Below are positions 1 to 61,077 of a DNA stretch of 61,077 bases, in pieces. The notes under the pieces are model-generated. The model worked only from the letters and a program-made list of their open reading frames with translations, was not told the DNA's origin and did not search any database. Source of the DNA: an uncultured virus (IMG/VR IMGVR_UViG_3300021960_000026) (taxonomy: Duplodnaviria; Heunggongvirae; Uroviricota; Caudoviricetes); the IMG/VR virus record IMGVR_UViG_3300021960_000026; one strand, written 5' to 3'. Every line of letters starts with the position of its first letter. Within the stretch, counting starts at the first letter, position 1. A program made the translations under genes and the position numbers.

Positions 1-696
1 GTCACGTGCAACTGCCTGTCTTACCGCTGCCATGAATATGTTGTCCAATTGTCCTCTTGATAGGGTAACTGCACCATCCTCAAATATAAATTCTGCTTCG
101 CTCCAATCAATGGACGCTGCCTGCATTGTTTTGTTTTGCTGGCTTGGTGGAACTATTTTCTTTCCTTTCTGGCTCTTGATAGCAACGTTATTGGTCGGAG
201 TGGGTTGTGGTTTTTCTTGATCCTGTGATGTAGTTTGTTGTGTGTTAGTGGGTGCATTTGCATCCTTGGCACCTGCTACGGCACCCTTTGCAACATCCGC
301 CACGCCCTTTGCCACTGCTCCAACGCCCTTGGCTATTCCGCCTGCAACCTTGCCTACGCCCTTAGCAGCCGCGCCAGCGGCCGTCCCTACGGCGGCTCCA
401 ACTTTTTGACCAGCAGTCATCTTGGTCATTTCCTTTTCGGCATCTCCCGTAGGATAGTTGTTCTTTCTTAGAAAATCTATTACTGTCTGTGGTGTTGGCT
501 TTCCGCCAACCTTGCCCATGAATGTATCAAATTGTTTGATTAACCAGTTGGCTTCCTTGCCAACTTCAAGATTGCCCTTTGCTTGTCTACCAGTAGCACC
601 CGGAACGAATGATTTTGCCTTGTTAGCAAATCGTGATAGCATGCCCTGTGGTGCTTCATCTAATTGTTGTTCGATCAGAATTTCGTTTAAACGCAT
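1..696 (-). CDS. Ala/Gly-rich hypothetical, probable virion/internal head protein (runs off the left window edge; not in ORF track)
   Basis: My translation from ATG at 696: MRLNEILIEQQLDEAPQGML...AAAKGVGKVAGGIAKGVGAVAKGV..., open to position 1; ATAAATA late-promoter motif upstream at 733-727. Confidence 0.7.
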   Translation of the reverse strand, partial: MRLNEILIEQQLDEAPQGMLSRFANKAKSFVPGATGRQAKGNLEVGKEANWLIKQFDTFMGKVGGKPTPQTVIDFLRKNNYPTGDAEKEMTKMTAGQKVGAAVGTAAGAAAKGVGKVAGGIAKGVGAVAKGVADVAKGAVAGAKDANAPTNTQQTTSQDQEKPQPTPTNNVAIKSQKGKKIVPPSQQNKTMQAASIDWSEAEFIFEDGAVTLSRGQLDNIFMAAVRQAVARD

Positions 697-726
697 TGAT
701 AAATGTCCATTACTTTATTAATGTAG

Positions 727-733
727 TATTTAT
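727..733 (-). promoter_or_regulatory. Putative gp55-type late promoter (ATAAATA)
   Basis: Similar to T4 late consensus TATAAATA; the motif recurs before many structural genes in this window. Confidence 0.55.
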
Positions 734-749
734 GTTCGAAAGACTGTAA

Positions 750-1326
750 AGAGAGATCTAAAGATCTCTTGCACTTTCGCTGTCGCTCAGTGCATTTTTC
801 TCCTCACGAACTTTTAAGACACTTATTATATAGTGAACAATAACTGCGAAGCAGTTTTAGCATCATCTAGATTGTATGGTCACAATTAGCCCGTCTCCGG
901 GCCAAAGGTGTGTTTTGAACATCATCTGAGTTCGCACAGTCACAATAGCATTAGAACTACAAGATTGTATAATTTACAATATTTTACACAAAATTTTAAT
1001 ATATTTTGTATATTGTACAACCTAGCGCAGGCGGTTATCCGGTACCTACTCATTCCGTCTTAGTATCTTATGTACAACGGCAGTTATACTTGAAATGCTA
1101 TCTCCAAGTATAACCTGTGGGAATGACCCACTCTTTTAGCCTATTCGTTACTTTATTATTACACAGCAAACCGGTTGTTTTAGGCATATCCGATCGTCGT
1201 CCTGTTAAGGATAGTGCTGTTGCCACTCCGCCGTTACCCAGAGAATTCCTTACCGTGCGACATCACCACGGATTTCGGGCACCATACCAGTTGCCGGTGC
1301 AGGCTTAATTAACGGTTTATACTGCC
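750..1326 (-). ncRNA. Candidate large structured non-coding RNA (~580 nt)
   Basis: No credible ORF; many hairpins, GNRA loop (GCCCG-GAGA-CGGGC) and G-U pairs on the minus strand, two loop-mediated long-range pairings, duplicated 3' module; boundaries approximate. Confidence 0.65.
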
Positions 1327-1761
1327 TTAGAGTATTGTTTTGAGGTGTTCTTTTAGAATTTTGGAACCGCCCACTCGCACGTTGATTATTCCATTGTAAT
1401 AATCGTCTGTTTCCAGCACCCTGCGATCAAACTGTTCCTTTGCCTCTAGATAACTTAGTATGCCTTTGCTTGGACAATAGTGAAGAATTTCTCTTGTAAA
1501 CTTTTCTTCGCCTAGTTTTGCAACGTCTTCCAGAAGATTGTCCGAGGAGCCCCAATAGTCTCTCCAATCGCTTTCAACTGTTGAACGTCTTTTATTTTTT
1601 CTGCCTTTTAAAGGTGGTCTAGTTTTTTTGAATTGAGCAAGTTTCTTGCCTATGTATTTTCGCCCGTTTGTGAGATTTGTGATCAAATAGACAAAGCCAA
1701 TGCATCCCTCCGGAATTTCATCAACAATTTTGTTATTATGTGTCCATTTGTGAGTCGTCAT
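1327..1761 (-). CDS. GIY-YIG endonuclease (short, T4 EndoII/Seg-like)
   Basis: GFVYLITN...KYIGKK motif, YWGSS, conserved Glu (YLEAKEQ) and YYN. Confidence 0.85.
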   Translation of the reverse strand: MTTHKWTHNNKIVDEIPEGCIGFVYLITNLTNGRKYIGKKLAQFKKTRPPLKGRKNKRRSTVESDWRDYWGSSDNLLEDVAKLGEEKFTREILHYCPSKGILSYLEAKEQFDRRVLETDDYYNGIINVRVGGSKILKEHLKTIL

Positions 1762-1993
1762 CAGTCTTACTTACTTTCGACGGTCGACCCACCATGCCTT
1801 TTCTGGCTTCCTTCCTATCTGATCTCTTATTTTGGATTTCTAATCTGCGTGTGCTTGCGTGCCTTCTTATTTCACTTAGCCAAAATCTTGCCTTTATTCC
1901 TGCCTCGTCTGATTCCTTGTATTCAAAACGTTCCTGCCACTTGAAGTAGTTTTGGAACGCTTCTATCATTTGATCATGTGAATCAGTACTCAT
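1736..1993 (-). CDS. Small basic helical protein, possibly Hc1-like DNA-binding
   Basis: AGIKARFWLSEIRRHASTRRLEIQ resembles phage Hc1-like proteins; overlaps both neighbours. Confidence 0.45.
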   Translation of the reverse strand: MSTDSHDQMIEAFQNYFKWQERFEYKESDEAGIKARFWLSEIRRHASTRRLEIQNKRSDRKEARKGMVGRPSKVSKTDDDSQMDT

Positions 1994-2619
1994 GCTTTCT
2001 CTATGTTAAAGTTTATAACAATTCTATAATCTGCATTTCTAGGATGCATGCCTGCATGTAAAAATTTACCATCAAACATTACAGTCCTGCCCTTTCTTGG
2101 TTCTATTCTTTTGCTGATGCTAAGATGTTTTGGGTATTGGCTAGGATCATAATACACTTTATTGTTCCAATCAAAGCCATCCTTGCTTATTTCGTTATCA
2201 AAAATAAAAGTATCACCGTCTGCATCATTAACATAGTAAAGCAACACCCAATGGGGAAGTAGATTATCAATGTGTGGAGTATTAAAACAATTTTCTAAAT
2301 CTGTATAAACTTTAGGTTGTAGATTTGCTTTGACTCTCTGTAAGGTTCCTGTTATTTCAAACGCTTTTTCAAATCGTTTGTTCATCTCGAGAAACAATTC
2401 GCTGAACGGAGAATTAATTTTTCCATCAAGTATTGCTCCGTGACAGAGCTGGAAGTGTTCAAATATTGGATTATTTTCCTTAAAATGATTTAAAAGTTCC
2501 TGACCTGCTGTGTTTTCGTGTCCTTCGCCGAGATGCCAAGGAAAATCCCCAGTTAGATATTTTTCTATATCGTTTTTTTCAGCATCGGTAAAGATATCAT
2601 CACGAACTATTATGGTCAT
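1990..2619 (-). CDS. 2OG-Fe(II) oxygenase superfamily protein
   Basis: HxD (PHID), LYYVND, GDT, distal His (FLHAG) and R-x-V-I-N-F-N end. Confidence 0.8.
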   Translation of the reverse strand: MTIIVRDDIFTDAEKNDIEKYLTGDFPWHLGEGHENTAGQELLNHFKENNPIFEHFQLCHGAILDGKINSPFSELFLEMNKRFEKAFEITGTLQRVKANLQPKVYTDLENCFNTPHIDNLLPHWVLLYYVNDADGDTFIFDNEISKDGFDWNNKVYYDPSQYPKHLSISKRIEPRKGRTVMFDGKFLHAGMHPRNADYRIVINFNIEKA

Positions 2620-4394
2620 TGTACTATTTCAACATCATTTGAATATGAAGTAAATCCATTCTCCTTAATAACTTTCAGCACGTGATTAACACGACCTGCT
2701 AGATCGTCTCTGTGCGAAATTAGGAACACGTTCTTATTTCTTTCACGTGTCATCTTCTTAAGAATACCAATGGAACTTTCAACACCAGCACTGTCCATAC
2801 CACTATCCACTAACTCGTCAATAAACAATAAGTTGATTGCATGATACAGGCTTTCCCAAACGTCACGGAACGCCCAACTTAAACTTAAAATGAGCCTATT
2901 TCGTTCTCCTCTACTGAGGTTATCAAAGTCTAAGTCCTGTCCTAGTTGTGTAATTGTGACCGTTAAATCGTTCTGAAATTCAACAATGTGCGGTAATCCT
3001 ACCTTAGCAAGATAATAAGTCAAACGCTGATTCAAGTATGCTAGGTTCTGTTCAATGATCTTCTTACGCACAAAAGAATCCTTGTTTGTAAGCAGTTTGT
3101 ATAGGAAGTCCATGTGTTCCTTGACCTTGGTTAGATCATTTAGCGTGTCAAAACTAACTTCCTGTATTGCAGTTTCCTGCAGATCCTTAATCTGTTCAAG
3201 ATATGGATTCTCCTCAGCAGACTTCTTAACCAATTCTTTTTGTAAACTCTCAACGGTGTTACGGTGATTGTATGCTTCTTCCACACTATCATACTGCGTT
3301 ACCGGACAGTTTTCCAATTCTCCGATGTCACTTACAACTTTTGAGTGTTCTTGGTATTGTGTATCATTAGTTAACAGTTGTAATGCTGCTTCCTGCAACA
3401 TTTCTTCCTTCTGTTTTCTAATTTCTACCTGCTTGTTGTCATGAATTTCCTGTCCGCAAGCATAACATTCGTGCTTGTCAATGGATTCTAATTCTTTTTT
3501 AAGTTTAGAAATTAGTTTTTCCTGCTTCTCGTTGTCAGCAGTAATGCTCGCCATCCAACGCTGTGCTTCTTCTAACTTTCTTTTCTTGTCGTTGAAGTTT
3601 TCCCAGCACTTGTGTGCTTCAATCTCTGCTTCAATGTTAATCTTTTCTAGGACAGCAATGCTCTGTTCCAATTCTGCAACGGACTGTTGTTTGCTATCTT
3701 CCCACATTCGCTGTTTGCGCTCAAGGCTTTCAATATTCTGTTGTATTCTTTCGTTCGAAGCCTTGACAGTTTCTATTCTTGTGTTTTCAGTCGTGATGGC
3801 ATCTCTGTTAAGGCGCATTTTTTCTTTCAATGCTTCTGCCTTTTCGGAAAGCAGAGTGATACCCAACAGTTGTTCAATAATCATTCGCTGATCATTGCCC
3901 TTCATTGATAGGAAAGGTTCAGTGTAGGTGTTTAGCGCAAGAATGTGCTTGAACATATCATGGCTCATTCCAAATAAATCTTCGATGGCCTTTTGTGTTT
4001 CTCTGCTGTCACCCTGTGCTTCATCTTGATCAGTTGGTTCCTGCTCAGTTCCGTTGACAGTAAACTTTAATATGTTGGGTTTTCTGCCCCTGTGTATGCT
4101 GTATTCAATACCGTCCTTTTCAAATTCTATGGTAACAAGCATGCCCTTGCCATTAATTTTATTGATAAGGTTATCACGCTTGATGTTTGTTAGTGCGTTG
4201 CCGTAGATTGCATAACTCAGTGCGTTGACAATAGTTGTCTTACCAGTGCCGTTTCTGGAACCACTATCGTCACCGCCTAAGTCAAGGTTTTCACCCAAGA
4301 CAAGAGTTAGTTCACCCTTGTCAAAATCAATTGCCTGGGTTTGATTGCCCACGCTCATGAAATTTTTAACTGTTATATTTTTAATCTTGATCAT
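2616..4394 (-). CDS. gp46: Recombination endonuclease ATPase subunit (T4 gp46 / SbcC-Rad50-like)
   Basis: Walker A NGTGKT, CxxC zinc hook (CYACGQ), LSRGE signature, Walker B LLFIDE, ISH. Confidence 0.93.
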   Translation of the reverse strand: MIKIKNITVKNFMSVGNQTQAIDFDKGELTLVLGENLDLGGDDSGSRNGTGKTTIVNALSYAIYGNALTNIKRDNLINKINGKGMLVTIEFEKDGIEYSIHRGRKPNILKFTVNGTEQEPTDQDEAQGDSRETQKAIEDLFGMSHDMFKHILALNTYTEPFLSMKGNDQRMIIEQLLGITLLSEKAEALKEKMRLNRDAITTENTRIETVKASNERIQQNIESLERKQRMWEDSKQQSVAELEQSIAVLEKINIEAEIEAHKCWENFNDKKRKLEEAQRWMASITADNEKQEKLISKLKKELESIDKHECYACGQEIHDNKQVEIRKQKEEMLQEAALQLLTNDTQYQEHSKVVSDIGELENCPVTQYDSVEEAYNHRNTVESLQKELVKKSAEENPYLEQIKDLQETAIQEVSFDTLNDLTKVKEHMDFLYKLLTNKDSFVRKKIIEQNLAYLNQRLTYYLAKVGLPHIVEFQNDLTVTITQLGQDLDFDNLSRGERNRLILSLSWAFRDVWESLYHAINLLFIDELVDSGMDSAGVESSIGILKKMTRERNKNVFLISHRDDLAGRVNHVLKVIKENGFTSYSNDVEIVQ

Positions 4395-5401
4395 AGGTCG
4401 CGATAAATCTCCGTTAGCATACGCTTGTCATACGTTTCGCTGTCTAATTGTTCTATTTGATTCATTACAATAGTATCAACACTTTCAAACGAAAGATCAA
4501 TAGGATCAATGTTTGATTCCACATCCACCTTTTCTGGAATCAGCATGAGTTCACGCAGATTAAACTGCGGAATGAATTGTTCCTTGATAAAGTTTGCTTC
4601 TTCAAATGTAATCTGCACGTCGATGGTTACACGAGCATGCATCTTTTCTCTTAGATGTTCTTCTGGCTTTTCTAAAAGTTGTGAAAGTTTAAATGTCCTA
4701 TAGACAGGTTGCCCTGGCCAAGTCTTGTATTCAGGAGTTCCACCCCACTCGAGTGTCATCATACCACGCTCGTCGTCCCACGCATCTGCATAGTTGTGTG
4801 GAAATGCGTTACCAATGTATGTTACGTTGCCCTTGGTTTGTCTTTTATGGAAGTGTCCTGAGAATACATACTCCTGATTCACAAAGTGATCCGGTTGTAG
4901 TTCACCATGATCCGGCATTTCTACCATAGCGTTCATCTTAAAGTATGGAAGTTCAAAGTGTCCAAACACGTATCTTGATTTGATATCCTTCACGGTCTTC
5001 CATTCTTCTCCAACCAACCACGGAAGCAGTGTTACGTCATCTTCTGTGAATATTTTAGTGATGGGTACGATGTTAGGAAACAGTCGCATGAATTCAATGG
5101 AATTAATTTCACGCTTGTCCTTGTAGAACAAGTCATGATTACCAACCATGAAATACGTTTTTTCAAATGTTTCGTTGAGTCTTTCTAAATTGGAAACAGT
5201 ATAGTTCATCGTGCTGACGTCAGTGGTCGCACGGTTATGGTGCCAGTCTCCTAAAAAGATACAGGTCTCAGCACCAGCGGCTTTTGCTTCTTCGCAAAAC
5301 CATTTAACAAAATCTTCACAATCTATGTTGTGTGTCCTGCTGCCACTCTTCATTCCAAAGTGAATGTCTGTAAAGCAGGCTGCTTTCTTAAATAACGGCA
5401 T
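4391..5401 (-). CDS. gp47: Recombination endonuclease nuclease subunit (T4 gp47 / SbcD-Mre11-like)
   Basis: Metallophosphoesterase motifs DIHFG, GDWHH, GNHD, GHFH; adjacent to gp46. Confidence 0.93.
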   Translation of the reverse strand: MPLFKKAACFTDIHFGMKSGSRTHNIDCEDFVKWFCEEAKAAGAETCIFLGDWHHNRATTDVSTMNYTVSNLERLNETFEKTYFMVGNHDLFYKDKREINSIEFMRLFPNIVPITKIFTEDDVTLLPWLVGEEWKTVKDIKSRYVFGHFELPYFKMNAMVEMPDHGELQPDHFVNQEYVFSGHFHKRQTKGNVTYIGNAFPHNYADAWDDERGMMTLEWGGTPEYKTWPGQPVYRTFKLSQLLEKPEEHLREKMHARVTIDVQITFEEANFIKEQFIPQFNLRELMLIPEKVDVESNIDPIDLSFESVDTIVMNQIEQLDSETYDKRMLTEIYRDL

Positions 5402-5417
5402 TTTTACTCCTTATGTT

Positions 5418-5446
5418 ATTGTAACTAACTTTAGGTGTTTTGTCAA
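5418..5446 (-). promoter_or_regulatory. Sigma70-type promoter for gp47/gp46
   Basis: TTGACA (5446-5441), 17 nt, TACAAT (5423-5418), then AAGGAG RBS. Confidence 0.75.
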
Positions 5447-5451
5447 GTCTA

Positions 5452-6288
5452 TTATTCTTCGGATTTTTTATCAGTAGTCCTGGGTGCTTCCATTCCATTA
5501 TTCCGACCCGATTCCTGTCTAGACCAACTAGGATTCATGCCGTTCATTTCGAGAATATCGTCTCTAATGTTTTGATTGCGTTTTTCAATGTTAATAATAC
5601 GCACAAACGAGTTAGTGACTGCTGCTGTGTAGTAAGCAAACGGGTTGTTGCTTTTAGACTCATCAAACTGTAAACCAATTTGAGCAAGTTGTAGTATTGC
5701 TTGTCCTTTCATTTCGTCATTGTAAGTGTATCCTCTCACGTTACCACGGGTAGCATAGCGATCGCACAGTTTCATAAACATTCTAGCAAGGTCATTAGTC
5801 ATCTGCCCTTTTTTGAGAGCAAACTGTCCATTTTCCATTCCGCCGTCCCAATGGCTCTTGCCAACGCACACTAGGTTGTCCTTGGCATCAAATTTCCAAT
5901 GTTGGAATGGGGGAAAGTTAACCTTAACGTGCCTATCTGCTGTGCTTTTTTTGGTTTTCTTTCTTGTACTGTCCTCTGGAATGTGTTCAAATGTCATTAT
6001 GCGGAAAATTAAATCCGTTTTTTCCATTTTTCGATAATCAATTTCAAACTGTTTTGCTGGAATCTTTTTACCTGCTGCCTCTACGGCTGCTTCGTGATTT
6101 TGTTTAGCCAATCTAGCAGCACGATTCCTTTTTGCTTCTGCTATGGTTCTTATGTTAATTTTTTCTAGGTTTGGCAGAATAATGTCATATTGATGGTATT
6201 CTTCGTCTACGAATGAGCAAAATGTGTTTTTACTGCGGTGTATCTCTGCCAATAGGTCTTTGTTTGTAAGATATTTAATTTTTTGCAT
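5452..6288 (-). CDS. gp55: Late transcription sigma factor (T4 gp55-like)
   Basis: YLTNKDLL N-terminus; RGYTYNDEM...FDESKSNNPFAYYT; canonical gp55-gp47-gp46 order. Confidence 0.88.
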   Translation of the reverse strand: MQKIKYLTNKDLLAEIHRSKNTFCSFVDEEYHQYDIILPNLEKINIRTIAEAKRNRAARLAKQNHEAAVEAAGKKIPAKQFEIDYRKMEKTDLIFRIMTFEHIPEDSTRKKTKKSTADRHVKVNFPPFQHWKFDAKDNLVCVGKSHWDGGMENGQFALKKGQMTNDLARMFMKLCDRYATRGNVRGYTYNDEMKGQAILQLAQIGLQFDESKSNNPFAYYTAAVTNSFVRIINIEKRNQNIRDDILEMNGMNPSWSRQESGRNNGMEAPRTTDKKSEE

Positions 6289-6308
6289 GTTTTAGATAGT
6301 TCTCCTAA

Positions 6309-6345
6309 TATTTATTATAATAGCACATAATGAAAGAAATAAATA
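6309..6345. promoter_or_regulatory. Divergent late-promoter motifs: ATAAATA on minus (6315-6309, toward gp55) and on plus (6339-6345, toward baseplate genes)
   Basis: Both motifs lie in the 84-bp divergent intergenic region. Confidence 0.55.
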
Positions 6346-6372
6346 GAGTAAAGATAAGGAAATATTACCAAA

Positions 6373-7503
6373 ATGGCAGGATTAAACATAAACCCATTAC
6401 CGTTCCTAGTACAGAAGGTTGATCAGGGGATTCAACAGGCAATAGCAGCCTATGATGAAGCAAAACCTAAGATTGGAGCAGCACTGGAAAAAGAAAATTT
6501 AGATGCAAAGATTGCACAATTGGCAGGAGAGTTAGGAAGCGGACATAATCAGGCATCAGGCGCAGGAGGAACATTCTTTGATCAAATAAACACAGGAATG
6601 GGACAGGTAAAAGACACTGTTAACAGTCCTTTAGGAATCGGATCAGTAAGTTCACTGACTGACGGAGGAACATTTGGAGCCATCGGAGACGCTGCTAGAA
6701 ATGTCGGCAAGGACATAAGCGGAGTATTAGGAAAGTTTACAGGTGGTGATCTAGCCGGAGGATTCCAGGATTTAGCAAAAGGAATTTCAAAGGGCGCAGG
6801 TGCACTTAATGATTTATTAAGCCTAAAGAGAGCAGAAAATTTACCGCAGAACGGAGAATTATTTAAAAATACAGGACAGGGAATTACAGTGCAGCCTCAC
6901 GATAGTGATGACTGGCGTGTTAGAATTTCATGTGACTGGACTCTGTTTCAAGGCAATCCTTTGTTTGCACCATTGAACGATGAAGGAACCAAGGGGGTTG
7001 TATTTCCTATGTTGCCATCGGTTTCATATTCAACCAAGGCAAATTATACTTCCATAGATCCTATACACAACAACTATCCATTCCAGGCCTATAAAAATAG
7101 TGAAGTGGACGCAATTAATATAGATGGAACATTTGTTTGCGAAAACGAAAAACAAGCAGCCTATTGGATTAGTTCAGTAGCATTTTTTAGAACCATGACA
7201 AAAATGTTTTTTGGTCGAGGTGCCAATGCAGGTGCTCCGCCTCCCGTTTGTCAACTCAGCGGTTATGGTGCTAGTTTCTTTGATAATGTTCCTGTGGTAG
7301 TCAAATCATTTAGCGTGGATATGCCCAACGATGTCAACTATATACGTTGTGACAGATTTGGAACAAACACGTGGGTTCCTGTTACAAGCACGATCAATGT
7401 TCAAGTACAGCCAGTTTACAATAGAAGAAATCTAAGACAGTTTAGTTTAACAGATTATGCACGAGGAACACTAAAAACTCCGACAGGACAAGGATACTTA
7501 TAA
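6373..7503 (+). CDS. Baseplate tail-tube initiator/cap-like protein (gp48/gp54-like) with Gly-rich N-terminal extension
   Basis: Tube-fold-like C-half (VVFPMLP...PIHNNY...PPPVCQLSGYG...VPVVVKSFS); position before gp53. Confidence 0.55.
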   Translation: MAGLNINPLPFLVQKVDQGIQQAIAAYDEAKPKIGAALEKENLDAKIAQLAGELGSGHNQASGAGGTFFDQINTGMGQVKDTVNSPLGIGSVSSLTDGGTFGAIGDAARNVGKDISGVLGKFTGGDLAGGFQDLAKGISKGAGALNDLLSLKRAENLPQNGELFKNTGQGITVQPHDSDDWRVRISCDWTLFQGNPLFAPLNDEGTKGVVFPMLPSVSYSTKANYTSIDPIHNNYPFQAYKNSEVDAINIDGTFVCENEKQAAYWISSVAFFRTMTKMFFGRGANAGAPPPVCQLSGYGASFFDNVPVVVKSFSVDMPNDVNYIRCDRFGTNTWVPVTSTINVQVQPVYNRRNLRQFSLTDYARGTLKTPTGQGYL

Positions 7504-7504
7504 T

Positions 7505-7804
7505 ATGGCAACCTATAGTTCATCATCACCGTACGCTGTCACTGAACAGAATAATCTTTATCTTGAATTACTAAGGATTAGACCAGTACCAGCCGAGTCG
7601 GATGATTTTCTTTACACAATTGAAAATCAATACAAGCATAGACCCGACCTGTTGGCATACGACCTGTACGGAGATCCTAAACTATGGTGGGTGTTCATAC
7701 AAAGAAACATGGAATCAATAAAGGATCCAATTTACGATTTTGAACCAGGAAAAAGAATTTACATTCCCAAAGAGTCCAACTTGAGAAAATTCTTAGGAGT
7801 CTAG
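7505..7804 (+). CDS. gp53: Baseplate wedge subunit gp53-like (LysM-type)
   Basis: RPDLLAYDLYGDPKLWWVF motif. Confidence 0.8.
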   Translation: MATYSSSSPYAVTEQNNLYLELLRIRPVPAESDDFLYTIENQYKHRPDLLAYDLYGDPKLWWVFIQRNMESIKDPIYDFEPGKRIYIPKESNLRKFLGV

Positions 7805-7805
7805 T

Positions 7806-10370
7806 ATGAATGCTGAATTCGTAGAAAGAAGAATACAGAGCAATGGTAACACAACCAATGTTAACATTGATAGATCCCAGCCTTACGTTGACAAGATAGT
7901 ATTTGGCCAAAAGACTCGTATTTACGGAACACAGGAACAGTTAGATAGATATCAAAACAAAAAGCCAGACGGAACTATACAACAGTATGTTGCAGCAGAC
8001 ACGGCCGTCACAAAGGCGTTTGCCTTTATAACACAGAAAAAAGAAGGCGCCACAACAAAGGTAGATGCAGAACCTGGCACACAAGAATACAAAAAAGAAA
8101 CGGTAAACACAACTTCCGAGGAAACATTACCTGCAAACGGAGGATACAATCTAAAGAATGTTGTTTCGAATCCCCTTTCAGGATTTGCTACTTACAATTC
8201 TCTTTGGACAATGGCGGTACTAACTCCTAAACAGTTTAATAATCCAAGCCTTTACAGACTGGCAACCGGATTAAGTTTTGCCGCACAGAGCTATGATGTT
8301 AAAACAAAATTTGTTGATGATGATGGAGGATTTGAGGGAACAAAAACAACCAGTCTATCATCAGGGATTATATTTTCTTCCGGGGGTAGAGATTTCGAGA
8401 AGGACGGAAAGTCTTCTAGGGTAGCAACCGAATATGGCACTCCAGAATATTTTGTAGACAACTTTGAGATGACAGCAGTGATTGCTGCAAATCCAAAGAC
8501 AGGAAATCAGAACGCAGTTAGTTTTACGTTTACCGTTAGAGAACCATTCAGCATGGGTTTGTTCCTGCAAAGCATGCAAGTAGCAGCGATCAAGGCAGGA
8601 TATGTAAACTATCTAGATTCTCCCTTCCTCTTAAAACTTGATGTGATTGGTTTTGATGAAGACGGCACGATAAAGAAATCTATCAAGCCTAAGTATTTTA
8701 TTTTAAAACTTAAAAAGGTTACTTTTAATGTCGATGAGTCGGGTAGTAACTATAATGTTGAAGCCTATCCATATAATCATCAGGGGTTTGCAGATACTGT
8801 GGACACGGCATGGACTGACATTAATATTCAAGGCACCGGAGACTTCAGAGGAGAAGCAGCATTTAATAATGATGCTGATAGAAATACCGTAAAGGATGTA
8901 TTGGCAACGGGTGCAAAGAGTCTTGTAAAACTCCTAAACGATAACGAACAAAAACTTGTTCAGGAAGGAAAATACAAGATTCCTGATGTTTATGAAATAC
9001 ACTTTCCTGAAGTTGCCAGCAAGCGATACACAGAACAAACAGCAGATGACGTTGCTGATGATGCCGGAGCAACAGCAGATCCAAACGGCAAAGGCAAGCA
9101 AACTGTGGGCGGCAGTGATGTACAAACGACAACAAATAAAAATATCGGTAACAATGCTATTGCTAAATCCGGATTTGGGTTTGGTATAGGCAAAGGCGGA
9201 AACTTTCCTTTCAAGGATGATAAGGAAGTTGCTGATGAAAAAACTGGCAGAATAAAAAGAGGAGCCATGGAAGTTCACGAAGGAAACAGATCCTTTCACT
9301 TCACACAGGCTCAGAAACTAACAGACATTATCACCCAGGTGATCATGAGTTCAACATTTGCAAAACAGGCGACACAGAAATCAACTAAAGCAGACGGAAT
9401 GATTGATTGGTTTAAGATTGACGTGCAGGTTGAATTTCTAGAGTATGATGACTTGATAGGTGATTATGCAAAGAAATTTATCTACAGGGTAGTTCCTTTC
9501 AAGGTCCATTCTAGTATCTTTGGTAACCCCAATTCAATTCCGGTGGGAATAACTGAAATAGAAAAAACTATCGTTAAGAGATATGATTACATATATACCG
9601 GATTAAACACAGAAGTTTTAAACTTTGAAATTAAAATAGACTACTTGTTTTATACCGGTGGTGCACCTGCGACAGAAGCAAAAACCAAAAACGAACAAGC
9701 ACCGGATCAAAAGGGTGTTGCTGAAGATCCAGCAAAGAAAACCACAACCGGCGAGGGTAATGAAAAGAAAGCGCAGACTGCGTTTCTTGGCAAATCTAAA
9801 ATTAAGAAAACCCCAGACCAGTTTACTCTAATGAAGGGCGGTGCAGGATCAACCGACGTTGAACAAAAAGTTGCCGAAGCATTTCAAAATGCATTCATTA
9901 ATGTAACATCTGCGGATTTGGTCAAGGTAGAATTAGAAATTATGGGAGATACGTATTGGTTAGTTGATAGTGGATTTTCAAATTACTTTGCAAAGGAATC
10001 AGAAAAATCTCCATTAATAACTGATGATGGAACGGCAAACTACGAAGGACAGGATGTATACATTTTTATAACATTTAGAACTCCTGCTGACGTTAATCAA
10101 AGAACTGGTAATTTTGAATTTAATAAAGACAAGGTTAGTCCGTTCACAGGAATCTATAGAGTTGTTAAGTGTGTAAGCAAATTTGCAGACGGACAATTTA
10201 GACAGACACTAACCTGCGTTAGATTACAAGCACAGCCTAGCGACTTTGATAGCAAACTTAAAACAGACAAAACGACTAACAAAACTGTGGAAGTCGGCGG
10301 AGAAACTAAACCACCAACTAATACTTCAGAGGCAACAAACTATGATTTTGAGGATGATTTTTATATCTAA
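7806..10370 (+). CDS. Baseplate hub-like structural protein
   Basis: Between gp53 and gp5; C-terminal LEIMGD...FTGIYRVVKCVSKF..GQFRQTL typical of hub proteins. Confidence 0.55.
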   Translation: MNAEFVERRIQSNGNTTNVNIDRSQPYVDKIVFGQKTRIYGTQEQLDRYQNKKPDGTIQQYVAADTAVTKAFAFITQKKEGATTKVDAEPGTQEYKKETVNTTSEETLPANGGYNLKNVVSNPLSGFATYNSLWTMAVLTPKQFNNPSLYRLATGLSFAAQSYDVKTKFVDDDGGFEGTKTTSLSSGIIFSSGGRDFEKDGKSSRVATEYGTPEYFVDNFEMTAVIAANPKTGNQNAVSFTFTVREPFSMGLFLQSMQVAAIKAGYVNYLDSPFLLKLDVIGFDEDGTIKKSIKPKYFILKLKKVTFNVDESGSNYNVEAYPYNHQGFADTVDTAWTDINIQGTGDFRGEAAFNNDADRNTVKDVLATGAKSLVKLLNDNEQKLVQEGKYKIPDVYEIHFPEVASKRYTEQTADDVADDAGATADPNGKGKQTVGGSDVQTTTNKNIGNNAIAKSGFGFGIGKGGNFPFKDDKEVADEKTGRIKRGAMEVHEGNRSFHFTQAQKLTDIITQVIMSSTFAKQATQKSTKADGMIDWFKIDVQVEFLEYDDLIGDYAKKFIYRVVPFKVHSSIFGNPNSIPVGITEIEKTIVKRYDYIYTGLNTEVLNFEIKIDYLFYTGGAPATEAKTKNEQAPDQKGVAEDPAKKTTTGEGNEKKAQTAFLGKSKIKKTPDQFTLMKGGAGSTDVEQKVAEAFQNAFINVTSADLVKVELEIMGDTYWLVDSGFSNYFAKESEKSPLITDDGTANYEGQDVYIFITFRTPADVNQRTGNFEFNKDKVSPFTGIYRVVKCVSKFADGQFRQTLTCVRLQAQPSDFDSKLKTDKTTNKTVEVGGETKPPTNTSEATNYDFEDDFYI

Positions 10371-10382
10371 GGATAATAATTA

Positions 10383-12185
10383 ATGGCAATACAAAGAAGA
10401 GCACCGGCAAGAGAAGCCTACAGCAAGGGGCTGGGTGCTGGTGTACACATGGCCAGAGTAGTAAGCGTTATGGATCCTACCTTTAATGGTAGGCTGAGAG
10501 TAACACTGCTCAAGGATCAGGGTAACGATATGGGAGATGATAATCAAACCTATATCCTAAACTATGCTTCTCCTTTCTTTGGTTACACTCCTTTTGAGGC
10601 AATGGGCAAGAATAACAATGATTTTAACGACACGCAAAAATCCTACGGAATGTGGTTTGTTCCACCTGATGTCGGAGTCACGGTCTTGTGTGCATTCGTT
10701 GATGGCGATCCATCGGAAGGATACTGGTTTGCTTGTTTACCTCCTTCTTTTGCCAATCATATGGTTCCTGCTATTGCCGGAACTGAGCAAGTAGATTTAA
10801 CGGCCGCAGATGCAGACAAGTACGATACTGATAGAGCATTGCCAACTGGAGAAATTAATAAAAGGAAAAATGCGGACGAACCCGAAAAAAATCCTGAAAA
10901 AATAAAAAAGCCCGTGCATCCTATTGCGGATAGATTTTTAGAACAAGGAACTCTAGAAGACGATGTGCGAGGAACAGTAACATCCACCGGCCGCCGCCAA
11001 ACGCCTAATTCAGTTTTTGGAATTTCAACTCCTGGTCCCCTTGATTGGAGAGACGGATCCAAGAGAATGAATACAGGACCGTCACAAAATCAATCCTTAA
11101 CAGGAGTTGCAGTTAGTAGGCTAGGCGGAACACAGTTTGTGATTGATGACGGCGATGATCGCTATGTGAGAAATACAGACGCAGGTACAGGACCTGTAAA
11201 ATATATTGACGTCATTAACGGAGAGGATGCAGTCACCGGAGAAAAGACCAATTCCAAAGGACGTCCAGACATTCCGTATAATGAATACACAAGAATTAGA
11301 ACCAGAACCGGTCACCAACTATTGCTGCACAATTCAGAAGATTTAATTTACATTGGGAATAGTAAAGGCACTGCTTGGGTTGAACTAACCTCCAATGGTA
11401 AGATAGATATCTATGCTGCAGATAGTATTAGTATTCATACAGAAAATGATTTGAATATCAAGGCGGACAGAGACGTTAACATTGAAGCCGGTCGAAATAT
11501 CAATATGAAGGCAACGGCAGAATATGTTTCTCCGGATACACTTCATAGAAGAGATGATGACGGTAATCCTATTCCTAAGATACAGGATGGTGCAACATTT
11601 GAAGCGGGTAGAATACAAATCGAAAGTGCATTTAACACAAACATATTGATAGGCGCTAATGGTAGAATAGAAACTAGAAATTATGAAAATGCCGAAGGTG
11701 TTCCTACTGACGGTGACTTGGATATCAGCATAATTGGTAGCACAAGATTTTCTACAGGTTATGGAGTTGTTGCTCCGCATGATTACGAAGTAAAAGTTTT
11801 TGGAGACACGCTAATTAAAACCACTGGCAATTTAGATCTTAACACAGATGGAAATAATGCTTACACTGCTGGCGGAACAACAGACATTCTAAGCGGAGGC
11901 AATCATACAGAAACTGCTTCGCAGATACACATGAACGGCCCACAGGCAAGACAGGCAGAAGAAGCAGTTATAGCAAATACCATTACAGATCTGCATCTAC
12001 ATACTAATCTGTTTACAAACCCAGACAAGGGTTGGCCTAAACTTAGATATTTAGACGGAAAAATTAAGTCAATAATGAAGAGAGTTCCTATGCACGAACC
12101 TTGGGCATTGCATGAAAATAATTCTCCTGCGTTACAGGGTACTTCGTTTACCGATAGGGAACTAGAAGAAGGAGACGAGGAATAA
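10383..12185 (+). CDS. gp5: Baseplate central spike (gp5/VgrG-like), no lysozyme domain visible
   Basis: OB-fold DP..NGRLRV...GMWFVPPDVG, RTRTGHQ, beta-helix repeats, His-rich tip HEPW..HE. Confidence 0.8.
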   Translation: MAIQRRAPAREAYSKGLGAGVHMARVVSVMDPTFNGRLRVTLLKDQGNDMGDDNQTYILNYASPFFGYTPFEAMGKNNNDFNDTQKSYGMWFVPPDVGVTVLCAFVDGDPSEGYWFACLPPSFANHMVPAIAGTEQVDLTAADADKYDTDRALPTGEINKRKNADEPEKNPEKIKKPVHPIADRFLEQGTLEDDVRGTVTSTGRRQTPNSVFGISTPGPLDWRDGSKRMNTGPSQNQSLTGVAVSRLGGTQFVIDDGDDRYVRNTDAGTGPVKYIDVINGEDAVTGEKTNSKGRPDIPYNEYTRIRTRTGHQLLLHNSEDLIYIGNSKGTAWVELTSNGKIDIYAADSISIHTENDLNIKADRDVNIEAGRNINMKATAEYVSPDTLHRRDDDGNPIPKIQDGATFEAGRIQIESAFNTNILIGANGRIETRNYENAEGVPTDGDLDISIIGSTRFSTGYGVVAPHDYEVKVFGDTLIKTTGNLDLNTDGNNAYTAGGTTDILSGGNHTETASQIHMNGPQARQAEEAVIANTITDLHLHTNLFTNPDKGWPKLRYLDGKIKSIMKRVPMHEPWALHENNSPALQGTSFTDRELEEGDEE

Positions 12186-12186
12186 T

Positions 12187-12624
12187 ATGAAGAAGATATA
12201 CAATCAAAAATCAGTGGCAGTTAACAAGGCGTCTGTTGGTGATTCTAACAGCGGAGCATTTACATACAAAGGATTTAACTCTAAAAACAAGGAAAAGGGG
12301 TTCAAACTGTACGACATAGATTTGGTCAAGCAGGATATAATAAACCATTTCTATATTAGAAAGGGTGAAAAGTTAGAAAATCCTAACTTTGGAACTGTTA
12401 TATGGGACATGATATTTGAACAGTTTACTCCTGAAGTTAAAAATATAATAGCAAAAGACGTAGAAACTATTATAAACTACGATCCTAGGGTAGTGGTGCA
12501 ATCAGTAAGTGTTGACAGCACAGAACAGGGTATGAGGGTTGAAGCAGACCTAGTTTATATACCGTTTAACATTAACGAAAGGATGACCTTTGACTTTGAC
12601 AGAAATAGTTCGGTAATAAACTAA
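12187..12624 (+). CDS. gp25: Baseplate wedge subunit gp25-like
   Basis: RKGEKLENPNFGT...YDPRV motif. Confidence 0.88.
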   Translation: MKKIYNQKSVAVNKASVGDSNSGAFTYKGFNSKNKEKGFKLYDIDLVKQDIINHFYIRKGEKLENPNFGTVIWDMIFEQFTPEVKNIIAKDVETIINYDPRVVVQSVSVDSTEQGMRVEADLVYIPFNINERMTFDFDRNSSVIN

Positions 12625-12667
12625 GCAGTTAATTAAATGGGCTAAATATTACAATAGGAAATAGCAA

Positions 12668-15600
12668 ATGAGCACCACATCAAGACAGAATAACTTAATA
12701 CTAAACGAAGACTGGAAACGAATCTATCAGACGTTTAAGAATGCGGATTTCAAGTCATATGACTTTGAAAACATCCGCAGGGTGATCATTACCTATCTCC
12801 GAGAGAATTATCCGGAAGATTTTAACGATTACATTGAGAGTTCGGAATATCTTGCTCTAATTGATGCAATGGCTTTTCTTGGACAGAGCCTAAGTTTCCG
12901 TCTTGATCTTGCTTCAAGAGAAAACTTTATTGAACTAGCAGAAAGAAAAGAAAGCGTTCTAAGAATTGCAAGAATGCTAGGATATAATGCCAAGCGAAAT
13001 CAAGGAGCATCTGGACTATTAAAATTTAATTCAGTTACCACAACAGAAAATATTATAGATAGCAACGGAAGAAACCTAGCCCAACAAACTGTAAGATGGA
13101 ACGATCCTACGAATACTAACTGGGCTGAACAGTTTATTTTAATTCTAAATACAGCCATGTCTGAAAACACAGAATTTGGTAGAAGCCAAGGTAGTGAGAC
13201 CATACAAGGAATTCCCACAGAACAGTATCGTTTTAGATCAACAACCACTGACGTTCCTTTGTACACATACACTAAGTCCGTTGCTGGTAGAAACATGACT
13301 TTTGAAGTTGTTAGTACTTCCTTCAAGGACGCTGAAGAAATTTATGAAGAAGCACCGACACCCGGCAATCAACTAGGATTTGTTTATAGACAAGACGGCA
13401 AAGGTCCTGGAAGTGCCAACACTGGATTTTACATGATGTTCAAACAAGGAAGTTTGGAACTTGCAGATTTTAGTATTGCTACTCCCACAACCAACGAGTC
13501 TGTGTCAGTCGAAAGCAGTAACATCAACAACGACGATGTTTGGCTATTCGGATTAAACAGCGCAGGCGGCCAAACAACTCAATGGACGCAAGTAAGTAAT
13601 CTGGTTGGAAACAATATTGCATACAATTCAATCCTTGGAAACATAAGAAACATTTACTCAGTTTCAACACAGCAGAATGATAGAATTAATTTGTTATTTG
13701 CTGACGGAGTTTACGGAAACCTACCACAAGGAAGTTTTAGAGTTTACTATAGAGTAAGCAATGGTTTAGAATATTCTATCTCGCCTACGGAAATGAGAGG
13801 AATATCAATCGATGTAAATTATATTAACAGTGCTGGAGTTGGTCATACACTGACTATCAATCTAGGATTACAGTACACAGTTAATAATGCATCAGCAACA
13901 GAATCAACAGATAATATTAGAACTAATGCTCCTGCACTTTATTATACGCAGAATAGAATGATCACTGGAGAGGATTATAATCTTGCTCCTTTAGGCAGTT
14001 CACAAAATGTTTTAAAAGTAAAAGCAATTAACAGAACTTCAAGTGGTATTAGCAGAAATTTTGATATCATTGATGCAAGTGGAAAGTATAGTGCGGTTAA
14101 TGTTTTTGCAGATGATGGATACATTTATAAAAATGAAAACGAAAGAATTCTTAATTTTAAGTATACCAGCAAGACAGATATTATTAATTTTATAAGAAAT
14201 AATATTGAAGGAAGTTTCTCAGATACCGATTTATATAATTTTTATCTAACAAAATTTGAAAGAGTATTGTTCAGTGAAACTACAACGGTCTGGGAAGCAA
14301 TAACAAATGATATTAACATCGGAACTGGTTATTTCAAGAATACTGTTGATAATGCATTGTTAAAGGTAGGAACTTATGCTACCAACACATTAAAATATCT
14401 AACAGTTGGAGCCAACATCAAATTTACAGCACCGTCAGGATATTCCTTTAAGAAAGGATTATTAGTTGCAACAAATTCCAGTGATATTGAACAGACTGAT
14501 TATATCTGGACAAAAGTAGTAAATGTTGTAGGAGATGGAACCAATGCAGGTAGAGGTGCATTAGATACAGGCCTTGGACCGATCACTTTTAATGAAAACG
14601 TGCCAAGTGGTTCTATAGCAACTAGCATTGTTCCTAAATTTGTGAATGATCTAAGCACAGCACTAGAAACTGAAATGACTAATTTAATATTTGCTGGATT
14701 AAATTTTGGTTTAAGATATGACACTGCGAATGCTGAATGGAAAATTATTCAAAGCCAAAACTTAGATACAACAAATAATTTTAGTCTAGGTAAGGCCGGA
14801 GATACAACCAGCGAAAATTTAGACTCTTCGTGGTTAATGGCATTCATCAAAGACAATGATCAATATATTGTTAGACTTAGAGTGCTTGATTATATTTTTG
14901 GTAGTCTATCTCAGAATAGATTTTACTTTGATAAGAATGAAAGAGCCTATAATAATGTCACAGGCAAACTTATTAAAGATACAGTAAAAGTTTTGAATAT
15001 TAATTCAACTATCAAATCTGCACAAAGTTTAAACAGAGATTATGATTTTGAAATTTCAGATACGATCGAATTTGATGATGGATACGAAAGTACTAAGGAA
15101 ATTAAAGTAGGATTTAGTGATTCTGATAGTGACGGAGTTGTGGATGACCCTGATGCTTTTATAAAAGTAGCAGGTGAAGACGTAGATCAAAATTATCTAT
15201 TTTTCCAAAGTACTGTAGATTCTTACGGAACAACAGTGTTTAATTTATTTGATAACTCTAACAACACTATACTGATTGCAGAAAAAGAAACACTAATCAA
15301 TGTAAACGATTATAATGATGGACAACTAATTTACTTTACTGATATTTCGGAGAATAGAGTTAAGAAAGTGGACAGAACAACAAACACACTGGTATTGCAG
15401 AGTAACTATAGAGCAAACATTGGAAGAAGAGACATTAAATTCCAATACACTCATGCGGCAAGCGAGGATAGAAGAATAGATCCTAGCGTTACAAATATTG
15501 TTGATCTGTATCTATTAACTAAAAATTATGATACAGATTTTAGAAATTATCTTGCTGGAGCAATTGCTGAACCAGCAGCACCGACAACTGATGCTTTAAG

Positions 15601-16066
15601 AATTGAATTTGGTTCAACATTAAACAGCATCAAGTCCATAAGCGATGAAATTGTTTTTCATCCAGTAAAATATAAAGTGTTGTTTGGTCAAACAGCAACA
15701 CCAAAATTACAGGCACAATTTAAGGTTGTTAAGAACCCAGGTAAGACTATTAATAATAATAATTTAAAGGTAAGAATTGTTAATGCAATTAATGCTTTCT
15801 TTGATATTAATAATTGGGACTTTGGGGATAGATTTTATCTAAGTGAACTAACAACATTTGTAATTAATACTGTTTCTCCGGATGTCACTAATTTTGTTAT
15901 ATTGCCGAGACAACAAGATCAAGGATTCGGAAGTTTATTTGAAATCCAAGGAAAGCCAGACGAAATTTTTGTAAGCGGTGCGACAGTTGATGATATTGAA
16001 ATTGTATCTAGTATTACCGCTGCTGAAATTAATGTTGGCTCAGGCACAGTAGTGAGTAATACCTAA
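12668..16066 (+). CDS. gp6: Baseplate wedge subunit gp6-like (extended)
   Basis: DFENIR...DYIESS...ENFIELA...ARMLGY and ES..NIRTNAP..YYTQNRMIT.EDY; follows gp25; CTAAATA upstream at 12642. Confidence 0.82.
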   Translation: MSTTSRQNNLILNEDWKRIYQTFKNADFKSYDFENIRRVIITYLRENYPEDFNDYIESSEYLALIDAMAFLGQSLSFRLDLASRENFIELAERKESVLRIARMLGYNAKRNQGASGLLKFNSVTTTENIIDSNGRNLAQQTVRWNDPTNTNWAEQFILILNTAMSENTEFGRSQGSETIQGIPTEQYRFRSTTTDVPLYTYTKSVAGRNMTFEVVSTSFKDAEEIYEEAPTPGNQLGFVYRQDGKGPGSANTGFYMMFKQGSLELADFSIATPTTNESVSVESSNINNDDVWLFGLNSAGGQTTQWTQVSNLVGNNIAYNSILGNIRNIYSVSTQQNDRINLLFADGVYGNLPQGSFRVYYRVSNGLEYSISPTEMRGISIDVNYINSAGVGHTLTINLGLQYTVNNASATESTDNIRTNAPALYYTQNRMITGEDYNLAPLGSSQNVLKVKAINRTSSGISRNFDIIDASGKYSAVNVFADDGYIYKNENERILNFKYTSKTDIINFIRNNIEGSFSDTDLYNFYLTKFERVLFSETTTVWEAITNDINIGTGYFKNTVDNALLKVGTYATNTLKYLTVGANIKFTAPSGYSFKKGLLVATNSSDIEQTDYIWTKVVNVVGDGTNAGRGALDTGLGPITFNENVPSGSIATSIVPKFVNDLSTALETEMTNLIFAGLNFGLRYDTANAEWKIIQSQNLDTTNNFSLGKAGDTTSENLDSSWLMAFIKDNDQYIVRLRVLDYIFGSLSQNRFYFDKNERAYNNVTGKLIKDTVKVLNINSTIKSAQSLNRDYDFEISDTIEFDDGYESTKEIKVGFSDSDSDGVVDDPDAFIKVAGEDVDQNYLFFQSTVDSYGTTVFNLFDNSNNTILIAEKETLINVNDYNDGQLIYFTDISENRVKKVDRTTNTLVLQSNYRANIGRRDIKFQYTHAASEDRRIDPSVTNIVDLYLLTKNYDTDFRNYLAGAIAEPAAPTTDALRIEFGSTLNSIKSISDEIVFHPVKYKVLFGQTATPKLQAQFKVVKNPGKTINNNNLKVRIVNAINAFFDINNWDFGDRFYLSELTTFVINTVSPDVTNFVILPRQQDQGFGSLFEIQGKPDEIFVSGATVDDIEIVSSITAAEINVGSGTVVSNT

Positions 16067-19000
16067 TGGCTGATAAAAAATATCCTAAAAGTGATTTACC
16101 AATTAGAAAGTCGATAGACCTTCTACCGAATACCTTTAGAACAGATCCTAATAATAAATTTTTATCTGGTGTCGTTGATCCCTTTATTCAACCAGGCGCC
16201 TTAGATAAACTTTCTGGTTATGTTGGAAAGCGTTACGGAAAAACCTTTAATGGTAATGATGTTTATCTTGATACTGATCAAACACTAAGAAGTCGTTATC
16301 AACTGGAGCCAGGCGTTACAGTTGAAAAAGATCAAAACTTACAAAAGTTTTATGATTATCTAGATCTAAAGAACATGGTTAAGTTCTTTGGTAATGATAT
16401 TGACAGAGACGACAAGATAACATATCAAGAACATTATAGTTGGAATCCTCCCATCGATTGGGATAAGTTTATTAATTACAGTGAATACTATTGGATGCCT
16501 GCTGGTCCACCTTCGGTGTCAGTGCAAGGACAAACGCAATCGGTACAATCAACATATAAGGTTAATCAAGGAATAGGTTCGACCTGGCTATTCACACCAG
16601 ACGGCATAACAAATAATCCAACCATTACTTTATACAGAGGTCAGACTTATAAGTTTGATGTTAACTCTCCCGGAGAACCGTTTGTACTAAGAACTAATTA
16701 CGATACAGGATCACTCAATTATGATCCTCTTAAGACTTACTTTCCTGGAGACCTTGCAGTATATAATTCTCAGTTATGGAGAGCCAAACAGGAAATTTCA
16801 CCGCGTGATGGTAGTAGCATCGACATTGATTCTCAGGATTGGGAATTAATAGATAGTTCAGCATCTCTGGCTTCTTTAGTTTATAACCAAGGGGTTACAA
16901 ATAATTCTATAGAAGTTGGAACACTAACATTTAAAGTTCCTAACAATTCGCCTGATGTAATTTATTATCAGAGTGCAACTAATCCTAATAGATTAGGTAG
17001 ATTTATTATTGCTGATATTGATAGTAATACATTTATTGATGTTGAAAAGGATATTGTAGGAAAAAAATATTATACAAGTTCTAACGGTATTGAACTTTCT
17101 AACGGATTAGTATTAGAATTTAGAGGACAAGTACAGCCTGAAAAATATGCTTCGGATACTTGGTTAGTTGAAGGAGTGGGTAAAGAAATTAGATTAACAA
17201 GGTTTGCAGATTTAGTTCCTCCCGTTATTACATCTGATACTCCGGAAATACTTTTTGATAACCAAGGATTTGACACATTACCTTTTGATGATGCTCGCCA
17301 ATATCCTGGTCAGAAAGATTATATCACTATTAACAGAGCAAGCAAGGATTCAAATCCTTGGAGTCGTTACAATAGATGGTTCCACAGATCTGTATTAGAA
17401 TATTCATACAAAAATAGAGATAGTGATTTTGATGCTCCAGAAACAGCAAGGGCAAAAAGACCAATTATTGAATTCCATCCTGGAATACAACTTTATCAAC
17501 ACGGTACGGTTGCCAAGACAACTGTTGACTATGTTGACGATTATACAACTGATGTGTTTTCTACAATTGAAGGCAGCACAGGATATAGCGTTGATGGAGA
17601 GTTTCTATTTGAAGGAGCAAGAGTTCTAGTAACAGCAGATACTGACAGTCTTGCAAACAACAAGATTTATATTGTAAATTTTGTTATTCATAATGGTGTA
17701 AGACAAATTAATTTACGAGAAGCAAGCGATTCTGGATCAATACTTGATGAGTGTGTTCTTGTAAGGAGAGGAAAAAATAATACTGGTAACATGTTCTTCT
17801 TTAACGGAACAGCATGGAAACCTAGTCAAGAAAAGACAACAGTTAATCAACCACCATTGTTTAACATATTTGATGACAACGGTGTGAGTCTAGGCGATCA
17901 AGATACATATCCTGTTACTACATTTAAAGGAAACAAACTTGTTAGTTATAAAGTAGGTAACGGAACAGTAGACAAAGAATTAGGATTTGCCCTTTCGTAT
18001 CTTAACATTGATAATGTTGGCGACATTCGATTTGAATGGAATTTTGATATCGATTCAATCAGTTATACAGAAAATCAAAAAGTTTATTCAAAAAAAATAA
18101 ACACTTCTTATTTTAAAATTAATGGAAATTTAGATAACGGCTGGATATTAACAAATAAGAAATACCTTCAGCCAATAGTAGATTCCGTTATTGTCACAGA
18201 AGAAACATCTTCAGTTGTTTTTGATACTGTTGATTGGGAATTGTTAACTTCTGATATGGAAATTAATTTCTATCAAAATTCAGTTAAATTAGCAGATGAT
18301 TCATATTCAAGAGATCAACAAAAATTTACTTTTAATAAAACATTTTTAGTTAATGATGTAATTACTGTTAAGGTTGTCGGAGAGATAGAACCCGTTGGAG
18401 GATATTATGAAATACCAGTTGGGCTTGAAAAGAATCCGTTAAACGCAGTATTAACTTCTTTTACACTAGGTCAAGCAACCGACCACATTAGAACTTCTCT
18501 AGAGTTTGATGACAGATTTACTGGATCATTACCTGGTGCAAATAATTTAAGAGATATTTCAGATTTCCAACAAAATTCGAAAAGATTCTTAAAGCATAGT
18601 GGAATTGCTGCATCAGCAGTAGCGATGATTTGTGATAGACAAATTAACTTAATTAAATCATTACAATTTGCTAAGAAGCAGTATTCTGTGTTCAAAGAAA
18701 ATTTCTTAAAGAAAGCAACAGAAATACAGTTTACCAATGATGATCCTTCTAGCCAAGTAGATCAAATTATTGAAAACCTTACAAAAACAAAAACTATTAA
18801 CAGTCCTTTCTCTGACTCAGACATGGTTGGTACTGGTGCATATAATCTTTTAACTTACACAGTTGAAGATATAGGAATTAAAACTTTTACTCTTAGTGAA
18901 AAATTTGATTTGAAGACACTAAGCAGACGTGCAGTTTACATTTATAAAAATAATTCACAATTATTGAATGGCAGAGATTATGTCTTTGATTCAACGTTTG

Positions 19001-22000
19001 GTTTTGTTAGATTAACGTTGGATCTAAACGAAGGTGATGTTATTGAAATAAAAGAATACGTTTCAACAGCATTTAGCCACATTCCTGCAACACCAACATC
19101 GATAGGATTGTATAAAAAATATACACCTATGAAGTTCTTGGATGATACCTACAGAGATCCTCAATTTGTTATACAAGGACATGATGGCAGCATCACCGTT
19201 GCATATGGCGATTACAGAGATGATCTCTTATTAGAACTAGAATACAGAATTTATAATAATATCAAACAAGAATACGATCCTAAAGTTTTTGATGTTGATG
19301 CGAACCTTGGAGGATATTACAAGAATGCATTGTTTACAAAGGATGATTTTGATAGCATAGCAAGTCAGGAGTTTTTAAGATGGGTTGCAAACACTAATCT
19401 ATCATATACAACAAACGACTACTTCAAAGAAAACGAAACGTTTACATATACCTATTCAAATATGACGGATCCATCTATGTTGGAAAATATTCCAGGATGG
19501 TGGAGAGGTGTATACAAATATTTTTATGATACAGACAGACCACATCGTTGTCCTTGGGAGTGTTTAGGATTCAGCGAAAAGCCCACTTGGTGGGAAGACG
19601 AATATGGTCCAGCACCGTATACCAGTGGAAACTTAATTCTTTGGGAAGATATTAGAGATGGTATAATCAGGCATGGCGAGAGGGCAGGAACACACAAGAG
19701 ATATGCCCGCACATCGATCATGTCTCATCTTCCTGTTGACGCTGACGGAATATTATTAAGCCCATTAGATAGCGGCTTGGCAACTAACTTTACTTTAATT
19801 AATAATAAGGGAAGTTTTAAACTTGGTGATATTGCACCGTCGGAATATGCTTATAGATCGAGCAGTGAATTTCCTTTTGTGATAATGATTGCGTTATCAT
19901 TACTTAGACCTTTCGAATTCATAATTAGCAACTTTGATAGATCTAAAACAAAAAGAAATGCAGTTAATCAAATCGTAGATGTAACGTCAAATGTTTTTAT
20001 TACATCTAATCAGATTACTCTGCCAGTTCCGGGTGTAACACAATCTTCTGGATTGAGCATGTACATTTCCAGTTACATTAAAAGTTTAGGAAATGCAATA
20101 CAATCAGGACAGGATATACTTTCCAACATCAATGTAAGATTATCATCTAGATTGAACGGTTTTGTTGATAAGGATCAACAGAAATATCTTCTAGATAGCA
20201 AGAGTCCTAGTTCTTCCTCTTCTAGTATATTTGTTCCAGCAGAAAATTACAACATTATCTTTAATGTAAGTTCTCCGATTGCAAGTGTTTCATACAGCGG
20301 AGTAATTTTTGAGAAAACAGAAGGCGGTTGGATAGTCAACGGATATGATGATATTAATCCTTACTTTCCGTATTACACATCCATTGCAAATCAAAAAGAT
20401 CCAACACTTTCAGTTGGCGGTGTGTCAACAACATACATTAATTGGTCGGAAAATCAAAAGTTTAATAATGGTGCAATAGTACAATACAGAAATGATTATT
20501 TTAGAGCAAAAGAAACTCATACAAGCACTAATACATTTGAATCTGATAAATGGACAAAGTTACCAGAGTTACCAGTCAACGGTGCAGTAACAGCACAGAA
20601 AAGAAGGAACTTTAATAAGTTTTCCTTAAACAAATTAAGTTATGGAACAACTTTGAATTCTATTCAAGGTGTTGTGGACTTTTTATTAGGATACGAAGAA
20701 TATCTAAAAGCTCAAGGAATAGTTTTTGAAAATTACGATCCTGATAATCAAGTTATACAAGATTTTACAACTGCCTGTAAAGAATTTATGTACTGGACCA
20801 GTCACAATTGGGCAGTTGGAAGTTTAATCACAATTAGCCCCGGAGCAGAAAGATTAAAAATTTCAGTGCCTGTTGGTGTTGCTGATAATTTATTTGATGG
20901 TTTTTATGATTATAATGTCTTAACAGACAATGGAGAAGCAATACAACCTCAGAATATTGATGTTCTTAGAGATTTTCAAACATTTGTTATCTCTACAACT
21001 AATACCACGAGGGGAATATATTATCTTAAAGTAAATTATGTGTTAAAAGAACACGTAACTATATTCTCTGATAGAACAGTTTTTAATGATGTTATTTTTG
21101 ACAAGCCAACAGGTTATCGTCAAGAAAGAATCAAGGTACTAGGCTTCCGTACAGTTGACTGGGACGGAGATTATACCTCTCCTGGCTTCTTGTTTGATAA
21201 CGTAGATATTGCATCATGGGAACCATTTAAGGATTATAGACTTGGAGATATTGTAAACTATCAAGGTATAAATTACACAAGTAAGTATAATCACACAAGC
21301 AAAGAAGAATTTAATGCAGACAACTGGACTAAGTTAGATTCTACTCCTACCAAAAAATTGATTCCTAACTTTGATTACAGAGTTAATCAAATAGAAGATT
21401 ATTTTGATGTTGATTCGGAAGGATTAAGTTCAAGCCAGCGAGATTTAGCAAGACACACTGTTGGTTATCAAACCAGAGAGTATCTACAAAATCTTGCCGA
21501 AGATCAAGTCACTCAGTTTAGAATTTATCAAGGTTTCATTAGAGAAAAAGGAACGGCAAATTCTTTAACCAAGGTATTTGATAAGTTAGGAAGAACGGCA
21601 GATACCGGAATTAAGTTAAAAGAGGAATGGGCATTTAAACTAGGAGAGTTTGGCGGTAGTGATCAATCAAATAATATTGAAATTAAATTAGAAACTGATC
21701 AATTTAAAATAAATCCACAACCGGTTATTGTGACCGAAACAGCTCAAGGAAATTTTGCTGATAGATATTATAGAGTTGACAATTCGGACTTCCTTTATGC
21801 TCCAATACCATATACTACATCTATCAACGCAACAGCAACTGACGTTGTTCAGAAAACAGCAGGTTATGTAAAAAATACTCAGGTAAAATACATTGTAAAG
21901 AATAGAGATGATATTCTAAACATTGACATAAACAACGTCAATGAAAATGATCATGTTTGGGTAACGTTTGACAATACTTCGTGGACAGTTCTAAGAATTA

Positions 22001-25000
22001 ATTATGTTCCAGAACTTGTCATGACAGACATTGCAGCGAACAAAACTACAATCACAATTACTTTTAATAAAAGGCACGGGCTGACTGCAGGAGATATCAT
22101 CGGATTAACTGATCTAGGAGACATTACTGGTTTCCACAAAATTACTTCGGTTGATGCATTTCATATTTCTTTCGAGATATCCACGGCAACGGTAGAAATA
22201 GGGTTTGAACCAAGTTCTATAAAATATCCGATATTGCTAACCAAGGCAAGATTTAACGATTATACTTCTATTGATGTGGAACATCTTGCGTTATTATCAA
22301 CCGGATCAAAACTTTTTGTTGACAGAAACGAAAATGGTATATGGGAAGTTGTACAGAAAAATAAACAATACTCTCCTAAGAAACTTATCAACTACGGAAC
22401 AAGCACACCGTTAAACGCAGGTAAAAAAGTAGTTTACGCCGAGGTTAGAAAACAAATAGTAAGTTCGATTACCGGTTCAGGAATAGTTGTTTGCTATCTA
22501 GAAACACCGTCAGGTTTGGACGTAAAACAAATATTAGAACCACCTGTTTCTTTTAGAGCAACAACTACTGGAACCTTTGGACAGGAGATTGCATTAAGTC
22601 CTGACAATGAATGGTTGGTAATTGGTGCTCCTTATGCTAGTGGAATTAGAAGCAATTATCAAGGAGTGTTTAGTTCGATAGAAAGTTATTCAGCCAATGA
22701 TATTGTTCTCTATGCAGGACAATTATGGAAGGCAAAAACTTCTATCACAGGCGATGGAAGCACCATTAACGTTTATAGTGATGACTGGGAAATTGTTAAA
22801 AATGTACAAGCACTAGAGACAGGAACTAATGAAGGCTACGAACAGCAGGGAATGATCTCTGTATATAGGTATATTGGTAATCAATGGACATTACAAGATA
22901 ACTTTGTAAGTCCAAGAGCCGACGGCGATAAACTATTTGGTAGTAAGATAGCACTTGCAAAAAATGGCAGCAATTATTCTATGGTAGTTTCTGCACCAGG
23001 AGCAAGCGAAGAAAAGGGAAGAGTTTATACTTACATCTATGATGCAACAGATGGTTGGGTACTAGATCAAAATTCTGATTATAAAGGAACTTACGAACCA
23101 GGCGGAACATTTGCAGCCACTGAAATGAAACCAGGTAGAACTTACACTATTGCTTCATCTGGTACTACTAATTTTGGTCTTGTAGGTGCTCCAAATAATT
23201 CTCCGGGCACGGTGTTTGTTTCTTTAGGACCAACAGAAGGAACGGGAACAGTAACTCAACAAACATTTTATCCTAAAGACAGTGTTGTATATTATGCTGG
23301 TAATTTATGGAAGGCATTAGCAGATAATGAAGGTGACGGTAGTACAATTACAATAGAGTCTTCGGATTGGATTAAACTAGACACCATTAATACGTTAACA
23401 TCTTTACCTCAAAGTGTTAGCATCGAAGATGACGGTTCTACCCTAGCAACAGGAATTTTAACTAATTCGCAATTGGCAGAACTTATTAAAGCCGGAGATA
23501 AATTTGGTAGTTCTGTTGCATTAGATTATACAGGAAACACTCTTGTAATCAGTGCCGTGGAGGCTGATGGACAATATTTTGCAAACTATAGAGGAAATTG
23601 GCAGGCAAACTTTGAATACATCCAAGGAGATGTTGTAAAATATCAAAACGGTTATCATAGATTAGATAACATAGGTAGTAATGCAGTTGGGCCTGACAGT
23701 TCAATTAGAAGTTACAACCAACCACCTGATAGCGGTTATCCGTGGGTTAATGTTGGCGACAGTTCATCAGAATCTGTAGGTAAGGTTTTCATCTATAAGA
23801 AAAATGAACTAGGATATTATTATCTAATACAAACTATTACGGCAGACTCATTAGCAGAGATTAGTGACCTAGCACAAACGGAAACTATCAACAGCGGAGA
23901 TCAATTAGGCTATGCTGTATCAATTGATCACAGCGGTAATACTTTGGTAATTACAAGTCCTAAAGCAGATAGAAACTATCAGAATCAAGGAAGTGCGTAC
24001 ATCTTTAAGTATGAAACAGATTCTAGTGAAAACAGATTTAGATTAAAACAAAAAATTGATAGTTACGGAAAATATCCAAATGAATATTTTGGACAAAGTG
24101 TTTCTATATCACCTAGCACAAATAAAATAGTTGTAGGTGCAAATAACACAGGATATAATTTACCGATTAGATTTGACGAAAGTCAAACATCATTTGATAC
24201 TTCTAAAACAACATTTAAAACATACGGCGGTTATTCTGGAGCAGTTTATGTTTATGAGAAAAAAGGAGATTTGTATTTCCTAGCAGAAAAACTACAAGAC
24301 GATCTTTCACTTAATGAATCTTTTGGTTATTCAGTTCATGCTTCTGCAGATATTATTTTAGTTGGATCGCCTGATTATATTGAACCAACCACACACGGTG
24401 CAACACTAGATTTTAGTGGAACTGCTGTTGGTATGGTTAGACTTTTTAGAAAACAGTTAGGTATTAATTCTTTAGAAATAATTGGTCAACAAACAGAAAA
24501 AGTTGATTTAGAATCGATCAAGAGAATTGCACTTTATGATACAACAACTGATACAAAGATACAGGATCTTGAAGTGTATGATCCTGCTAAACTAAAAATC
24601 TTAAGAGAAGCAGAAAGAGAATTGTCTTTTAAAACTCCGTATGATCCTGCAACATATAATGTAGGTATTGACGGAGTCACGGTTGATTCGAGCATTGCTT
24701 GGTATGATAAGAATGTTGGAAAATTATGGTGGAATATTTCAACAGCCAAGTGGATTGATTATGAGCAAGGAGATACTGCTTATAGATTAGCAAACTGGGG
24801 TAAACAAGCCCAAGGTTCAAGCATTGATGTTTATGAATGGGTAGAATCACCATTGCTACCAAGCGAGTGGTCATCAGTGGCAGATTCAACTGAAGGTTTG
24901 CAGTTAGGAATAAGCGGCCAACCTTTATACCCTGATGATACAGTTTATAGTTATAAAGAATTTTTAAATGTAAACACCGGCTTAGTTAGTGAAACAAAAT

Positions 25001-28000
25001 ACTATTACTGGGTAAAAAATAAAACAACGATTCCTTCAAATACGAAAGGCAGAACAATTTCGTCAGCATCCGTTGCATTATCAATCAGCGACCCGTCGAC
25101 GGTTGGAAACACCTACATAGCACTGGCTGATTCAAATAAAGTGTTTTTCTATAATTACAGAGCAATTGTATCTGGTGATACAACAATTTTAAACATAGAA
25201 CACTACACTGACAAAAGTGCTAAGAATGCAATTCATAACGAATATCAATTATTAACCGAAGGTGTTGCTGACAGCGTTCCACCTAAAAAATTAGAAACAA
25301 AATGGATTGATAGTTTAATAGGATATGACAAACAAGGAAACAGAGTTCCTGATCCTGCTATACCTGCAAAACAACAATTTGGTATTGGCTTTAGACCGAG
25401 ACAAAGTATGTTTGTCAATAGAAAACAAATTCTAAAACAAACTATTGAAACCGTTAATGGAATTCTTAAGAAACAACCATTTGCTAACATTATTAGTTTT
25501 GATAATTTAAACTTGTTTGACGCCCAGCCTGATACAAGTTTATATCTGTATGATGTTAGTGTATCAACTTTAATTGATTTAGAAACTGTTGGTACAGTTA
25601 GAGTAGAACAAGCACAACTTACTCCTAATATCATAAACAATGAAATTAGTTCTGTTAATATTGTTAATCCTGGTTTTGGATATAGACCACAAGAAATATT
25701 TGACCAAGAAATTGCAGGAGTATATGCAGGTCCTGCCGTTACTATTGAAGGTGATGGTACTGGAGCAGAAGCAGTATGTCATATAGATGGTCAAGGTAGA
25801 GTCACTGCTGTTGTTGTTACCAAACCTGGTAAGAATTACACATATGCAAATGTTTCCGTAAGAAGATTTTCTGTCTTAGTCGAAACAGACAATACAGCAA
25901 ATAACTATTGGTCAATCTATGCCTGGGATAATGTTAGAAAATCTTTCTTCAGAAGTTCCTCACAAGGATTTGATACTAGAAAGTATTGGTCCTATGCCGA
26001 TTGGTGGAAAACAGGATATGGTCCTACATCTAGAGTAACAACAGAAATATCTGACGTTTCCAAAGAACCAACAATCATTACCGAGATTGGTGATCTTATT
26101 AGAATAAAAGAATATGGTTCCGGCGGCTGGGCAATTTTTGAAAAGATGTCTGATTCCAGCAGTGTTCCTTTAGGAAACTATCAACTAGTTGGAAGGTTCA
26201 ACGGAACAATACAGTTATCTAATACATTGTATGATATTACAACAAGTGGTATAGGTTTTGATAATAACGTGAGCTTTGACACAGGATTGTATGATTTAGA
26301 ACCAACGACAGAATTAAGAAATATTTTCAAAGCAATCAAAGAGGATATCTTTATTGGTGATTATGACATTCATTGGAATGAAATATTCTTTAATTGTGTC
26401 AGATATGTAATGCATGAACAGACTTACGTCGACTGGGCATTTAAGACAAGTTTCTTGAATGCTACACACAACGTTGGTGATTTTAAAACAACTACTAATT
26501 ATAAAAACGATAACTTAGAAAGTTTTGAAAGTTATATTAGCGAAGTAAAACCATATCGAACAACGGTTAGAGAATATGTAAGTAGATATGATTCGATACA
26601 GACTAATCCTATTTCAACAACAGACTTTGATTTACCAACTGTATATTCTCAAGAATTAGGGAAGTTTAGTACTATAAATCAATTCAGCACAGAACTAAAT
26701 TCTTATCCTTGGAAATACTGGCTTGATAATAATGGATATAGTATTGTTCAAATAGTTATATCTAAACCTGGTAGTGGTTATACTAGTGTTCCTAAGGTAG
26801 TAATTGAAGGAAACGGATCAGGTGCAATAGCACAAGCATTTATTTCTAACGGTAAAGTTTCTGGTGTTAGGATGATACAGACAGGATCCGGATATACTAA
26901 AACTCCTACAATTTCATTAGTTGGAGGTAACGGTAGTTCAACGGATATTGCAAAAGCAGTAGCAGTTCTTGGAGAAACAAAAGTTAGAACTTTTGATATC
27001 AATATTAAGTTTGATAGAATAAACAAGACTGGATACTACAATAACTTTACAGATACTCAAACGTTTACCGCTAACGGGCAGACAGCAATATTCGATCTAA
27101 AGTATGCTCCGACTAGAGATAAGTCAAAAATCACTATTACTAAAAACAATGGTGTTGTGCTAGGAAGTGATTATACAATCAATCTCTATAAAAATAGCAC
27201 TGATGACTTTAATGTTCTTAGAGGAAGGATTGTTTTTAATATTGCACCGGATGTTGGAGATATTATAAAAGTAACTTACGAAAAGAACGACGAATTATTT
27301 GATGCTGTTAATAGAATTAACAAATACTATGCTCCGGTAGAAGGAATGAAAGGAGATGACTTGGGTCAATTAATGACCGGAGTTGATTTTGGTGGTGTAC
27401 AAATTCAAGGAACCACATTTGATGTTACAGGTGGTTGGGACGCACTTCCTTGGTTTACAGATAGTTGGGATAGTGTTGAAGCAAGTGCGGATTATTATCA
27501 TGTATGTGACGGAAGCACAGAAGATGTGACACTTCCGTTTATCCCTGCCGACGGACAGGAAATTAATATCTATCTTAAGCGTGCAGGTGAGGGAACCCTA
27601 CCAACAATTGATAATTTACAATACAGCGAAAGCGTAAAGAATCCACCAGTAATTAGAATAGATGATCCTTTCTTCTTTGACGGAAACGACTCTTCAACGT
27701 CTACAAGTCCAAATGCACAAATGCCAACATTTGTCGGAGATGGTTCAACAAGTGTTATTGAGATAGGTCGTTATATTACAACTAATGATGGCGATATCTT
27801 AATATTTAGACCACAGGAAAGCGACGGTAGTGTAACCATTACTGATCCTAATATTGTTGATACAAATGTAAGTGGCGGAACATTATCTGCAATTGATCAA
27901 GCATATGTAACTGCTTCGGGAATTTCTGCAGAAGAAATACAGATCGAAGGCGGAAGATTTATAGGACCAGATCAAGTTCCTGCAACAGAAGAAAATATTC

Positions 28001-30009
28001 CTGGACAGGTACTAGACAGCCTTAGCATTAAGGTTTATCAAACTACTAATGACGGTGTTGCTCCGATTCAATCAAAAGTTATTATTTCAGACGGATCAAC
28101 AACAACATTTGATGCTGGACAAAAAGTTTTTGAAAAGAAATCTGTGCTAGTCTATGTAGATGGTATTAGAAAAGAATTAGGAACAGATTATAATATAGAA
28201 GGTGATCGAACCGTAGAATTTGTTATAGCACCCGATGCTAATAAGAAGATTGAAATTATTTCTATAGGATTAGGAGGAGTTTCTCTGTTAGACTATCAAG
28301 AATTTGTGGCAGATGGAGAAACAGGATTATTCTTAACAAATGCTCCGTATGAATTAACAAGTAGTGTATTTGTTACAGTCAACGGTGTTGAAACAGATGT
28401 ACAATTTACGAATAGTACCGGAGTTGTGGATACTGTTGGAAGAACATTAGTGCAGTTTGGAATTATTCCTTCTTCAAATTCTATAATTAAAATTATTTCT
28501 TTAGGTTCTTCGACAGATGTTGACTCTAGTAACTTATCAATTGTAAGGGTGAATAAGCAAACAACAATTTATAATGGAGTTGATAGAAATTATAATCTAG
28601 ACAATTTTGTTGAACTAACAAGAGATAGTTCTTTGTCCTCGATGATAGTTGAAGTCAATGATGTCAAATTAAATGGACCTGACACCGTTTATGAAATATA
28701 TGACGGTACAACTAATTCTTATACGCTAGGACAGGACCCTAACGAATCAGCAGGTGCAATTCTTTCTGCAAACATCAAGGTGTTCGTTAATGGTGAAAGA
28801 AAAACATTCATCCAGGATTATGTATATGATGGTACTACAAAGATATTAACATTTACCACAGGACTTCTTAATACCGGTGATGTAATTAAAATTGAAAATA
28901 ACTTAAGAAGTGAATACTCGATTAGTAACGGAGATATTATAATTTCAAATGATGTTTCTCTAACTAATGGCGATGAAATTGTTATTACATGGTTTAATGA
29001 ATATCCTAGCATGAAGATAGTAAGCGATGTTGCTGTTGGTGGGAAAGTTAATTACCAATTACCATTTGTTCCACTAGGAGTCGATTATGTTTGGGTTTAT
29101 AAAAACGGAGTTAAATTAATACAGGACATCGATTATCATGTGTCATTGCCTAGAGGGGTTGTTTACCTTGAGGTAGCAAATACAGATTCTGATACAATTA
29201 GCATCACCACGTTTGGTGCTGATATTTACAGATTACCTAGTGCTTACGAAATCAATAAGGATATGCTGAACGTTTACAGATATAATCGCTACAGCAGAAA
29301 CGAAGTTAAACTTGCTAAGAACTTAAATTACTACGATCAAACAATTGAAGTAAATGACGCCAGCGGTTTATATCAACCTGTAAGAAATAGAAATATTTCA
29401 GGAGTTATTGAAATAAACGGAGAAAAAATCGAGTACATGACAGTAACTGGAAATGTTCTTGGACAATTAAGACGTGGTGTTCAAGGAACAGCAATAAAAG
29501 AATTGCATAGTATTGAAGATTTTGTGATAGATCTAGGACCACGAGAGGCACTACCATATGCAGAAACACAAGATAGAACTGATTTTATAGGTGATGGAAG
29601 TAGTTTGCTGATTGGTCCGTTGGATTTTGTTCCTATAAAATCTACAGTAGGTACTTGGAATGCCACTAGTATTCCAACAGATTATGGTAGATGCGATGTT
29701 GTTGAAGTATTTGTGGGTGGTAAGAGACTTAGAAAAACACCACTTACAGTGTTTGACGAAACAATTGGAGCAATAAGTCCAGCCGGAGATAGAGAATTAG
29801 AAGCAGAATTTTCGGTAAATGGAACAGATCCATACATTAGATTAACCGTTCCTGCAACTGCTGGAACTAGAATAACTGTAATAAAAAGGACAGGACAAGC
29901 ATGGTATGATAGAGGCACAAGCACCGCTAGTGCTGGCGTAACACTACTTGCTAATAATACTCCAATTAGTAAGTTCATTGCTGCCAAGAGTACCAAGTTA
30001 CCTGAATAA
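16066..30009 (+). CDS. Giant (4647 aa) baseplate wedge/adhesin protein, gp7-like position
   Basis: Follows gp6; FG-GAP repeats, CBM5/12-like repeats, GSGYT repeats, EVKPYRT motif. Confidence 0.7.
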   Translation: MADKKYPKSDLPIRKSIDLLPNTFRTDPNNKFLSGVVDPFIQPGALDKLSGYVGKRYGKTFNGNDVYLDTDQTLRSRYQLEPGVTVEKDQNLQKFYDYLDLKNMVKFFGNDIDRDDKITYQEHYSWNPPIDWDKFINYSEYYWMPAGPPSVSVQGQTQSVQSTYKVNQGIGSTWLFTPDGITNNPTITLYRGQTYKFDVNSPGEPFVLRTNYDTGSLNYDPLKTYFPGDLAVYNSQLWRAKQEISPRDGSSIDIDSQDWELIDSSASLASLVYNQGVTNNSIEVGTLTFKVPNNSPDVIYYQSATNPNRLGRFIIADIDSNTFIDVEKDIVGKKYYTSSNGIELSNGLVLEFRGQVQPEKYASDTWLVEGVGKEIRLTRFADLVPPVITSDTPEILFDNQGFDTLPFDDARQYPGQKDYITINRASKDSNPWSRYNRWFHRSVLEYSYKNRDSDFDAPETARAKRPIIEFHPGIQLYQHGTVAKTTVDYVDDYTTDVFSTIEGSTGYSVDGEFLFEGARVLVTADTDSLANNKIYIVNFVIHNGVRQINLREASDSGSILDECVLVRRGKNNTGNMFFFNGTAWKPSQEKTTVNQPPLFNIFDDNGVSLGDQDTYPVTTFKGNKLVSYKVGNGTVDKELGFALSYLNIDNVGDIRFEWNFDIDSISYTENQKVYSKKINTSYFKINGNLDNGWILTNKKYLQPIVDSVIVTEETSSVVFDTVDWELLTSDMEINFYQNSVKLADDSYSRDQQKFTFNKTFLVNDVITVKVVGEIEPVGGYYEIPVGLEKNPLNAVLTSFTLGQATDHIRTSLEFDDRFTGSLPGANNLRDISDFQQNSKRFLKHSGIAASAVAMICDRQINLIKSLQFAKKQYSVFKENFLKKATEIQFTNDDPSSQVDQIIENLTKTKTINSPFSDSDMVGTGAYNLLTYTVEDIGIKTFTLSEKFDLKTLSRRAVYIYKNNSQLLNGRDYVFDSTFGFVRLTLDLNEGDVIEIKEYVSTAFSHIPATPTSIGLYKKYTPMKFLDDTYRDPQFVIQGHDGSITVAYGDYRDDLLLELEYRIYNNIKQEYDPKVFDVDANLGGYYKNALFTKDDFDSIASQEFLRWVANTNLSYTTNDYFKENETFTYTYSNMTDPSMLENIPGWWRGVYKYFYDTDRPHRCPWECLGFSEKPTWWEDEYGPAPYTSGNLILWEDIRDGIIRHGERAGTHKRYARTSIMSHLPVDADGILLSPLDSGLATNFTLINNKGSFKLGDIAPSEYAYRSSSEFPFVIMIALSLLRPFEFIISNFDRSKTKRNAVNQIVDVTSNVFITSNQITLPVPGVTQSSGLSMYISSYIKSLGNAIQSGQDILSNINVRLSSRLNGFVDKDQQKYLLDSKSPSSSSSSIFVPAENYNIIFNVSSPIASVSYSGVIFEKTEGGWIVNGYDDINPYFPYYTSIANQKDPTLSVGGVSTTYINWSENQKFNNGAIVQYRNDYFRAKETHTSTNTFESDKWTKLPELPVNGAVTAQKRRNFNKFSLNKLSYGTTLNSIQGVVDFLLGYEEYLKAQGIVFENYDPDNQVIQDFTTACKEFMYWTSHNWAVGSLITISPGAERLKISVPVGVADNLFDGFYDYNVLTDNGEAIQPQNIDVLRDFQTFVISTTNTTRGIYYLKVNYVLKEHVTIFSDRTVFNDVIFDKPTGYRQERIKVLGFRTVDWDGDYTSPGFLFDNVDIASWEPFKDYRLGDIVNYQGINYTSKYNHTSKEEFNADNWTKLDSTPTKKLIPNFDYRVNQIEDYFDVDSEGLSSSQRDLARHTVGYQTREYLQNLAEDQVTQFRIYQGFIREKGTANSLTKVFDKLGRTADTGIKLKEEWAFKLGEFGGSDQSNNIEIKLETDQFKINPQPVIVTETAQGNFADRYYRVDNSDFLYAPIPYTTSINATATDVVQKTAGYVKNTQVKYIVKNRDDILNIDINNVNENDHVWVTFDNTSWTVLRINYVPELVMTDIAANKTTITITFNKRHGLTAGDIIGLTDLGDITGFHKITSVDAFHISFEISTATVEIGFEPSSIKYPILLTKARFNDYTSIDVEHLALLSTGSKLFVDRNENGIWEVVQKNKQYSPKKLINYGTSTPLNAGKKVVYAEVRKQIVSSITGSGIVVCYLETPSGLDVKQILEPPVSFRATTTGTFGQEIALSPDNEWLVIGAPYASGIRSNYQGVFSSIESYSANDIVLYAGQLWKAKTSITGDGSTINVYSDDWEIVKNVQALETGTNEGYEQQGMISVYRYIGNQWTLQDNFVSPRADGDKLFGSKIALAKNGSNYSMVVSAPGASEEKGRVYTYIYDATDGWVLDQNSDYKGTYEPGGTFAATEMKPGRTYTIASSGTTNFGLVGAPNNSPGTVFVSLGPTEGTGTVTQQTFYPKDSVVYYAGNLWKALADNEGDGSTITIESSDWIKLDTINTLTSLPQSVSIEDDGSTLATGILTNSQLAELIKAGDKFGSSVALDYTGNTLVISAVEADGQYFANYRGNWQANFEYIQGDVVKYQNGYHRLDNIGSNAVGPDSSIRSYNQPPDSGYPWVNVGDSSSESVGKVFIYKKNELGYYYLIQTITADSLAEISDLAQTETINSGDQLGYAVSIDHSGNTLVITSPKADRNYQNQGSAYIFKYETDSSENRFRLKQKIDSYGKYPNEYFGQSVSISPSTNKIVVGANNTGYNLPIRFDESQTSFDTSKTTFKTYGGYSGAVYVYEKKGDLYFLAEKLQDDLSLNESFGYSVHASADIILVGSPDYIEPTTHGATLDFSGTAVGMVRLFRKQLGINSLEIIGQQTEKVDLESIKRIALYDTTTDTKIQDLEVYDPAKLKILREAERELSFKTPYDPATYNVGIDGVTVDSSIAWYDKNVGKLWWNISTAKWIDYEQGDTAYRLANWGKQAQGSSIDVYEWVESPLLPSEWSSVADSTEGLQLGISGQPLYPDDTVYSYKEFLNVNTGLVSETKYYYWVKNKTTIPSNTKGRTISSASVALSISDPSTVGNTYIALADSNKVFFYNYRAIVSGDTTILNIEHYTDKSAKNAIHNEYQLLTEGVADSVPPKKLETKWIDSLIGYDKQGNRVPDPAIPAKQQFGIGFRPRQSMFVNRKQILKQTIETVNGILKKQPFANIISFDNLNLFDAQPDTSLYLYDVSVSTLIDLETVGTVRVEQAQLTPNIINNEISSVNIVNPGFGYRPQEIFDQEIAGVYAGPAVTIEGDGTGAEAVCHIDGQGRVTAVVVTKPGKNYTYANVSVRRFSVLVETDNTANNYWSIYAWDNVRKSFFRSSSQGFDTRKYWSYADWWKTGYGPTSRVTTEISDVSKEPTIITEIGDLIRIKEYGSGGWAIFEKMSDSSSVPLGNYQLVGRFNGTIQLSNTLYDITTSGIGFDNNVSFDTGLYDLEPTTELRNIFKAIKEDIFIGDYDIHWNEIFFNCVRYVMHEQTYVDWAFKTSFLNATHNVGDFKTTTNYKNDNLESFESYISEVKPYRTTVREYVSRYDSIQTNPISTTDFDLPTVYSQELGKFSTINQFSTELNSYPWKYWLDNNGYSIVQIVISKPGSGYTSVPKVVIEGNGSGAIAQAFISNGKVSGVRMIQTGSGYTKTPTISLVGGNGSSTDIAKAVAVLGETKVRTFDINIKFDRINKTGYYNNFTDTQTFTANGQTAIFDLKYAPTRDKSKITITKNNGVVLGSDYTINLYKNSTDDFNVLRGRIVFNIAPDVGDIIKVTYEKNDELFDAVNRINKYYAPVEGMKGDDLGQLMTGVDFGGVQIQGTTFDVTGGWDALPWFTDSWDSVEASADYYHVCDGSTEDVTLPFIPADGQEINIYLKRAGEGTLPTIDNLQYSESVKNPPVIRIDDPFFFDGNDSSTSTSPNAQMPTFVGDGSTSVIEIGRYITTNDGDILIFRPQESDGSVTITDPNIVDTNVSGGTLSAIDQAYVTASGISAEEIQIEGGRFIGPDQVPATEENIPGQVLDSLSIKVYQTTNDGVAPIQSKVIISDGSTTTFDAGQKVFEKKSVLVYVDGIRKELGTDYNIEGDRTVEFVIAPDANKKIEIISIGLGGVSLLDYQEFVADGETGLFLTNAPYELTSSVFVTVNGVETDVQFTNSTGVVDTVGRTLVQFGIIPSSNSIIKIISLGSSTDVDSSNLSIVRVNKQTTIYNGVDRNYNLDNFVELTRDSSLSSMIVEVNDVKLNGPDTVYEIYDGTTNSYTLGQDPNESAGAILSANIKVFVNGERKTFIQDYVYDGTTKILTFTTGLLNTGDVIKIENNLRSEYSISNGDIIISNDVSLTNGDEIVITWFNEYPSMKIVSDVAVGGKVNYQLPFVPLGVDYVWVYKNGVKLIQDIDYHVSLPRGVVYLEVANTDSDTISITTFGADIYRLPSAYEINKDMLNVYRYNRYSRNEVKLAKNLNYYDQTIEVNDASGLYQPVRNRNISGVIEINGEKIEYMTVTGNVLGQLRRGVQGTAIKELHSIEDFVIDLGPREALPYAETQDRTDFIGDGSSLLIGPLDFVPIKSTVGTWNATSIPTDYGRCDVVEVFVGGKRLRKTPLTVFDETIGAISPAGDRELEAEFSVNGTDPYIRLTVPATAGTRITVIKRTGQAWYDRGTSTASAGVTLLANNTPISKFIAAKSTKLPE

Positions 30010-30016
30010 ATACACT

Positions 30017-30685
30017 ATGAAACGTGAAGAGAAAGATATGCCAAAGGAAAACATGCAAGATAAACAGACACCTAAACCTGCTGTAAATGAAACCGGAGGG
30101 TTTCATTTTGAAGGACACATTAAGATTTTTGACCCAGAAACTGGAGAAGTTTTCCAGGACAAGCGCAATGCTATTCATTACGAGAATATGAGCGTTGCTA
30201 TGGTACAATCGCTGTCAAATCAGGGATTAGGAACACTATATGAAATGGCGTTTGGATCAGGTGGAACAACTGTCGATCCTACGGGCCTAATCACGTATCT
30301 TACTCCAAACACAGTTGGTATTAATTCGAGTTTATATAACCAAACATACAAAAAAGTTATTGATCAAAATGCAACCACGAACGTTGACCCGACTAGAAAT
30401 AAAATGGAAATTAGGCATGTCAGTGGAGCAACATACAGTGATATCGTTGTAAGTTGTTTACTAGATTACGGCGAGCCAGACGATCAAGAGGCATTTGATA
30501 ACAGTGTAAATCTAGACGGTAACTTTGTTTTTGATGAACTAGGCTTAAAATCATACAATCCAAACGGAGATGGTAAGTTGTTAACACACGTTATCTTCCA
30601 TCCTGTGCAAAAATCATTGAACAGATTATTGCAAATTGATTACACGATAAGAGTTCAAAGTTTAACAGGTTTTAACGAGGGGTAA
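30017..30685 (+). CDS. Baseplate/tail structural protein
   Basis: GHIKIFD...KRNAIH...FDELGL...LTHVIFHPVQKS; start moved to ATG after ATAAATA (30006-30012); 30038 or 30053 also possible. Confidence 0.6.
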   Translation: MKREEKDMPKENMQDKQTPKPAVNETGGFHFEGHIKIFDPETGEVFQDKRNAIHYENMSVAMVQSLSNQGLGTLYEMAFGSGGTTVDPTGLITYLTPNTVGINSSLYNQTYKKVIDQNATTNVDPTRNKMEIRHVSGATYSDIVVSCLLDYGEPDDQEAFDNSVNLDGNFVFDELGLKSYNPNGDGKLLTHVIFHPVQKSLNRLLQIDYTIRVQSLTGFNEG

Positions 30686-30688
30686 TAG

Positions 30689-32836
30689 ATGCCATATATT
30701 GTAAATTTTACAGACAGCGAAAACAAGTCACCTATTACCGTTTTCGATAATACGTCAAGTCAGGATACCAGTCTAACATTTCCAGGACGTAATGTCACAG
30801 GGTATGGACAGATTATCGCTGAAAACTTTCTAAGCCTTTTAGAAAATTTTGCTTCAGCAAGCCAACCAGTTAATCCTGTGGAAGGTCAATTGTGGTACGA
30901 TACCACAAATGGTGTTTTACAATTATACGATAACACAAACTGGAAGGCAGCATCAAACATTCAGAAAGGACCAACTGAACCATCGGTTGCTAATTCCAAG
31001 GTTGGTGAATTATGGGTTGATACTACAAATCAACAATTAAGAATTTATACTGGATCAAGATGGTTGCTAGTTGGACCAAGCGAGAGTGCAATTGACGGTA
31101 AGAGATATGGTCCTGCAATTGAAAAGATTGTTGATCAGGACAATTTTGATAGAAACGTTTTAACATTTTATATTGCTGACACACCTGTAACAATACTTTC
31201 TAGAGATACATTTACTCCTAAGATTGAAATTAAAGGTTTTGATCAAATTAAGGCAGGACTTAATATTGCAACTCCTGCAAACGCAAGTGAAAGATTAGAA
31301 TTTGAATCAATTTTCTTGGGTGGAGAATTACCTAAGTTAATTGGTACTGCTTCAAATGCAGATGCATTGAACATTGGCGGCGTAGAAATTGCTGCTGCTA
31401 AATTTTTAAGAAGTGATGTAACCAACACAACAGAATTTGGTTTTAACATTAGAAATAACCAAGGTTTAACAATTGGTCTTGATGGAAACTTTCAGTTAAC
31501 AACATCAGCAACTTCTGCAAAAATTTATAACAGTGCTGCTGGTAGTTCATTAGACCTACAGGTAAACAGAAACGGTATTCCTGATACAATTTTAAGAATT
31601 TTAGATGATAAAGTTGGCATTAACGTTGCCGCTCCTAATAGCGAATTAGACGTTGACGGAGACATTGGCCTTACTGGATCTCTAGTAATTACTAATACAA
31701 CTGAAACTATTAACTTAAACACAGGTAGTATTAGAACAGACGGCGGCGCAGCAATCAAGAAGAGTGTTAGAATAGGACAGAATCTTAATGTTGATGGAGC
31801 CACAAATACAAAAAACATTTTACCTACGGCAACTGAAACTTATGATCTAGGTTCGTCAGCACTAAGATGGAATAATGTCAGAGCAAAAACAATCATCGCT
31901 GATGAAATTCAAGGTACAATCAGCGGTAACATCACTGGTAATGCTAACACCGCAACTAACTTAAGAAATGTTACTAATTTTACAATGGCAGGCGATGTTG
32001 TTTCTAGTGGTTTTACTTTTGACGGTATTGGTGATGCTAAAGTCTTTAATACACAATTAACTGCAAACATCATTACAAATAAGAGTGCTCCGTTGCCTAA
32101 TAGATCGGCAGGACAGGATCAAATACTTGTTTATAGAGCCAACCCTGAGAGAGCAAGTTCATCAGTTGGTCTTTTAAAACAAACACGAGATACATTTGTA
32201 GGAGATTTAGGAGTTCCAATAGGAGCAATATTACCTTACTCCGGCCCAACAGCACCTTATGGTTATTTACTATGTGACGGCGGTGAAGTTGAAATTGCAA
32301 AATATAGAACATTGTATGATGTTATAGGAACAAGATATAACGGTAGTGCTGCACTCAATGGTGCTGCTGGTAAGACGTTTAGAGTTCCAGACCTAAGAGG
32401 TAGATTTGCCCTTGGTAAGCATAACATGGATAATAATATCGATGTTCCAAACGATGTCGGTGGAACGGTAGACAACGGTGGCGGATCACCAGTTCCAGCA
32501 AGAATTTCGGGTACAGAACCAGAAACATTAGCAGCATCAAGTGGTTCAAGTTCTGTAACATTAACATTGTCCAATTTACCAGAACACTCGCACACATTAC
32601 AAGGTGATGGCGAACAGTTCTATGCAGTTAGGGTTGACACTGCTCCTACGATTAGTTCAGTATCAAATAATGGACCAAATAACCCAGGCGAGGCGCAATA
32701 CTTACCAGACACCGGAGGAATTAAGAAACCTACAGGAACTGTATTAGGTTCTGCGGTTGGTATAATGAACCCTTACTTAACATTAAATTATATTATTAGA
32801 TCAGGACCACCTGCATTCGAAACAATAGGAACGTAA
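30689..32836 (+). CDS. Tail fibre protein with C-terminal tail-collar domain
   Basis: Shared N-terminal attachment domain (GYG..AENFL.LLENFA); collar motif PIGAILPY..GYLLCDG..FRVPDLRGRF. Confidence 0.8.
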   Translation: MPYIVNFTDSENKSPITVFDNTSSQDTSLTFPGRNVTGYGQIIAENFLSLLENFASASQPVNPVEGQLWYDTTNGVLQLYDNTNWKAASNIQKGPTEPSVANSKVGELWVDTTNQQLRIYTGSRWLLVGPSESAIDGKRYGPAIEKIVDQDNFDRNVLTFYIADTPVTILSRDTFTPKIEIKGFDQIKAGLNIATPANASERLEFESIFLGGELPKLIGTASNADALNIGGVEIAAAKFLRSDVTNTTEFGFNIRNNQGLTIGLDGNFQLTTSATSAKIYNSAAGSSLDLQVNRNGIPDTILRILDDKVGINVAAPNSELDVDGDIGLTGSLVITNTTETINLNTGSIRTDGGAAIKKSVRIGQNLNVDGATNTKNILPTATETYDLGSSALRWNNVRAKTIIADEIQGTISGNITGNANTATNLRNVTNFTMAGDVVSSGFTFDGIGDAKVFNTQLTANIITNKSAPLPNRSAGQDQILVYRANPERASSSVGLLKQTRDTFVGDLGVPIGAILPYSGPTAPYGYLLCDGGEVEIAKYRTLYDVIGTRYNGSAALNGAAGKTFRVPDLRGRFALGKHNMDNNIDVPNDVGGTVDNGGGSPVPARISGTEPETLAASSGSSSVTLTLSNLPEHSHTLQGDGEQFYAVRVDTAPTISSVSNNGPNNPGEAQYLPDTGGIKKPTGTVLGSAVGIMNPYLTLNYIIRSGPPAFETIGT

Positions 32837-32839
32837 TAG

Positions 32840-34735
32840 ATGGCTTATCAGATTAATAAAACAGATGGAACAATTGTAGCAACGGTAGCAGACGGCCAGG
32901 TGGATACTATTTCCACAGACATTACGCTTATTGGTAAGAACTACAGTGGTTTCGGTGAAGCACTTAATGAGAATTTTATCAAACTGCTTGAAAATTTCTC
33001 GAGCACCACACAGCCAACAAATCCTATTAAGGGTCAGATTTGGTTTGATGGAACTGAAAATAAATTAAAAGTATACAGTGGAACTGCATTTGTACCTGTA
33101 AGTTCTGCAACAATTTCAAACACACAGCCTACAACATTAGGTGTTGGTGACCTTTGGTTCAACGATACACAGAAACAATTATATTTCTTTGACGGCACTA
33201 CAACGATTTTATTAGGACCTGACTATTCAGAAACACAGGGTGTTAGTGGATTTAGAGTTTCAAGCATACTTGACTCATTAAACCAAACTCGTGTTATTAC
33301 ACTATTATATAACAATGGTGTCTTACTTGGAATTTTCAGCAAGGATTCATTTACTCCTAAAAATGCAATAGAAGGTTTTACAGGAAGCATTGCACCCGGA
33401 TTCAATCAAGGAACACTAGCAGGAATGAAGTTTGATGTTACTGTTACTAACTCGGAGAAGTTAGGATCGGTTGACGCAACAACTTATGCAAGGAGAGATA
33501 CATCAAATCAGTTTGCAGGACAGATTAGAATTAATTCTGATCTAGGAATTGTGTTTGGTGCAGGTGACCAAGGTAACCTTACAGTTGATACCAACGGTAA
33601 TGTATTCTTTTCAAACTCAGCATCGGACAAGACTCTTACAATTAATGTAAGAAAGGGCATTGTTCAGGAAGAAGCAATAATCATTGATGCGGCGGATAGA
33701 AAGATTAGTCTCTATGACGGATTTGCAGGTAGTGAAGTTGTCATGGGAGGCGATGTTGAGATCAAGGGTAACACAATAATTAGAGGTCAGTTAACCATCG
33801 AGGATGGAGACATACTTGCTCTTAATACACAAAATTTAGTTGTTGAAAACAAACAAATTGAATTGGCACAAACAGGTGATGCCTCAACAAACAGTGATAC
33901 TGTTGCAGATGGAGGCGGGATAGTTCTTAAAGGTCCGGCAGGAAATATCGATCATGTATTACTTTGGTCAAATCTAGGACTAGCGTCGACGGCAAGAACA
34001 CCAACACTAGCAGCACAATCTTGGACTTCATCAGAACACATTAACCTTGCAACGGGCAAGGCATTTAAGATTAACGGTGTAACAGTACTTGATGGTAGCA
34101 GCCTAGGAACAGGAATTACTAGCATTCCAGGTGTGACATCCTTTGGTACACAGAACGTTGTTAACATTGGTGCTTCACCTCCGACTGCTGACATGAAGTT
34201 ACAGACCGATCCCGGTAGTAGTAAGCCTAGAATCACAACATTGATATCAAACAGTGATTTGGAACTAGCACCGGACGGTACCGGTAATGTTGCACTAATA
34301 GGTAGTCCAAAAATTACAGGACTAGCAGATCCTACTGATTTGCAGGATGCGGCAACCAAAGAATACGTTGACAATGTACTCGAATCAAGAAGCCTTGCGT
34401 TTTCGATGGACCTATCGGACGGTAAACCAAACAGTTATATTGCTTCAAGCATTTTAGCAGCATTGGCACCACCAGCAGAATATAGAAACGGTACCATAGC
34501 AAGAATTTTATGTACAACACTTTCAAATTCAACTACGAGTTTGAACATTAATCCGTTGTTAAGCGAAACCACAGCAGAATTTGATACACCTACGGGAACA
34601 GCCTACGCAATCACAAACGTTGCGTTTTCATCAGCAACAATTTCTGCACCTACCATTACAACAACTAGAATTATTAAAACATTCCAATTGTTGGCAGGAG
34701 CATGGAGTTATGTTTCTGAGGTAGTATTACCATAA
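32840..34735 (+). CDS. Tail fibre/baseplate-attached protein (paralog 2)
   Basis: Same N-terminal domain; DAATKEYVD fibre motif. Confidence 0.72.
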   Translation: MAYQINKTDGTIVATVADGQVDTISTDITLIGKNYSGFGEALNENFIKLLENFSSTTQPTNPIKGQIWFDGTENKLKVYSGTAFVPVSSATISNTQPTTLGVGDLWFNDTQKQLYFFDGTTTILLGPDYSETQGVSGFRVSSILDSLNQTRVITLLYNNGVLLGIFSKDSFTPKNAIEGFTGSIAPGFNQGTLAGMKFDVTVTNSEKLGSVDATTYARRDTSNQFAGQIRINSDLGIVFGAGDQGNLTVDTNGNVFFSNSASDKTLTINVRKGIVQEEAIIIDAADRKISLYDGFAGSEVVMGGDVEIKGNTIIRGQLTIEDGDILALNTQNLVVENKQIELAQTGDASTNSDTVADGGGIVLKGPAGNIDHVLLWSNLGLASTARTPTLAAQSWTSSEHINLATGKAFKINGVTVLDGSSLGTGITSIPGVTSFGTQNVVNIGASPPTADMKLQTDPGSSKPRITTLISNSDLELAPDGTGNVALIGSPKITGLADPTDLQDAATKEYVDNVLESRSLAFSMDLSDGKPNSYIASSILAALAPPAEYRNGTIARILCTTLSNSTTSLNINPLLSETTAEFDTPTGTAYAITNVAFSSATISAPTITTTRIIKTFQLLAGAWSYVSEVVLP

Positions 34736-34754
34736 GGATGAACAGGAGCGTTAA

Positions 34755-36761
34755 ATGGCATATGTAATTAATAAGAGCGATGGAACAGCGTTTACCACAC
34801 TAGAAGACGCTACCATTAATACCGATTCTAGTCTTGTTCTGGTAGGCAGAAATTACATAGGTTATGGTGAAGCACAAAATGAAAACTTCCTGTTCCTATT
34901 AGAAAATTTTGCAAATAGCTCAGCACCGGCAAGACCAATCGCAGGACAGTTATGGTTTGATACCACAGTTAATGTTCTAAAGGCATATGATGGTACAAAA
35001 TGGGTAGCAGTTGGATCAGCAGCAATTTCTGCAACACCACCAGTTGACCCACCAGCAGGATCATTTTGGTTTAAAACCCCAATCAATACTCTACACACAT
35101 GGGACGGAACACAGTGGGTGTTCATTGGACCAGAGGCAGTGGAAGGTTACGGAACGACAAGAGCAAGAAGCACGACATTGCTTTCAGACACAGGAATTAC
35201 GTATCCGGTAATACTATTAACAGTTAGTGACTTAGTAGTTGGAATAATATCAACTGGATCTTTTACAATAGCAAGTTCAAATGCCATTGCAGGATTTAGC
35301 AGCCTGGATGCAGGAATAACACTAAGCACCTCGTATAATTTTAAGGGCAACATCAATGGAAATGCTTCAACGGCAACGGCACTTGACACGCTCAGAACAA
35401 TTAACGGAATAGGTTTCGATGGAACACAGAACATCACAATTAAGGCAAGCACCACAAACAAATTAATAGCAGGTGATTATTTACTTGGAACTGATTTCGA
35501 CGGTGGAACGCAACAAACATGGAGCGTTGATGCAACAGCGGCCAACTCCATTGGCAAGATAGTTGCAAGAAACGCATCCGGCGGATTTAGTGCAGGATTA
35601 ATCACAGCAAATCTAGCAGGCGATGTAACTGGAAACGTTACAGCATCGACAGGTACTTCTAGGTTTAACATAGTTGAAGCAAACACCTTTGTTGGTGCAA
35701 CACTAACAGGTAATGCTTTCAGCGCAACAAAACTAAGAACTGCACGCAATATTAATGGCGTTCCTTTTGATGGACAGTCTGATATTACCGTAACTGCCAG
35801 CGCCAGAACACTAACTGACACAGCATTGGCTGCTGGTATCGTTAGTTCACAATTAGAGTCAGTAGGACTTTTAAACAAGTTAGATGTTAATGGTTTAGTA
35901 ACCGTAAGCAGTAATTTTACGATCGGAGCATCCGGCAGCGATACAAATTTAACCGCAACAAGAGTACTACGCTTAACAGCAAATGATGGAACCGATACTT
36001 CAGTAGTTGATCTAATTTCACCAGACGTTTCAAGCCTAGCAGGATATGGAGCCAAGGGTGCAATCATTCCTAACGTGGATCAGGATCTTGATCTAGGTAA
36101 GAGTGGAAGAAAGTGGGACAAAGTCCATGCAAATACATTTGTTGGAGACCTACAGGGTAATGCTGATACGGCCACTCTCGCAACTACCGCTACAAATCTT
36201 GCGGGCGGAGCCGCAGGCTCTATCGCTTACCAGACTGCGTCTGGAACTACCGCGCTGCTCCCTGCGGGATCGCCTGATCAGGTTCTTGCATCTCGAGGAA
36301 CTGCTGCACCACCTGTATGGGTTGATAACGTTTATGAATCGTCACAAGCAGTTAAATTAAAAACTTCAAGAACTATCAATGGTGTAAGTTTCGACGGTAC
36401 TGCGAACATTACAATAACTGACAACACAAGAGTAGCACTTGCCGGTGATACCATGACAGGTTTCCTAACCCTTCATGCTAATCCTACAGCAAATTTACAT
36501 GCAACTCCAAAGCAGTATGTTGACAGTGCGATAGCAACAGCAATTGCAACAGTTGCAACACCACTCTGGGCAGGTGCAACGACACTATCAAATGTCACAT
36601 CGACGTTTGCTGGTTATGCAGCAGGAACGAGAGTTTCATTCTGGAATGAAAGAGTTTACAATGCACCGAGATACGGTAACGGTGGTGCGGCAACTGTATA
36701 TGATAGATACAAAGAGACCGTTGAAAAACAGTCTAATGGCACGTGGATAACGGTAGGATAA
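34755..36761 (+). CDS. Tail fibre protein (paralog 3)
   Basis: Same N-terminal domain; three RxINGxxFDGxxxIT repeats; ATPKQYVD; distinct C-terminal tip. Confidence 0.75.
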   Translation: MAYVINKSDGTAFTTLEDATINTDSSLVLVGRNYIGYGEAQNENFLFLLENFANSSAPARPIAGQLWFDTTVNVLKAYDGTKWVAVGSAAISATPPVDPPAGSFWFKTPINTLHTWDGTQWVFIGPEAVEGYGTTRARSTTLLSDTGITYPVILLTVSDLVVGIISTGSFTIASSNAIAGFSSLDAGITLSTSYNFKGNINGNASTATALDTLRTINGIGFDGTQNITIKASTTNKLIAGDYLLGTDFDGGTQQTWSVDATAANSIGKIVARNASGGFSAGLITANLAGDVTGNVTASTGTSRFNIVEANTFVGATLTGNAFSATKLRTARNINGVPFDGQSDITVTASARTLTDTALAAGIVSSQLESVGLLNKLDVNGLVTVSSNFTIGASGSDTNLTATRVLRLTANDGTDTSVVDLISPDVSSLAGYGAKGAIIPNVDQDLDLGKSGRKWDKVHANTFVGDLQGNADTATLATTATNLAGGAAGSIAYQTASGTTALLPAGSPDQVLASRGTAAPPVWVDNVYESSQAVKLKTSRTINGVSFDGTANITITDNTRVALAGDTMTGFLTLHANPTANLHATPKQYVDSAIATAIATVATPLWAGATTLSNVTSTFAGYAAGTRVSFWNERVYNAPRYGNGGAATVYDRYKETVEKQSNGTWITVG

Positions 36762-36769
36762 ATATTGAT

Positions 36770-37276
36770 ATGAATAGGCAATCAGCACTAGCACAGTTTA
36801 ACAAACTCAATAAGAAATTCACAACAGTCTTGGCATTGATCGAAGATCAATCCTTGTTAAATCATGACCTCTATCTTTACAGAGAAATTGAAATTGACAT
36901 TAATAATGAAAATGTCAGAGGAACCTACGACAGTTATGAAATTTATGATGTGAATGCAACTCCTCTAATGACAGAGGATCTGTTAAACACCATGGCTAGA
37001 AATAGAATAGTTGAAAAATATCCTTTGGAATCTCAACTAAGCATCTTGGGAAGTGTGTTAGAACAGGTTGCTGATGCAAATGCAATCAGTTGCAATGAAT
37101 TAAAAGAGATGAATGACTTCATATCGGAAGTTAAGCGTGTAAACGGAATTAGAAAAGAATTTTACAGAACGAATTCTCAATTTGAATACAAGAGTACCGA
37201 AGATATTGATGCAGAAATTGCAGAAAAATATGAGGGTGCTATTCAGGAATATGGTGATGACATACGTGATCTCTAA
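36770..37276 (+). CDS. Hypothetical protein (possible fibre chaperone)
   Basis: ORF directly after fibre gene; ATG 5 nt after ATAAATA (36758-36764). Confidence 0.5.
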   Translation: MNRQSALAQFNKLNKKFTTVLALIEDQSLLNHDLYLYREIEIDINNENVRGTYDSYEIYDVNATPLMTEDLLNTMARNRIVEKYPLESQLSILGSVLEQVADANAISCNELKEMNDFISEVKRVNGIRKEFYRTNSQFEYKSTEDIDAEIAEKYEGAIQEYGDDIRDL

Positions 37277-37730
37277 ATATCTAGATAAGGAAACAGCGGC
37301 CAAAGCCAGAGAGTACGCTGAACAACTTGAAGAACCTAGATGGATCAGAAGATCATCGATGCCTACTCCTAGACAGGTTGACGGTTCGACCTGTGCATAT
37401 GATTTTTGTGGGCATTCTCAAATGCCTAAGCACATAATTGAATTTTATAAATCGATCGCTCCTTTTTTTGAGGATCATAGGCTTGCAGAGATAGCCATAA
37501 ATAGATACAAGATCGGTGATTACCTTGGTAAGCACAGAGATGTTGATTATTATAGAAAGAATTTGGTCATCTCGTTACAGGACGGTGATGATGGATTGAT
37601 CATAGATGACGATAATGAATTTATTAAGGATTCTATGGGACAGGGAGTTTGTATTGAGGGAATAGGACCGGTGCACAGTGTTGCACCTGTAAACAACAAA
37701 AGATATTCTTTGGTTTATCTTTACGAGTAG
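37257..37730 (+). CDS. 2OG-Fe(II) oxygenase (prolyl-hydroxylase-like)
   Basis: NRY..GDYLGKHRD, distal HSV, RYSLV; start chosen from AGGA RBS. Confidence 0.75.
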   Translation: MTYVISKYLDKETAAKAREYAEQLEEPRWIRRSSMPTPRQVDGSTCAYDFCGHSQMPKHIIEFYKSIAPFFEDHRLAEIAINRYKIGDYLGKHRDVDYYRKNLVISLQDGDDGLIIDDDNEFIKDSMGQGVCIEGIGPVHSVAPVNNKRYSLVYLYE

Positions 37731-37736
37731 GGAAAT

Positions 37737-38198
37737 ATGTATACACTTAGAGACGCATTAAGTTCGGATAATTTAGCAACATTAAACACACTAAGATCAG
37801 GTGTGGACTTTGTATCAACTAGAACACGATTGGGTGCTAACAGTTTTGACAAATTAAGTGTTTATGAATATTCGAAATGGAAAAATTGGACCAGAGAACA
37901 GAGAGCTAGTTTTAAGGCTTGCTTCTCAGAGGCTGATATCAGCAAAGCGGTCATAGGATACTTTCTAAAATTTCCGGCAAACACAGGATTTTTAGATGAA
38001 ATGAATGCTTGGCAGGATGCAACATCAGCAGGAACTATTGTGGCATACAGCCTAACAGCAAATAACAGCATTACGATAGATAATCAAGCAATTTCCGTAG
38101 AACAGGGCAAGGGAATAGAGTTTTCCCTAGCACAATTGCACTCTGTAAGTGCTTCTTCCACGGAAGGTAACTGGGCATGCTTAATGCTTATGAAGTAA
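37737..38198 (+). CDS. Degenerate 2OG-oxygenase/cupin-like protein
   Basis: G.G.EF....LHSV parallels the upstream oxygenase, but the HxD position reads LDEMN. Confidence 0.4.
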   Translation: MYTLRDALSSDNLATLNTLRSGVDFVSTRTRLGANSFDKLSVYEYSKWKNWTREQRASFKACFSEADISKAVIGYFLKFPANTGFLDEMNAWQDATSAGTIVAYSLTANNSITIDNQAISVEQGKGIEFSLAQLHSVSASSTEGNWACLMLMK

Positions 38199-38235
38199 AA
38201 AACGATAAATACAAGTGAACTAGGAAAAACGCAAA

Positions 38236-39978
38236 ATGGCATACCAAGTAGATAAATTTAACGGAACATTTTTAACGTCTGTAGAAGACGGAACCATCGA
38301 TACAACCACGGATTTGAGATTCGTTGGTAAGAACTATGCTGGTTACGGCGAGGTGCAGAACGAAAACTTCCTGCATTTATTAGAAAATTTTGCAAACACC
38401 ACTAGTCCTCCAAAGGCAGTAGAAGGTCAAGTTTGGTATGACAGCGGAAATAAAAAATTAAAATTTTACGATGGTACAAAATTTAAGTCTGCAAGCGGAG
38501 CAGAAACAAGTGCAACAGCACCTGGAGGTTTAGGTTCTGGAGATTTTTGGTGGGATACTTCTGCCAAACAGTTATATGCATATGACGGAGCAGCATTTGT
38601 ACTAATTGGACCAGAAGCATCACCAGATCTAGGAACCAGCGGTGTTACAGCACAAGTAGTCAAGGATACAGGAAATACCAACCACTCAATTCTAAAGGTA
38701 TTGGCTGGCGGAAAGACGGTAGCAATTGCTTCACAGACAGCATTTACACTTAATAGTTCTGTTAATCCTATAGATGATTTTACAGCAATTAAGAAAGGTA
38801 TTACATTAGCCAACACAGATACCAACGGTATCAGTTCTAATGATTATGTTTATTGGGGAACAGCATCAAACGCACTTAGACTTGGCGGATTCCCAGCGTC
38901 AGATTATGTTACAAAATCTTCAGTTGAATTTAACACAACTGTTTTCTTTGATGATGATGGATTTAAAGTTGGTGATCAGAGAGATTTATTTGTTTATGTT
39001 GAGTCAGGTGACCAACCTAGAATTAATAGTTTATTAGGTAATCCCATTGATCTAGTAGTTACAGATGGTGGAGTTGATTATAAATCTTTACAGGTAACAT
39101 TGAGTGGAATTAGACCCGGCACAGACAACACATTTGACTTAGGTACTTCTAGTTTAAAATGGAAAGATGTACATGCAGGAGATGTGTATGCAAATCTTAC
39201 AGGTAATGTTACAGGTAATACGGTAGGAACACACACAGGAAACCTACTAGCAAGTGATACACAAATTATGGTAAATGCAACAACCAAGGAAATTGGTTAT
39301 GCAAGTGCTACATTAAAAGGAACTTTGATCGGTAACGTTAGCGGTAACGTCACAGGTACAGCATCAAACGCTACCCAATTAAACAATATTTCACCATCTA
39401 TTGGTGTTCCAAGTCCTTTGACAACATCTATTCCTGTGAGAGATTCCAGCGGCGATATTACTGCAAATCAGTTTATCGGAACTGCAAATCAGTCAGATAA
39501 ACTTGATGTTGATGGTACTTACAGAGTAGCAGATACGGATCCTGTGGCAAACACAGTTGCAGCAAGAGATAGTTCAGGTAACTTGGAAGCAGTTTTATTC
39601 GAAGGAACTGCTACAGCAGCGAGATATGCTGACCTTGCAGAAAAATATTTAACAGATAAAGTTTATGATGCAGGAACAGTAGTTTCGGTTGGAGGAGCAC
39701 AGGAAGTGACTGAAGCCAAAGAAGGCGATAGAGCACTTGGTGTAATTTCAGCACAACCTGCTTTTATGATGAACGCACATCTAGCAGGCGGACAGTTTGT
39801 AGCACTTAAAGGAAGACTACAGGTTAAGGTAGTTGGAAAAGTTAAAAAGGGTGACAGACTCGTAGCAACTGATAATGGATGTGCTAGAGTATCACAAGCA
39901 TCGCCTGATGTATTTGGAATTGCCCTTCAAGACAGTTATCTCGAAACTGAAAAAATGATTGAAGCGGTAGTTCTATAA
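38236..39978 (+). CDS. Tail fibre/spike (paralog 4) with C-terminal intramolecular chaperone-like domain
   Basis: Same N-terminal domain; YADLAEKY...GVIS..PA.MMN...VALKGR..VKV; ATAAATA at 38205-38211. Confidence 0.75.
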   Translation: MAYQVDKFNGTFLTSVEDGTIDTTTDLRFVGKNYAGYGEVQNENFLHLLENFANTTSPPKAVEGQVWYDSGNKKLKFYDGTKFKSASGAETSATAPGGLGSGDFWWDTSAKQLYAYDGAAFVLIGPEASPDLGTSGVTAQVVKDTGNTNHSILKVLAGGKTVAIASQTAFTLNSSVNPIDDFTAIKKGITLANTDTNGISSNDYVYWGTASNALRLGGFPASDYVTKSSVEFNTTVFFDDDGFKVGDQRDLFVYVESGDQPRINSLLGNPIDLVVTDGGVDYKSLQVTLSGIRPGTDNTFDLGTSSLKWKDVHAGDVYANLTGNVTGNTVGTHTGNLLASDTQIMVNATTKEIGYASATLKGTLIGNVSGNVTGTASNATQLNNISPSIGVPSPLTTSIPVRDSSGDITANQFIGTANQSDKLDVDGTYRVADTDPVANTVAARDSSGNLEAVLFEGTATAARYADLAEKYLTDKVYDAGTVVSVGGAQEVTEAKEGDRALGVISAQPAFMMNAHLAGGQFVALKGRLQVKVVGKVKKGDRLVATDNGCARVSQASPDVFGIALQDSYLETEKMIEAVVL

Positions 39979-40874
39979 TGGCAAATATTTTCGCAAGTGA
40001 CCTCAACACGATTAGAACTAAAATTGCTGATGTCCTAGGACCAGGTGCCAATACCTTTGGTTATGGACAGACAGTTTATAGTTCAGCAGTTACATCTGGA
40101 CAGTTGATCGAAAAAACAAACTGGGACGCAGTTCGATTTGATATTGTAAATGCGTATATCCATCAAACAGGAAATACTCCTAGTACAATTATAGTAAGCA
40201 CGGCCGATACAATTAACGATGATGCCAGTGGAGCATATCAAAATTATGATTATTATGCTGATGTTCTAAGAAATAATAGATTTGATGTAGCAACAGGACA
40301 ATATACGATCTCGGCAATTGATTCAAAATCAACAACTGCAACATGGAACACAACTGCATCTTCCGAACTTACAATTACATTTGGTTCATCGGTAGAAGCA
40401 AGATACTTTTTTAACTCGGGAGGAGCGATTAGAGTATCAAGTTCGCTTACCGGAGGAACAACAGCACAGGCAAATGCTTGGACCAATCTATTATTATCAG
40501 CCGGAGATCAGGATTTCGTCGGCGACTTAATAGCATCCAATGGATTTTATACACTAACTAATTCATATCAATCATATTATTCTATTGCTGCCAGTACTCC
40601 ATACAGTGCAAATACATATAGATTAAGAGCAAAATGTGATGTTGCTGATAATTCTGCAGGAACTGCAACTATTGTTTATATACAGGCAGAATTGGTAGAT
40701 TCATACGTAGATCCGGGACCAGGAGGTCCTCCATATACAGGAGATCTTGTAGATGGAACACTAGTAATAACAGCACAAGAACTAAGAGCAACAGGAACAT
40801 TGCAACCAACAGGTGATCCTTTCACAGTAAATCCGCCAGATTCTTACAGCATGTCAACAATTAGTGTCACGTAA
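39978..40874 (+). CDS. Virion structural protein (paralog of 40907-41893)
   Basis: GYGQTV.SS, RFDI.N, ARYFFNSGG motifs shared with next gene. Confidence 0.6.
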   Translation: MANIFASDLNTIRTKIADVLGPGANTFGYGQTVYSSAVTSGQLIEKTNWDAVRFDIVNAYIHQTGNTPSTIIVSTADTINDDASGAYQNYDYYADVLRNNRFDVATGQYTISAIDSKSTTATWNTTASSELTITFGSSVEARYFFNSGGAIRVSSSLTGGTTAQANAWTNLLLSAGDQDFVGDLIASNGFYTLTNSYQSYYSIAASTPYSANTYRLRAKCDVADNSAGTATIVYIQAELVDSYVDPGPGGPPYTGDLVDGTLVITAQELRATGTLQPTGDPFTVNPPDSYSMSTISVT

Positions 40875-40906
40875 TTCTTTACCGATAAATACGTTTGAGG
40901 TAGATT

Positions 40907-41893
40907 ATGGCTGGTATTAATACAAAAATAGACAAAGACGATTATAACGCTATTCAGTCGGTTATTGCTAGAATTTTGGGAGTTGGATCTGCTAACAGCG
41001 GATACGGACAAACAGTACTCAGTTCGCAAGTAACGGTTTCTGACGCAGTAACGGTTAATGAATATGCTGCACTTCGTTATGATATCATTAATGTAAATAA
41101 ACACATCTTCAATGCAACTCCATCTGGAATAAATGATCAAACCATTGGAGCAAAAGTTAGATATGATGCTGCCAATGCCCCTATTAACTATTGGCTTTCT
41201 ATTGCAAACTCACTAGACACTGTACGTTTAACACTTGCTCCTGCAGGACAGCGTGTTTCGATAAATCACGGAACAAACACTTTTACGGGTGCTTGGGGTT
41301 CCAACACCAATCCACAATTGGCATGCGTAGTGACATGTGAGTGGACAAACAGTGAACAGGCTAGATTCTTTTTTAATTCAGGAAGTTCGATTCAATTTAC
41401 CAGTTCAAGAACGGGCGGTTCCTCAACGGCACAGAACACTTCATGGACCACTTTATTAAGCACCGCTGGTGCTAGGATTTTTGGTGGAGCAACACCAGGA
41501 ACAGGAACTTCACCTGCTGATGGACAAAATTTCTTTAGGTTAACTGATGCAGGTCAAACTTGGAGCAATGTTGTTGCTTCGTCTCCTTATTCATTAAATG
41601 AATTTTCAATCACTGCTGAAACAGATGATACTCCTGTTGTATCAAACAACAGCGCAGGAACTTCAAAAAAATTAAGGTTTGAAGTTTTTTGGAACGATAA
41701 CCACTTTCCACTAGGTGGAGATTCAGCATCAGGAACACCAGTACAGCCAGGCACATTTGGTCCGGATACTGTTGACGGAACAGTCTCGCTGACAGTCCAA
41801 ACAGTCAAGGCTTCTGGTGTTTTGGAACCAACAGGTTCTGGCAATTTTACTATCGAAACTCCAACAGTTACGATAGGTCCTATTACTAATTAA
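40907..41893 (+). CDS. Virion structural protein (paralog of 39978-40874)
   Basis: GYGQTVLSS, RYDIIN, ARFFFNSGS; ATAAATA at 40885-40891. Confidence 0.6.
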   Translation: MAGINTKIDKDDYNAIQSVIARILGVGSANSGYGQTVLSSQVTVSDAVTVNEYAALRYDIINVNKHIFNATPSGINDQTIGAKVRYDAANAPINYWLSIANSLDTVRLTLAPAGQRVSINHGTNTFTGAWGSNTNPQLACVVTCEWTNSEQARFFFNSGSSIQFTSSRTGGSSTAQNTSWTTLLSTAGARIFGGATPGTGTSPADGQNFFRLTDAGQTWSNVVASSPYSLNEFSITAETDDTPVVSNNSAGTSKKLRFEVFWNDNHFPLGGDSASGTPVQPGTFGPDTVDGTVSLTVQTVKASGVLEPTGSGNFTIETPTVTIGPITN

Positions 41894-41917
41894 TTTTTCG
41901 CACCCTTTCAACCCTCG

Positions 41918-41924
41918 ATAAATA
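41918..41924 (+). promoter_or_regulatory. Putative late promoter heading the glycan cluster
   Basis: CGATAAATA, same context as 38203 and 40883; AGGAGG RBS follows. Confidence 0.6.
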
Positions 41925-41952
41925 ATATGCTACTATAATTATAGGAGGTATT

Positions 41953-42303
41953 ATGCAAGAGGAATTCCAAAAAGCATTGGATTTTTCTAACTATAGAAAA
42001 ACATTTGCTATTCAGAGAAAAACCCTTAAAGAAAAAATTGAAGCCAAATTAACCTACGGCCATAACGGAGGTGTCTTCAAGATTGATAGAACACTTCTTA
42101 ACTTTGTGGAAATGTTAATCTACAAAGACAGATCTGAAGATGTTGTGGTTTTGGATGCAAATGAAAATCCAATCCTTATAAAAAATTTGGTAGAGTTCAG
42201 AGAAGAAATATTTGACAGATACTTTACAGCAACTAATGAGTATTTTGAAGAATATCAAAAAATTAAAAAAGCGAGATCAGTAGAATCTCTATTGGAAGTA
42301 TAA
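41953..42303 (+). CDS. Hypothetical protein
   Basis: 116-aa ORF with strong RBS. Confidence 0.7.
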   Translation: MQEEFQKALDFSNYRKTFAIQRKTLKEKIEAKLTYGHNGGVFKIDRTLLNFVEMLIYKDRSEDVVVLDANENPILIKNLVEFREEIFDRYFTATNEYFEEYQKIKKARSVESLLEV

Positions 42304-42306
42304 CAA

Positions 42307-43164
42307 ATGAATAAGGGTGTAATCCTATTTGCTCACAACAATAGGCAGATTGATTATGCCTTGATGAGCCTCCTAACAGCAAAATTAGCAAAGAAACATT
42401 TAGAAGTTCCTGTGAGTTTAATAACTGATCCTTCAACGATTGATTGGATGAAGGAATCGGATATTCTTAAAAAAGCAACTGAAACCTTTGAACAGATAAT
42501 AATTACCCAGCGTCCGGAAGATGGCAATATGAGAAATTTTGCCGACGGTAAGAATATTAATCCTGCACCATTTAGTAACGGTAATAGATTTTCTGCTTAT
42601 GATCTTACTCCGTATGATAGAACGCTATTGATCGATACGGATTATCTAATATTGTCTAAAAATCTAAACGAGTATTGGGATGTTGATAGCGACTTATTAA
42701 TGTCTCCTAAGTACAATGATATCATAGGCAAGGAAAGAATAGGATACTTAGATTCACACATATCGGAAACCGGAGTCGAAATGTATTGGGCAACAACGGT
42801 AATGTTTACAAAAAATGAATATACCAAGATGTTTTTTGACCTAGTGGAATACATTAAAACAGAATATAAAATGTTTGCAGATGTTTTTAGATTTGATCCT
42901 AGAGTTTATAGAAATGACATATCCTTTAGCATCGCTAAACACATTCTCAACGGTTATCAAAAAGTAAACGAATACAACCTTCCTGATGTGTTTTCAACAA
43001 CAGACAAGGATATTTTACACAGCATATCTGAAAATAAATTACAATTTTTAGTTTCTGACAAGGATAATTTTATCGCTGCTTCAGTTAACAACAAAGATGT
43101 GCATGTCATGAATAAGTTTAGCATAGTTCGCAATTACGAAAAGTTAATGGAGTTAGCAGAATGA
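42307..43164 (+). CDS. GT-A-fold glycosyltransferase-like protein
   Basis: LTPYDRTLLIDTDY DxD motif, RND, late His (HVMNK). Confidence 0.6.
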   Translation: MNKGVILFAHNNRQIDYALMSLLTAKLAKKHLEVPVSLITDPSTIDWMKESDILKKATETFEQIIITQRPEDGNMRNFADGKNINPAPFSNGNRFSAYDLTPYDRTLLIDTDYLILSKNLNEYWDVDSDLLMSPKYNDIIGKERIGYLDSHISETGVEMYWATTVMFTKNEYTKMFFDLVEYIKTEYKMFADVFRFDPRVYRNDISFSIAKHILNGYQKVNEYNLPDVFSTTDKDILHSISENKLQFLVSDKDNFIAASVNNKDVHVMNKFSIVRNYEKLMELAE

Positions 43165-44003
43165 CATTTGGATATCTATTAGTTGTGTCGGAAAAGGATG
43201 ATACCAATTATGCAAGGCTCGCATATGCTCTTGCTCTGAGCATTAAGAATACACAAAAAGAAGGATACGACAAGGTAGCACTAGTAATTAATGATAAGAA
43301 AAGGCTAGAAGGATTTACTTCAACGTGGGTATTTGACGAAATTATCGAATGGGATGGAGCAGAATTTTGGGACGGTAGATCTCATATGGATTTATTAAGT
43401 CCTTGGGATCAAACAATATGCCTTGATGCCGATATGCTGTTCCTTAGAGACTACAGTCACTGGGCTGAATATTTTATTAAGAATAGCGAATTATATGTTG
43501 CCAACAAATCCTATACCTATCGAGGAGAAGTCGTAACTGATGATTATTACAGAAAAACTTTTTTAGCGAACGAATTGCCTAATTTATATTCCTTTTACAC
43601 ATTCTTTGTTAAGGACAGCCAGTTGGCTAAAGAATTTTTTAACTTGCAAAGAGAAATTATTAAAAATCCTAAGGAGTTTAGTAATCTATTCCTAAACAAT
43701 TATAAACCCAAGATTGTAGGAACCGACGAAGCATTTGCGTTAGCAGCCAAGATACTAGACATATCAGATCAGATTTCATATGATTTAGAATTTCCTAGAG
43801 TCGTACACATGAAAGGCATGATACAAAAGTGGCCTTACCCTGCGGATAGTTGTTATGATCACATTGGATTTTATTTTAATAGACAGGGTAAATTAAAACT
43901 AGGAAACTTTGAACAAACTGATATTGTCCACTACGTAGATAAGGACAAGATCACTCTAGAAACAATAAACATATTGGAGGAAATAGCATGGAAGAAAAAC
44001 TAA
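43161..44003 (+). CDS. GT-A-fold glycosyltransferase-like protein (paralog of previous)
   Basis: LSPWDQTICLDADML, GTDEAF, VHMK. Confidence 0.6.
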   Translation: MTFGYLLVVSEKDDTNYARLAYALALSIKNTQKEGYDKVALVINDKKRLEGFTSTWVFDEIIEWDGAEFWDGRSHMDLLSPWDQTICLDADMLFLRDYSHWAEYFIKNSELYVANKSYTYRGEVVTDDYYRKTFLANELPNLYSFYTFFVKDSQLAKEFFNLQREIIKNPKEFSNLFLNNYKPKIVGTDEAFALAAKILDISDQISYDLEFPRVVHMKGMIQKWPYPADSCYDHIGFYFNRQGKLKLGNFEQTDIVHYVDKDKITLETINILEEIAWKKN

Positions 44004-44632
44004 AACTTCCGGATTTTGACGAGTGGATCAAGAACTACAAACCGGAGCCGGTAGTTTATTGTGCTGCTTTTGATCCAGAATCAGGAAAGGTATTAGCAGT
44101 AGGTCCTAATCACGCCGTTAATGAAAAACAATATAGCAATGTAATAGAATTAGATTCTGACGTTGCTGAAAAAATTATATCTGGTGATATAAGGATGAGC
44201 AAGTGTTTTGTTGATCCACACGAAGGAAAACTAGAAATAGTAGAAGTAAAAGACCTATTTAAGATTGACGATATGTTGCACAGAATTATTGTCAAGGAAT
44301 GGTCAGACATTAAGAAGCCTGATATTCACTTGACACACTACGCTGATGGTAATACACTAATGATACAATTATCAGAAGAATATGGTGGAACATATAAGCA
44401 AGATGAGGAACACCAGCCAGTGGCAAAAAGAAAAATGTTTTGGGATGGTGATACGGTATTAGACTTTACTATAACTGATTACAATGATCCTAATGTTATT
44501 GCTGATAACTTTAGCATTAAAATTAACGAATTAGTTGGAAACAAAGTTATTAAGTCCGAACTAAACATTCCAACATATTTTAGTGTATACACTAGAAGAC
44601 TATTTAAAAATTACATGATTGAGGAAAAATGA
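43988..44632 (+). CDS. Hypothetical protein in glycan cluster
   Basis: 214-aa ORF overlapping both neighbours. Confidence 0.65.
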   Translation: MEEKLKLPDFDEWIKNYKPEPVVYCAAFDPESGKVLAVGPNHAVNEKQYSNVIELDSDVAEKIISGDIRMSKCFVDPHEGKLEIVEVKDLFKIDDMLHRIIVKEWSDIKKPDIHLTHYADGNTLMIQLSEEYGGTYKQDEEHQPVAKRKMFWDGDTVLDFTITDYNDPNVIADNFSIKINELVGNKVIKSELNIPTYFSVYTRRLFKNYMIEEK

Positions 44633-45534
44633 AAAAAGTAGTTGAGTTTGATGTTTTCTTTTTGAGTTACGATGAGCCTAATGCAGATTTACATTACGCT
44701 GATCTATGTAACAAAGTGCCTTGGGCCAAAAGAATACACGGTGTAAAGGGTTCTGACCACGCACACAAGGCAGCAGCAGAACAATCAGAAACTGATTGGG
44801 TTTTAACCGTTGATGCTGACAACATTGTATATCCAGAATTCTTTGACATAGAAATAGACATGGACAATCCGGACATTCGTGCATACAGTTGGTGTGGTCG
44901 CAACAATGTTAATGGCCTGCGCTATGGTAATGGCGGATTAAAACTGTGGAACAGAGATCATGTGCTTAATATGAAAACGCATGAAAACGCAGACAGTGAA
45001 AGAGCTCAGGTTGATTTTTGTTGGGAAGATGGTTATAGAAATTTTCCTAAAACATTTAGTGACACGGTAATTAATGCAACACCCTTTATGGCATGGCGTG
45101 CTGGATTTCGCGAAGGTGTAAAAATGACACTGGATGGCGGATTAAAGGTTCCTTCACAAGAAATTGAAAAACGTGTTTGGTGGCACAATATGCACAGGCT
45201 AAGAATGTGGAGCACAGTTGGAAGCCATGTTGAAAATGGTTTGTTTGCCGTATATGGAGCAAGGCTAGGAACATATCTTACAAACTGTACGGATTGGGAT
45301 CATGTTCAGGTTAGAGATTTTGAATCGTTACGTGAATTGTATAATGAACAGTGCAAGGATTATGAGGACGGCTTTGGACTTGAACAAGAAGTTAAAAGAT
45401 TAGGAAGTGAATTAAGACATGAACTAGGATTTAACTATCCCAACCTGGATCCGTCAATGAGCAAGTATGTTATGGATCTATACGAAGAATCAATTAATTT
45501 AGGAAAAACATACTTCAGTCAAACTTATGTATGA
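44629..45534 (+). CDS. GT-A-like glycosyltransferase
   Basis: FLSYDEPNAD, GVKGSDHAH, VDADN, YGNGGLKLW, AWRAGFREGVK. Confidence 0.6.
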   Translation: MKKVVEFDVFFLSYDEPNADLHYADLCNKVPWAKRIHGVKGSDHAHKAAAEQSETDWVLTVDADNIVYPEFFDIEIDMDNPDIRAYSWCGRNNVNGLRYGNGGLKLWNRDHVLNMKTHENADSERAQVDFCWEDGYRNFPKTFSDTVINATPFMAWRAGFREGVKMTLDGGLKVPSQEIEKRVWWHNMHRLRMWSTVGSHVENGLFAVYGARLGTYLTNCTDWDHVQVRDFESLRELYNEQCKDYEDGFGLEQEVKRLGSELRHELGFNYPNLDPSMSKYVMDLYEESINLGKTYFSQTYV

Positions 45535-46582
45535 TATATTTTTTGTCAGCAAGGAAAAAATTAATAATGATGCTTGGACGAGGTTCAAGCAATCAGTACC
45601 TCATGCACAAAAAATAGAAAATTGTGATACCTTTGAAAAGGTAGCAAACAAGTCTCTAACAAAACACTTCTGGGTAGTATGGGATAACATCACAGTCAAT
45701 CCTAATTTTGAATTTGATTATAGAATACCCGAGTGGGATGAAAAATATATTCACGTGTTTCGAAATGGTGCATACCATGATGGTATCTGCATATTTCCTA
45801 AACGTTCTAAGATACTCCAGAGGGAGTGGGACTATCGATTCTTTACCAACAAGAAAGAAATGGACACAACAGCAAGCCAGCCCATTCCATACGATGTTGC
45901 TTTCATATCATATCATGAGGAGCATGCGGAAGAGAATTTTAATAAGTTATTAAAGAAAGCACCGCATGCACAATGGACACGTGATGTCAAGGGCATACAC
46001 CAAGCACACATAGAAGCAGCAAGGCGTGCAACCACGGACATGTTTTACATAGTTGATGCTGATGCTGACGTGTTGGAAGATTTTCAATTTGACATGCAGA
46101 TTCCCTACTATGATTTTAATGCGAGAAAGAGCGTGTATGTTTGGCGCAGCAGGAATCCAATCACTGATTTGGAATATGGCTATGGTGGTGTTAAACTGTT
46201 TCCCAGAGAAGCAACGCTTAACATGGACACGGATACTCCGGACATGACCACTAGCCTTTCTGACAGTTTCCGTGCAATGGAACAAGTAAGTAACATAACA
46301 GCATTTAACACGGATGCATTCTCTACCTGGAAGAGCGCATTTAGAGAATGCTGTAAGTTGGCAAGTAGAACCATAAGGGGACAAAATGATGATGAAACGG
46401 ATCAAAGACTTAGCAAGTGGTGTTCGGACTATGGACGCGACAGACCTTTTGGCGACTATGCAATCAATGGTGCCCGTGCTGGCAGGGTTTATGGTGTGGC
46501 TAATAGTGCTGATCCTGATGCTCTTCGGTTGATAAATGATTTTGATTGGTTAAAGGAACAGTTTGATGCAGGACAAAGATAG
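45527..46582 (+). CDS. GT-A-like glycosyltransferase with duplicated degenerate N-terminal domain
   Basis: YDIFFVS then YDVAFISYHE, VDADA, YGYGGVKLF, WKSAFRECCKL; paralog of previous. Confidence 0.6.
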   Translation: MYDIFFVSKEKINNDAWTRFKQSVPHAQKIENCDTFEKVANKSLTKHFWVVWDNITVNPNFEFDYRIPEWDEKYIHVFRNGAYHDGICIFPKRSKILQREWDYRFFTNKKEMDTTASQPIPYDVAFISYHEEHAEENFNKLLKKAPHAQWTRDVKGIHQAHIEAARRATTDMFYIVDADADVLEDFQFDMQIPYYDFNARKSVYVWRSRNPITDLEYGYGGVKLFPREATLNMDTDTPDMTTSLSDSFRAMEQVSNITAFNTDAFSTWKSAFRECCKLASRTIRGQNDDETDQRLSKWCSDYGRDRPFGDYAINGARAGRVYGVANSADPDALRLINDFDWLKEQFDAGQR

Positions 46583-47930
46583 AATAGAAAAATTCATACC
46601 CATTATGGAGGAGATATCTCCTACATTCTGCTTGGCCAAATGGCACCACACGACCATCTATTTACAAACAGGTGAAACACACAGTTGTTATCATCCTGCA
46701 CCGCACGCAATACCAATACCAGGACTTGAGGAGAATCCAAGTCAACTGCACAATACTCCGCAGAAAAAAGCAGAGCGCAAGGAAATGCTTGAAGGCAAGA
46801 AGCCAAGCGGATGCCAATACTGCTGGAACATTGAATGCATGGGCAAGGATTACATAAGTGATAGGAAGGAAAGAAATGCAAGTATCTATACTGAAGAAAG
46901 ATTTGCTGCAATTAAGGCAGACCCTTTGGCTGATGTTAATCCGCAGTATGTAGAAATATCATTTGGTAATGAGTGTAACTTCAAGTGCGGCTACTGCCAT
47001 CCTAAGCACAGTTCAGCATACCACAAGGAAATACGTGACCACGGTCCATACACGATGGTCAAGAATCATCGCAATGACATTGATTGGTTCAAGGTATATG
47101 AGGAAGAGGATAATCCATACGTTAAGGCATTCTGGAAGTGGTGGCCCGAACTGCGCAAGACTCTTACGATATTGAGAATAACGGGCGGCGAGCCTCTGCT
47201 ACAGCAGAGCACGTGGCGCATGTTTGAAGAACTTGAAAAGAATCCAATGCCAAATCTTGAACTAAACATTAATTCAAACTTTGGTGTAAAGCCCTTACTG
47301 ATAGAACGCTTTGCGGACAAGGTTAATAACCTAGTAGAAAAAGGTTGTATCAAGGAGTTTAAGGTATTCACTAGCATGGATACTTGGGGTCCACAGGCCG
47401 AATACATTAGAACTGGATTGGATTTAGAATTGTGGGAACGCAATCTTGACACATACATGACCAAGACTAATATGCCGTTAACATTCATGATTACGTTTAA
47501 TATTCTAACTGTAACAAACTTTAACAAACTGCTTAAAAAGATTCTTGAATGGCGTGTAAAATATAATATTGACGATCAAACTAAGTGGCAACGTATAAGA
47601 TTTGATACTCCGTATTTAAAGGAACCTTTACAGTACGATATGAACATACTGCCCAAGGACGAGTTTATACCTTATATGGAATCGCATCTACAGTTTATTA
47701 AGAACAATTTAGATGATTTTAACAAACACAAGTTTTCAGAACTAGAATATGAAAAGTTTCGACGTGTGGTTGATTACATGGCATCAACTGATTATACTGT
47801 TGAAAAATTAACGGAAGGTAGAAAAGATTTTTATAATTGGTTTACAGAATATGATCGAAGAAGAGATCTTGACTTTGTTAAGACCTTTCCTGAATTAGAG
47901 AACTTTTATTATGACTGCCGAACCGTCTAA
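46566..47930 (+). CDS. Radical SAM protein with N-terminal twitch/SPASM-like Cys cluster
   Basis: CNFKCGYC, TGGEP, N-terminal C...CYH...CQYC. Confidence 0.85.
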   Translation: MQDKDRIEKFIPIMEEISPTFCLAKWHHTTIYLQTGETHSCYHPAPHAIPIPGLEENPSQLHNTPQKKAERKEMLEGKKPSGCQYCWNIECMGKDYISDRKERNASIYTEERFAAIKADPLADVNPQYVEISFGNECNFKCGYCHPKHSSAYHKEIRDHGPYTMVKNHRNDIDWFKVYEEEDNPYVKAFWKWWPELRKTLTILRITGGEPLLQQSTWRMFEELEKNPMPNLELNINSNFGVKPLLIERFADKVNNLVEKGCIKEFKVFTSMDTWGPQAEYIRTGLDLELWERNLDTYMTKTNMPLTFMITFNILTVTNFNKLLKKILEWRVKYNIDDQTKWQRIRFDTPYLKEPLQYDMNILPKDEFIPYMESHLQFIKNNLDDFNKHKFSELEYEKFRRVVDYMASTDYTVEKLTEGRKDFYNWFTEYDRRRDLDFVKTFPELENFYYDCRTV

Positions 47931-49095
47931 AACATTTTGTATATTGCCCTGGATACACATATATGCCAACCCAGATGGTAATGTATTGCCTTGTTGTATA
48001 GGAGATTGGAATAAACCTCTAGGAAACATACAGAATAATACTCTTGATCAAGTCTTTAATAACAATAAATTTAAAAAGATGAGACAGAACATGCTGCAAG
48101 GAAAGCAATGTGCAGAGTGTTCCGTTTGTTACAGAGATGAAGCAACCGGTAATTCTAGTTTTAGAATACATTCTAACGAACAGTTTTCAAAATATATCCC
48201 CCAAGCATTAGAAACTAATCCAGATGGTTCACTAAAAGATTTTAAATTAAGATACTTGGATATAAGATGGAGTAATATATGCAATTTTAGTTGCAGGTCC
48301 TGTAGTAGCACATATTCATCTAGTTGGGCAAAGGAAGATGGCAAGAAAAATGTTTACATATTTGCCGGAGGAAACTCCAACGATGAATTGTATAATCAAT
48401 TTGAACCTCATTTTGATACAATAGAAGAATTTTATTTTGCAGGCGGAGAACCGTTATTAACTGATAAGCACTACGACATATTGGAATATCTTATTGAACA
48501 CAATAAAACAGACGTTAAGTTAAGATACAATTCTAATCTATCAGTATTAAGATACAAGGACAAGAACATATTAGAATTGTGGAACAAGTTTAATAATGTT
48601 TATGTCGGAGCGAGCCTGGATAGTTGGGGCAAGCGTGCTGAGTATATTAGGCACGGAACAAAATGGAATCTAATAGAGGATAACATCAATAGAATTAGAA
48701 AAGAAACACCGCATGTTAATCTTCAAACAAATACAGTTGTGTCAATATTTAATATACACACTCTTCCTGAATTTATAAACTATTTGATTGATAACAATCT
48801 AGTTGACATTAATAATTACAAACCTCATTTTTATAATATACAGAATCCAGATTTTTATAGTTTTAATATCTTAACTAACGACTTTAAAGAAAAAACTCTA
48901 ACAAAATTAAAAGAGTTTATGAATAATTCTTCGGATAATATAAAGTATGCTGTACAGGGTGTAATAAATGAACTTGAATCTTCGAAATATACACCTGAAT
49001 TAAAAAGCAAATTAGTTATTAAGACAGAATACTATGACATGCTAAGGAATGAAAACGTGTTAGAAACATTTCCAGAAATAACGGAGTTGTTTTAA
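47911..49095 (+). CDS. Radical SAM protein with N-terminal twitch/SPASM-like Cys cluster
   Basis: CNFSCRSC, AGGEP, N-terminal CILPW...PCC...CSVC. Confidence 0.85.
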   Translation: MTAEPSKTFCILPWIHIYANPDGNVLPCCIGDWNKPLGNIQNNTLDQVFNNNKFKKMRQNMLQGKQCAECSVCYRDEATGNSSFRIHSNEQFSKYIPQALETNPDGSLKDFKLRYLDIRWSNICNFSCRSCSSTYSSSWAKEDGKKNVYIFAGGNSNDELYNQFEPHFDTIEEFYFAGGEPLLTDKHYDILEYLIEHNKTDVKLRYNSNLSVLRYKDKNILELWNKFNNVYVGASLDSWGKRAEYIRHGTKWNLIEDNINRIRKETPHVNLQTNTVVSIFNIHTLPEFINYLIDNNLVDINNYKPHFYNIQNPDFYSFNILTNDFKEKTLTKLKEFMNNSSDNIKYAVQGVINELESSKYTPELKSKLVIKTEYYDMLRNENVLETFPEITELF

Positions 49096-50336
49096 TGAAA
49101 GCATATTTTGATAACCTTAATCTAAATGAGTCTAATTGTAGACATTTAGAATCCACAAAGGAAACAGATAATTGGTATGTTGCTCCAGGTTCGATGATTA
49201 AGAAGAACTTATCAGCATTACAAATAGAAATGGATACCCTAGATAATCTTACAGATCCAGGTTGGTACTATGTTGATGTTAGGAATGATCCTAACTGGTG
49301 GTCAGGAGCAATCGATCCGACAGGTGCTGTAGGAGTAGTACCCACTAAGCACGTTATAGAATGCTTGCCTAATAATGTTCTAAATCTAGTAAGAGAAAAG
49401 AAACTAAGATTAGTAATTGCTGCTGACAGAGAAGGTGGTCCAATGGTATGTGAGCATTACGATGCCTTTAGAGAGACGCATAATGTTATAGTTAGATTAA
49501 ACTTGCCTAAACACTCAATTCTAATAACCCAAGGAAATAAAAAGATAGAAAGGCAGTATGAACAATGGTGCAAGGATAATAGCGTAGATAATATCTATGA
49601 AGTTATGTATAGCAATCATTTCGACAAGATTTTTATTGATTCAAATCTTCCCACAGATCTAATAGTAAAGGAATCCATAGCCAATAACGATAGCAAGGAC
49701 TTTAACAGCCTAAACAGAGTTTACAGACCTCAGCGTGGCGCACATCTATATAAGTTAATTGAGGATAATGTGCTAGACAAAGGAATCGTAAGCGGTAATG
49801 ATATAAGACTGAACGATCAAGCAACTGAATTTTTAGTAGGTGATTATTTAAAATTACAGGATTATTTTCCTAAGTTTGTTGACGGAGATTGGTCAGTTAA
49901 CAATGCTGCAAATCAATATAACATTGACATATACAAAAACAGTCTAATGACAGTAGTAACGGAAACAATGTTCATGGATGATGTTGCGTTTATTACGGAA
50001 AAGATATTTAAGCCCATAGTATTAGGACATCCTTTAATATTGTTTGCTTCTGTGGGCACGCTAGATTGTTTAGAAGAAATGGGTTTCAAAACTAATTGGT
50101 GCGGCATTGATCCTAAATACAATCAAATCGAAAACGACAAGGAAAGATTTAATGCAACACATCAAGTATTGTTGGATTGGATCAAACTCTCCAGAGAAGA
50201 AAAAATTAATAGAATACAAGATAGTTACGATATAATGAAACATAATTTTGATTTAATTAGAAGCAGAAACTTTTATCATGAATCATTGAAAAATGTTATC
50301 AAGAGTTGCAAGGATTATTTTAATGAAACCGTTTAA
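49095..50336 (+). CDS. Putative GT-B/GT10-like glycosyltransferase
   Basis: LNR..R..R and VTET...FITEKIFKPIVLGHP, like the ITEK motif of alpha-1,3-fucosyltransferases. Confidence 0.45.
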   Translation: MKAYFDNLNLNESNCRHLESTKETDNWYVAPGSMIKKNLSALQIEMDTLDNLTDPGWYYVDVRNDPNWWSGAIDPTGAVGVVPTKHVIECLPNNVLNLVREKKLRLVIAADREGGPMVCEHYDAFRETHNVIVRLNLPKHSILITQGNKKIERQYEQWCKDNSVDNIYEVMYSNHFDKIFIDSNLPTDLIVKESIANNDSKDFNSLNRVYRPQRGAHLYKLIEDNVLDKGIVSGNDIRLNDQATEFLVGDYLKLQDYFPKFVDGDWSVNNAANQYNIDIYKNSLMTVVTETMFMDDVAFITEKIFKPIVLGHPLILFASVGTLDCLEEMGFKTNWCGIDPKYNQIENDKERFNATHQVLLDWIKLSREEKINRIQDSYDIMKHNFDLIRSRNFYHESLKNVIKSCKDYFNETV

Positions 50337-51084
50337 CGAATATAAAAGATTTTTCGCATTTGGTTGCAGCCTAACCAAATACTACTGGCCCACGTGGGCC
50401 GACATCATAGCCTCTGAAATTTCTGAATATTACAACTACGCACAGACAGGCGGCGGCAATCTATTCATTAGCAACAGCATAGTAGAAGCAAATCTAACTC
50501 ATAAATTTAACGAGAATGATCTTGTAATTGTTATGTGGAGTAGCATTAGCAGAGAGGATCGTTACAAAAACCGTAAATGGGAAACTCCTGGTAACATTTA
50601 TACACAGGGTGTAATTGATATGGACTTTGTGCATAAATGGTACGATGATAGATTTTACCTAATGAGAGATTTAGCAATAGTAGAACAGTCTAGTGCATAT
50701 TTAAAAAGTTTGACTTGTGATACTGATATGCTGAAAATGGTAGACTTTGAAGAAACCAAGACAAGCGATAGCATAAAGGGAAATCATTTAGAGGACATTT
50801 TGAAATTATATTCAACTACTCTTGAAAAAGTAAAACCGTCAATAGTTGATGTTGTCTATCAAGGTACGTGGCCAGTCATTCCAATACGAGGTTGGGGAGG
50901 TGGAGGTCAAACTGCGGACTATCATCCAACACCAAACGGACATCTAAGATATTTAGAAGAATTTTACACGGTAACCAACAAGATGAAACAGTTTGCTAAC
51001 GAGTTTGACGAACAGGTACTTAAATGTAAAACACTAGATGATACCTTAAAATTCTGGTGTCCTCCGGGAGTATCTAGATTATGA
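50323..51084 (+). CDS. SGNH/GDSL-like hydrolase or acyltransferase
   Basis: FGCSLT block I, GGGN, C-terminal DYHP; start chosen from AAGGA RBS. Confidence 0.55.
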   Translation: MKPFNEYKRFFAFGCSLTKYYWPTWADIIASEISEYYNYAQTGGGNLFISNSIVEANLTHKFNENDLVIVMWSSISREDRYKNRKWETPGNIYTQGVIDMDFVHKWYDDRFYLMRDLAIVEQSSAYLKSLTCDTDMLKMVDFEETKTSDSIKGNHLEDILKLYSTTLEKVKPSIVDVVYQGTWPVIPIRGWGGGGQTADYHPTPNGHLRYLEEFYTVTNKMKQFANEFDEQVLKCKTLDDTLKFWCPPGVSRL

Positions 51085-52241
51085 TGGCCTGTATAAATTC
51101 TAATAAGTTGCTGTATGTAGTAACCTATGACACTAACAATCCGAAAGTAGAAATAATTGAAAGCACTGCGGTGTTACAGCAAAAATGGAAATCGAACAAG
51201 GACTTTTTCTACATTCAGTTTTCAAACGATTTAAGTTTTAAAATTTTTGATATTGCTGATTTAGTTCCGCAGAATGACTTTTTACAAATCAAGGATCCTA
51301 ATTCTAATGTCTATCTAATGTTAGATAATGCATTAGAATATTTTTATTCAAGTGCTGATTCTATATATGAAAATATTGTCATCAAGCATAATGTTCCTGC
51401 AGAAAAAATTATTTTTCTCAGTGCAGTTCCTACTATGCATGAACACATAAAAAAACTAGCAGCAAAGTACAATCTTCCAGAAATAAAATTAGATTGGTTC
51501 AACCTTTTTGAAACAAACGGACAGAATGCAATACGATTATCTCCTGGATTTGAAACTCTGCAAAAGAAACAAAAGTATGAAAAGGCATTTATCTGTCTGA
51601 ATAGAAGATGGAGATTACACAGGCCCTTGATGATTACTTTGTTAAAAGATAAGGGATTAATGGATCGAGGGTATATTAGTTTTGCACCTTCCGACGACAA
51701 TATGGATTGGAAAACTGCATATTCTAGATTAAAAATGATGTACGCTAATCATTCATTGATAAATCCAATTCTAGAAAGAAATGAGGATATCATAAAGATG
51801 CCTCCTCTCTATTTGGACCAAACAGATTTAGTAACCAATCGAGCAGAGCATGAAGAAACAATTAATGAATATTATTTGAATACCTACTTTAGTTTAATTA
51901 ACGAAACAACGTACCATGAAGGAGTTCCTTTCTTTAGCGAAAAAACATTCAAAGCAATTGGAATGGGTCATCCTTTTGTAGTAGCAACAACTCCTAACAG
52001 TTTGCAGTATCTTAGAAAGTTAGGATACAGAACTTTTCATCCTTTTATTGATGAATCCTATGATCAGATAATGGACGACGGAAAAAGAATGGTAGCAATA
52101 GTTAATGAAGCAGAACGTCTATCCAAAATGGACAAACAAGAATTTAAAAACTGGAGAGTTAACGTAAAACCAATAGTAGAACATAACAAGAGATTGTTAA
52201 AATCAAAGCGTGATAATTCAACGCCTGTGAACTATAACTAG
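51081..52241 (+). CDS. Putative GT-B/GT10-like glycosyltransferase (paralog of 49095-50336)
   Basis: LNRRWRLHR and INET...FSEKTFKAIGMGHPF...GYRTF..DESYD. Confidence 0.45.
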   Translation: MMACINSNKLLYVVTYDTNNPKVEIIESTAVLQQKWKSNKDFFYIQFSNDLSFKIFDIADLVPQNDFLQIKDPNSNVYLMLDNALEYFYSSADSIYENIVIKHNVPAEKIIFLSAVPTMHEHIKKLAAKYNLPEIKLDWFNLFETNGQNAIRLSPGFETLQKKQKYEKAFICLNRRWRLHRPLMITLLKDKGLMDRGYISFAPSDDNMDWKTAYSRLKMMYANHSLINPILERNEDIIKMPPLYLDQTDLVTNRAEHEETINEYYLNTYFSLINETTYHEGVPFFSEKTFKAIGMGHPFVVATTPNSLQYLRKLGYRTFHPFIDESYDQIMDDGKRMVAIVNEAERLSKMDKQEFKNWRVNVKPIVEHNKRLLKSKRDNSTPVNYN

Positions 52242-52247
52242 TACCGT

Positions 52248-52263
52248 TTTAAGGCGCCTTAAA
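52248..52263. repeat. Perfect 16-bp palindrome TTTAAGGCGCCTTAAA
   Basis: Read directly; related TTTAA(A)(G)GCG words near 52268 and 52336. Confidence 0.8.
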
Positions 52264-52397
52264 CGCATTTTAAGCGTCATACAGCGGTGTTATTAGGTGC
52301 TGTGCTATAGTTGAACCCTGTAGCAATAAACCAGGTTTAAAAGGCGTTTAAATGTATCTTTGTAAATACTTTTGGAACAACAGTAAAGGAAAAATAG

Positions 52398-53579
52398 ATG
52401 AAAATTGGATTTATTGGACTGGGTAAATTGGGCCTTCCCTGCGCAGAAGTAATAGCCCAAAAAGGACATGATGTTACAGGTTATGATATCATCGATGTAA
52501 AAACAGAATTAGTCCAATTTAAGACTACCATAGAAGAGTGTGTTAGGGATAGAGAAATTGTTTTTGTAGCCGTTCCTACTCCACACGATCCAGCATATGA
52601 TGGACGAGCTCCAACAGCACACCTACAACCAAAAGACTTTTCATACGATATTGTTCATAGTGTTCTCAAAGAAGCAAATGAATACATGAACAAGGATCAA
52701 CTGCTTGTTCTTATTTCAACAGTACTGCCTGGTACAACACGCAGAGAGTTTATACAACACATTACCAATACTAGATTTGTTTATAATCCATACCTAATCG
52801 CAATGGGAACAGTTGCTTGGGACATGGTTAATCCAGACATCGTGATGATAGGAACGGATGATGGAAGTGCCACTGGTGATGCGATTGAACTGGTTAGATT
52901 CTATCATACAATTATGGAAAACAATCCAAAGTATGAAATTGGAACTTGGGATGAATGCGAATGCATAAAGGTATTTTATAACACCTTCATTTCGACCAAG
53001 ATTGGATTGGTTAACATGATGCAGGACGTTGCCGAAAGGCAGGGCAACATTAATGTTGACAAGGTTACTGAAGCACTATCAAACTGCACAAAGAGAATTA
53101 CAAGTTCTGCATACATGAAAGCAGGTATGGGCGACGGTGGCGGATGTCATCCAAGAGATAACATTGCACTACGCTATATGGCAGATAAATTAAATCTAGG
53201 CTATGATTTATTTGATGCTGTTATGAACGCAAGAGAAAAGCAAGCCAAGAACATGGCCGCAAAGTTAGTTGCTATTTCCAAGGAAAGAAATTTACCAATT
53301 CTACTAAATGGCGTTGCATATAAACCAGGCGTTCCGTATCAGGACGGTAGTTACAGTTTATTAGTAGGACATTATTGTCACGAACTAGGTCGAGGTCCAA
53401 TGACCATTGATCCTGCGATTGATTTGGGTGGCGGCCAGGAGTTTAGAGCAGTCGTGTTACTTGCACATCCTGAACTTTATGTTAAGTTAACCAATGACAG
53501 TGTCGTTGTTGATCCTTGGAGACAATACTCTTCGGACAAGCACTTGGTTATTCATTACGGAAATACTAGAAAAAATTAA
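52398..53579 (+). CDS. ugd: UDP-glucose/GDP-mannose 6-dehydrogenase family
   Basis: GxGxxG, VPTP, ISTVLPGT, YNP, KVFYN, GGGCHPRD. Confidence 0.88.
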   Translation: MKIGFIGLGKLGLPCAEVIAQKGHDVTGYDIIDVKTELVQFKTTIEECVRDREIVFVAVPTPHDPAYDGRAPTAHLQPKDFSYDIVHSVLKEANEYMNKDQLLVLISTVLPGTTRREFIQHITNTRFVYNPYLIAMGTVAWDMVNPDIVMIGTDDGSATGDAIELVRFYHTIMENNPKYEIGTWDECECIKVFYNTFISTKIGLVNMMQDVAERQGNINVDKVTEALSNCTKRITSSAYMKAGMGDGGGCHPRDNIALRYMADKLNLGYDLFDAVMNAREKQAKNMAAKLVAISKERNLPILLNGVAYKPGVPYQDGSYSLLVGHYCHELGRGPMTIDPAIDLGGGQEFRAVVLLAHPELYVKLTNDSVVVDPWRQYSSDKHLVIHYGNTRKN

Positions 53580-53881
53580 AGAATATTATTAGTTCTTTTC
53601 TTGATATCTGCCTTAAGCATTTCAATATCAATTTTAAAATCTAACTTTTTGATTGTGTCTTTGTACTCTGAAAGAGTACCTAAAAGTTTTTTGGCAACGG
53701 CATCTGGATGATTTGATTTCAATTGTTCTTTGATATCAATCTCCCATATTCTACCATCTTTAAATTCCAAAATCATTACGTCAACGTAAGCGACCGGCAT
53801 GGTGTCCATATATAAATCTTCGAACACCTCCGGCCACTCTTTAACTAAATGTTTCGGCGGTTTAAAATATTGCCTATGCAC
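53576..53881 (-). CDS. Hypothetical protein
   Basis: Last ORF of minus block; stop overlaps the ugd stop. Confidence 0.65.
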   Translation of the reverse strand: MHRQYFKPPKHLVKEWPEVFEDLYMDTMPVAYVDVMILEFKDGRIWEIDIKEQLKSNHPDAVAKKLLGTLSEYKDTIKKLDFKIDIEMLKADIKKRTNNIL

Positions 53882-53884
53882 GGC

Positions 53885-54514
53885 TTACGCTTCTGCAGAG
53901 GCCTTTTCTTTCGAAGAAGTTTTCTTCTTCGGTGGATCTAATTCATCTGCTTCGCGACGCAATCTTGCTGCTTCTTTGTACATAGCATCTGCTTGGCTGC
54001 GATAAGATCTAGCAAGATCTGAATCAGAAAGAACACCGTCGGTTGCTGGTGCTGCTACTGGTTCTTCGCTAGGTAATGTTTCAGTTGCCGGAGTAGCAGT
54101 TTCACCTGATTTAGGTGCGCCACTTACGAATGTATATAATTCGTCAATGCTTACATTGCGCTGTTCTGCAATTAGAACATTAAGTTCTGAAAGTAAAATT
54201 TCACTTACTGGAGTAGGTGTCATTTTAACTGTATCAGTCGCAACTTTTTTCAAACGTCCTTCTGCCTGAACTGCTGTTAGCATATTAGTTCCGTTAGGAA
54301 AACTTCTAGTGAACATAATTTCACCGAGTTCGTTTGACTGTTGTCCTTGTTCAGAATCAATTAATTCCATTAAGGAATTGTGTTGATCGTCTCTTAATGT
54401 TGCTGTAGGTAAAACTAACGCCATGTTAGATTCACCAGGAACGGTTCTAAATACAACGGCAACTTTCTCACCGGTGTTTACAATCTTTCCTACGTGTTTA
54501 GTGTCTTTAGCCAT
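53885..54514 (-). CDS. Hypothetical protein
   Basis: 209-aa ORF in tightly packed block. Confidence 0.7.
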   Translation of the reverse strand: MAKDTKHVGKIVNTGEKVAVVFRTVPGESNMALVLPTATLRDDQHNSLMELIDSEQGQQSNELGEIMFTRSFPNGTNMLTAVQAEGRLKKVATDTVKMTPTPVSEILLSELNVLIAEQRNVSIDELYTFVSGAPKSGETATPATETLPSEEPVAAPATDGVLSDSDLARSYRSQADAMYKEAARLRREADELDPPKKKTSSKEKASAEA

Positions 54515-54801
54515 TATTTTTCACCTTGTTGTGCTTGTTGTTGTTTGGTAACATGTTCTAAAAATGCAGTTAACTTATTGTAAGTTTTTCCAACTGCTTC
54601 TAGTTCATTTGCTTTAAATGCACCTCTAGTTGTAGCAATATCGATGATGCTACGAACAGCATTTAGATCGTTTACATTTAAATCAGGACCTGCTGCTTCT
54701 TGAGCAACCCCTGGTGTTGGAACAGGACCGCTTGCCGGCGCTGCCGTTGTTTCAGAAGCAGGTGCTTCTGTTACATTTTCGTTTTTAGTTTCTTCCGCCA
54801 T
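54514..54801 (-). CDS. Hypothetical protein
   Basis: 95 aa, Ala/Pro-rich N-terminus, RGAFKANEL motif, AGGAG RBS. Confidence 0.7.
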   Translation of the reverse strand: MAEETKNENVTEAPASETTAAPASGPVPTPGVAQEAAGPDLNVNDLNAVRSIIDIATTRGAFKANELEAVGKTYNKLTAFLEHVTKQQQAQQGEK

Positions 54802-55074
54802 TTAGTTTCTCCTTAGATATGGGCATGCTAACATAAAGTATGTTAACTCTTTTTGTTCTTCAAACCCCACAAATGTGGATGTATGAAATTTATTTTCTTC
54901 GTTAACAGAAGGATAAGTCACAATGCAATATCTTCCTGTTAGTTTAGATTTAATCCAATTAATAATGTTTTGATCAGCCCTTTCGCTGTTTCCAATTTTG
55001 GTTTTTGAAAAATGCGGAGGCATGGTTTTTAACTGCCGTGAATTTAAAACATCAAGTGGATTAAGTTCTATCAT
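54802..55074 (-). CDS. Hypothetical protein
   Basis: 90 aa; TATAAATA at 55087-55080, 5 nt before ATG. Confidence 0.7.
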   Translation of the reverse strand: MIELNPLDVLNSRQLKTMPPHFSKTKIGNSERADQNIINWIKSKLTGRYCIVTYPSVNEENKFHTSTFVGFEEQKELTYFMLACPYLRRN

Positions 55075-55098
55075 GTAATTATTTATAAAGTGCTACTA

Positions 55099-55497
55099 TT
55101 ACTCTGACAATTCTTGGCTGAGTCTTTTGGACAATGCTTTGTTATATCCCAATTTTTGGACATCACCACTGAATAGATACAGTTCAAAAGCAGACTTCTC
55201 CTTTAATACAGTTATTGCTCTTCTAGTAATATAATATGGTGATTCTATATAGTTGTCAAGCCATAAAAGCACCTGCGGTGTTACAGAAAAATTTTTTGGA
55301 AAGTCTACTTTATAGGTTTTGATTTGTGCAGTTAACTCTATGAAATTAAGTGCCTCGTCTGTCAAACGAAGTCCGCCGGATTCTTTGGATCTAACATTCC
55401 ACCACCAACCAGATCTTTTTTCTTTTATAATATCTTCGGTGATGTCTTGATTTGCTGCTTTTAGAAAAACTCTCGTATAATTATCTTTAATGTCCAT
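55099..55497 (-). CDS. Hypothetical protein
   Basis: WWWN...GLRLT motif; start moved to ATG (MDIKD). Confidence 0.65.
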   Translation of the reverse strand: MDIKDNYTRVFLKAANQDITEDIIKEKRSGWWWNVRSKESGGLRLTDEALNFIELTAQIKTYKVDFPKNFSVTPQVLLWLDNYIESPYYITRRAITVLKEKSAFELYLFSGDVQKLGYNKALSKRLSQELSE

Positions 55498-55501
55498 TCC
55501 A

Positions 55502-55783
55502 CTATTCTTTATCTCCGGTAGTAAGTCTGTACACTGAAAAATCATTTGTGTTAAAGAGTTTGTTAAGTTTCTTGGCTAAGTTTCTAGCGTGTCCTGGATT
55601 AGAAAATGAGACCTTTTTATATTTAGGACCAGGATAACTAGCAACAGCACTTCCACTTTTTAGATTGAAAGGTTTATCCTTGTAAAACACTGCCCAAATG
55701 GCATCGCTCTCGAGAATCTGTTCCACTTTGTATGTTTCTCGATTAGTGTGTTCGAGAATTATTGTTGGTTTTGGTCTGCTCAT
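55502..55783 (-). CDS. Hypothetical basic protein
   Basis: MSRPKP...PKYKKVSFSNPGHA; ATAAATA at 55820-55814. Confidence 0.7.
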   Translation of the reverse strand: MSRPKPTIILEHTNRETYKVEQILESDAIWAVFYKDKPFNLKSGSAVASYPGPKYKKVSFSNPGHARNLAKKLNKLFNTNDFSVYRLTTGDKE

Positions 55784-55816
55784 ATATACGTAATTCCTAG
55801 TTAACTACGTATATAT
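55782..55816 (-). promoter_or_regulatory. 11-bp perfect hairpin enclosing the RBS and overlapping start codon and late promoter
   Basis: ATATATACGTA (55782-55792) / TACGTATATAT (55806-55816), 13-nt loop containing AGGA. Confidence 0.6.
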
Positions 55817-55826
55817 TTATCCTTTC

Positions 55827-56075
55827 TTAGAAGGAACCGCCGTCAAACTTTACGTCAACTTCAGTGCTAGATTTCTTTATTTCCTTTAGAAGTGCGTGTA
55901 TTTCGCCTATAGTGCTGCCTAGTTTTGTTGTAAGCAAGGATAGTTCTGTTGTAAGATCACGTGCTTCTTGTATGGTAATTCTAACCTCTTTTTGTTGCGA
56001 TCTTTCAGCAACAGCAATTCGCTGTAGCAGTTTTTCAACAGTTGCTAGATTTACAGGAACATTATTTTGAGACAT
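55827..56075 (-). CDS. Hypothetical protein
   Basis: 82-aa helical ORF ending DGGSF. Confidence 0.65.
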   Translation of the reverse strand: MSQNNVPVNLATVEKLLQRIAVAERSQQKEVRITIQEARDLTTELSLLTTKLGSTIGEIHALLKEIKKSSTEVDVKFDGGSF

Positions 56076-56538
56076 TTGATAATACCTGTTTCATTTCTAG
56101 TTCAGTTTTGAAAGGACCTCTGTACTCATATCTTTGTAAAGTAATTAGTTTAGGGCAGAAACTTTTTACCCAACCTTTTTCAAATCTAATAGTATAGTAA
56201 CCTGCACAATACAAACTCTTTGAATCCTTACTCTTTGTAAAGAGAGGAAGTTTCTTCTGTATATCATACATTGCATTATGCGGAATGGTGCTAGATGCAA
56301 ATCCATGCACTTCCTTAGGATTAGAATTATCTGCTTCCTTGATAATCTTAGCAACAAAAAAATCGTTTCCAAACTGTTCGGTAAGATTTTTCTTAGTGTT
56401 GAAGATTGTAATTCCTTCCTCATTACTTAGAATAAATTTATTCTCTTCATTCTTTCTTAGTGTGGCAACTCTCACACCATCATTTTCAACGATCCAAAAT
56501 TTATTATCAATAATGGGTTTTGCTTGAATCAATGCCAT
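56062..56538 (-). CDS. Hypothetical protein
   Basis: 158 aa, GGAGG RBS. Confidence 0.7.
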   Translation of the reverse strand: MALIQAKPIIDNKFWIVENDGVRVATLRKNEENKFILSNEEGITIFNTKKNLTEQFGNDFFVAKIIKEADNSNPKEVHGFASSTIPHNAMYDIQKKLPLFTKSKDSKSLYCAGYYTIRFEKGWVKSFCPKLITLQRYEYRGPFKTELEMKQVLSNVSK

Positions 56539-56539
56539 A

Positions 56540-57559
56540 TTATCCTCCTAAAACTTTTTCGACTGCATCGTCATATCTTGCATTAAGAGGCTCAGCATAA
56601 GCCTGTGCTTGATCTGATATTTTCTTTAGATCATAAAGATTACAGAACTTCATTAATCTAATACCAACCTGACTTACATTCTTGTTTGAATTTGTTGCAG
56701 TTGAAATTGTTTCTTTAATAACGTTCTTAATGTCATCTGGCTGATGCTTAAGATCAATTAACTGTCGATTTCTTTCATAATCTTCTAGCACACGATGTTC
56801 TTTACCTTCGTGATCAACCCAACGCTGTAACATCAAGTTATTCCAATTGAAACCTTTTGTTTGTCTATCAGCAAATGCCTCCATCAAACCTACCTTGTTC
56901 TTTGTGCCTTTCTTACGCACACCTGGATATGCACTAAACACATTATCACTTGTGTCGCCTCGCATACATTTTTCAAACAATAGCCACTCTGGATCTGGAA
57001 CAGCCTTAGACTCTTTTGTTTTCTTGTCAATTACAGGAAGGCCTTTCTTATCAAAATAGCCTTCGTGTGTAGTTGTAACTTCCTGCACACCGTTATATAA
57101 TTTAACATTAGGTGCAATTAATTGTTGGAAATCAGTATCAGTTGAAATAATAACGTGTTCTGTATCAGGATGTTGTTGAATCCAGCCTGCAATCAAATCA
57201 TCTGCTTCTAGTTGTGAATGCTGTAATACTGTACAGTTTGTTTTATCTGTAACGAATTCTTTGAATGTATCAAATGCTTCCCAAAATACAGTTTCTTCTT
57301 CCTGCTGTTTTTCAGTAAGGGCCGCACGAGCATCTGAACGATTACGCTTGTAAGGCTCATAATAATCCTTACGCCAACTACGTCCTTCTAAACAGAAAAC
57401 AACATGGGTACCATTAAAGTCCTGCCATGCTTTCTTAATGCTATTAAGTGTAATATGGAAAGCCATGCCCAACTTAATGTCAGCATCGCCATTAATTACA
57501 TGCCTCGCACGAAAGAACGTGTTTGCAGTATCTACTATTATATGACACATTTTACTCAT
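56540..57559 (-). CDS. rnh: RNase H / 5'-3' exonuclease (T4 rnh-like, FEN family)
   Basis: IVDTAN, WRKDYY..YK.NR, EADD, STDTDF.QL, GDTSDNV; start 57559 or 57550. Confidence 0.88.
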   Translation of the reverse strand: MSKMCHIIVDTANTFFRARHVINGDADIKLGMAFHITLNSIKKAWQDFNGTHVVFCLEGRSWRKDYYEPYKRNRSDARAALTEKQQEEETVFWEAFDTFKEFVTDKTNCTVLQHSQLEADDLIAGWIQQHPDTEHVIISTDTDFQQLIAPNVKLYNGVQEVTTTHEGYFDKKGLPVIDKKTKESKAVPDPEWLLFEKCMRGDTSDNVFSAYPGVRKKGTKNKVGLMEAFADRQTKGFNWNNLMLQRWVDHEGKEHRVLEDYERNRQLIDLKHQPDDIKNVIKETISTATNSNKNVSQVGIRLMKFCNLYDLKKISDQAQAYAEPLNARYDDAVEKVLGG

Positions 57560-57902
57560 TTTCTCTTTTAACAGCACTAGCATCAATAGAGCCAGTGTTT
57601 AGTGGGCCTCCATAGTCACCATCGACTACAACGTTTGCACAAAGTTCACGGAACCAACGATCAACAATTTCTTCATCCTTGTCGCCTTCTACACCGTATC
57701 CTTCATTTCTTAATTGTACTATGAAATACTCGTTCCAGTCAAGTTCAAAGAATCCATTTCGAACATTTTCTTTGTTAACATGAGTATTCAAAACACTTAT
57801 CCAAGGTTCCTTCTTCATAGTAGCCTTTTCTTTGTCTGTAAGTCCTGGCTTAGATGTGTCTGGTTCCTTGTTCTTCTTAAACAACTTCTTAATAAAGTCC
57901 AT
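57552..57902 (-). CDS. Hypothetical protein
   Basis: EPW...GFFELDWN..F motif; start at MDFIKK after AAGGA. Confidence 0.7.
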   Translation of the reverse strand: MDFIKKLFKKNKEPDTSKPGLTDKEKATMKKEPWISVLNTHVNKENVRNGFFELDWNEYFIVQLRNEGYGVEGDKDEEIVDRWFRELCANVVVDGDYGGPLNTGSIDASAVKRENE

Positions 57903-57912
57903 ATTGTTTTCC

Positions 57913-58833
57913 TTATGTTCCGATAGCATTACCAAACAAGTACACATGCACTCTTGCAGCCACATTGTATCCTCGCTGGAAAGCCATCTTAGCAACAGAA
58001 CCGGCTGTTGCAGTTTGCTCTTCTTCTCTAGCACCAACGGGCATTACCCAAATTGGATAATCTATTCCCTGTGCCTTGAATTGTGAGATTACCTGTTCCA
58101 TTTCATCCCACTGTTGCTGTTCGGAACCAACAACAAATTTTAATTGTCCTCTATCTGACAAGTTTCTATATTCTGCTACTGCCTCAGGCTTAATTGCCTT
58201 CTTAGCAGTTTCTCCCGCCACACTCCAAAGTTTAGGACTCACGCTAAAGAACAATTCGACATCCTTGGTAATCGGATTGTCAATATACCAAAATTCTTTA
58301 AACTCCTGTGTAAGTTCCTGTGTGCCATTAGTTTCAAATGTAACACTAGCAGGCATATTGCCTAAACGTTTAAATTCTGTCATGATACCAATGAACGCTT
58401 CTTGTGCGTGTTTCATTAACGGCTCACCACCTGTAACACAGAAGTGTTGTCTTTGTCCTGTTACAGGATGTAAAAATTTGCCCTCTGGATTGGAATCTGT
58501 CTTTAACACATTAATAATGTCATGTGCAAGTTCAACGGCAGTTTTTTGTCCCATTAAGTGTTTAAACTTCTTGCTCCAAGTATAACTGCTATCGCAACCT
58601 TTCTCCCATACAGGCAAGTCTTCAACTCTCTTAACTTGGCTCACATCATAGTGTTCAAATGGCAAATCATATGTGTCTGGATTAGTAGGATCAATCTGTC
58701 CAAAGCCATTACACTGTAGATTACATAAGAAAAAACGTATCCAAGCAGTAGGCACACCTGTATAGTGTCCTTCACCTTGAATACTGTGAAAGATTTCGCT
58801 ATAATAATATTTTTTATCAGTTGCTATTGTCAT
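57913..58833 (-). CDS. queE: 7-carboxy-7-deazaguanine synthase QueE-like radical SAM enzyme
   Basis: EIFHSIQGEG..TG.P...IRF..CNL.C, CDS, TGGEP, ETNGT, SPKL, KFVV, R.H...FGN. Confidence 0.85.
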   Translation of the reverse strand: MTIATDKKYYYSEIFHSIQGEGHYTGVPTAWIRFFLCNLQCNGFGQIDPTNPDTYDLPFEHYDVSQVKRVEDLPVWEKGCDSSYTWSKKFKHLMGQKTAVELAHDIINVLKTDSNPEGKFLHPVTGQRQHFCVTGGEPLMKHAQEAFIGIMTEFKRLGNMPASVTFETNGTQELTQEFKEFWYIDNPITKDVELFFSVSPKLWSVAGETAKKAIKPEAVAEYRNLSDRGQLKFVVGSEQQQWDEMEQVISQFKAQGIDYPIWVMPVGAREEEQTATAGSVAKMAFQRGYNVAARVHVYLFGNAIGT

Positions 58834-59023
58834 TGTCTTTATTATACGCTTTCTCTTGCTCGTTGTCAACCTTTTTAGACAGCGAAAAACTGCCATTAAA
58901 GTTGTCAGTCCAAACCAAATCGTCACCTATATCCCAACCCATTTGGTTCAATAATTCTGTGGGTAGGGGAAGAACCAAATCGCCAGTATCTGGATCTTCC
59001 TCAACTGTTACTGTATGTTTCAA
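58817..59023 (-). CDS. AbrB/MazE-like small DNA-binding protein
   Basis: LVLPLP.ELL..MGW..GD.L swapped-hairpin pattern. Confidence 0.55.
   Translation of the reverse strand: MKHTVTVEEDPDTGDLVLPLPTELLNQMGWDIGDDLVWTDNFNGSFSLSKKVDNEQEKAYNKDNDNSN
58841..58869 (-). promoter_or_regulatory. Perfect-consensus sigma70 promoter upstream of queE
   Basis: TTGACA (58869-58864), 17 nt, TATAAT (58846-58841); ATG 7 nt downstream. Confidence 0.8.
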
Positions 59024-59033
59024 AGTAATCTCC

Positions 59034-59240
59034 TTAGAAATACTTCTTTAACACTTCAATTTCGTCATGATATTTTGCAATAATATCCAACTCTTTTTCA
59101 ATTGCTTCCAAAATATCTGGATGTTCTCCAATCCCCGCTGGATTGTTTAGATACACTTCGACATTCATCTTGTGCTTTTGAATATGGCCTTCTGCGTGTG
59201 ATACTAATGCGTTTATCATTTCGTCTCTATTAATTGCCAT
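59034..59240 (-). CDS. Small hypothetical phage protein
   Basis: NVEVYL.NP.GIGEH.DI motif. Confidence 0.65.
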   Translation of the reverse strand: MAINRDEMINALVSHAEGHIQKHKMNVEVYLNNPAGIGEHPDILEAIEKELDIIAKYHDEIEVLKKYF

Positions 59241-59595
59241 TGTTCTCTCCTTTTCTGTAGTTTCCCTTCTCGGGTATCACGTGACGAACACCGCCTCGCG
59301 GATCTTCCATGTCGCCATCACGGCGAGGAATTAAATGAACATGCGGCCACATCACAGTTTGTCCTGCAGCCTCTCCAATGTTCTGGCCTAAGTTATAGGC
59401 ATCACAATATCCTTTCTGAACCCAATCATAACCCCATGAATACGCTGCCTTATAACAGGCTGATAACTTATCCCAGGTTTGTTCCTTAGGTACGAAAAGA
59501 ATGTGTCCTTCCGTTACCGGAAAGCCGTCCTTAAACACGGTAAAGTCTCTTGTGTCTATTAACACATCCTTCCAAGGGATATCCTTAAATTCCAT
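59230..59595 (-). CDS. HIT-family nucleotide hydrolase
   Basis: PVTEGH.L, AGQTV..PHVHLIPR (first triad His replaced by Trp). Confidence 0.85.
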   Translation of the reverse strand: MEFKDIPWKDVLIDTRDFTVFKDGFPVTEGHILFVPKEQTWDKLSACYKAAYSWGYDWVQKGYCDAYNLGQNIGEAAGQTVMWPHVHLIPRRDGDMEDPRGGVRHVIPEKGNYRKGENNGN

Positions 59596-59921
59596 TACTC
59601 TTCTTCGCTTTCTTCAATGTGCGTTTCGTATTCTTCTTCACCATACCAGCATTTAAAATCCACAGCCCATTCGTCGTCCTCTTTCGCATATTTCCAAATG
59701 GCATTTTGCTGGTCCACAGGAAGTGCATGGAATGCTGCTCTGAAGTAGCCAGCCTGTTCATCAGATGCTTCTGATCGCATTTCTTCGGCACGAGTCCAAT
59801 CTTCTTCATCGTCACTTTCACTTAGTTCGTCTGCCTCTACCCATGTATCCCATGAGGCTGAATGTGCATCCTCATTTAAATCACTGATAATATCGTATGC
59901 TTCTTCTTTAGTTATTGTCAT
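59595..59921 (-). CDS. Highly acidic hypothetical protein
   Basis: 108 aa, very Asp/Glu-rich. Confidence 0.65.
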   Translation of the reverse strand: MTITKEEAYDIISDLNEDAHSASWDTWVEADELSESDDEEDWTRAEEMRSEASDEQAGYFRAAFHALPVDQQNAIWKYAKEDDEWAVDFKCWYGEEEYETHIEESEEE

Positions 59922-60066
59922 TTAAATATTCCTTTTTGTACCATTTATGAAATTCTGGATTATCTCTAAAAATATTAACTATTTCTTCTGCACTAACCTG
60001 TTCAGTTTTAATGCAGACTGCTAGTTTTTCCCAATCTTTCTTTTCGTATAATACTTTTACTGCCAT
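59908..60066 (-). CDS. Small hypothetical protein (52 aa, not in ORF track)
   Basis: MAVKVLYEKKDWEKLAVCIK...; fills the gap and overlaps both neighbours. Confidence 0.55.
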   Translation of the reverse strand: MAVKVLYEKKDWEKLAVCIKTEQVSAEEIVNIFRDNPEFHKWYKKEYLNDNN

Positions 60067-60296
60067 TAGAAACCTCTACTTCTGTTTATCTGAAATATTT
60101 TTGGTCCGGGAGTTGTAAATTCAAAACCCATCTTGTTACCAACATATACCTTACCGTTATACTGCATATGAATTTTATTATTTGCAAGCCAAACATCTAC
60201 AAACTTTTTATCTTGAAATCTATCAACTTCTGCTTCTGCTACTTTATCATTGTCTGTGCAGGTCACAGTGCATACATTATCGTATTCAGACGCCAT
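60066..60296 (-). CDS. Hypothetical protein
   Basis: MASEYDNVCTVTCTDN...; TAATG coupling with upstream gene. Confidence 0.65.
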   Translation of the reverse strand: MASEYDNVCTVTCTDNDKVAEAEVDRFQDKKFVDVWLANNKIHMQYNGKVYVGNKMGFEFTTPGPKIFQINRSRGF

Positions 60297-60853
60297 TAGT
60301 ATTCTCCTACATTTTCCCAAGGATAAACTAACCAAACATCTTCCTCGGCTTTGTTTACTTCATCGCAAGAGTATGACACACCGTCGAACTCACTGCTTAG
60401 GTTTTCTGTTAATACTGCGAAACGTACATTGTCTCCCCAAATCTGATCCCATACAGGACTATGTGGTAAACAACCGCTCTTCCAATCTTGTTTAATCCAA
60501 TTAAATGTAGCACCAGTGTCGTTAATATCATCTACAATTAAAATATTTTTTCCAACTGGTTTGTTTTTAAAGAATCCCATCTCTGGAGCATATGAACCGT
60601 GTTCATCGTAGCCATAGGCATCTTCTGCCATCCAGCAGTTTGTTTCACTTTCGCTGTTGTCATCACGTAGACTAACCTTAAGTGCTTCACAACGAATGCC
60701 TGTCATGTTACTAATAATAGTAGCAGGAACGTTACCGCCACGTGTAATGCCCACGATGTAGTCTGGCTTCCAGTTATCCTTGTACATTTGTGTGACTATA
60801 TTTACGCACATTTTTTCTACATCCTGCCAGGTGTAGTAATGTTTTTTAACCAT
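60296..60853 (-). CDS. Purine (xanthine/guanine-type) phosphoribosyltransferase
   Basis: VGITRGG, PRPP loop ILIVDDINDTGAT, W.VYPWE. Confidence 0.85.
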   Translation of the reverse strand: MVKKHYYTWQDVEKMCVNIVTQMYKDNWKPDYIVGITRGGNVPATIISNMTGIRCEALKVSLRDDNSESETNCWMAEDAYGYDEHGSYAPEMGFFKNKPVGKNILIVDDINDTGATFNWIKQDWKSGCLPHSPVWDQIWGDNVRFAVLTENLSSEFDGVSYSCDEVNKAEEDVWLVYPWENVGEY

Positions 60854-61076
60854 TTTGCTCCCCTAGAGTAAAATCAACTTGTTTTACATTTGCCCAAAGA
60901 AAACTTCTCCATCCCTTGGCATTAACATCATAAACAGCCAATGATGTAGGAACCTTTTCAAACTCCAATTCCATCTGATTAGGATCTACCTGAGTCTTAG
61001 GACGAAACTCTTCTGGTATTAGATCGAAGTTAAGAGTGGATGTCATCTTTCTTTCTTCTCCATTTTTCTTGGTAAA
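60846..61076 (-). CDS. WYL_2/DUF2693-like Sm-fold phage protein (5' end beyond window)
   Basis: FTKKNGEERKM..TL...VYDVNAKGWRSF. Confidence 0.65.
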   Translation of the reverse strand, partial: FTKKNGEERKMTSTLNFDLIPEEFRPKTQVDPNQMELEFEKVPTSLAVYDVNAKGWRSFLWANVKQVDFTLGEQNG

Positions 61077-61077
61077 G

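What the first reader, a model, noticed from the sequence alone, without database searches (positions are those of the whole stretch)
750..1326. Candidate ~580-nt pseudoknotted non-coding RNA directly behind a GIY-YIG nuclease gene
Seen: this is by far the largest non-coding tract in a tightly packed window, and it starts at the GIY-YIG stop on the same strand. Stems include GCACC/GGTGC (1300-1279), CCGTG/CACGG (1271-1253), GAUCGG/CCGGUU with G-U pairs, GTGGG/CCCAC (1131-1117), a perfect 10-bp stem (1083-1092/1105-1114), a long AU-rich arm (~960-1025) and GCCCG-GAGA-CGGGC (902-889). Two hairpin loops match distant segments: 1094-1101 with 945-952 (8 bp) and 1120-1126 with 1050-1056 (7 bp), giving two pseudoknots. 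The GNRA loop and G-U pairs favour the minus strand. Known: phages encode large ornate RNAs (ROOL, GOLLD), and some nucleases use adjacent structured RNAs (IscB-HEARO/omegaRNA). Inference: an unclassified large phage ncRNA that may be co-transcribed with, and act with, the minimal 144-aa nuclease, or may prime replication.
Basis: partly seen in the sequence, partly recalled or inferred. Interest (0 to 1): 0.85.

Follow-up and report, generated by a model that had tools for sequence, protein, structure and literature searches.

The report
Large pseudoknotted phage RNA gene
The 630 gene-free bases encode a real, heavily folded non-coding RNA of about 580 bases that is common in uncultured T4-like phages; its front third is an already catalogued orphan RNA motif, its job is unknown, and the nuclease gene beside it looks like a neighbour, not a partner.

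Summary
The observation largely holds. Window 697-1326 is the largest ORF-free gap, and it holds a minus-strand structured RNA (about 1328-744). It is not wholly unclassified: 1159-1305 matches Rfam RF01718, Polynucleobacter-1, an orphan motif (62.2 bits, cut-off 37). In IMG/VR this motif is followed by the same middle and 3' domains in 72 of 76 loci with enough DNA, so the Rfam family is the 5' domain of a much larger RNA.

His second pseudoknot fails: its 3' arm instead forms a covarying long-range helix (1056-1052 with 957-953). Two further pseudoknots appeared.

The nuclease partnership is not supported. The upstream gene is GIY-YIG in most phage loci but an unrelated PD-(D/E)XK nuclease in 4. 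The GIY-YIG gene occurs without the RNA. Three bacterial copies have neither nuclease within 0.4-9 kb.

The strangest feature is two 3' repeats whose variable bases are kept identical to each other (65 of 65 at two positions). I read them as twin docks for one partner. Function is unknown.

The parts
744..1328 (-). Whole RNA as aligned with relatives: from the conserved AGGCA at the GIY-YIG stop codon to just past the terminal hairpin (about 585 nt). True ends not mapped.
   Evidence: Alignment A1 of 7 distinct close relatives; 65 non-redundant relatives share the architecture.
1323..1327 (-). Conserved AGGCA overlapping the GIY-YIG stop codon (1327-1329). Candidate 5' end, made by transcription start or by processing.
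   Evidence: An AGGC anchor is found in 46 of 65 relatives. In L004 and L006 a TATACA-17-TAATAT promoter-like pair sits 6 nt upstream of it (my reading). No promoter-like site on the minus strand in the window scan.
1159..1305 (-). 5' domain: match to Rfam RF01718, Polynucleobacter-1 RNA.
   Evidence: 62.2 bits against gathering 37, E 7.5e-11, model positions 1-141 of 141. Stems 1300-1296/1283-1279, 1220-1215/1168-1163 and 1195-1190/1174-1169 covary.
1231..1315 (-). Pseudoknot PK0: 5' tail CCGUU (1315-1311), which lies outside the Rfam model, pairs with AACGG (1235-1231) in the loop of the Rfam hairpin.
   Evidence: 5 bp, 89-97% paired, 2-5 pair types. Strand-swapped variants are seen, such as AACGG/CCGUU, GACAG/CUGUC and UUCGG/CCGAA. 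On A3 69.5-80% paired, with all 5 pairs changed on both sides.
1117..1131 (-). Hairpin GUGGG-UCAUU-CCCAC.
   Evidence: The stem covaries (GCGAG/CUCGC, GCAGG/CCUGC). Loop sequence and length are not conserved in 45 relatives.
1083..1114 (-). 10-bp hairpin whose loop carries UAGCAU (1100-1095), the 5' arm of pseudoknot PK1.
   Evidence: Up to 6 pair types per position; helices 3 and 4.
946..951 (-). AUGCUA, the 3' arm of pseudoknot PK1 (pairs with 1100-1095).
   Evidence: 95.6% paired; 6 of 6 pairs changed on both sides in 45 sequences; 89-95% paired in 65 sequences.
1074..1078 (-). GUUGU, the 5' arm of pseudoknot PK3 (pairs with AUAAC at 1038-1034).
   Evidence: 98.2% paired in 45 sequences; 3 of 5 pairs changed on both sides, in 22, 17 and 9 cells.
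1028..1048 (-). Hairpin UAGG...CCUG enclosing the nearly invariant GGUACCGGAUAACCGCC. Its loop AUAAC (1038-1034) is the 3' arm of PK3.
   Evidence: Helix 8: 100% paired, 2 pairs with changes on both sides. Invariant columns listed.
1052..1056 (-). GGAAU, the 5' arm of the long-range helix Hd (pairs with GUUCU at 957-953).
   Evidence: 88-97% paired, 3-6 pair types. 5 of 5 pairs changed on both sides; 78% paired on the tool alignment, which has register offsets.
953..957 (-). GUUCU, the 3' arm of helix Hd.
960..1020 (-). AU-rich arm, a lineage-specific insertion.
   Evidence: Present only in the window type and L096 among 7 close relatives. Most of 45 relatives have nothing at this place.
920..931 (-). 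Repeat R1, ACUCAGAUGAUG.
   Evidence: Its variable positions are identical to those of R2: 927/868 in 65 of 65, 926/867 in 65 of 65, 923/864 in 63 of 65, 921/862 in 61 of 65.
885..906 (-). Hairpin UUUGGCCCG-GAGA-CGGGCUAAU with a GNRA loop, lying between R1 and R2.
   Evidence: 8 pairs, 86-100% paired. The loop reads GAGA, GCAA or GUAA in relatives.
861..872 (-). Repeat R2, AUCUAGAUGAUG, 59 nt after R1.
   Evidence: Bacterial copies keep the identity with other sequences.
842..856 (-). Hairpin AACUGC-UUC-GCAGUU. The loop region CUUCG is invariant; it is a triloop closed by C-G, not a canonical UUCG tetraloop.
   Evidence: 6 predicted pairs, one with a compensatory change in 3 of 7 sequences. 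Variants GUGC/GCAC and UUAC/GUAA in relatives.
770..794 (-). Hairpin UGCAC-UGA-GC-GACA-GC-GAAA-GUGCA: outer stem, a purine-rich internal loop (UGA opposite GAAA), a 2-bp inner stem and a GNRA loop.
   Evidence: The outer stem covaries (GCAC/GUGC, GCGU/ACGC, GCUU/AAGC). The loop reads GACA, GAAA, GAUA or GCAA.
752..769 (-). Terminal hairpin AGAGAUC-UUUA-GAUCUCU.
   Evidence: 7 pairs, 94-100% paired, 2-5 pair types. The tail is U-poor: 0-5 T in the next 8 bases in 42 relatives, so it is not a typical intrinsic terminator.
728..735 (-). CATAAATA, one base off the T4 late-promoter consensus TATAAATA (consensus recalled), 31 nt before the ATG at 696.
   Evidence: Read. Within 160 nt after the hairpin, 2 of 42 relatives have exact TATAAATA, 18 have a one-off variant and 22 have none.
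1327..1761 (-). Upstream neighbour: 144-aa GIY-YIG nuclease-domain protein. A neighbour, not shown to be part of the RNA's function.
   Evidence: PF19835, 123.1 bits; phrog_447.
1..696 (-). Downstream neighbour: ORF of 232 aa or more (open at the window edge) beginning MRLNEILIEQQLDE.

Best explanation
What it is (about 0.95). A stand-alone structured non-coding RNA of roughly 580 nt, read from the minus strand. It belongs to a widespread phage-borne family whose 5' domain is the Rfam motif Polynucleobacter-1.

It has three parts. (a) The 5' domain (1328-1159) is tied by a tail-to-loop pseudoknot. A sister group of phages carries an unrelated 5' module at this place. (b) The middle core (1158-940) is shared by both groups and locked by two pseudoknots and a long-range helix around the nearly invariant GGUACCGGAYRACCGCC. 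(c) The 3' domain (940-750) is a tandem pair of about 59-nt modules, each ending in a capped hairpin.

How it most likely works (about 0.3; inferred, not shown). It acts in trans as a folded scaffold. The rigid core holds the two 3' modules so that each displays the same lineage-specific 8-10-nt element (R1, R2). Two copies of one partner dock there, either a protein dimer or two identical stretches of nucleic acid, so the RNA works as the RNA half of a ribonucleoprotein or as a sponge. In the phage it is probably made with, or just behind, the early/middle gp46-GIY-YIG transcription unit, and it ends at the terminal hairpin ahead of the next gene's late-type promoter.

The confidence number given is for the whole statement, mechanism included.
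For: Real RNA, minus strand:
- Rfam hit on the minus strand only.
- GNRA loops that change within GNRA, and G-U pairs on that strand.
- Middle domain: 87.6% of cells paired against 70.3% in shuffles (0 of 500 reach it) and 35-46% when slid.
- 5' domain: 85.7% against 69.3% (0 of 500) and 37-42% when slid.

One family, and large:
- Of the 80 fetched, 72 of the 76 with enough downstream DNA also carry the 3' core.
- The 3' core pattern found at least 120 more stretches.
- 65 non-redundant full-length copies share the architecture.

Modularity: phages without RF01718 (45 of 50 records) keep the middle and 3' domains behind a different 5' module.

Independence from its neighbours:
- It occurs in a Methylococcaceae genome bin between a sensor-kinase gene and a dehydrogenase gene, and in a Pseudomonadota bin beside a Doc/MazE pair.
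- The Methylococcaceae bin has two copies.
- Only 1 of 151 genomes of that order carries the family.

Twin docks:
- R1 and R2 are identical at their variable positions in 65/65, 65/65, 63/65 and 61/65 sequences. No other column reaches MI above 0.43.
- The sister group: 52 of 52 identical.
- Bacterial copies carry quite different elements, again the same in both repeats: ACUUAAAGAG twice, ACAUAAA twice.
- The fixed difference directly beside them (ACUC in R1, AUCU in R2) argues against simple gene conversion.

Presence in RNA libraries: contigs from 4 of 4 metatranscriptome runs laid cover parts of 924-1320 and the GIY-YIG gene. One contig (1265-1415) spans the gene-RNA junction.
Against: - No partner was identified, and no experiment bears on function.
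- The contigs carry no strand, and DNA carry-over into the RNA libraries is not excluded.
- The identical covariation could have other causes: a direct non-canonical interaction between R1 and R2, or pairing with a poorly aligned loop that my column search cannot see. My per-sequence complement search parsed only 7 of 65 RNAs and showed nothing above its control.
- The RNA's ends are inferred from conservation, not mapped.
- The terminal hairpin lacks a U-tract in most relatives.
- No sigma-70-like promoter was found on the minus strand in the window, so the RNA may be only the 3' part of the nuclease mRNA.
- A universal host partner is hard to square with dock sequences that differ between lineages.
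Confidence: 0.35

Rival explanations
1. RNA-only assembly. Like the large ornate RNAs ROOL, GOLLD and OLE, the RNA folds and then multimerises, and the twin repeats and capped hairpins are the contacts between copies.
For: Size, several pseudoknots, GNRA-capped hairpins, phage and mobile-island distribution, and no fixed protein neighbour. A tandem pair of equal modules suits a symmetric contact. The start of the abstract of 10.1101/2024.12.08.627333, seen in the listing, reports cryo-EM structures of GOLLD and other large ornate RNAs under the title 'RNA-only complexes'.
Against: No match to ROOL, GOLLD, OLE or raiA in Rfam, even at E up to 10. Identical, non-complementary repeats cannot pair with each other by standard pairs. 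R2's AUCUAGAU is self-complementary in the window, but the variants AUCUGAAU, AUCUGCAU and AUCUACAU are not.
Confidence: 0.15
2. Ribozyme. The conserved pseudoknotted core is a catalytic centre, for instance one that cuts the RNA free from the upstream mRNA at the conserved AGGCA.
For: Nearly invariant unpaired or pseudoknotted blocks (CACUAUCCUUNACAGGACGA, GGUACCGGAYRACCGCC). A conserved AGGC at the upstream gene's stop codon in 46 of 65 relatives. No own promoter detected in the window.
Against: No match to any ribozyme family of Rfam. Some relatives have a promoter-like pair placed to start transcription exactly at AGGCA, so cleavage would not be needed there. No cleavage data.
Confidence: 0.1
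3. Cis-acting mRNA element: a long 3' UTR that stabilises or terminates the gp46-GIY-YIG message, or a leader that controls the downstream gene, as Weinberg et al. suggested for Polynucleobacter-1.
For: Same strand as both neighbours and starting at the stop codon. An RNA-library contig spans the gene-RNA junction. The table in PMC2864571 marks the motif 'y' for cis-regulatory (passages seen). A gene with the same kind of N-terminus follows the RNA in 21 of 23 relatives that have a near downstream ORF.
Against: About 580 nt with four tertiary pairings is far more than a terminator or stabiliser needs. A covarying hairpin and a late-promoter-like box lie between the RNA and the next ATG. In bacteria the RNA has no same-strand gene next to it on either side: the upstream ORF is divergent and the next downstream ORF lies on the opposite strand. 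In relatives a 60-64-aa ORF on the opposite strand separates the RNA from the next gene.
Confidence: 0.1
4. One reading: the RNA is the partner or guide of the adjacent minimal GIY-YIG nuclease, an RNA-dependent nuclease system.
For: A small nuclease gene lies directly upstream in 69 of 77 judged loci found through the RNA's 5' motif (63 GIY-YIG adjacent, 2 at 278-279 nt, 4 PD-(D/E)XK) and in 76 of 76 found through its 3' core. The 144-aa protein has no DNA-binding domain. R1 and R2 are lineage-specific sequences, which could be read as guides.
Against: - All these loci share the gp46-p85-nuclease synteny of one phage clade, so the counts are not independent.
- Two unrelated nuclease folds occupy the slot.
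- 6 loci have another gene in between and 2 have no nuclease.
- The GIY-YIG protein is in 790 cultured-phage records, and my searches found no RNA in Melnitz.
- No blastn match to the RNA in 50,697 cultured-phage records.
- Bacterial copies have neither nuclease in the DNA fetched, 0.4-9 kb on either side.
- No complement of R1/R2 elsewhere in the 61-kb window.
Confidence: 0.05
5. A DNA-level or replication element: an origin with a primer RNA, or iterons or recombination sites read as DNA.
For: It lies beside the recombination genes gp46/gp47. R1 and R2 are direct repeats kept identical, as binding sites for one DNA-binding protein would be.
Against: Compensatory changes, G-U pairs and GNRA loops on one strand are RNA signatures. 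The family passes an RNA covariance model. The bacterial copies lie between ordinary genes. The 59-bp spacing is not a whole number of DNA turns.
Confidence: 0.04

Closest known systems
Polynucleobacter-1 RNA motif (Rfam RF01718; Weinberg et al. 2010, Genome Biol 11:R31, PMC2864571; I saw its table entry and passages by term search)
   Same: Window 1159-1305 matches the whole model above the curated threshold. The model's stems covary here too. It comes from the same fresh-water and estuary kind of samples, and its function is unknown.
   Different: The Rfam model is 141 positions; the conserved RNA is about 580 nt. A 5' tail outside the model pairs with the loop of one of its hairpins. The middle and 3' domains have no Rfam model. 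The paper's table marks it as probably cis-regulatory, which the anatomy here does not favour.
Large ornate RNAs of unknown function: ROOL, GOLLD, OLE, raiA (Rfam families; 10.1101/2024.12.08.627333, only the listing and start of the abstract seen)
   Same: Several hundred nucleotides, many covarying helices and pseudoknots, carried by phages or mobile DNA, and no assigned biochemical role.
   Different: No match to any of their covariance models. No tRNA genes nearby. Multimer formation is untested.
HEARO / omegaRNA with IscB, and TnpB reRNA
   Same: A structured RNA next to a small nuclease gene on mobile DNA.
   Different: No HEARO match. The nuclease is GIY-YIG or PD-(D/E)XK, not RuvC/HNH. 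The nuclease is exchangeable and dispensable. No long guide at an RNA end.
T4 stable RNAs C and D with the GIY-YIG endonuclease SegB in the tRNA cluster, near the internal-protein genes ipII/ipIII (recalled from the T4 literature; no call)
   Same: A T4-type phage locus that combines stable non-coding RNA, a free-standing GIY-YIG gene and, if my reading of the downstream ORF is right, an internal-protein-like late gene.
   Different: There are no tRNAs here. The RNA is far larger than T4 RNAs C and D. Homology is neither tested nor claimed.
Protein-sponge RNAs such as CsrB/RsmZ (recalled)
   Same: Repeated short single-stranded elements displayed on a folded RNA. Many relatives read CGGAUGAU/UGGAUGAU, close to the CsrA site core GGAUG.
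   Different: The GGA is not conserved (AGA in the window; GAA, GCA and ACA elsewhere). There are only two sites. So it is not a CsrA sponge; the likeness is one of principle only.

Membership tests
Rfam RF01718 Polynucleobacter-1 | Match to the family covariance model at or above the gathering score (37 bits) | tested here: met
   62.2 bits, E 7.5e-11, model 1-141 of 141, minus strand, window 1159-1305.
Rfam RF01718 Polynucleobacter-1 | The model's helices are kept by compensatory change | tested here: met
   On 45 relatives 85.7% of cells pair against 69.3% in shuffles (0 of 500). P1 95.1%, closing stem 91.4%, last hairpin 98.3%.
Rfam RF01718 Polynucleobacter-1 | Cis-regulatory position in a 5' UTR, as proposed in the table of PMC2864571 | tested here: inconclusive
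   A gene follows on the same strand. However, about 460 nt of further conserved RNA, a covarying terminal hairpin and a late-promoter-like box lie between. In bacteria no same-strand gene follows.
ROOL / GOLLD / OLE / raiA / HEARO (Rfam) | Match to the family covariance model | tested here: not met
   No match at gathering in the window or in 20 related loci. None at E up to 10 in 600-1500 or in a sister locus.
IscB/TnpB-type RNA-guided nuclease system | Obligate linkage of the RNA with its nuclease gene | tested here: not met
   PD-(D/E)XK in place of GIY-YIG at 4, a gene in between at 6, and no nuclease at 2 of 77 loci. Neither nuclease in the DNA fetched around 3 bacterial copies. GIY-YIG without the RNA in Melnitz, as far as blastn and Rfam could see.
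Group I intron carrying a homing endonuclease gene | Match to Intron_gpI and split flanking exons | tested here: not met
   No Rfam intron match at E up to 10. Both flanking ORFs are complete and conserved as separate genes in relatives.
tRNA / tmRNA | Detected by ARAGORN | tested here: not met
   0 genes in the window and in 10 related loci.
Intrinsic terminator (for the terminal hairpin 769-752) | G+C-rich stem followed at once by a U-tract | tested here: not met
   The window tail is CUUUACAG. In 42 relatives the next 8 bases hold 0-5 T, with 3 the most common. The terminator scan lists no minus-strand site here.

The most novel reading that the evidence does not exclude
The catalogued 141-nt Polynucleobacter-1 motif is only the exchangeable head of a roughly 500-600-nt RNA machine carried by hundreds of aquatic T4-like phages and a few bacterial islands. 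Its business end is a tandem pair of modules that display the same lineage-specific 8-10-nt word twice. That word is a specificity element. Either it is read by a co-evolving dimeric partner, or the two words zip to each other in parallel register through like-with-like pairs (A.A to G.G, U.U; constant offset of 59 nt), which would be without close precedent in natural RNAs. Changing the word would then re-target or re-shape the RNA.
Probability: 0.25. Interest if true: 0.85.

Novelty: new variant of a known kind. Interest (0 to 1): 0.6.

Why it matters
Large, intricately folded bacterial and phage RNAs without a known job are rare, and each has been a lead to new biochemistry. This work shows four things.

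1. An orphan Rfam motif known since 2010 is one domain of a much larger RNA that is abundant in uncultured aquatic T4-like phages.
2. The RNA's core is fixed by four covariation-supported tertiary pairings, which give testable constraints for structure work.
3. The tempting 'RNA-guided mini-nuclease' reading does not fit the distribution.
4. Two repeats are held identical to each other while they change between lineages. Ordinary base pairing does not explain this kind of covariation, and it points to where function should be sought.

I found no paper describing any of this beyond the 141-nt motif. 'Polynucleobacter-1' occurs in 1 paper of the library, and two further searches and two papers checked by term gave nothing.

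Tried and rejected
- RNAalifold's long-range pairs 34-36/488-490 and 108-123/398-413 of A1: rejected. They are invariant or broken, and they compete with the Rfam closing stem, which covaries.
- Hairpin CCGUU/GACGG (1080-1076/1061-1057): invariant, and it overlaps the covarying PK3, so left open.
- 'UUCG tetraloop' at 850-847: on checking, the closing pair does not fit. It is a UUC triloop closed by C-G.
- K-turn or C/D-box reading of GUGAC...GAUGAUG: dropped. The G of UGA changes to A in about half the relatives, and bacterial copies replace the whole word.
- CsrA sponge: dropped, because GGA is not conserved.
- R1 pairing with R2 (AGAU/AUCU): not kept in the GAAU, GCAU and ACAU variants.
- Complement of R1/R2 within the RNA: none found by column MI. 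The per-sequence search parsed only 7 of 65 RNAs and showed no excess over a reversed-word control, so it is uninformative.
- Complement in the 61-kb window: only the two repeats themselves; 1.34 matches expected by chance.
- Expression: 24 metatranscriptome runs from 23 studies hold 7-20% of the sampled words of 600-1800. In the 4 runs laid, no contig lay on 181-900. That is no evidence of absence, and contigs give neither strand nor level.
- Cultured model phage: none found. blastn of the window RNA and of a majority-type RNA against 50,697 phage records gave no match. A 1-mismatch hit of the core block in Melnitz had no RNA around it.
- Nearest held record G001 does not cover this region.
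- Homology between the downstream ORF and the small ORFs beside the bacterial copies: BLASTP finds only MR(L/I)NE(I/L) (E 2.0; E 0.026 between two bacterial ORFs). Not established.
- Terminator reading of the last hairpin: weak.
- Complex prediction, structure prediction and protein database searches were not used, because no protein partner is claimed.
Full report
SETTING. The window has the gene layout of a T4-like phage. On the minus strand lie a late sigma factor (gp55-like), SbcD- and SbcC-like gp47 and gp46, a 2OG-Fe(II) oxygenase, an 85-aa ORF and a 144-aa protein. The 144-aa protein is one SegE-type GIY-YIG domain (PF19835, 123 bits; phrog_447). The stretch 697-1326 between its stop codon and the ATG of the next minus-strand ORF is 630 nt. 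It is the largest gap between ORFs of 80 aa or more; the next largest is 303 nt. No ORF of 30 aa or more is shared with relatives in this stretch.

RELATIVES. Three kinds of search brought in related DNA.
- Cultured phages: no DNA match.
- IMG/VR, downstream ORF: 12 loci.

The order gp46 - 85-aa ORF - GIY-YIG - long gap (477-787 nt) - downstream ORF holds in 25 loci with 19 distinct gaps. Aligning these gaps showed that their 3' two thirds are homologous everywhere. The 5' third comes in two forms. One is the Polynucleobacter-1 form, found in 5 of 50 records of this first set. The other is an unrelated module with no Rfam or ARAGORN match.

I then searched IMG/VR with two patterns taken from the RNA itself.
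- Of the 80 loci fetched with the second pattern, 72 also have the 3' core about 150 nt downstream. Four of the other 8 are cut off too early to tell.

The Rfam motif is therefore the front domain of a much larger RNA. After removing near-duplicates, 65 full-length sequences under 94% identity were available. They share the whole architecture of the window RNA.

STRUCTURE. An unbiased scan of all column pairs in the 65 sequences, scans of sub-alignments, RNAalifold on 7 close relatives and formal counts on tool-made alignments of 45 sequences agree on the following.

5' domain:
- P1 1300-1296/1283-1279.
- A second hairpin around 1271-1253.
- The Rfam hairpin 1243-1226.
- A closing stem 1220-1215/1168-1163.
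- The invariant UCC/GGA hairpin.
- GAUCGG/CCGGUU 1195-1190/1174-1169.
- A new pseudoknot, PK0: CCGUU (1315-1311), upstream of the Rfam model's first base, pairs with the loop of the Rfam hairpin (1235-1231). Relatives carry the swapped arrangement AACGG/CCGUU and many other complementary pairs.
- For the domain as a whole, 85.7% of cells pair against 69.3% in shuffles (0 of 500) and 37-42% when the partners are slid.

Middle domain:
- Hairpins 1131-1117 and 1114-1083.
- PK1: the loop of the second hairpin (1100-1095) pairs with 951-946 (95.6% paired, all six pairs changed on both sides).
- PK3: 1078-1074 pairs with the loop 1038-1034 of the hairpin 1048-1028 (98.2% paired).
- Hd: a long-range helix, 1056-1052 with 957-953 (3-6 pair types per position).
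- For the domain as a whole, 87.6% paired against 70.3% in shuffles (0 of 500) and 35-46% when slid.

3' domain:
- A GNRA-capped hairpin, 906-885.
- A hairpin with an invariant CUUCG loop region, 856-842.
- A hairpin with a purine-rich internal loop and a GNRA cap, 794-770.
- A terminal hairpin, 769-752.
- All have compensatory changes.

The GNRA loops vary only within GNRA, and G-U pairs occur on the minus strand. This settles the strand.

All his hairpins stand. His first pseudoknot is PK1. His second fails. In 7 close relatives the two central pairs break in 5 and 4 sequences with no compensation, and the pairing equals its shuffles. The loop is conserved in neither sequence nor length in 45 relatives. 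The 3' arm is the 5' strand of Hd. The AU-rich arm is an insertion private to the window's lineage.

THE NUCLEASE QUESTION. Among the 80 loci found by the 3' core, GIY-YIG lies directly upstream in 76 of 76 that could be judged. Among the 80 found by the 5' motif, 77 could be judged:
- 63 have GIY-YIG adjacent.
- 2 have it 278-279 nt away.
- 6 have it about 900-970 nt away with another ORF in between.
- 4 have a PD-(D/E)XK nuclease instead (Pfam PDDEXK_15, 103-105 bits, confirmed for two of them).
- 2 have neither.

One PD-(D/E)XK locus (L257) is a close relative of the window phage, with gp46 93% identical. All these loci share one synteny block, so the high counts are not independent events.

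In the other direction, the GIY-YIG protein is found in 790 cultured-phage records. The closest is the OM43 phage Melnitz (75% identical). It carries the gene in another context and no detectable RNA.

A scan of one genome per prokaryotic species gave 22 pattern hits, of which 4 are true copies. All four pass the Rfam threshold at 46-98 bits.
- One looks like a phage contig with GIY-YIG upstream.
- A 153-kb contig of a Methylococcaceae bin carries the RNA between a MASE1-PAS histidine-kinase/receiver gene and a short-chain dehydrogenase gene.
- A Pseudomonadota bin carries it beside DUF6876, DUF6641 and a Doc/MazE pair.
- The fourth (L358) is a 2.1-kb contig of a proteobacterial bin, too short to show its neighbours.
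- No GIY-YIG or PDDEXK_15 homologue lies in the 9.5-17 kb fetched around three bacterial copies. One of those copies sits 0.4 kb from a contig end.
- The Methylococcaceae bin has two copies, but only 1 of 151 genomes of its order has any.

The RNA is thus mainly a phage gene that turns up sporadically in bacteria, and it does not need either nuclease next to it. Several earlier notes of this scan reached the same view on other genomes. I used them as leads and re-tested the claim here.

ENDS AND EXPRESSION.
- The 5' side starts with AGGCA overlapping the stop codon. An AGGC anchor is present in 46 of 65 relatives.
- In relatives with extra DNA after the nuclease gene, a promoter-like TATACA-17-TAATAT sits 6 nt before it (my reading).
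- The window itself has no promoter-like site on this strand.
- The terminal hairpin is followed by a U-poor tail, and in the window by CATAAATA, one base off the T4 late-promoter consensus (recalled), 31 nt before the next ATG.
- Contigs from all four metatranscriptome runs laid cover parts of 924-1320 and the nuclease gene, and one contig crosses the junction. Contigs carry no strand and DNA carry-over is possible, so this is weak support for transcription and says nothing about ends.

THE UNEXPLAINED CORE OF THE MATTER. The 3' domain is a tandem pair of modules of about 59 nt, each built as AUUGUGAC - linker - AYYY + word - AAAAC - hairpin. The words R1 (931-920) and R2 (872-861) vary between lineages but are the same within each RNA.
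- In 65 sequences the four variable positions agree in 65, 65, 63 and 61 cases. The best other column has MI 0.43.
- In the sister group, 52 of 52 agree.
- In two bacterial copies the words are quite different from the phage ones and again alike: ACUUAAAGAG twice, ACAUAAA twice.
- The bases just before the words differ in a fixed way (ACUC against AUCU). Gene conversion would erase this difference.

This is like-with-like covariation at a constant offset, not base pairing. I could not find a complementary partner in the RNA (the latter is uninformative) or in the window.

BEST READING. This is a trans-acting, compactly folded RNA. Its conserved pseudoknotted core positions two equal modules that each present the same specificity word, probably to two copies of one partner. 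I put the identity of the element at about 0.95 and this mechanism at about 0.3. The rivals are an RNA-only multimer, a ribozyme, a cis-acting UTR, a nuclease partner and a DNA-level element. They are listed with what would refute each.

NOVELTY. The word 'Polynucleobacter-1' occurs in one paper of the library, the 2010 survey that defined the 141-nt motif. Its table lists it as a likely RNA, likely cis-regulatory, from Burkholderiales and fresh water or estuary. Further searches and two checked papers gave nothing on a larger RNA. I therefore file it as a new variant (a large extension) of a known kind.

Noticed in passing
window 1-696 (-); loci: The ORF after the RNA begins MRLNEILIEQQLDE. 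Of the 42 of 65 relatives whose terminal hairpin my script located, 23 have a same-strand ORF of 100 aa or more starting within 300 nt after it, and 21 of these begin M[KRN]-[ILVAT]-x-[EDQST]-[ILV]-... (for example MKVYEIISE, MKITEIIQE). The rest of the protein is variable and Ala/Gly-rich. This recalls the capsid-targeting sequence of T4 internal proteins (MKTYQEFIAE, recalled, not tested). With the late-promoter-like box it suggests an internal head protein.
   Followed up: partly
L364:7582-7992 (-) and L366:8554-8970 (-): In the Methylococcaceae bin each of the two RNA copies has, about 140-190 nt upstream and divergent, a paralogous 136/138-aa ORF (50% identical, E 1e-43) with no Pfam family. 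These ORFs start MRINELL/MRISELL, the same kind of N-terminus as the phage ORF downstream of the RNA. BLASTP does not establish homology.
   Followed up: partly
L365:3615-3839 (= L344 about 1984-2208): Behind the RNA in the Pseudomonadota bin, nhmmer finds extra partial copies of the 3' module (model 452-513 on +, 400-521 on -), as if the module had been duplicated and inverted there.
   Followed up: no
window 1990-2619 (-): The 2OG-Fe(II) oxygenase gene between gp46 and the 85-aa ORF was detected only in the loci that are 99-100% identical to the window (L001, L081, L086, L103, L243). It is missing at this place in all other syntenic relatives, so it is a recent insertion.
   Followed up: no
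L017, L018, L023, L040, L042, L050, L057, L068 (about 250 nt between RNA and next gene): These relatives carry an extra conserved 60-64-aa ORF on the opposite strand between the RNA and the downstream gene, followed by an exact TATAAATA.
   Followed up: no
window 16066-30009 (+): A single 4647-aa ORF among the structural genes.
   Followed up: no
window 58927-59229: The second-largest ORF-free gap of the window, 303 nt; not examined.
   Followed up: no
L257:825-1391, L233:883-1404: A PDDEXK_15 endonuclease gene sits in exactly the slot that GIY-YIG holds elsewhere. Two unrelated small nucleases alternate in front of a highly conserved RNA gene, a pattern also expected of free-standing homing endonucleases that target conserved DNA (recalled analogy: T4 SegB in the tRNA cluster).
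   Followed up: partly
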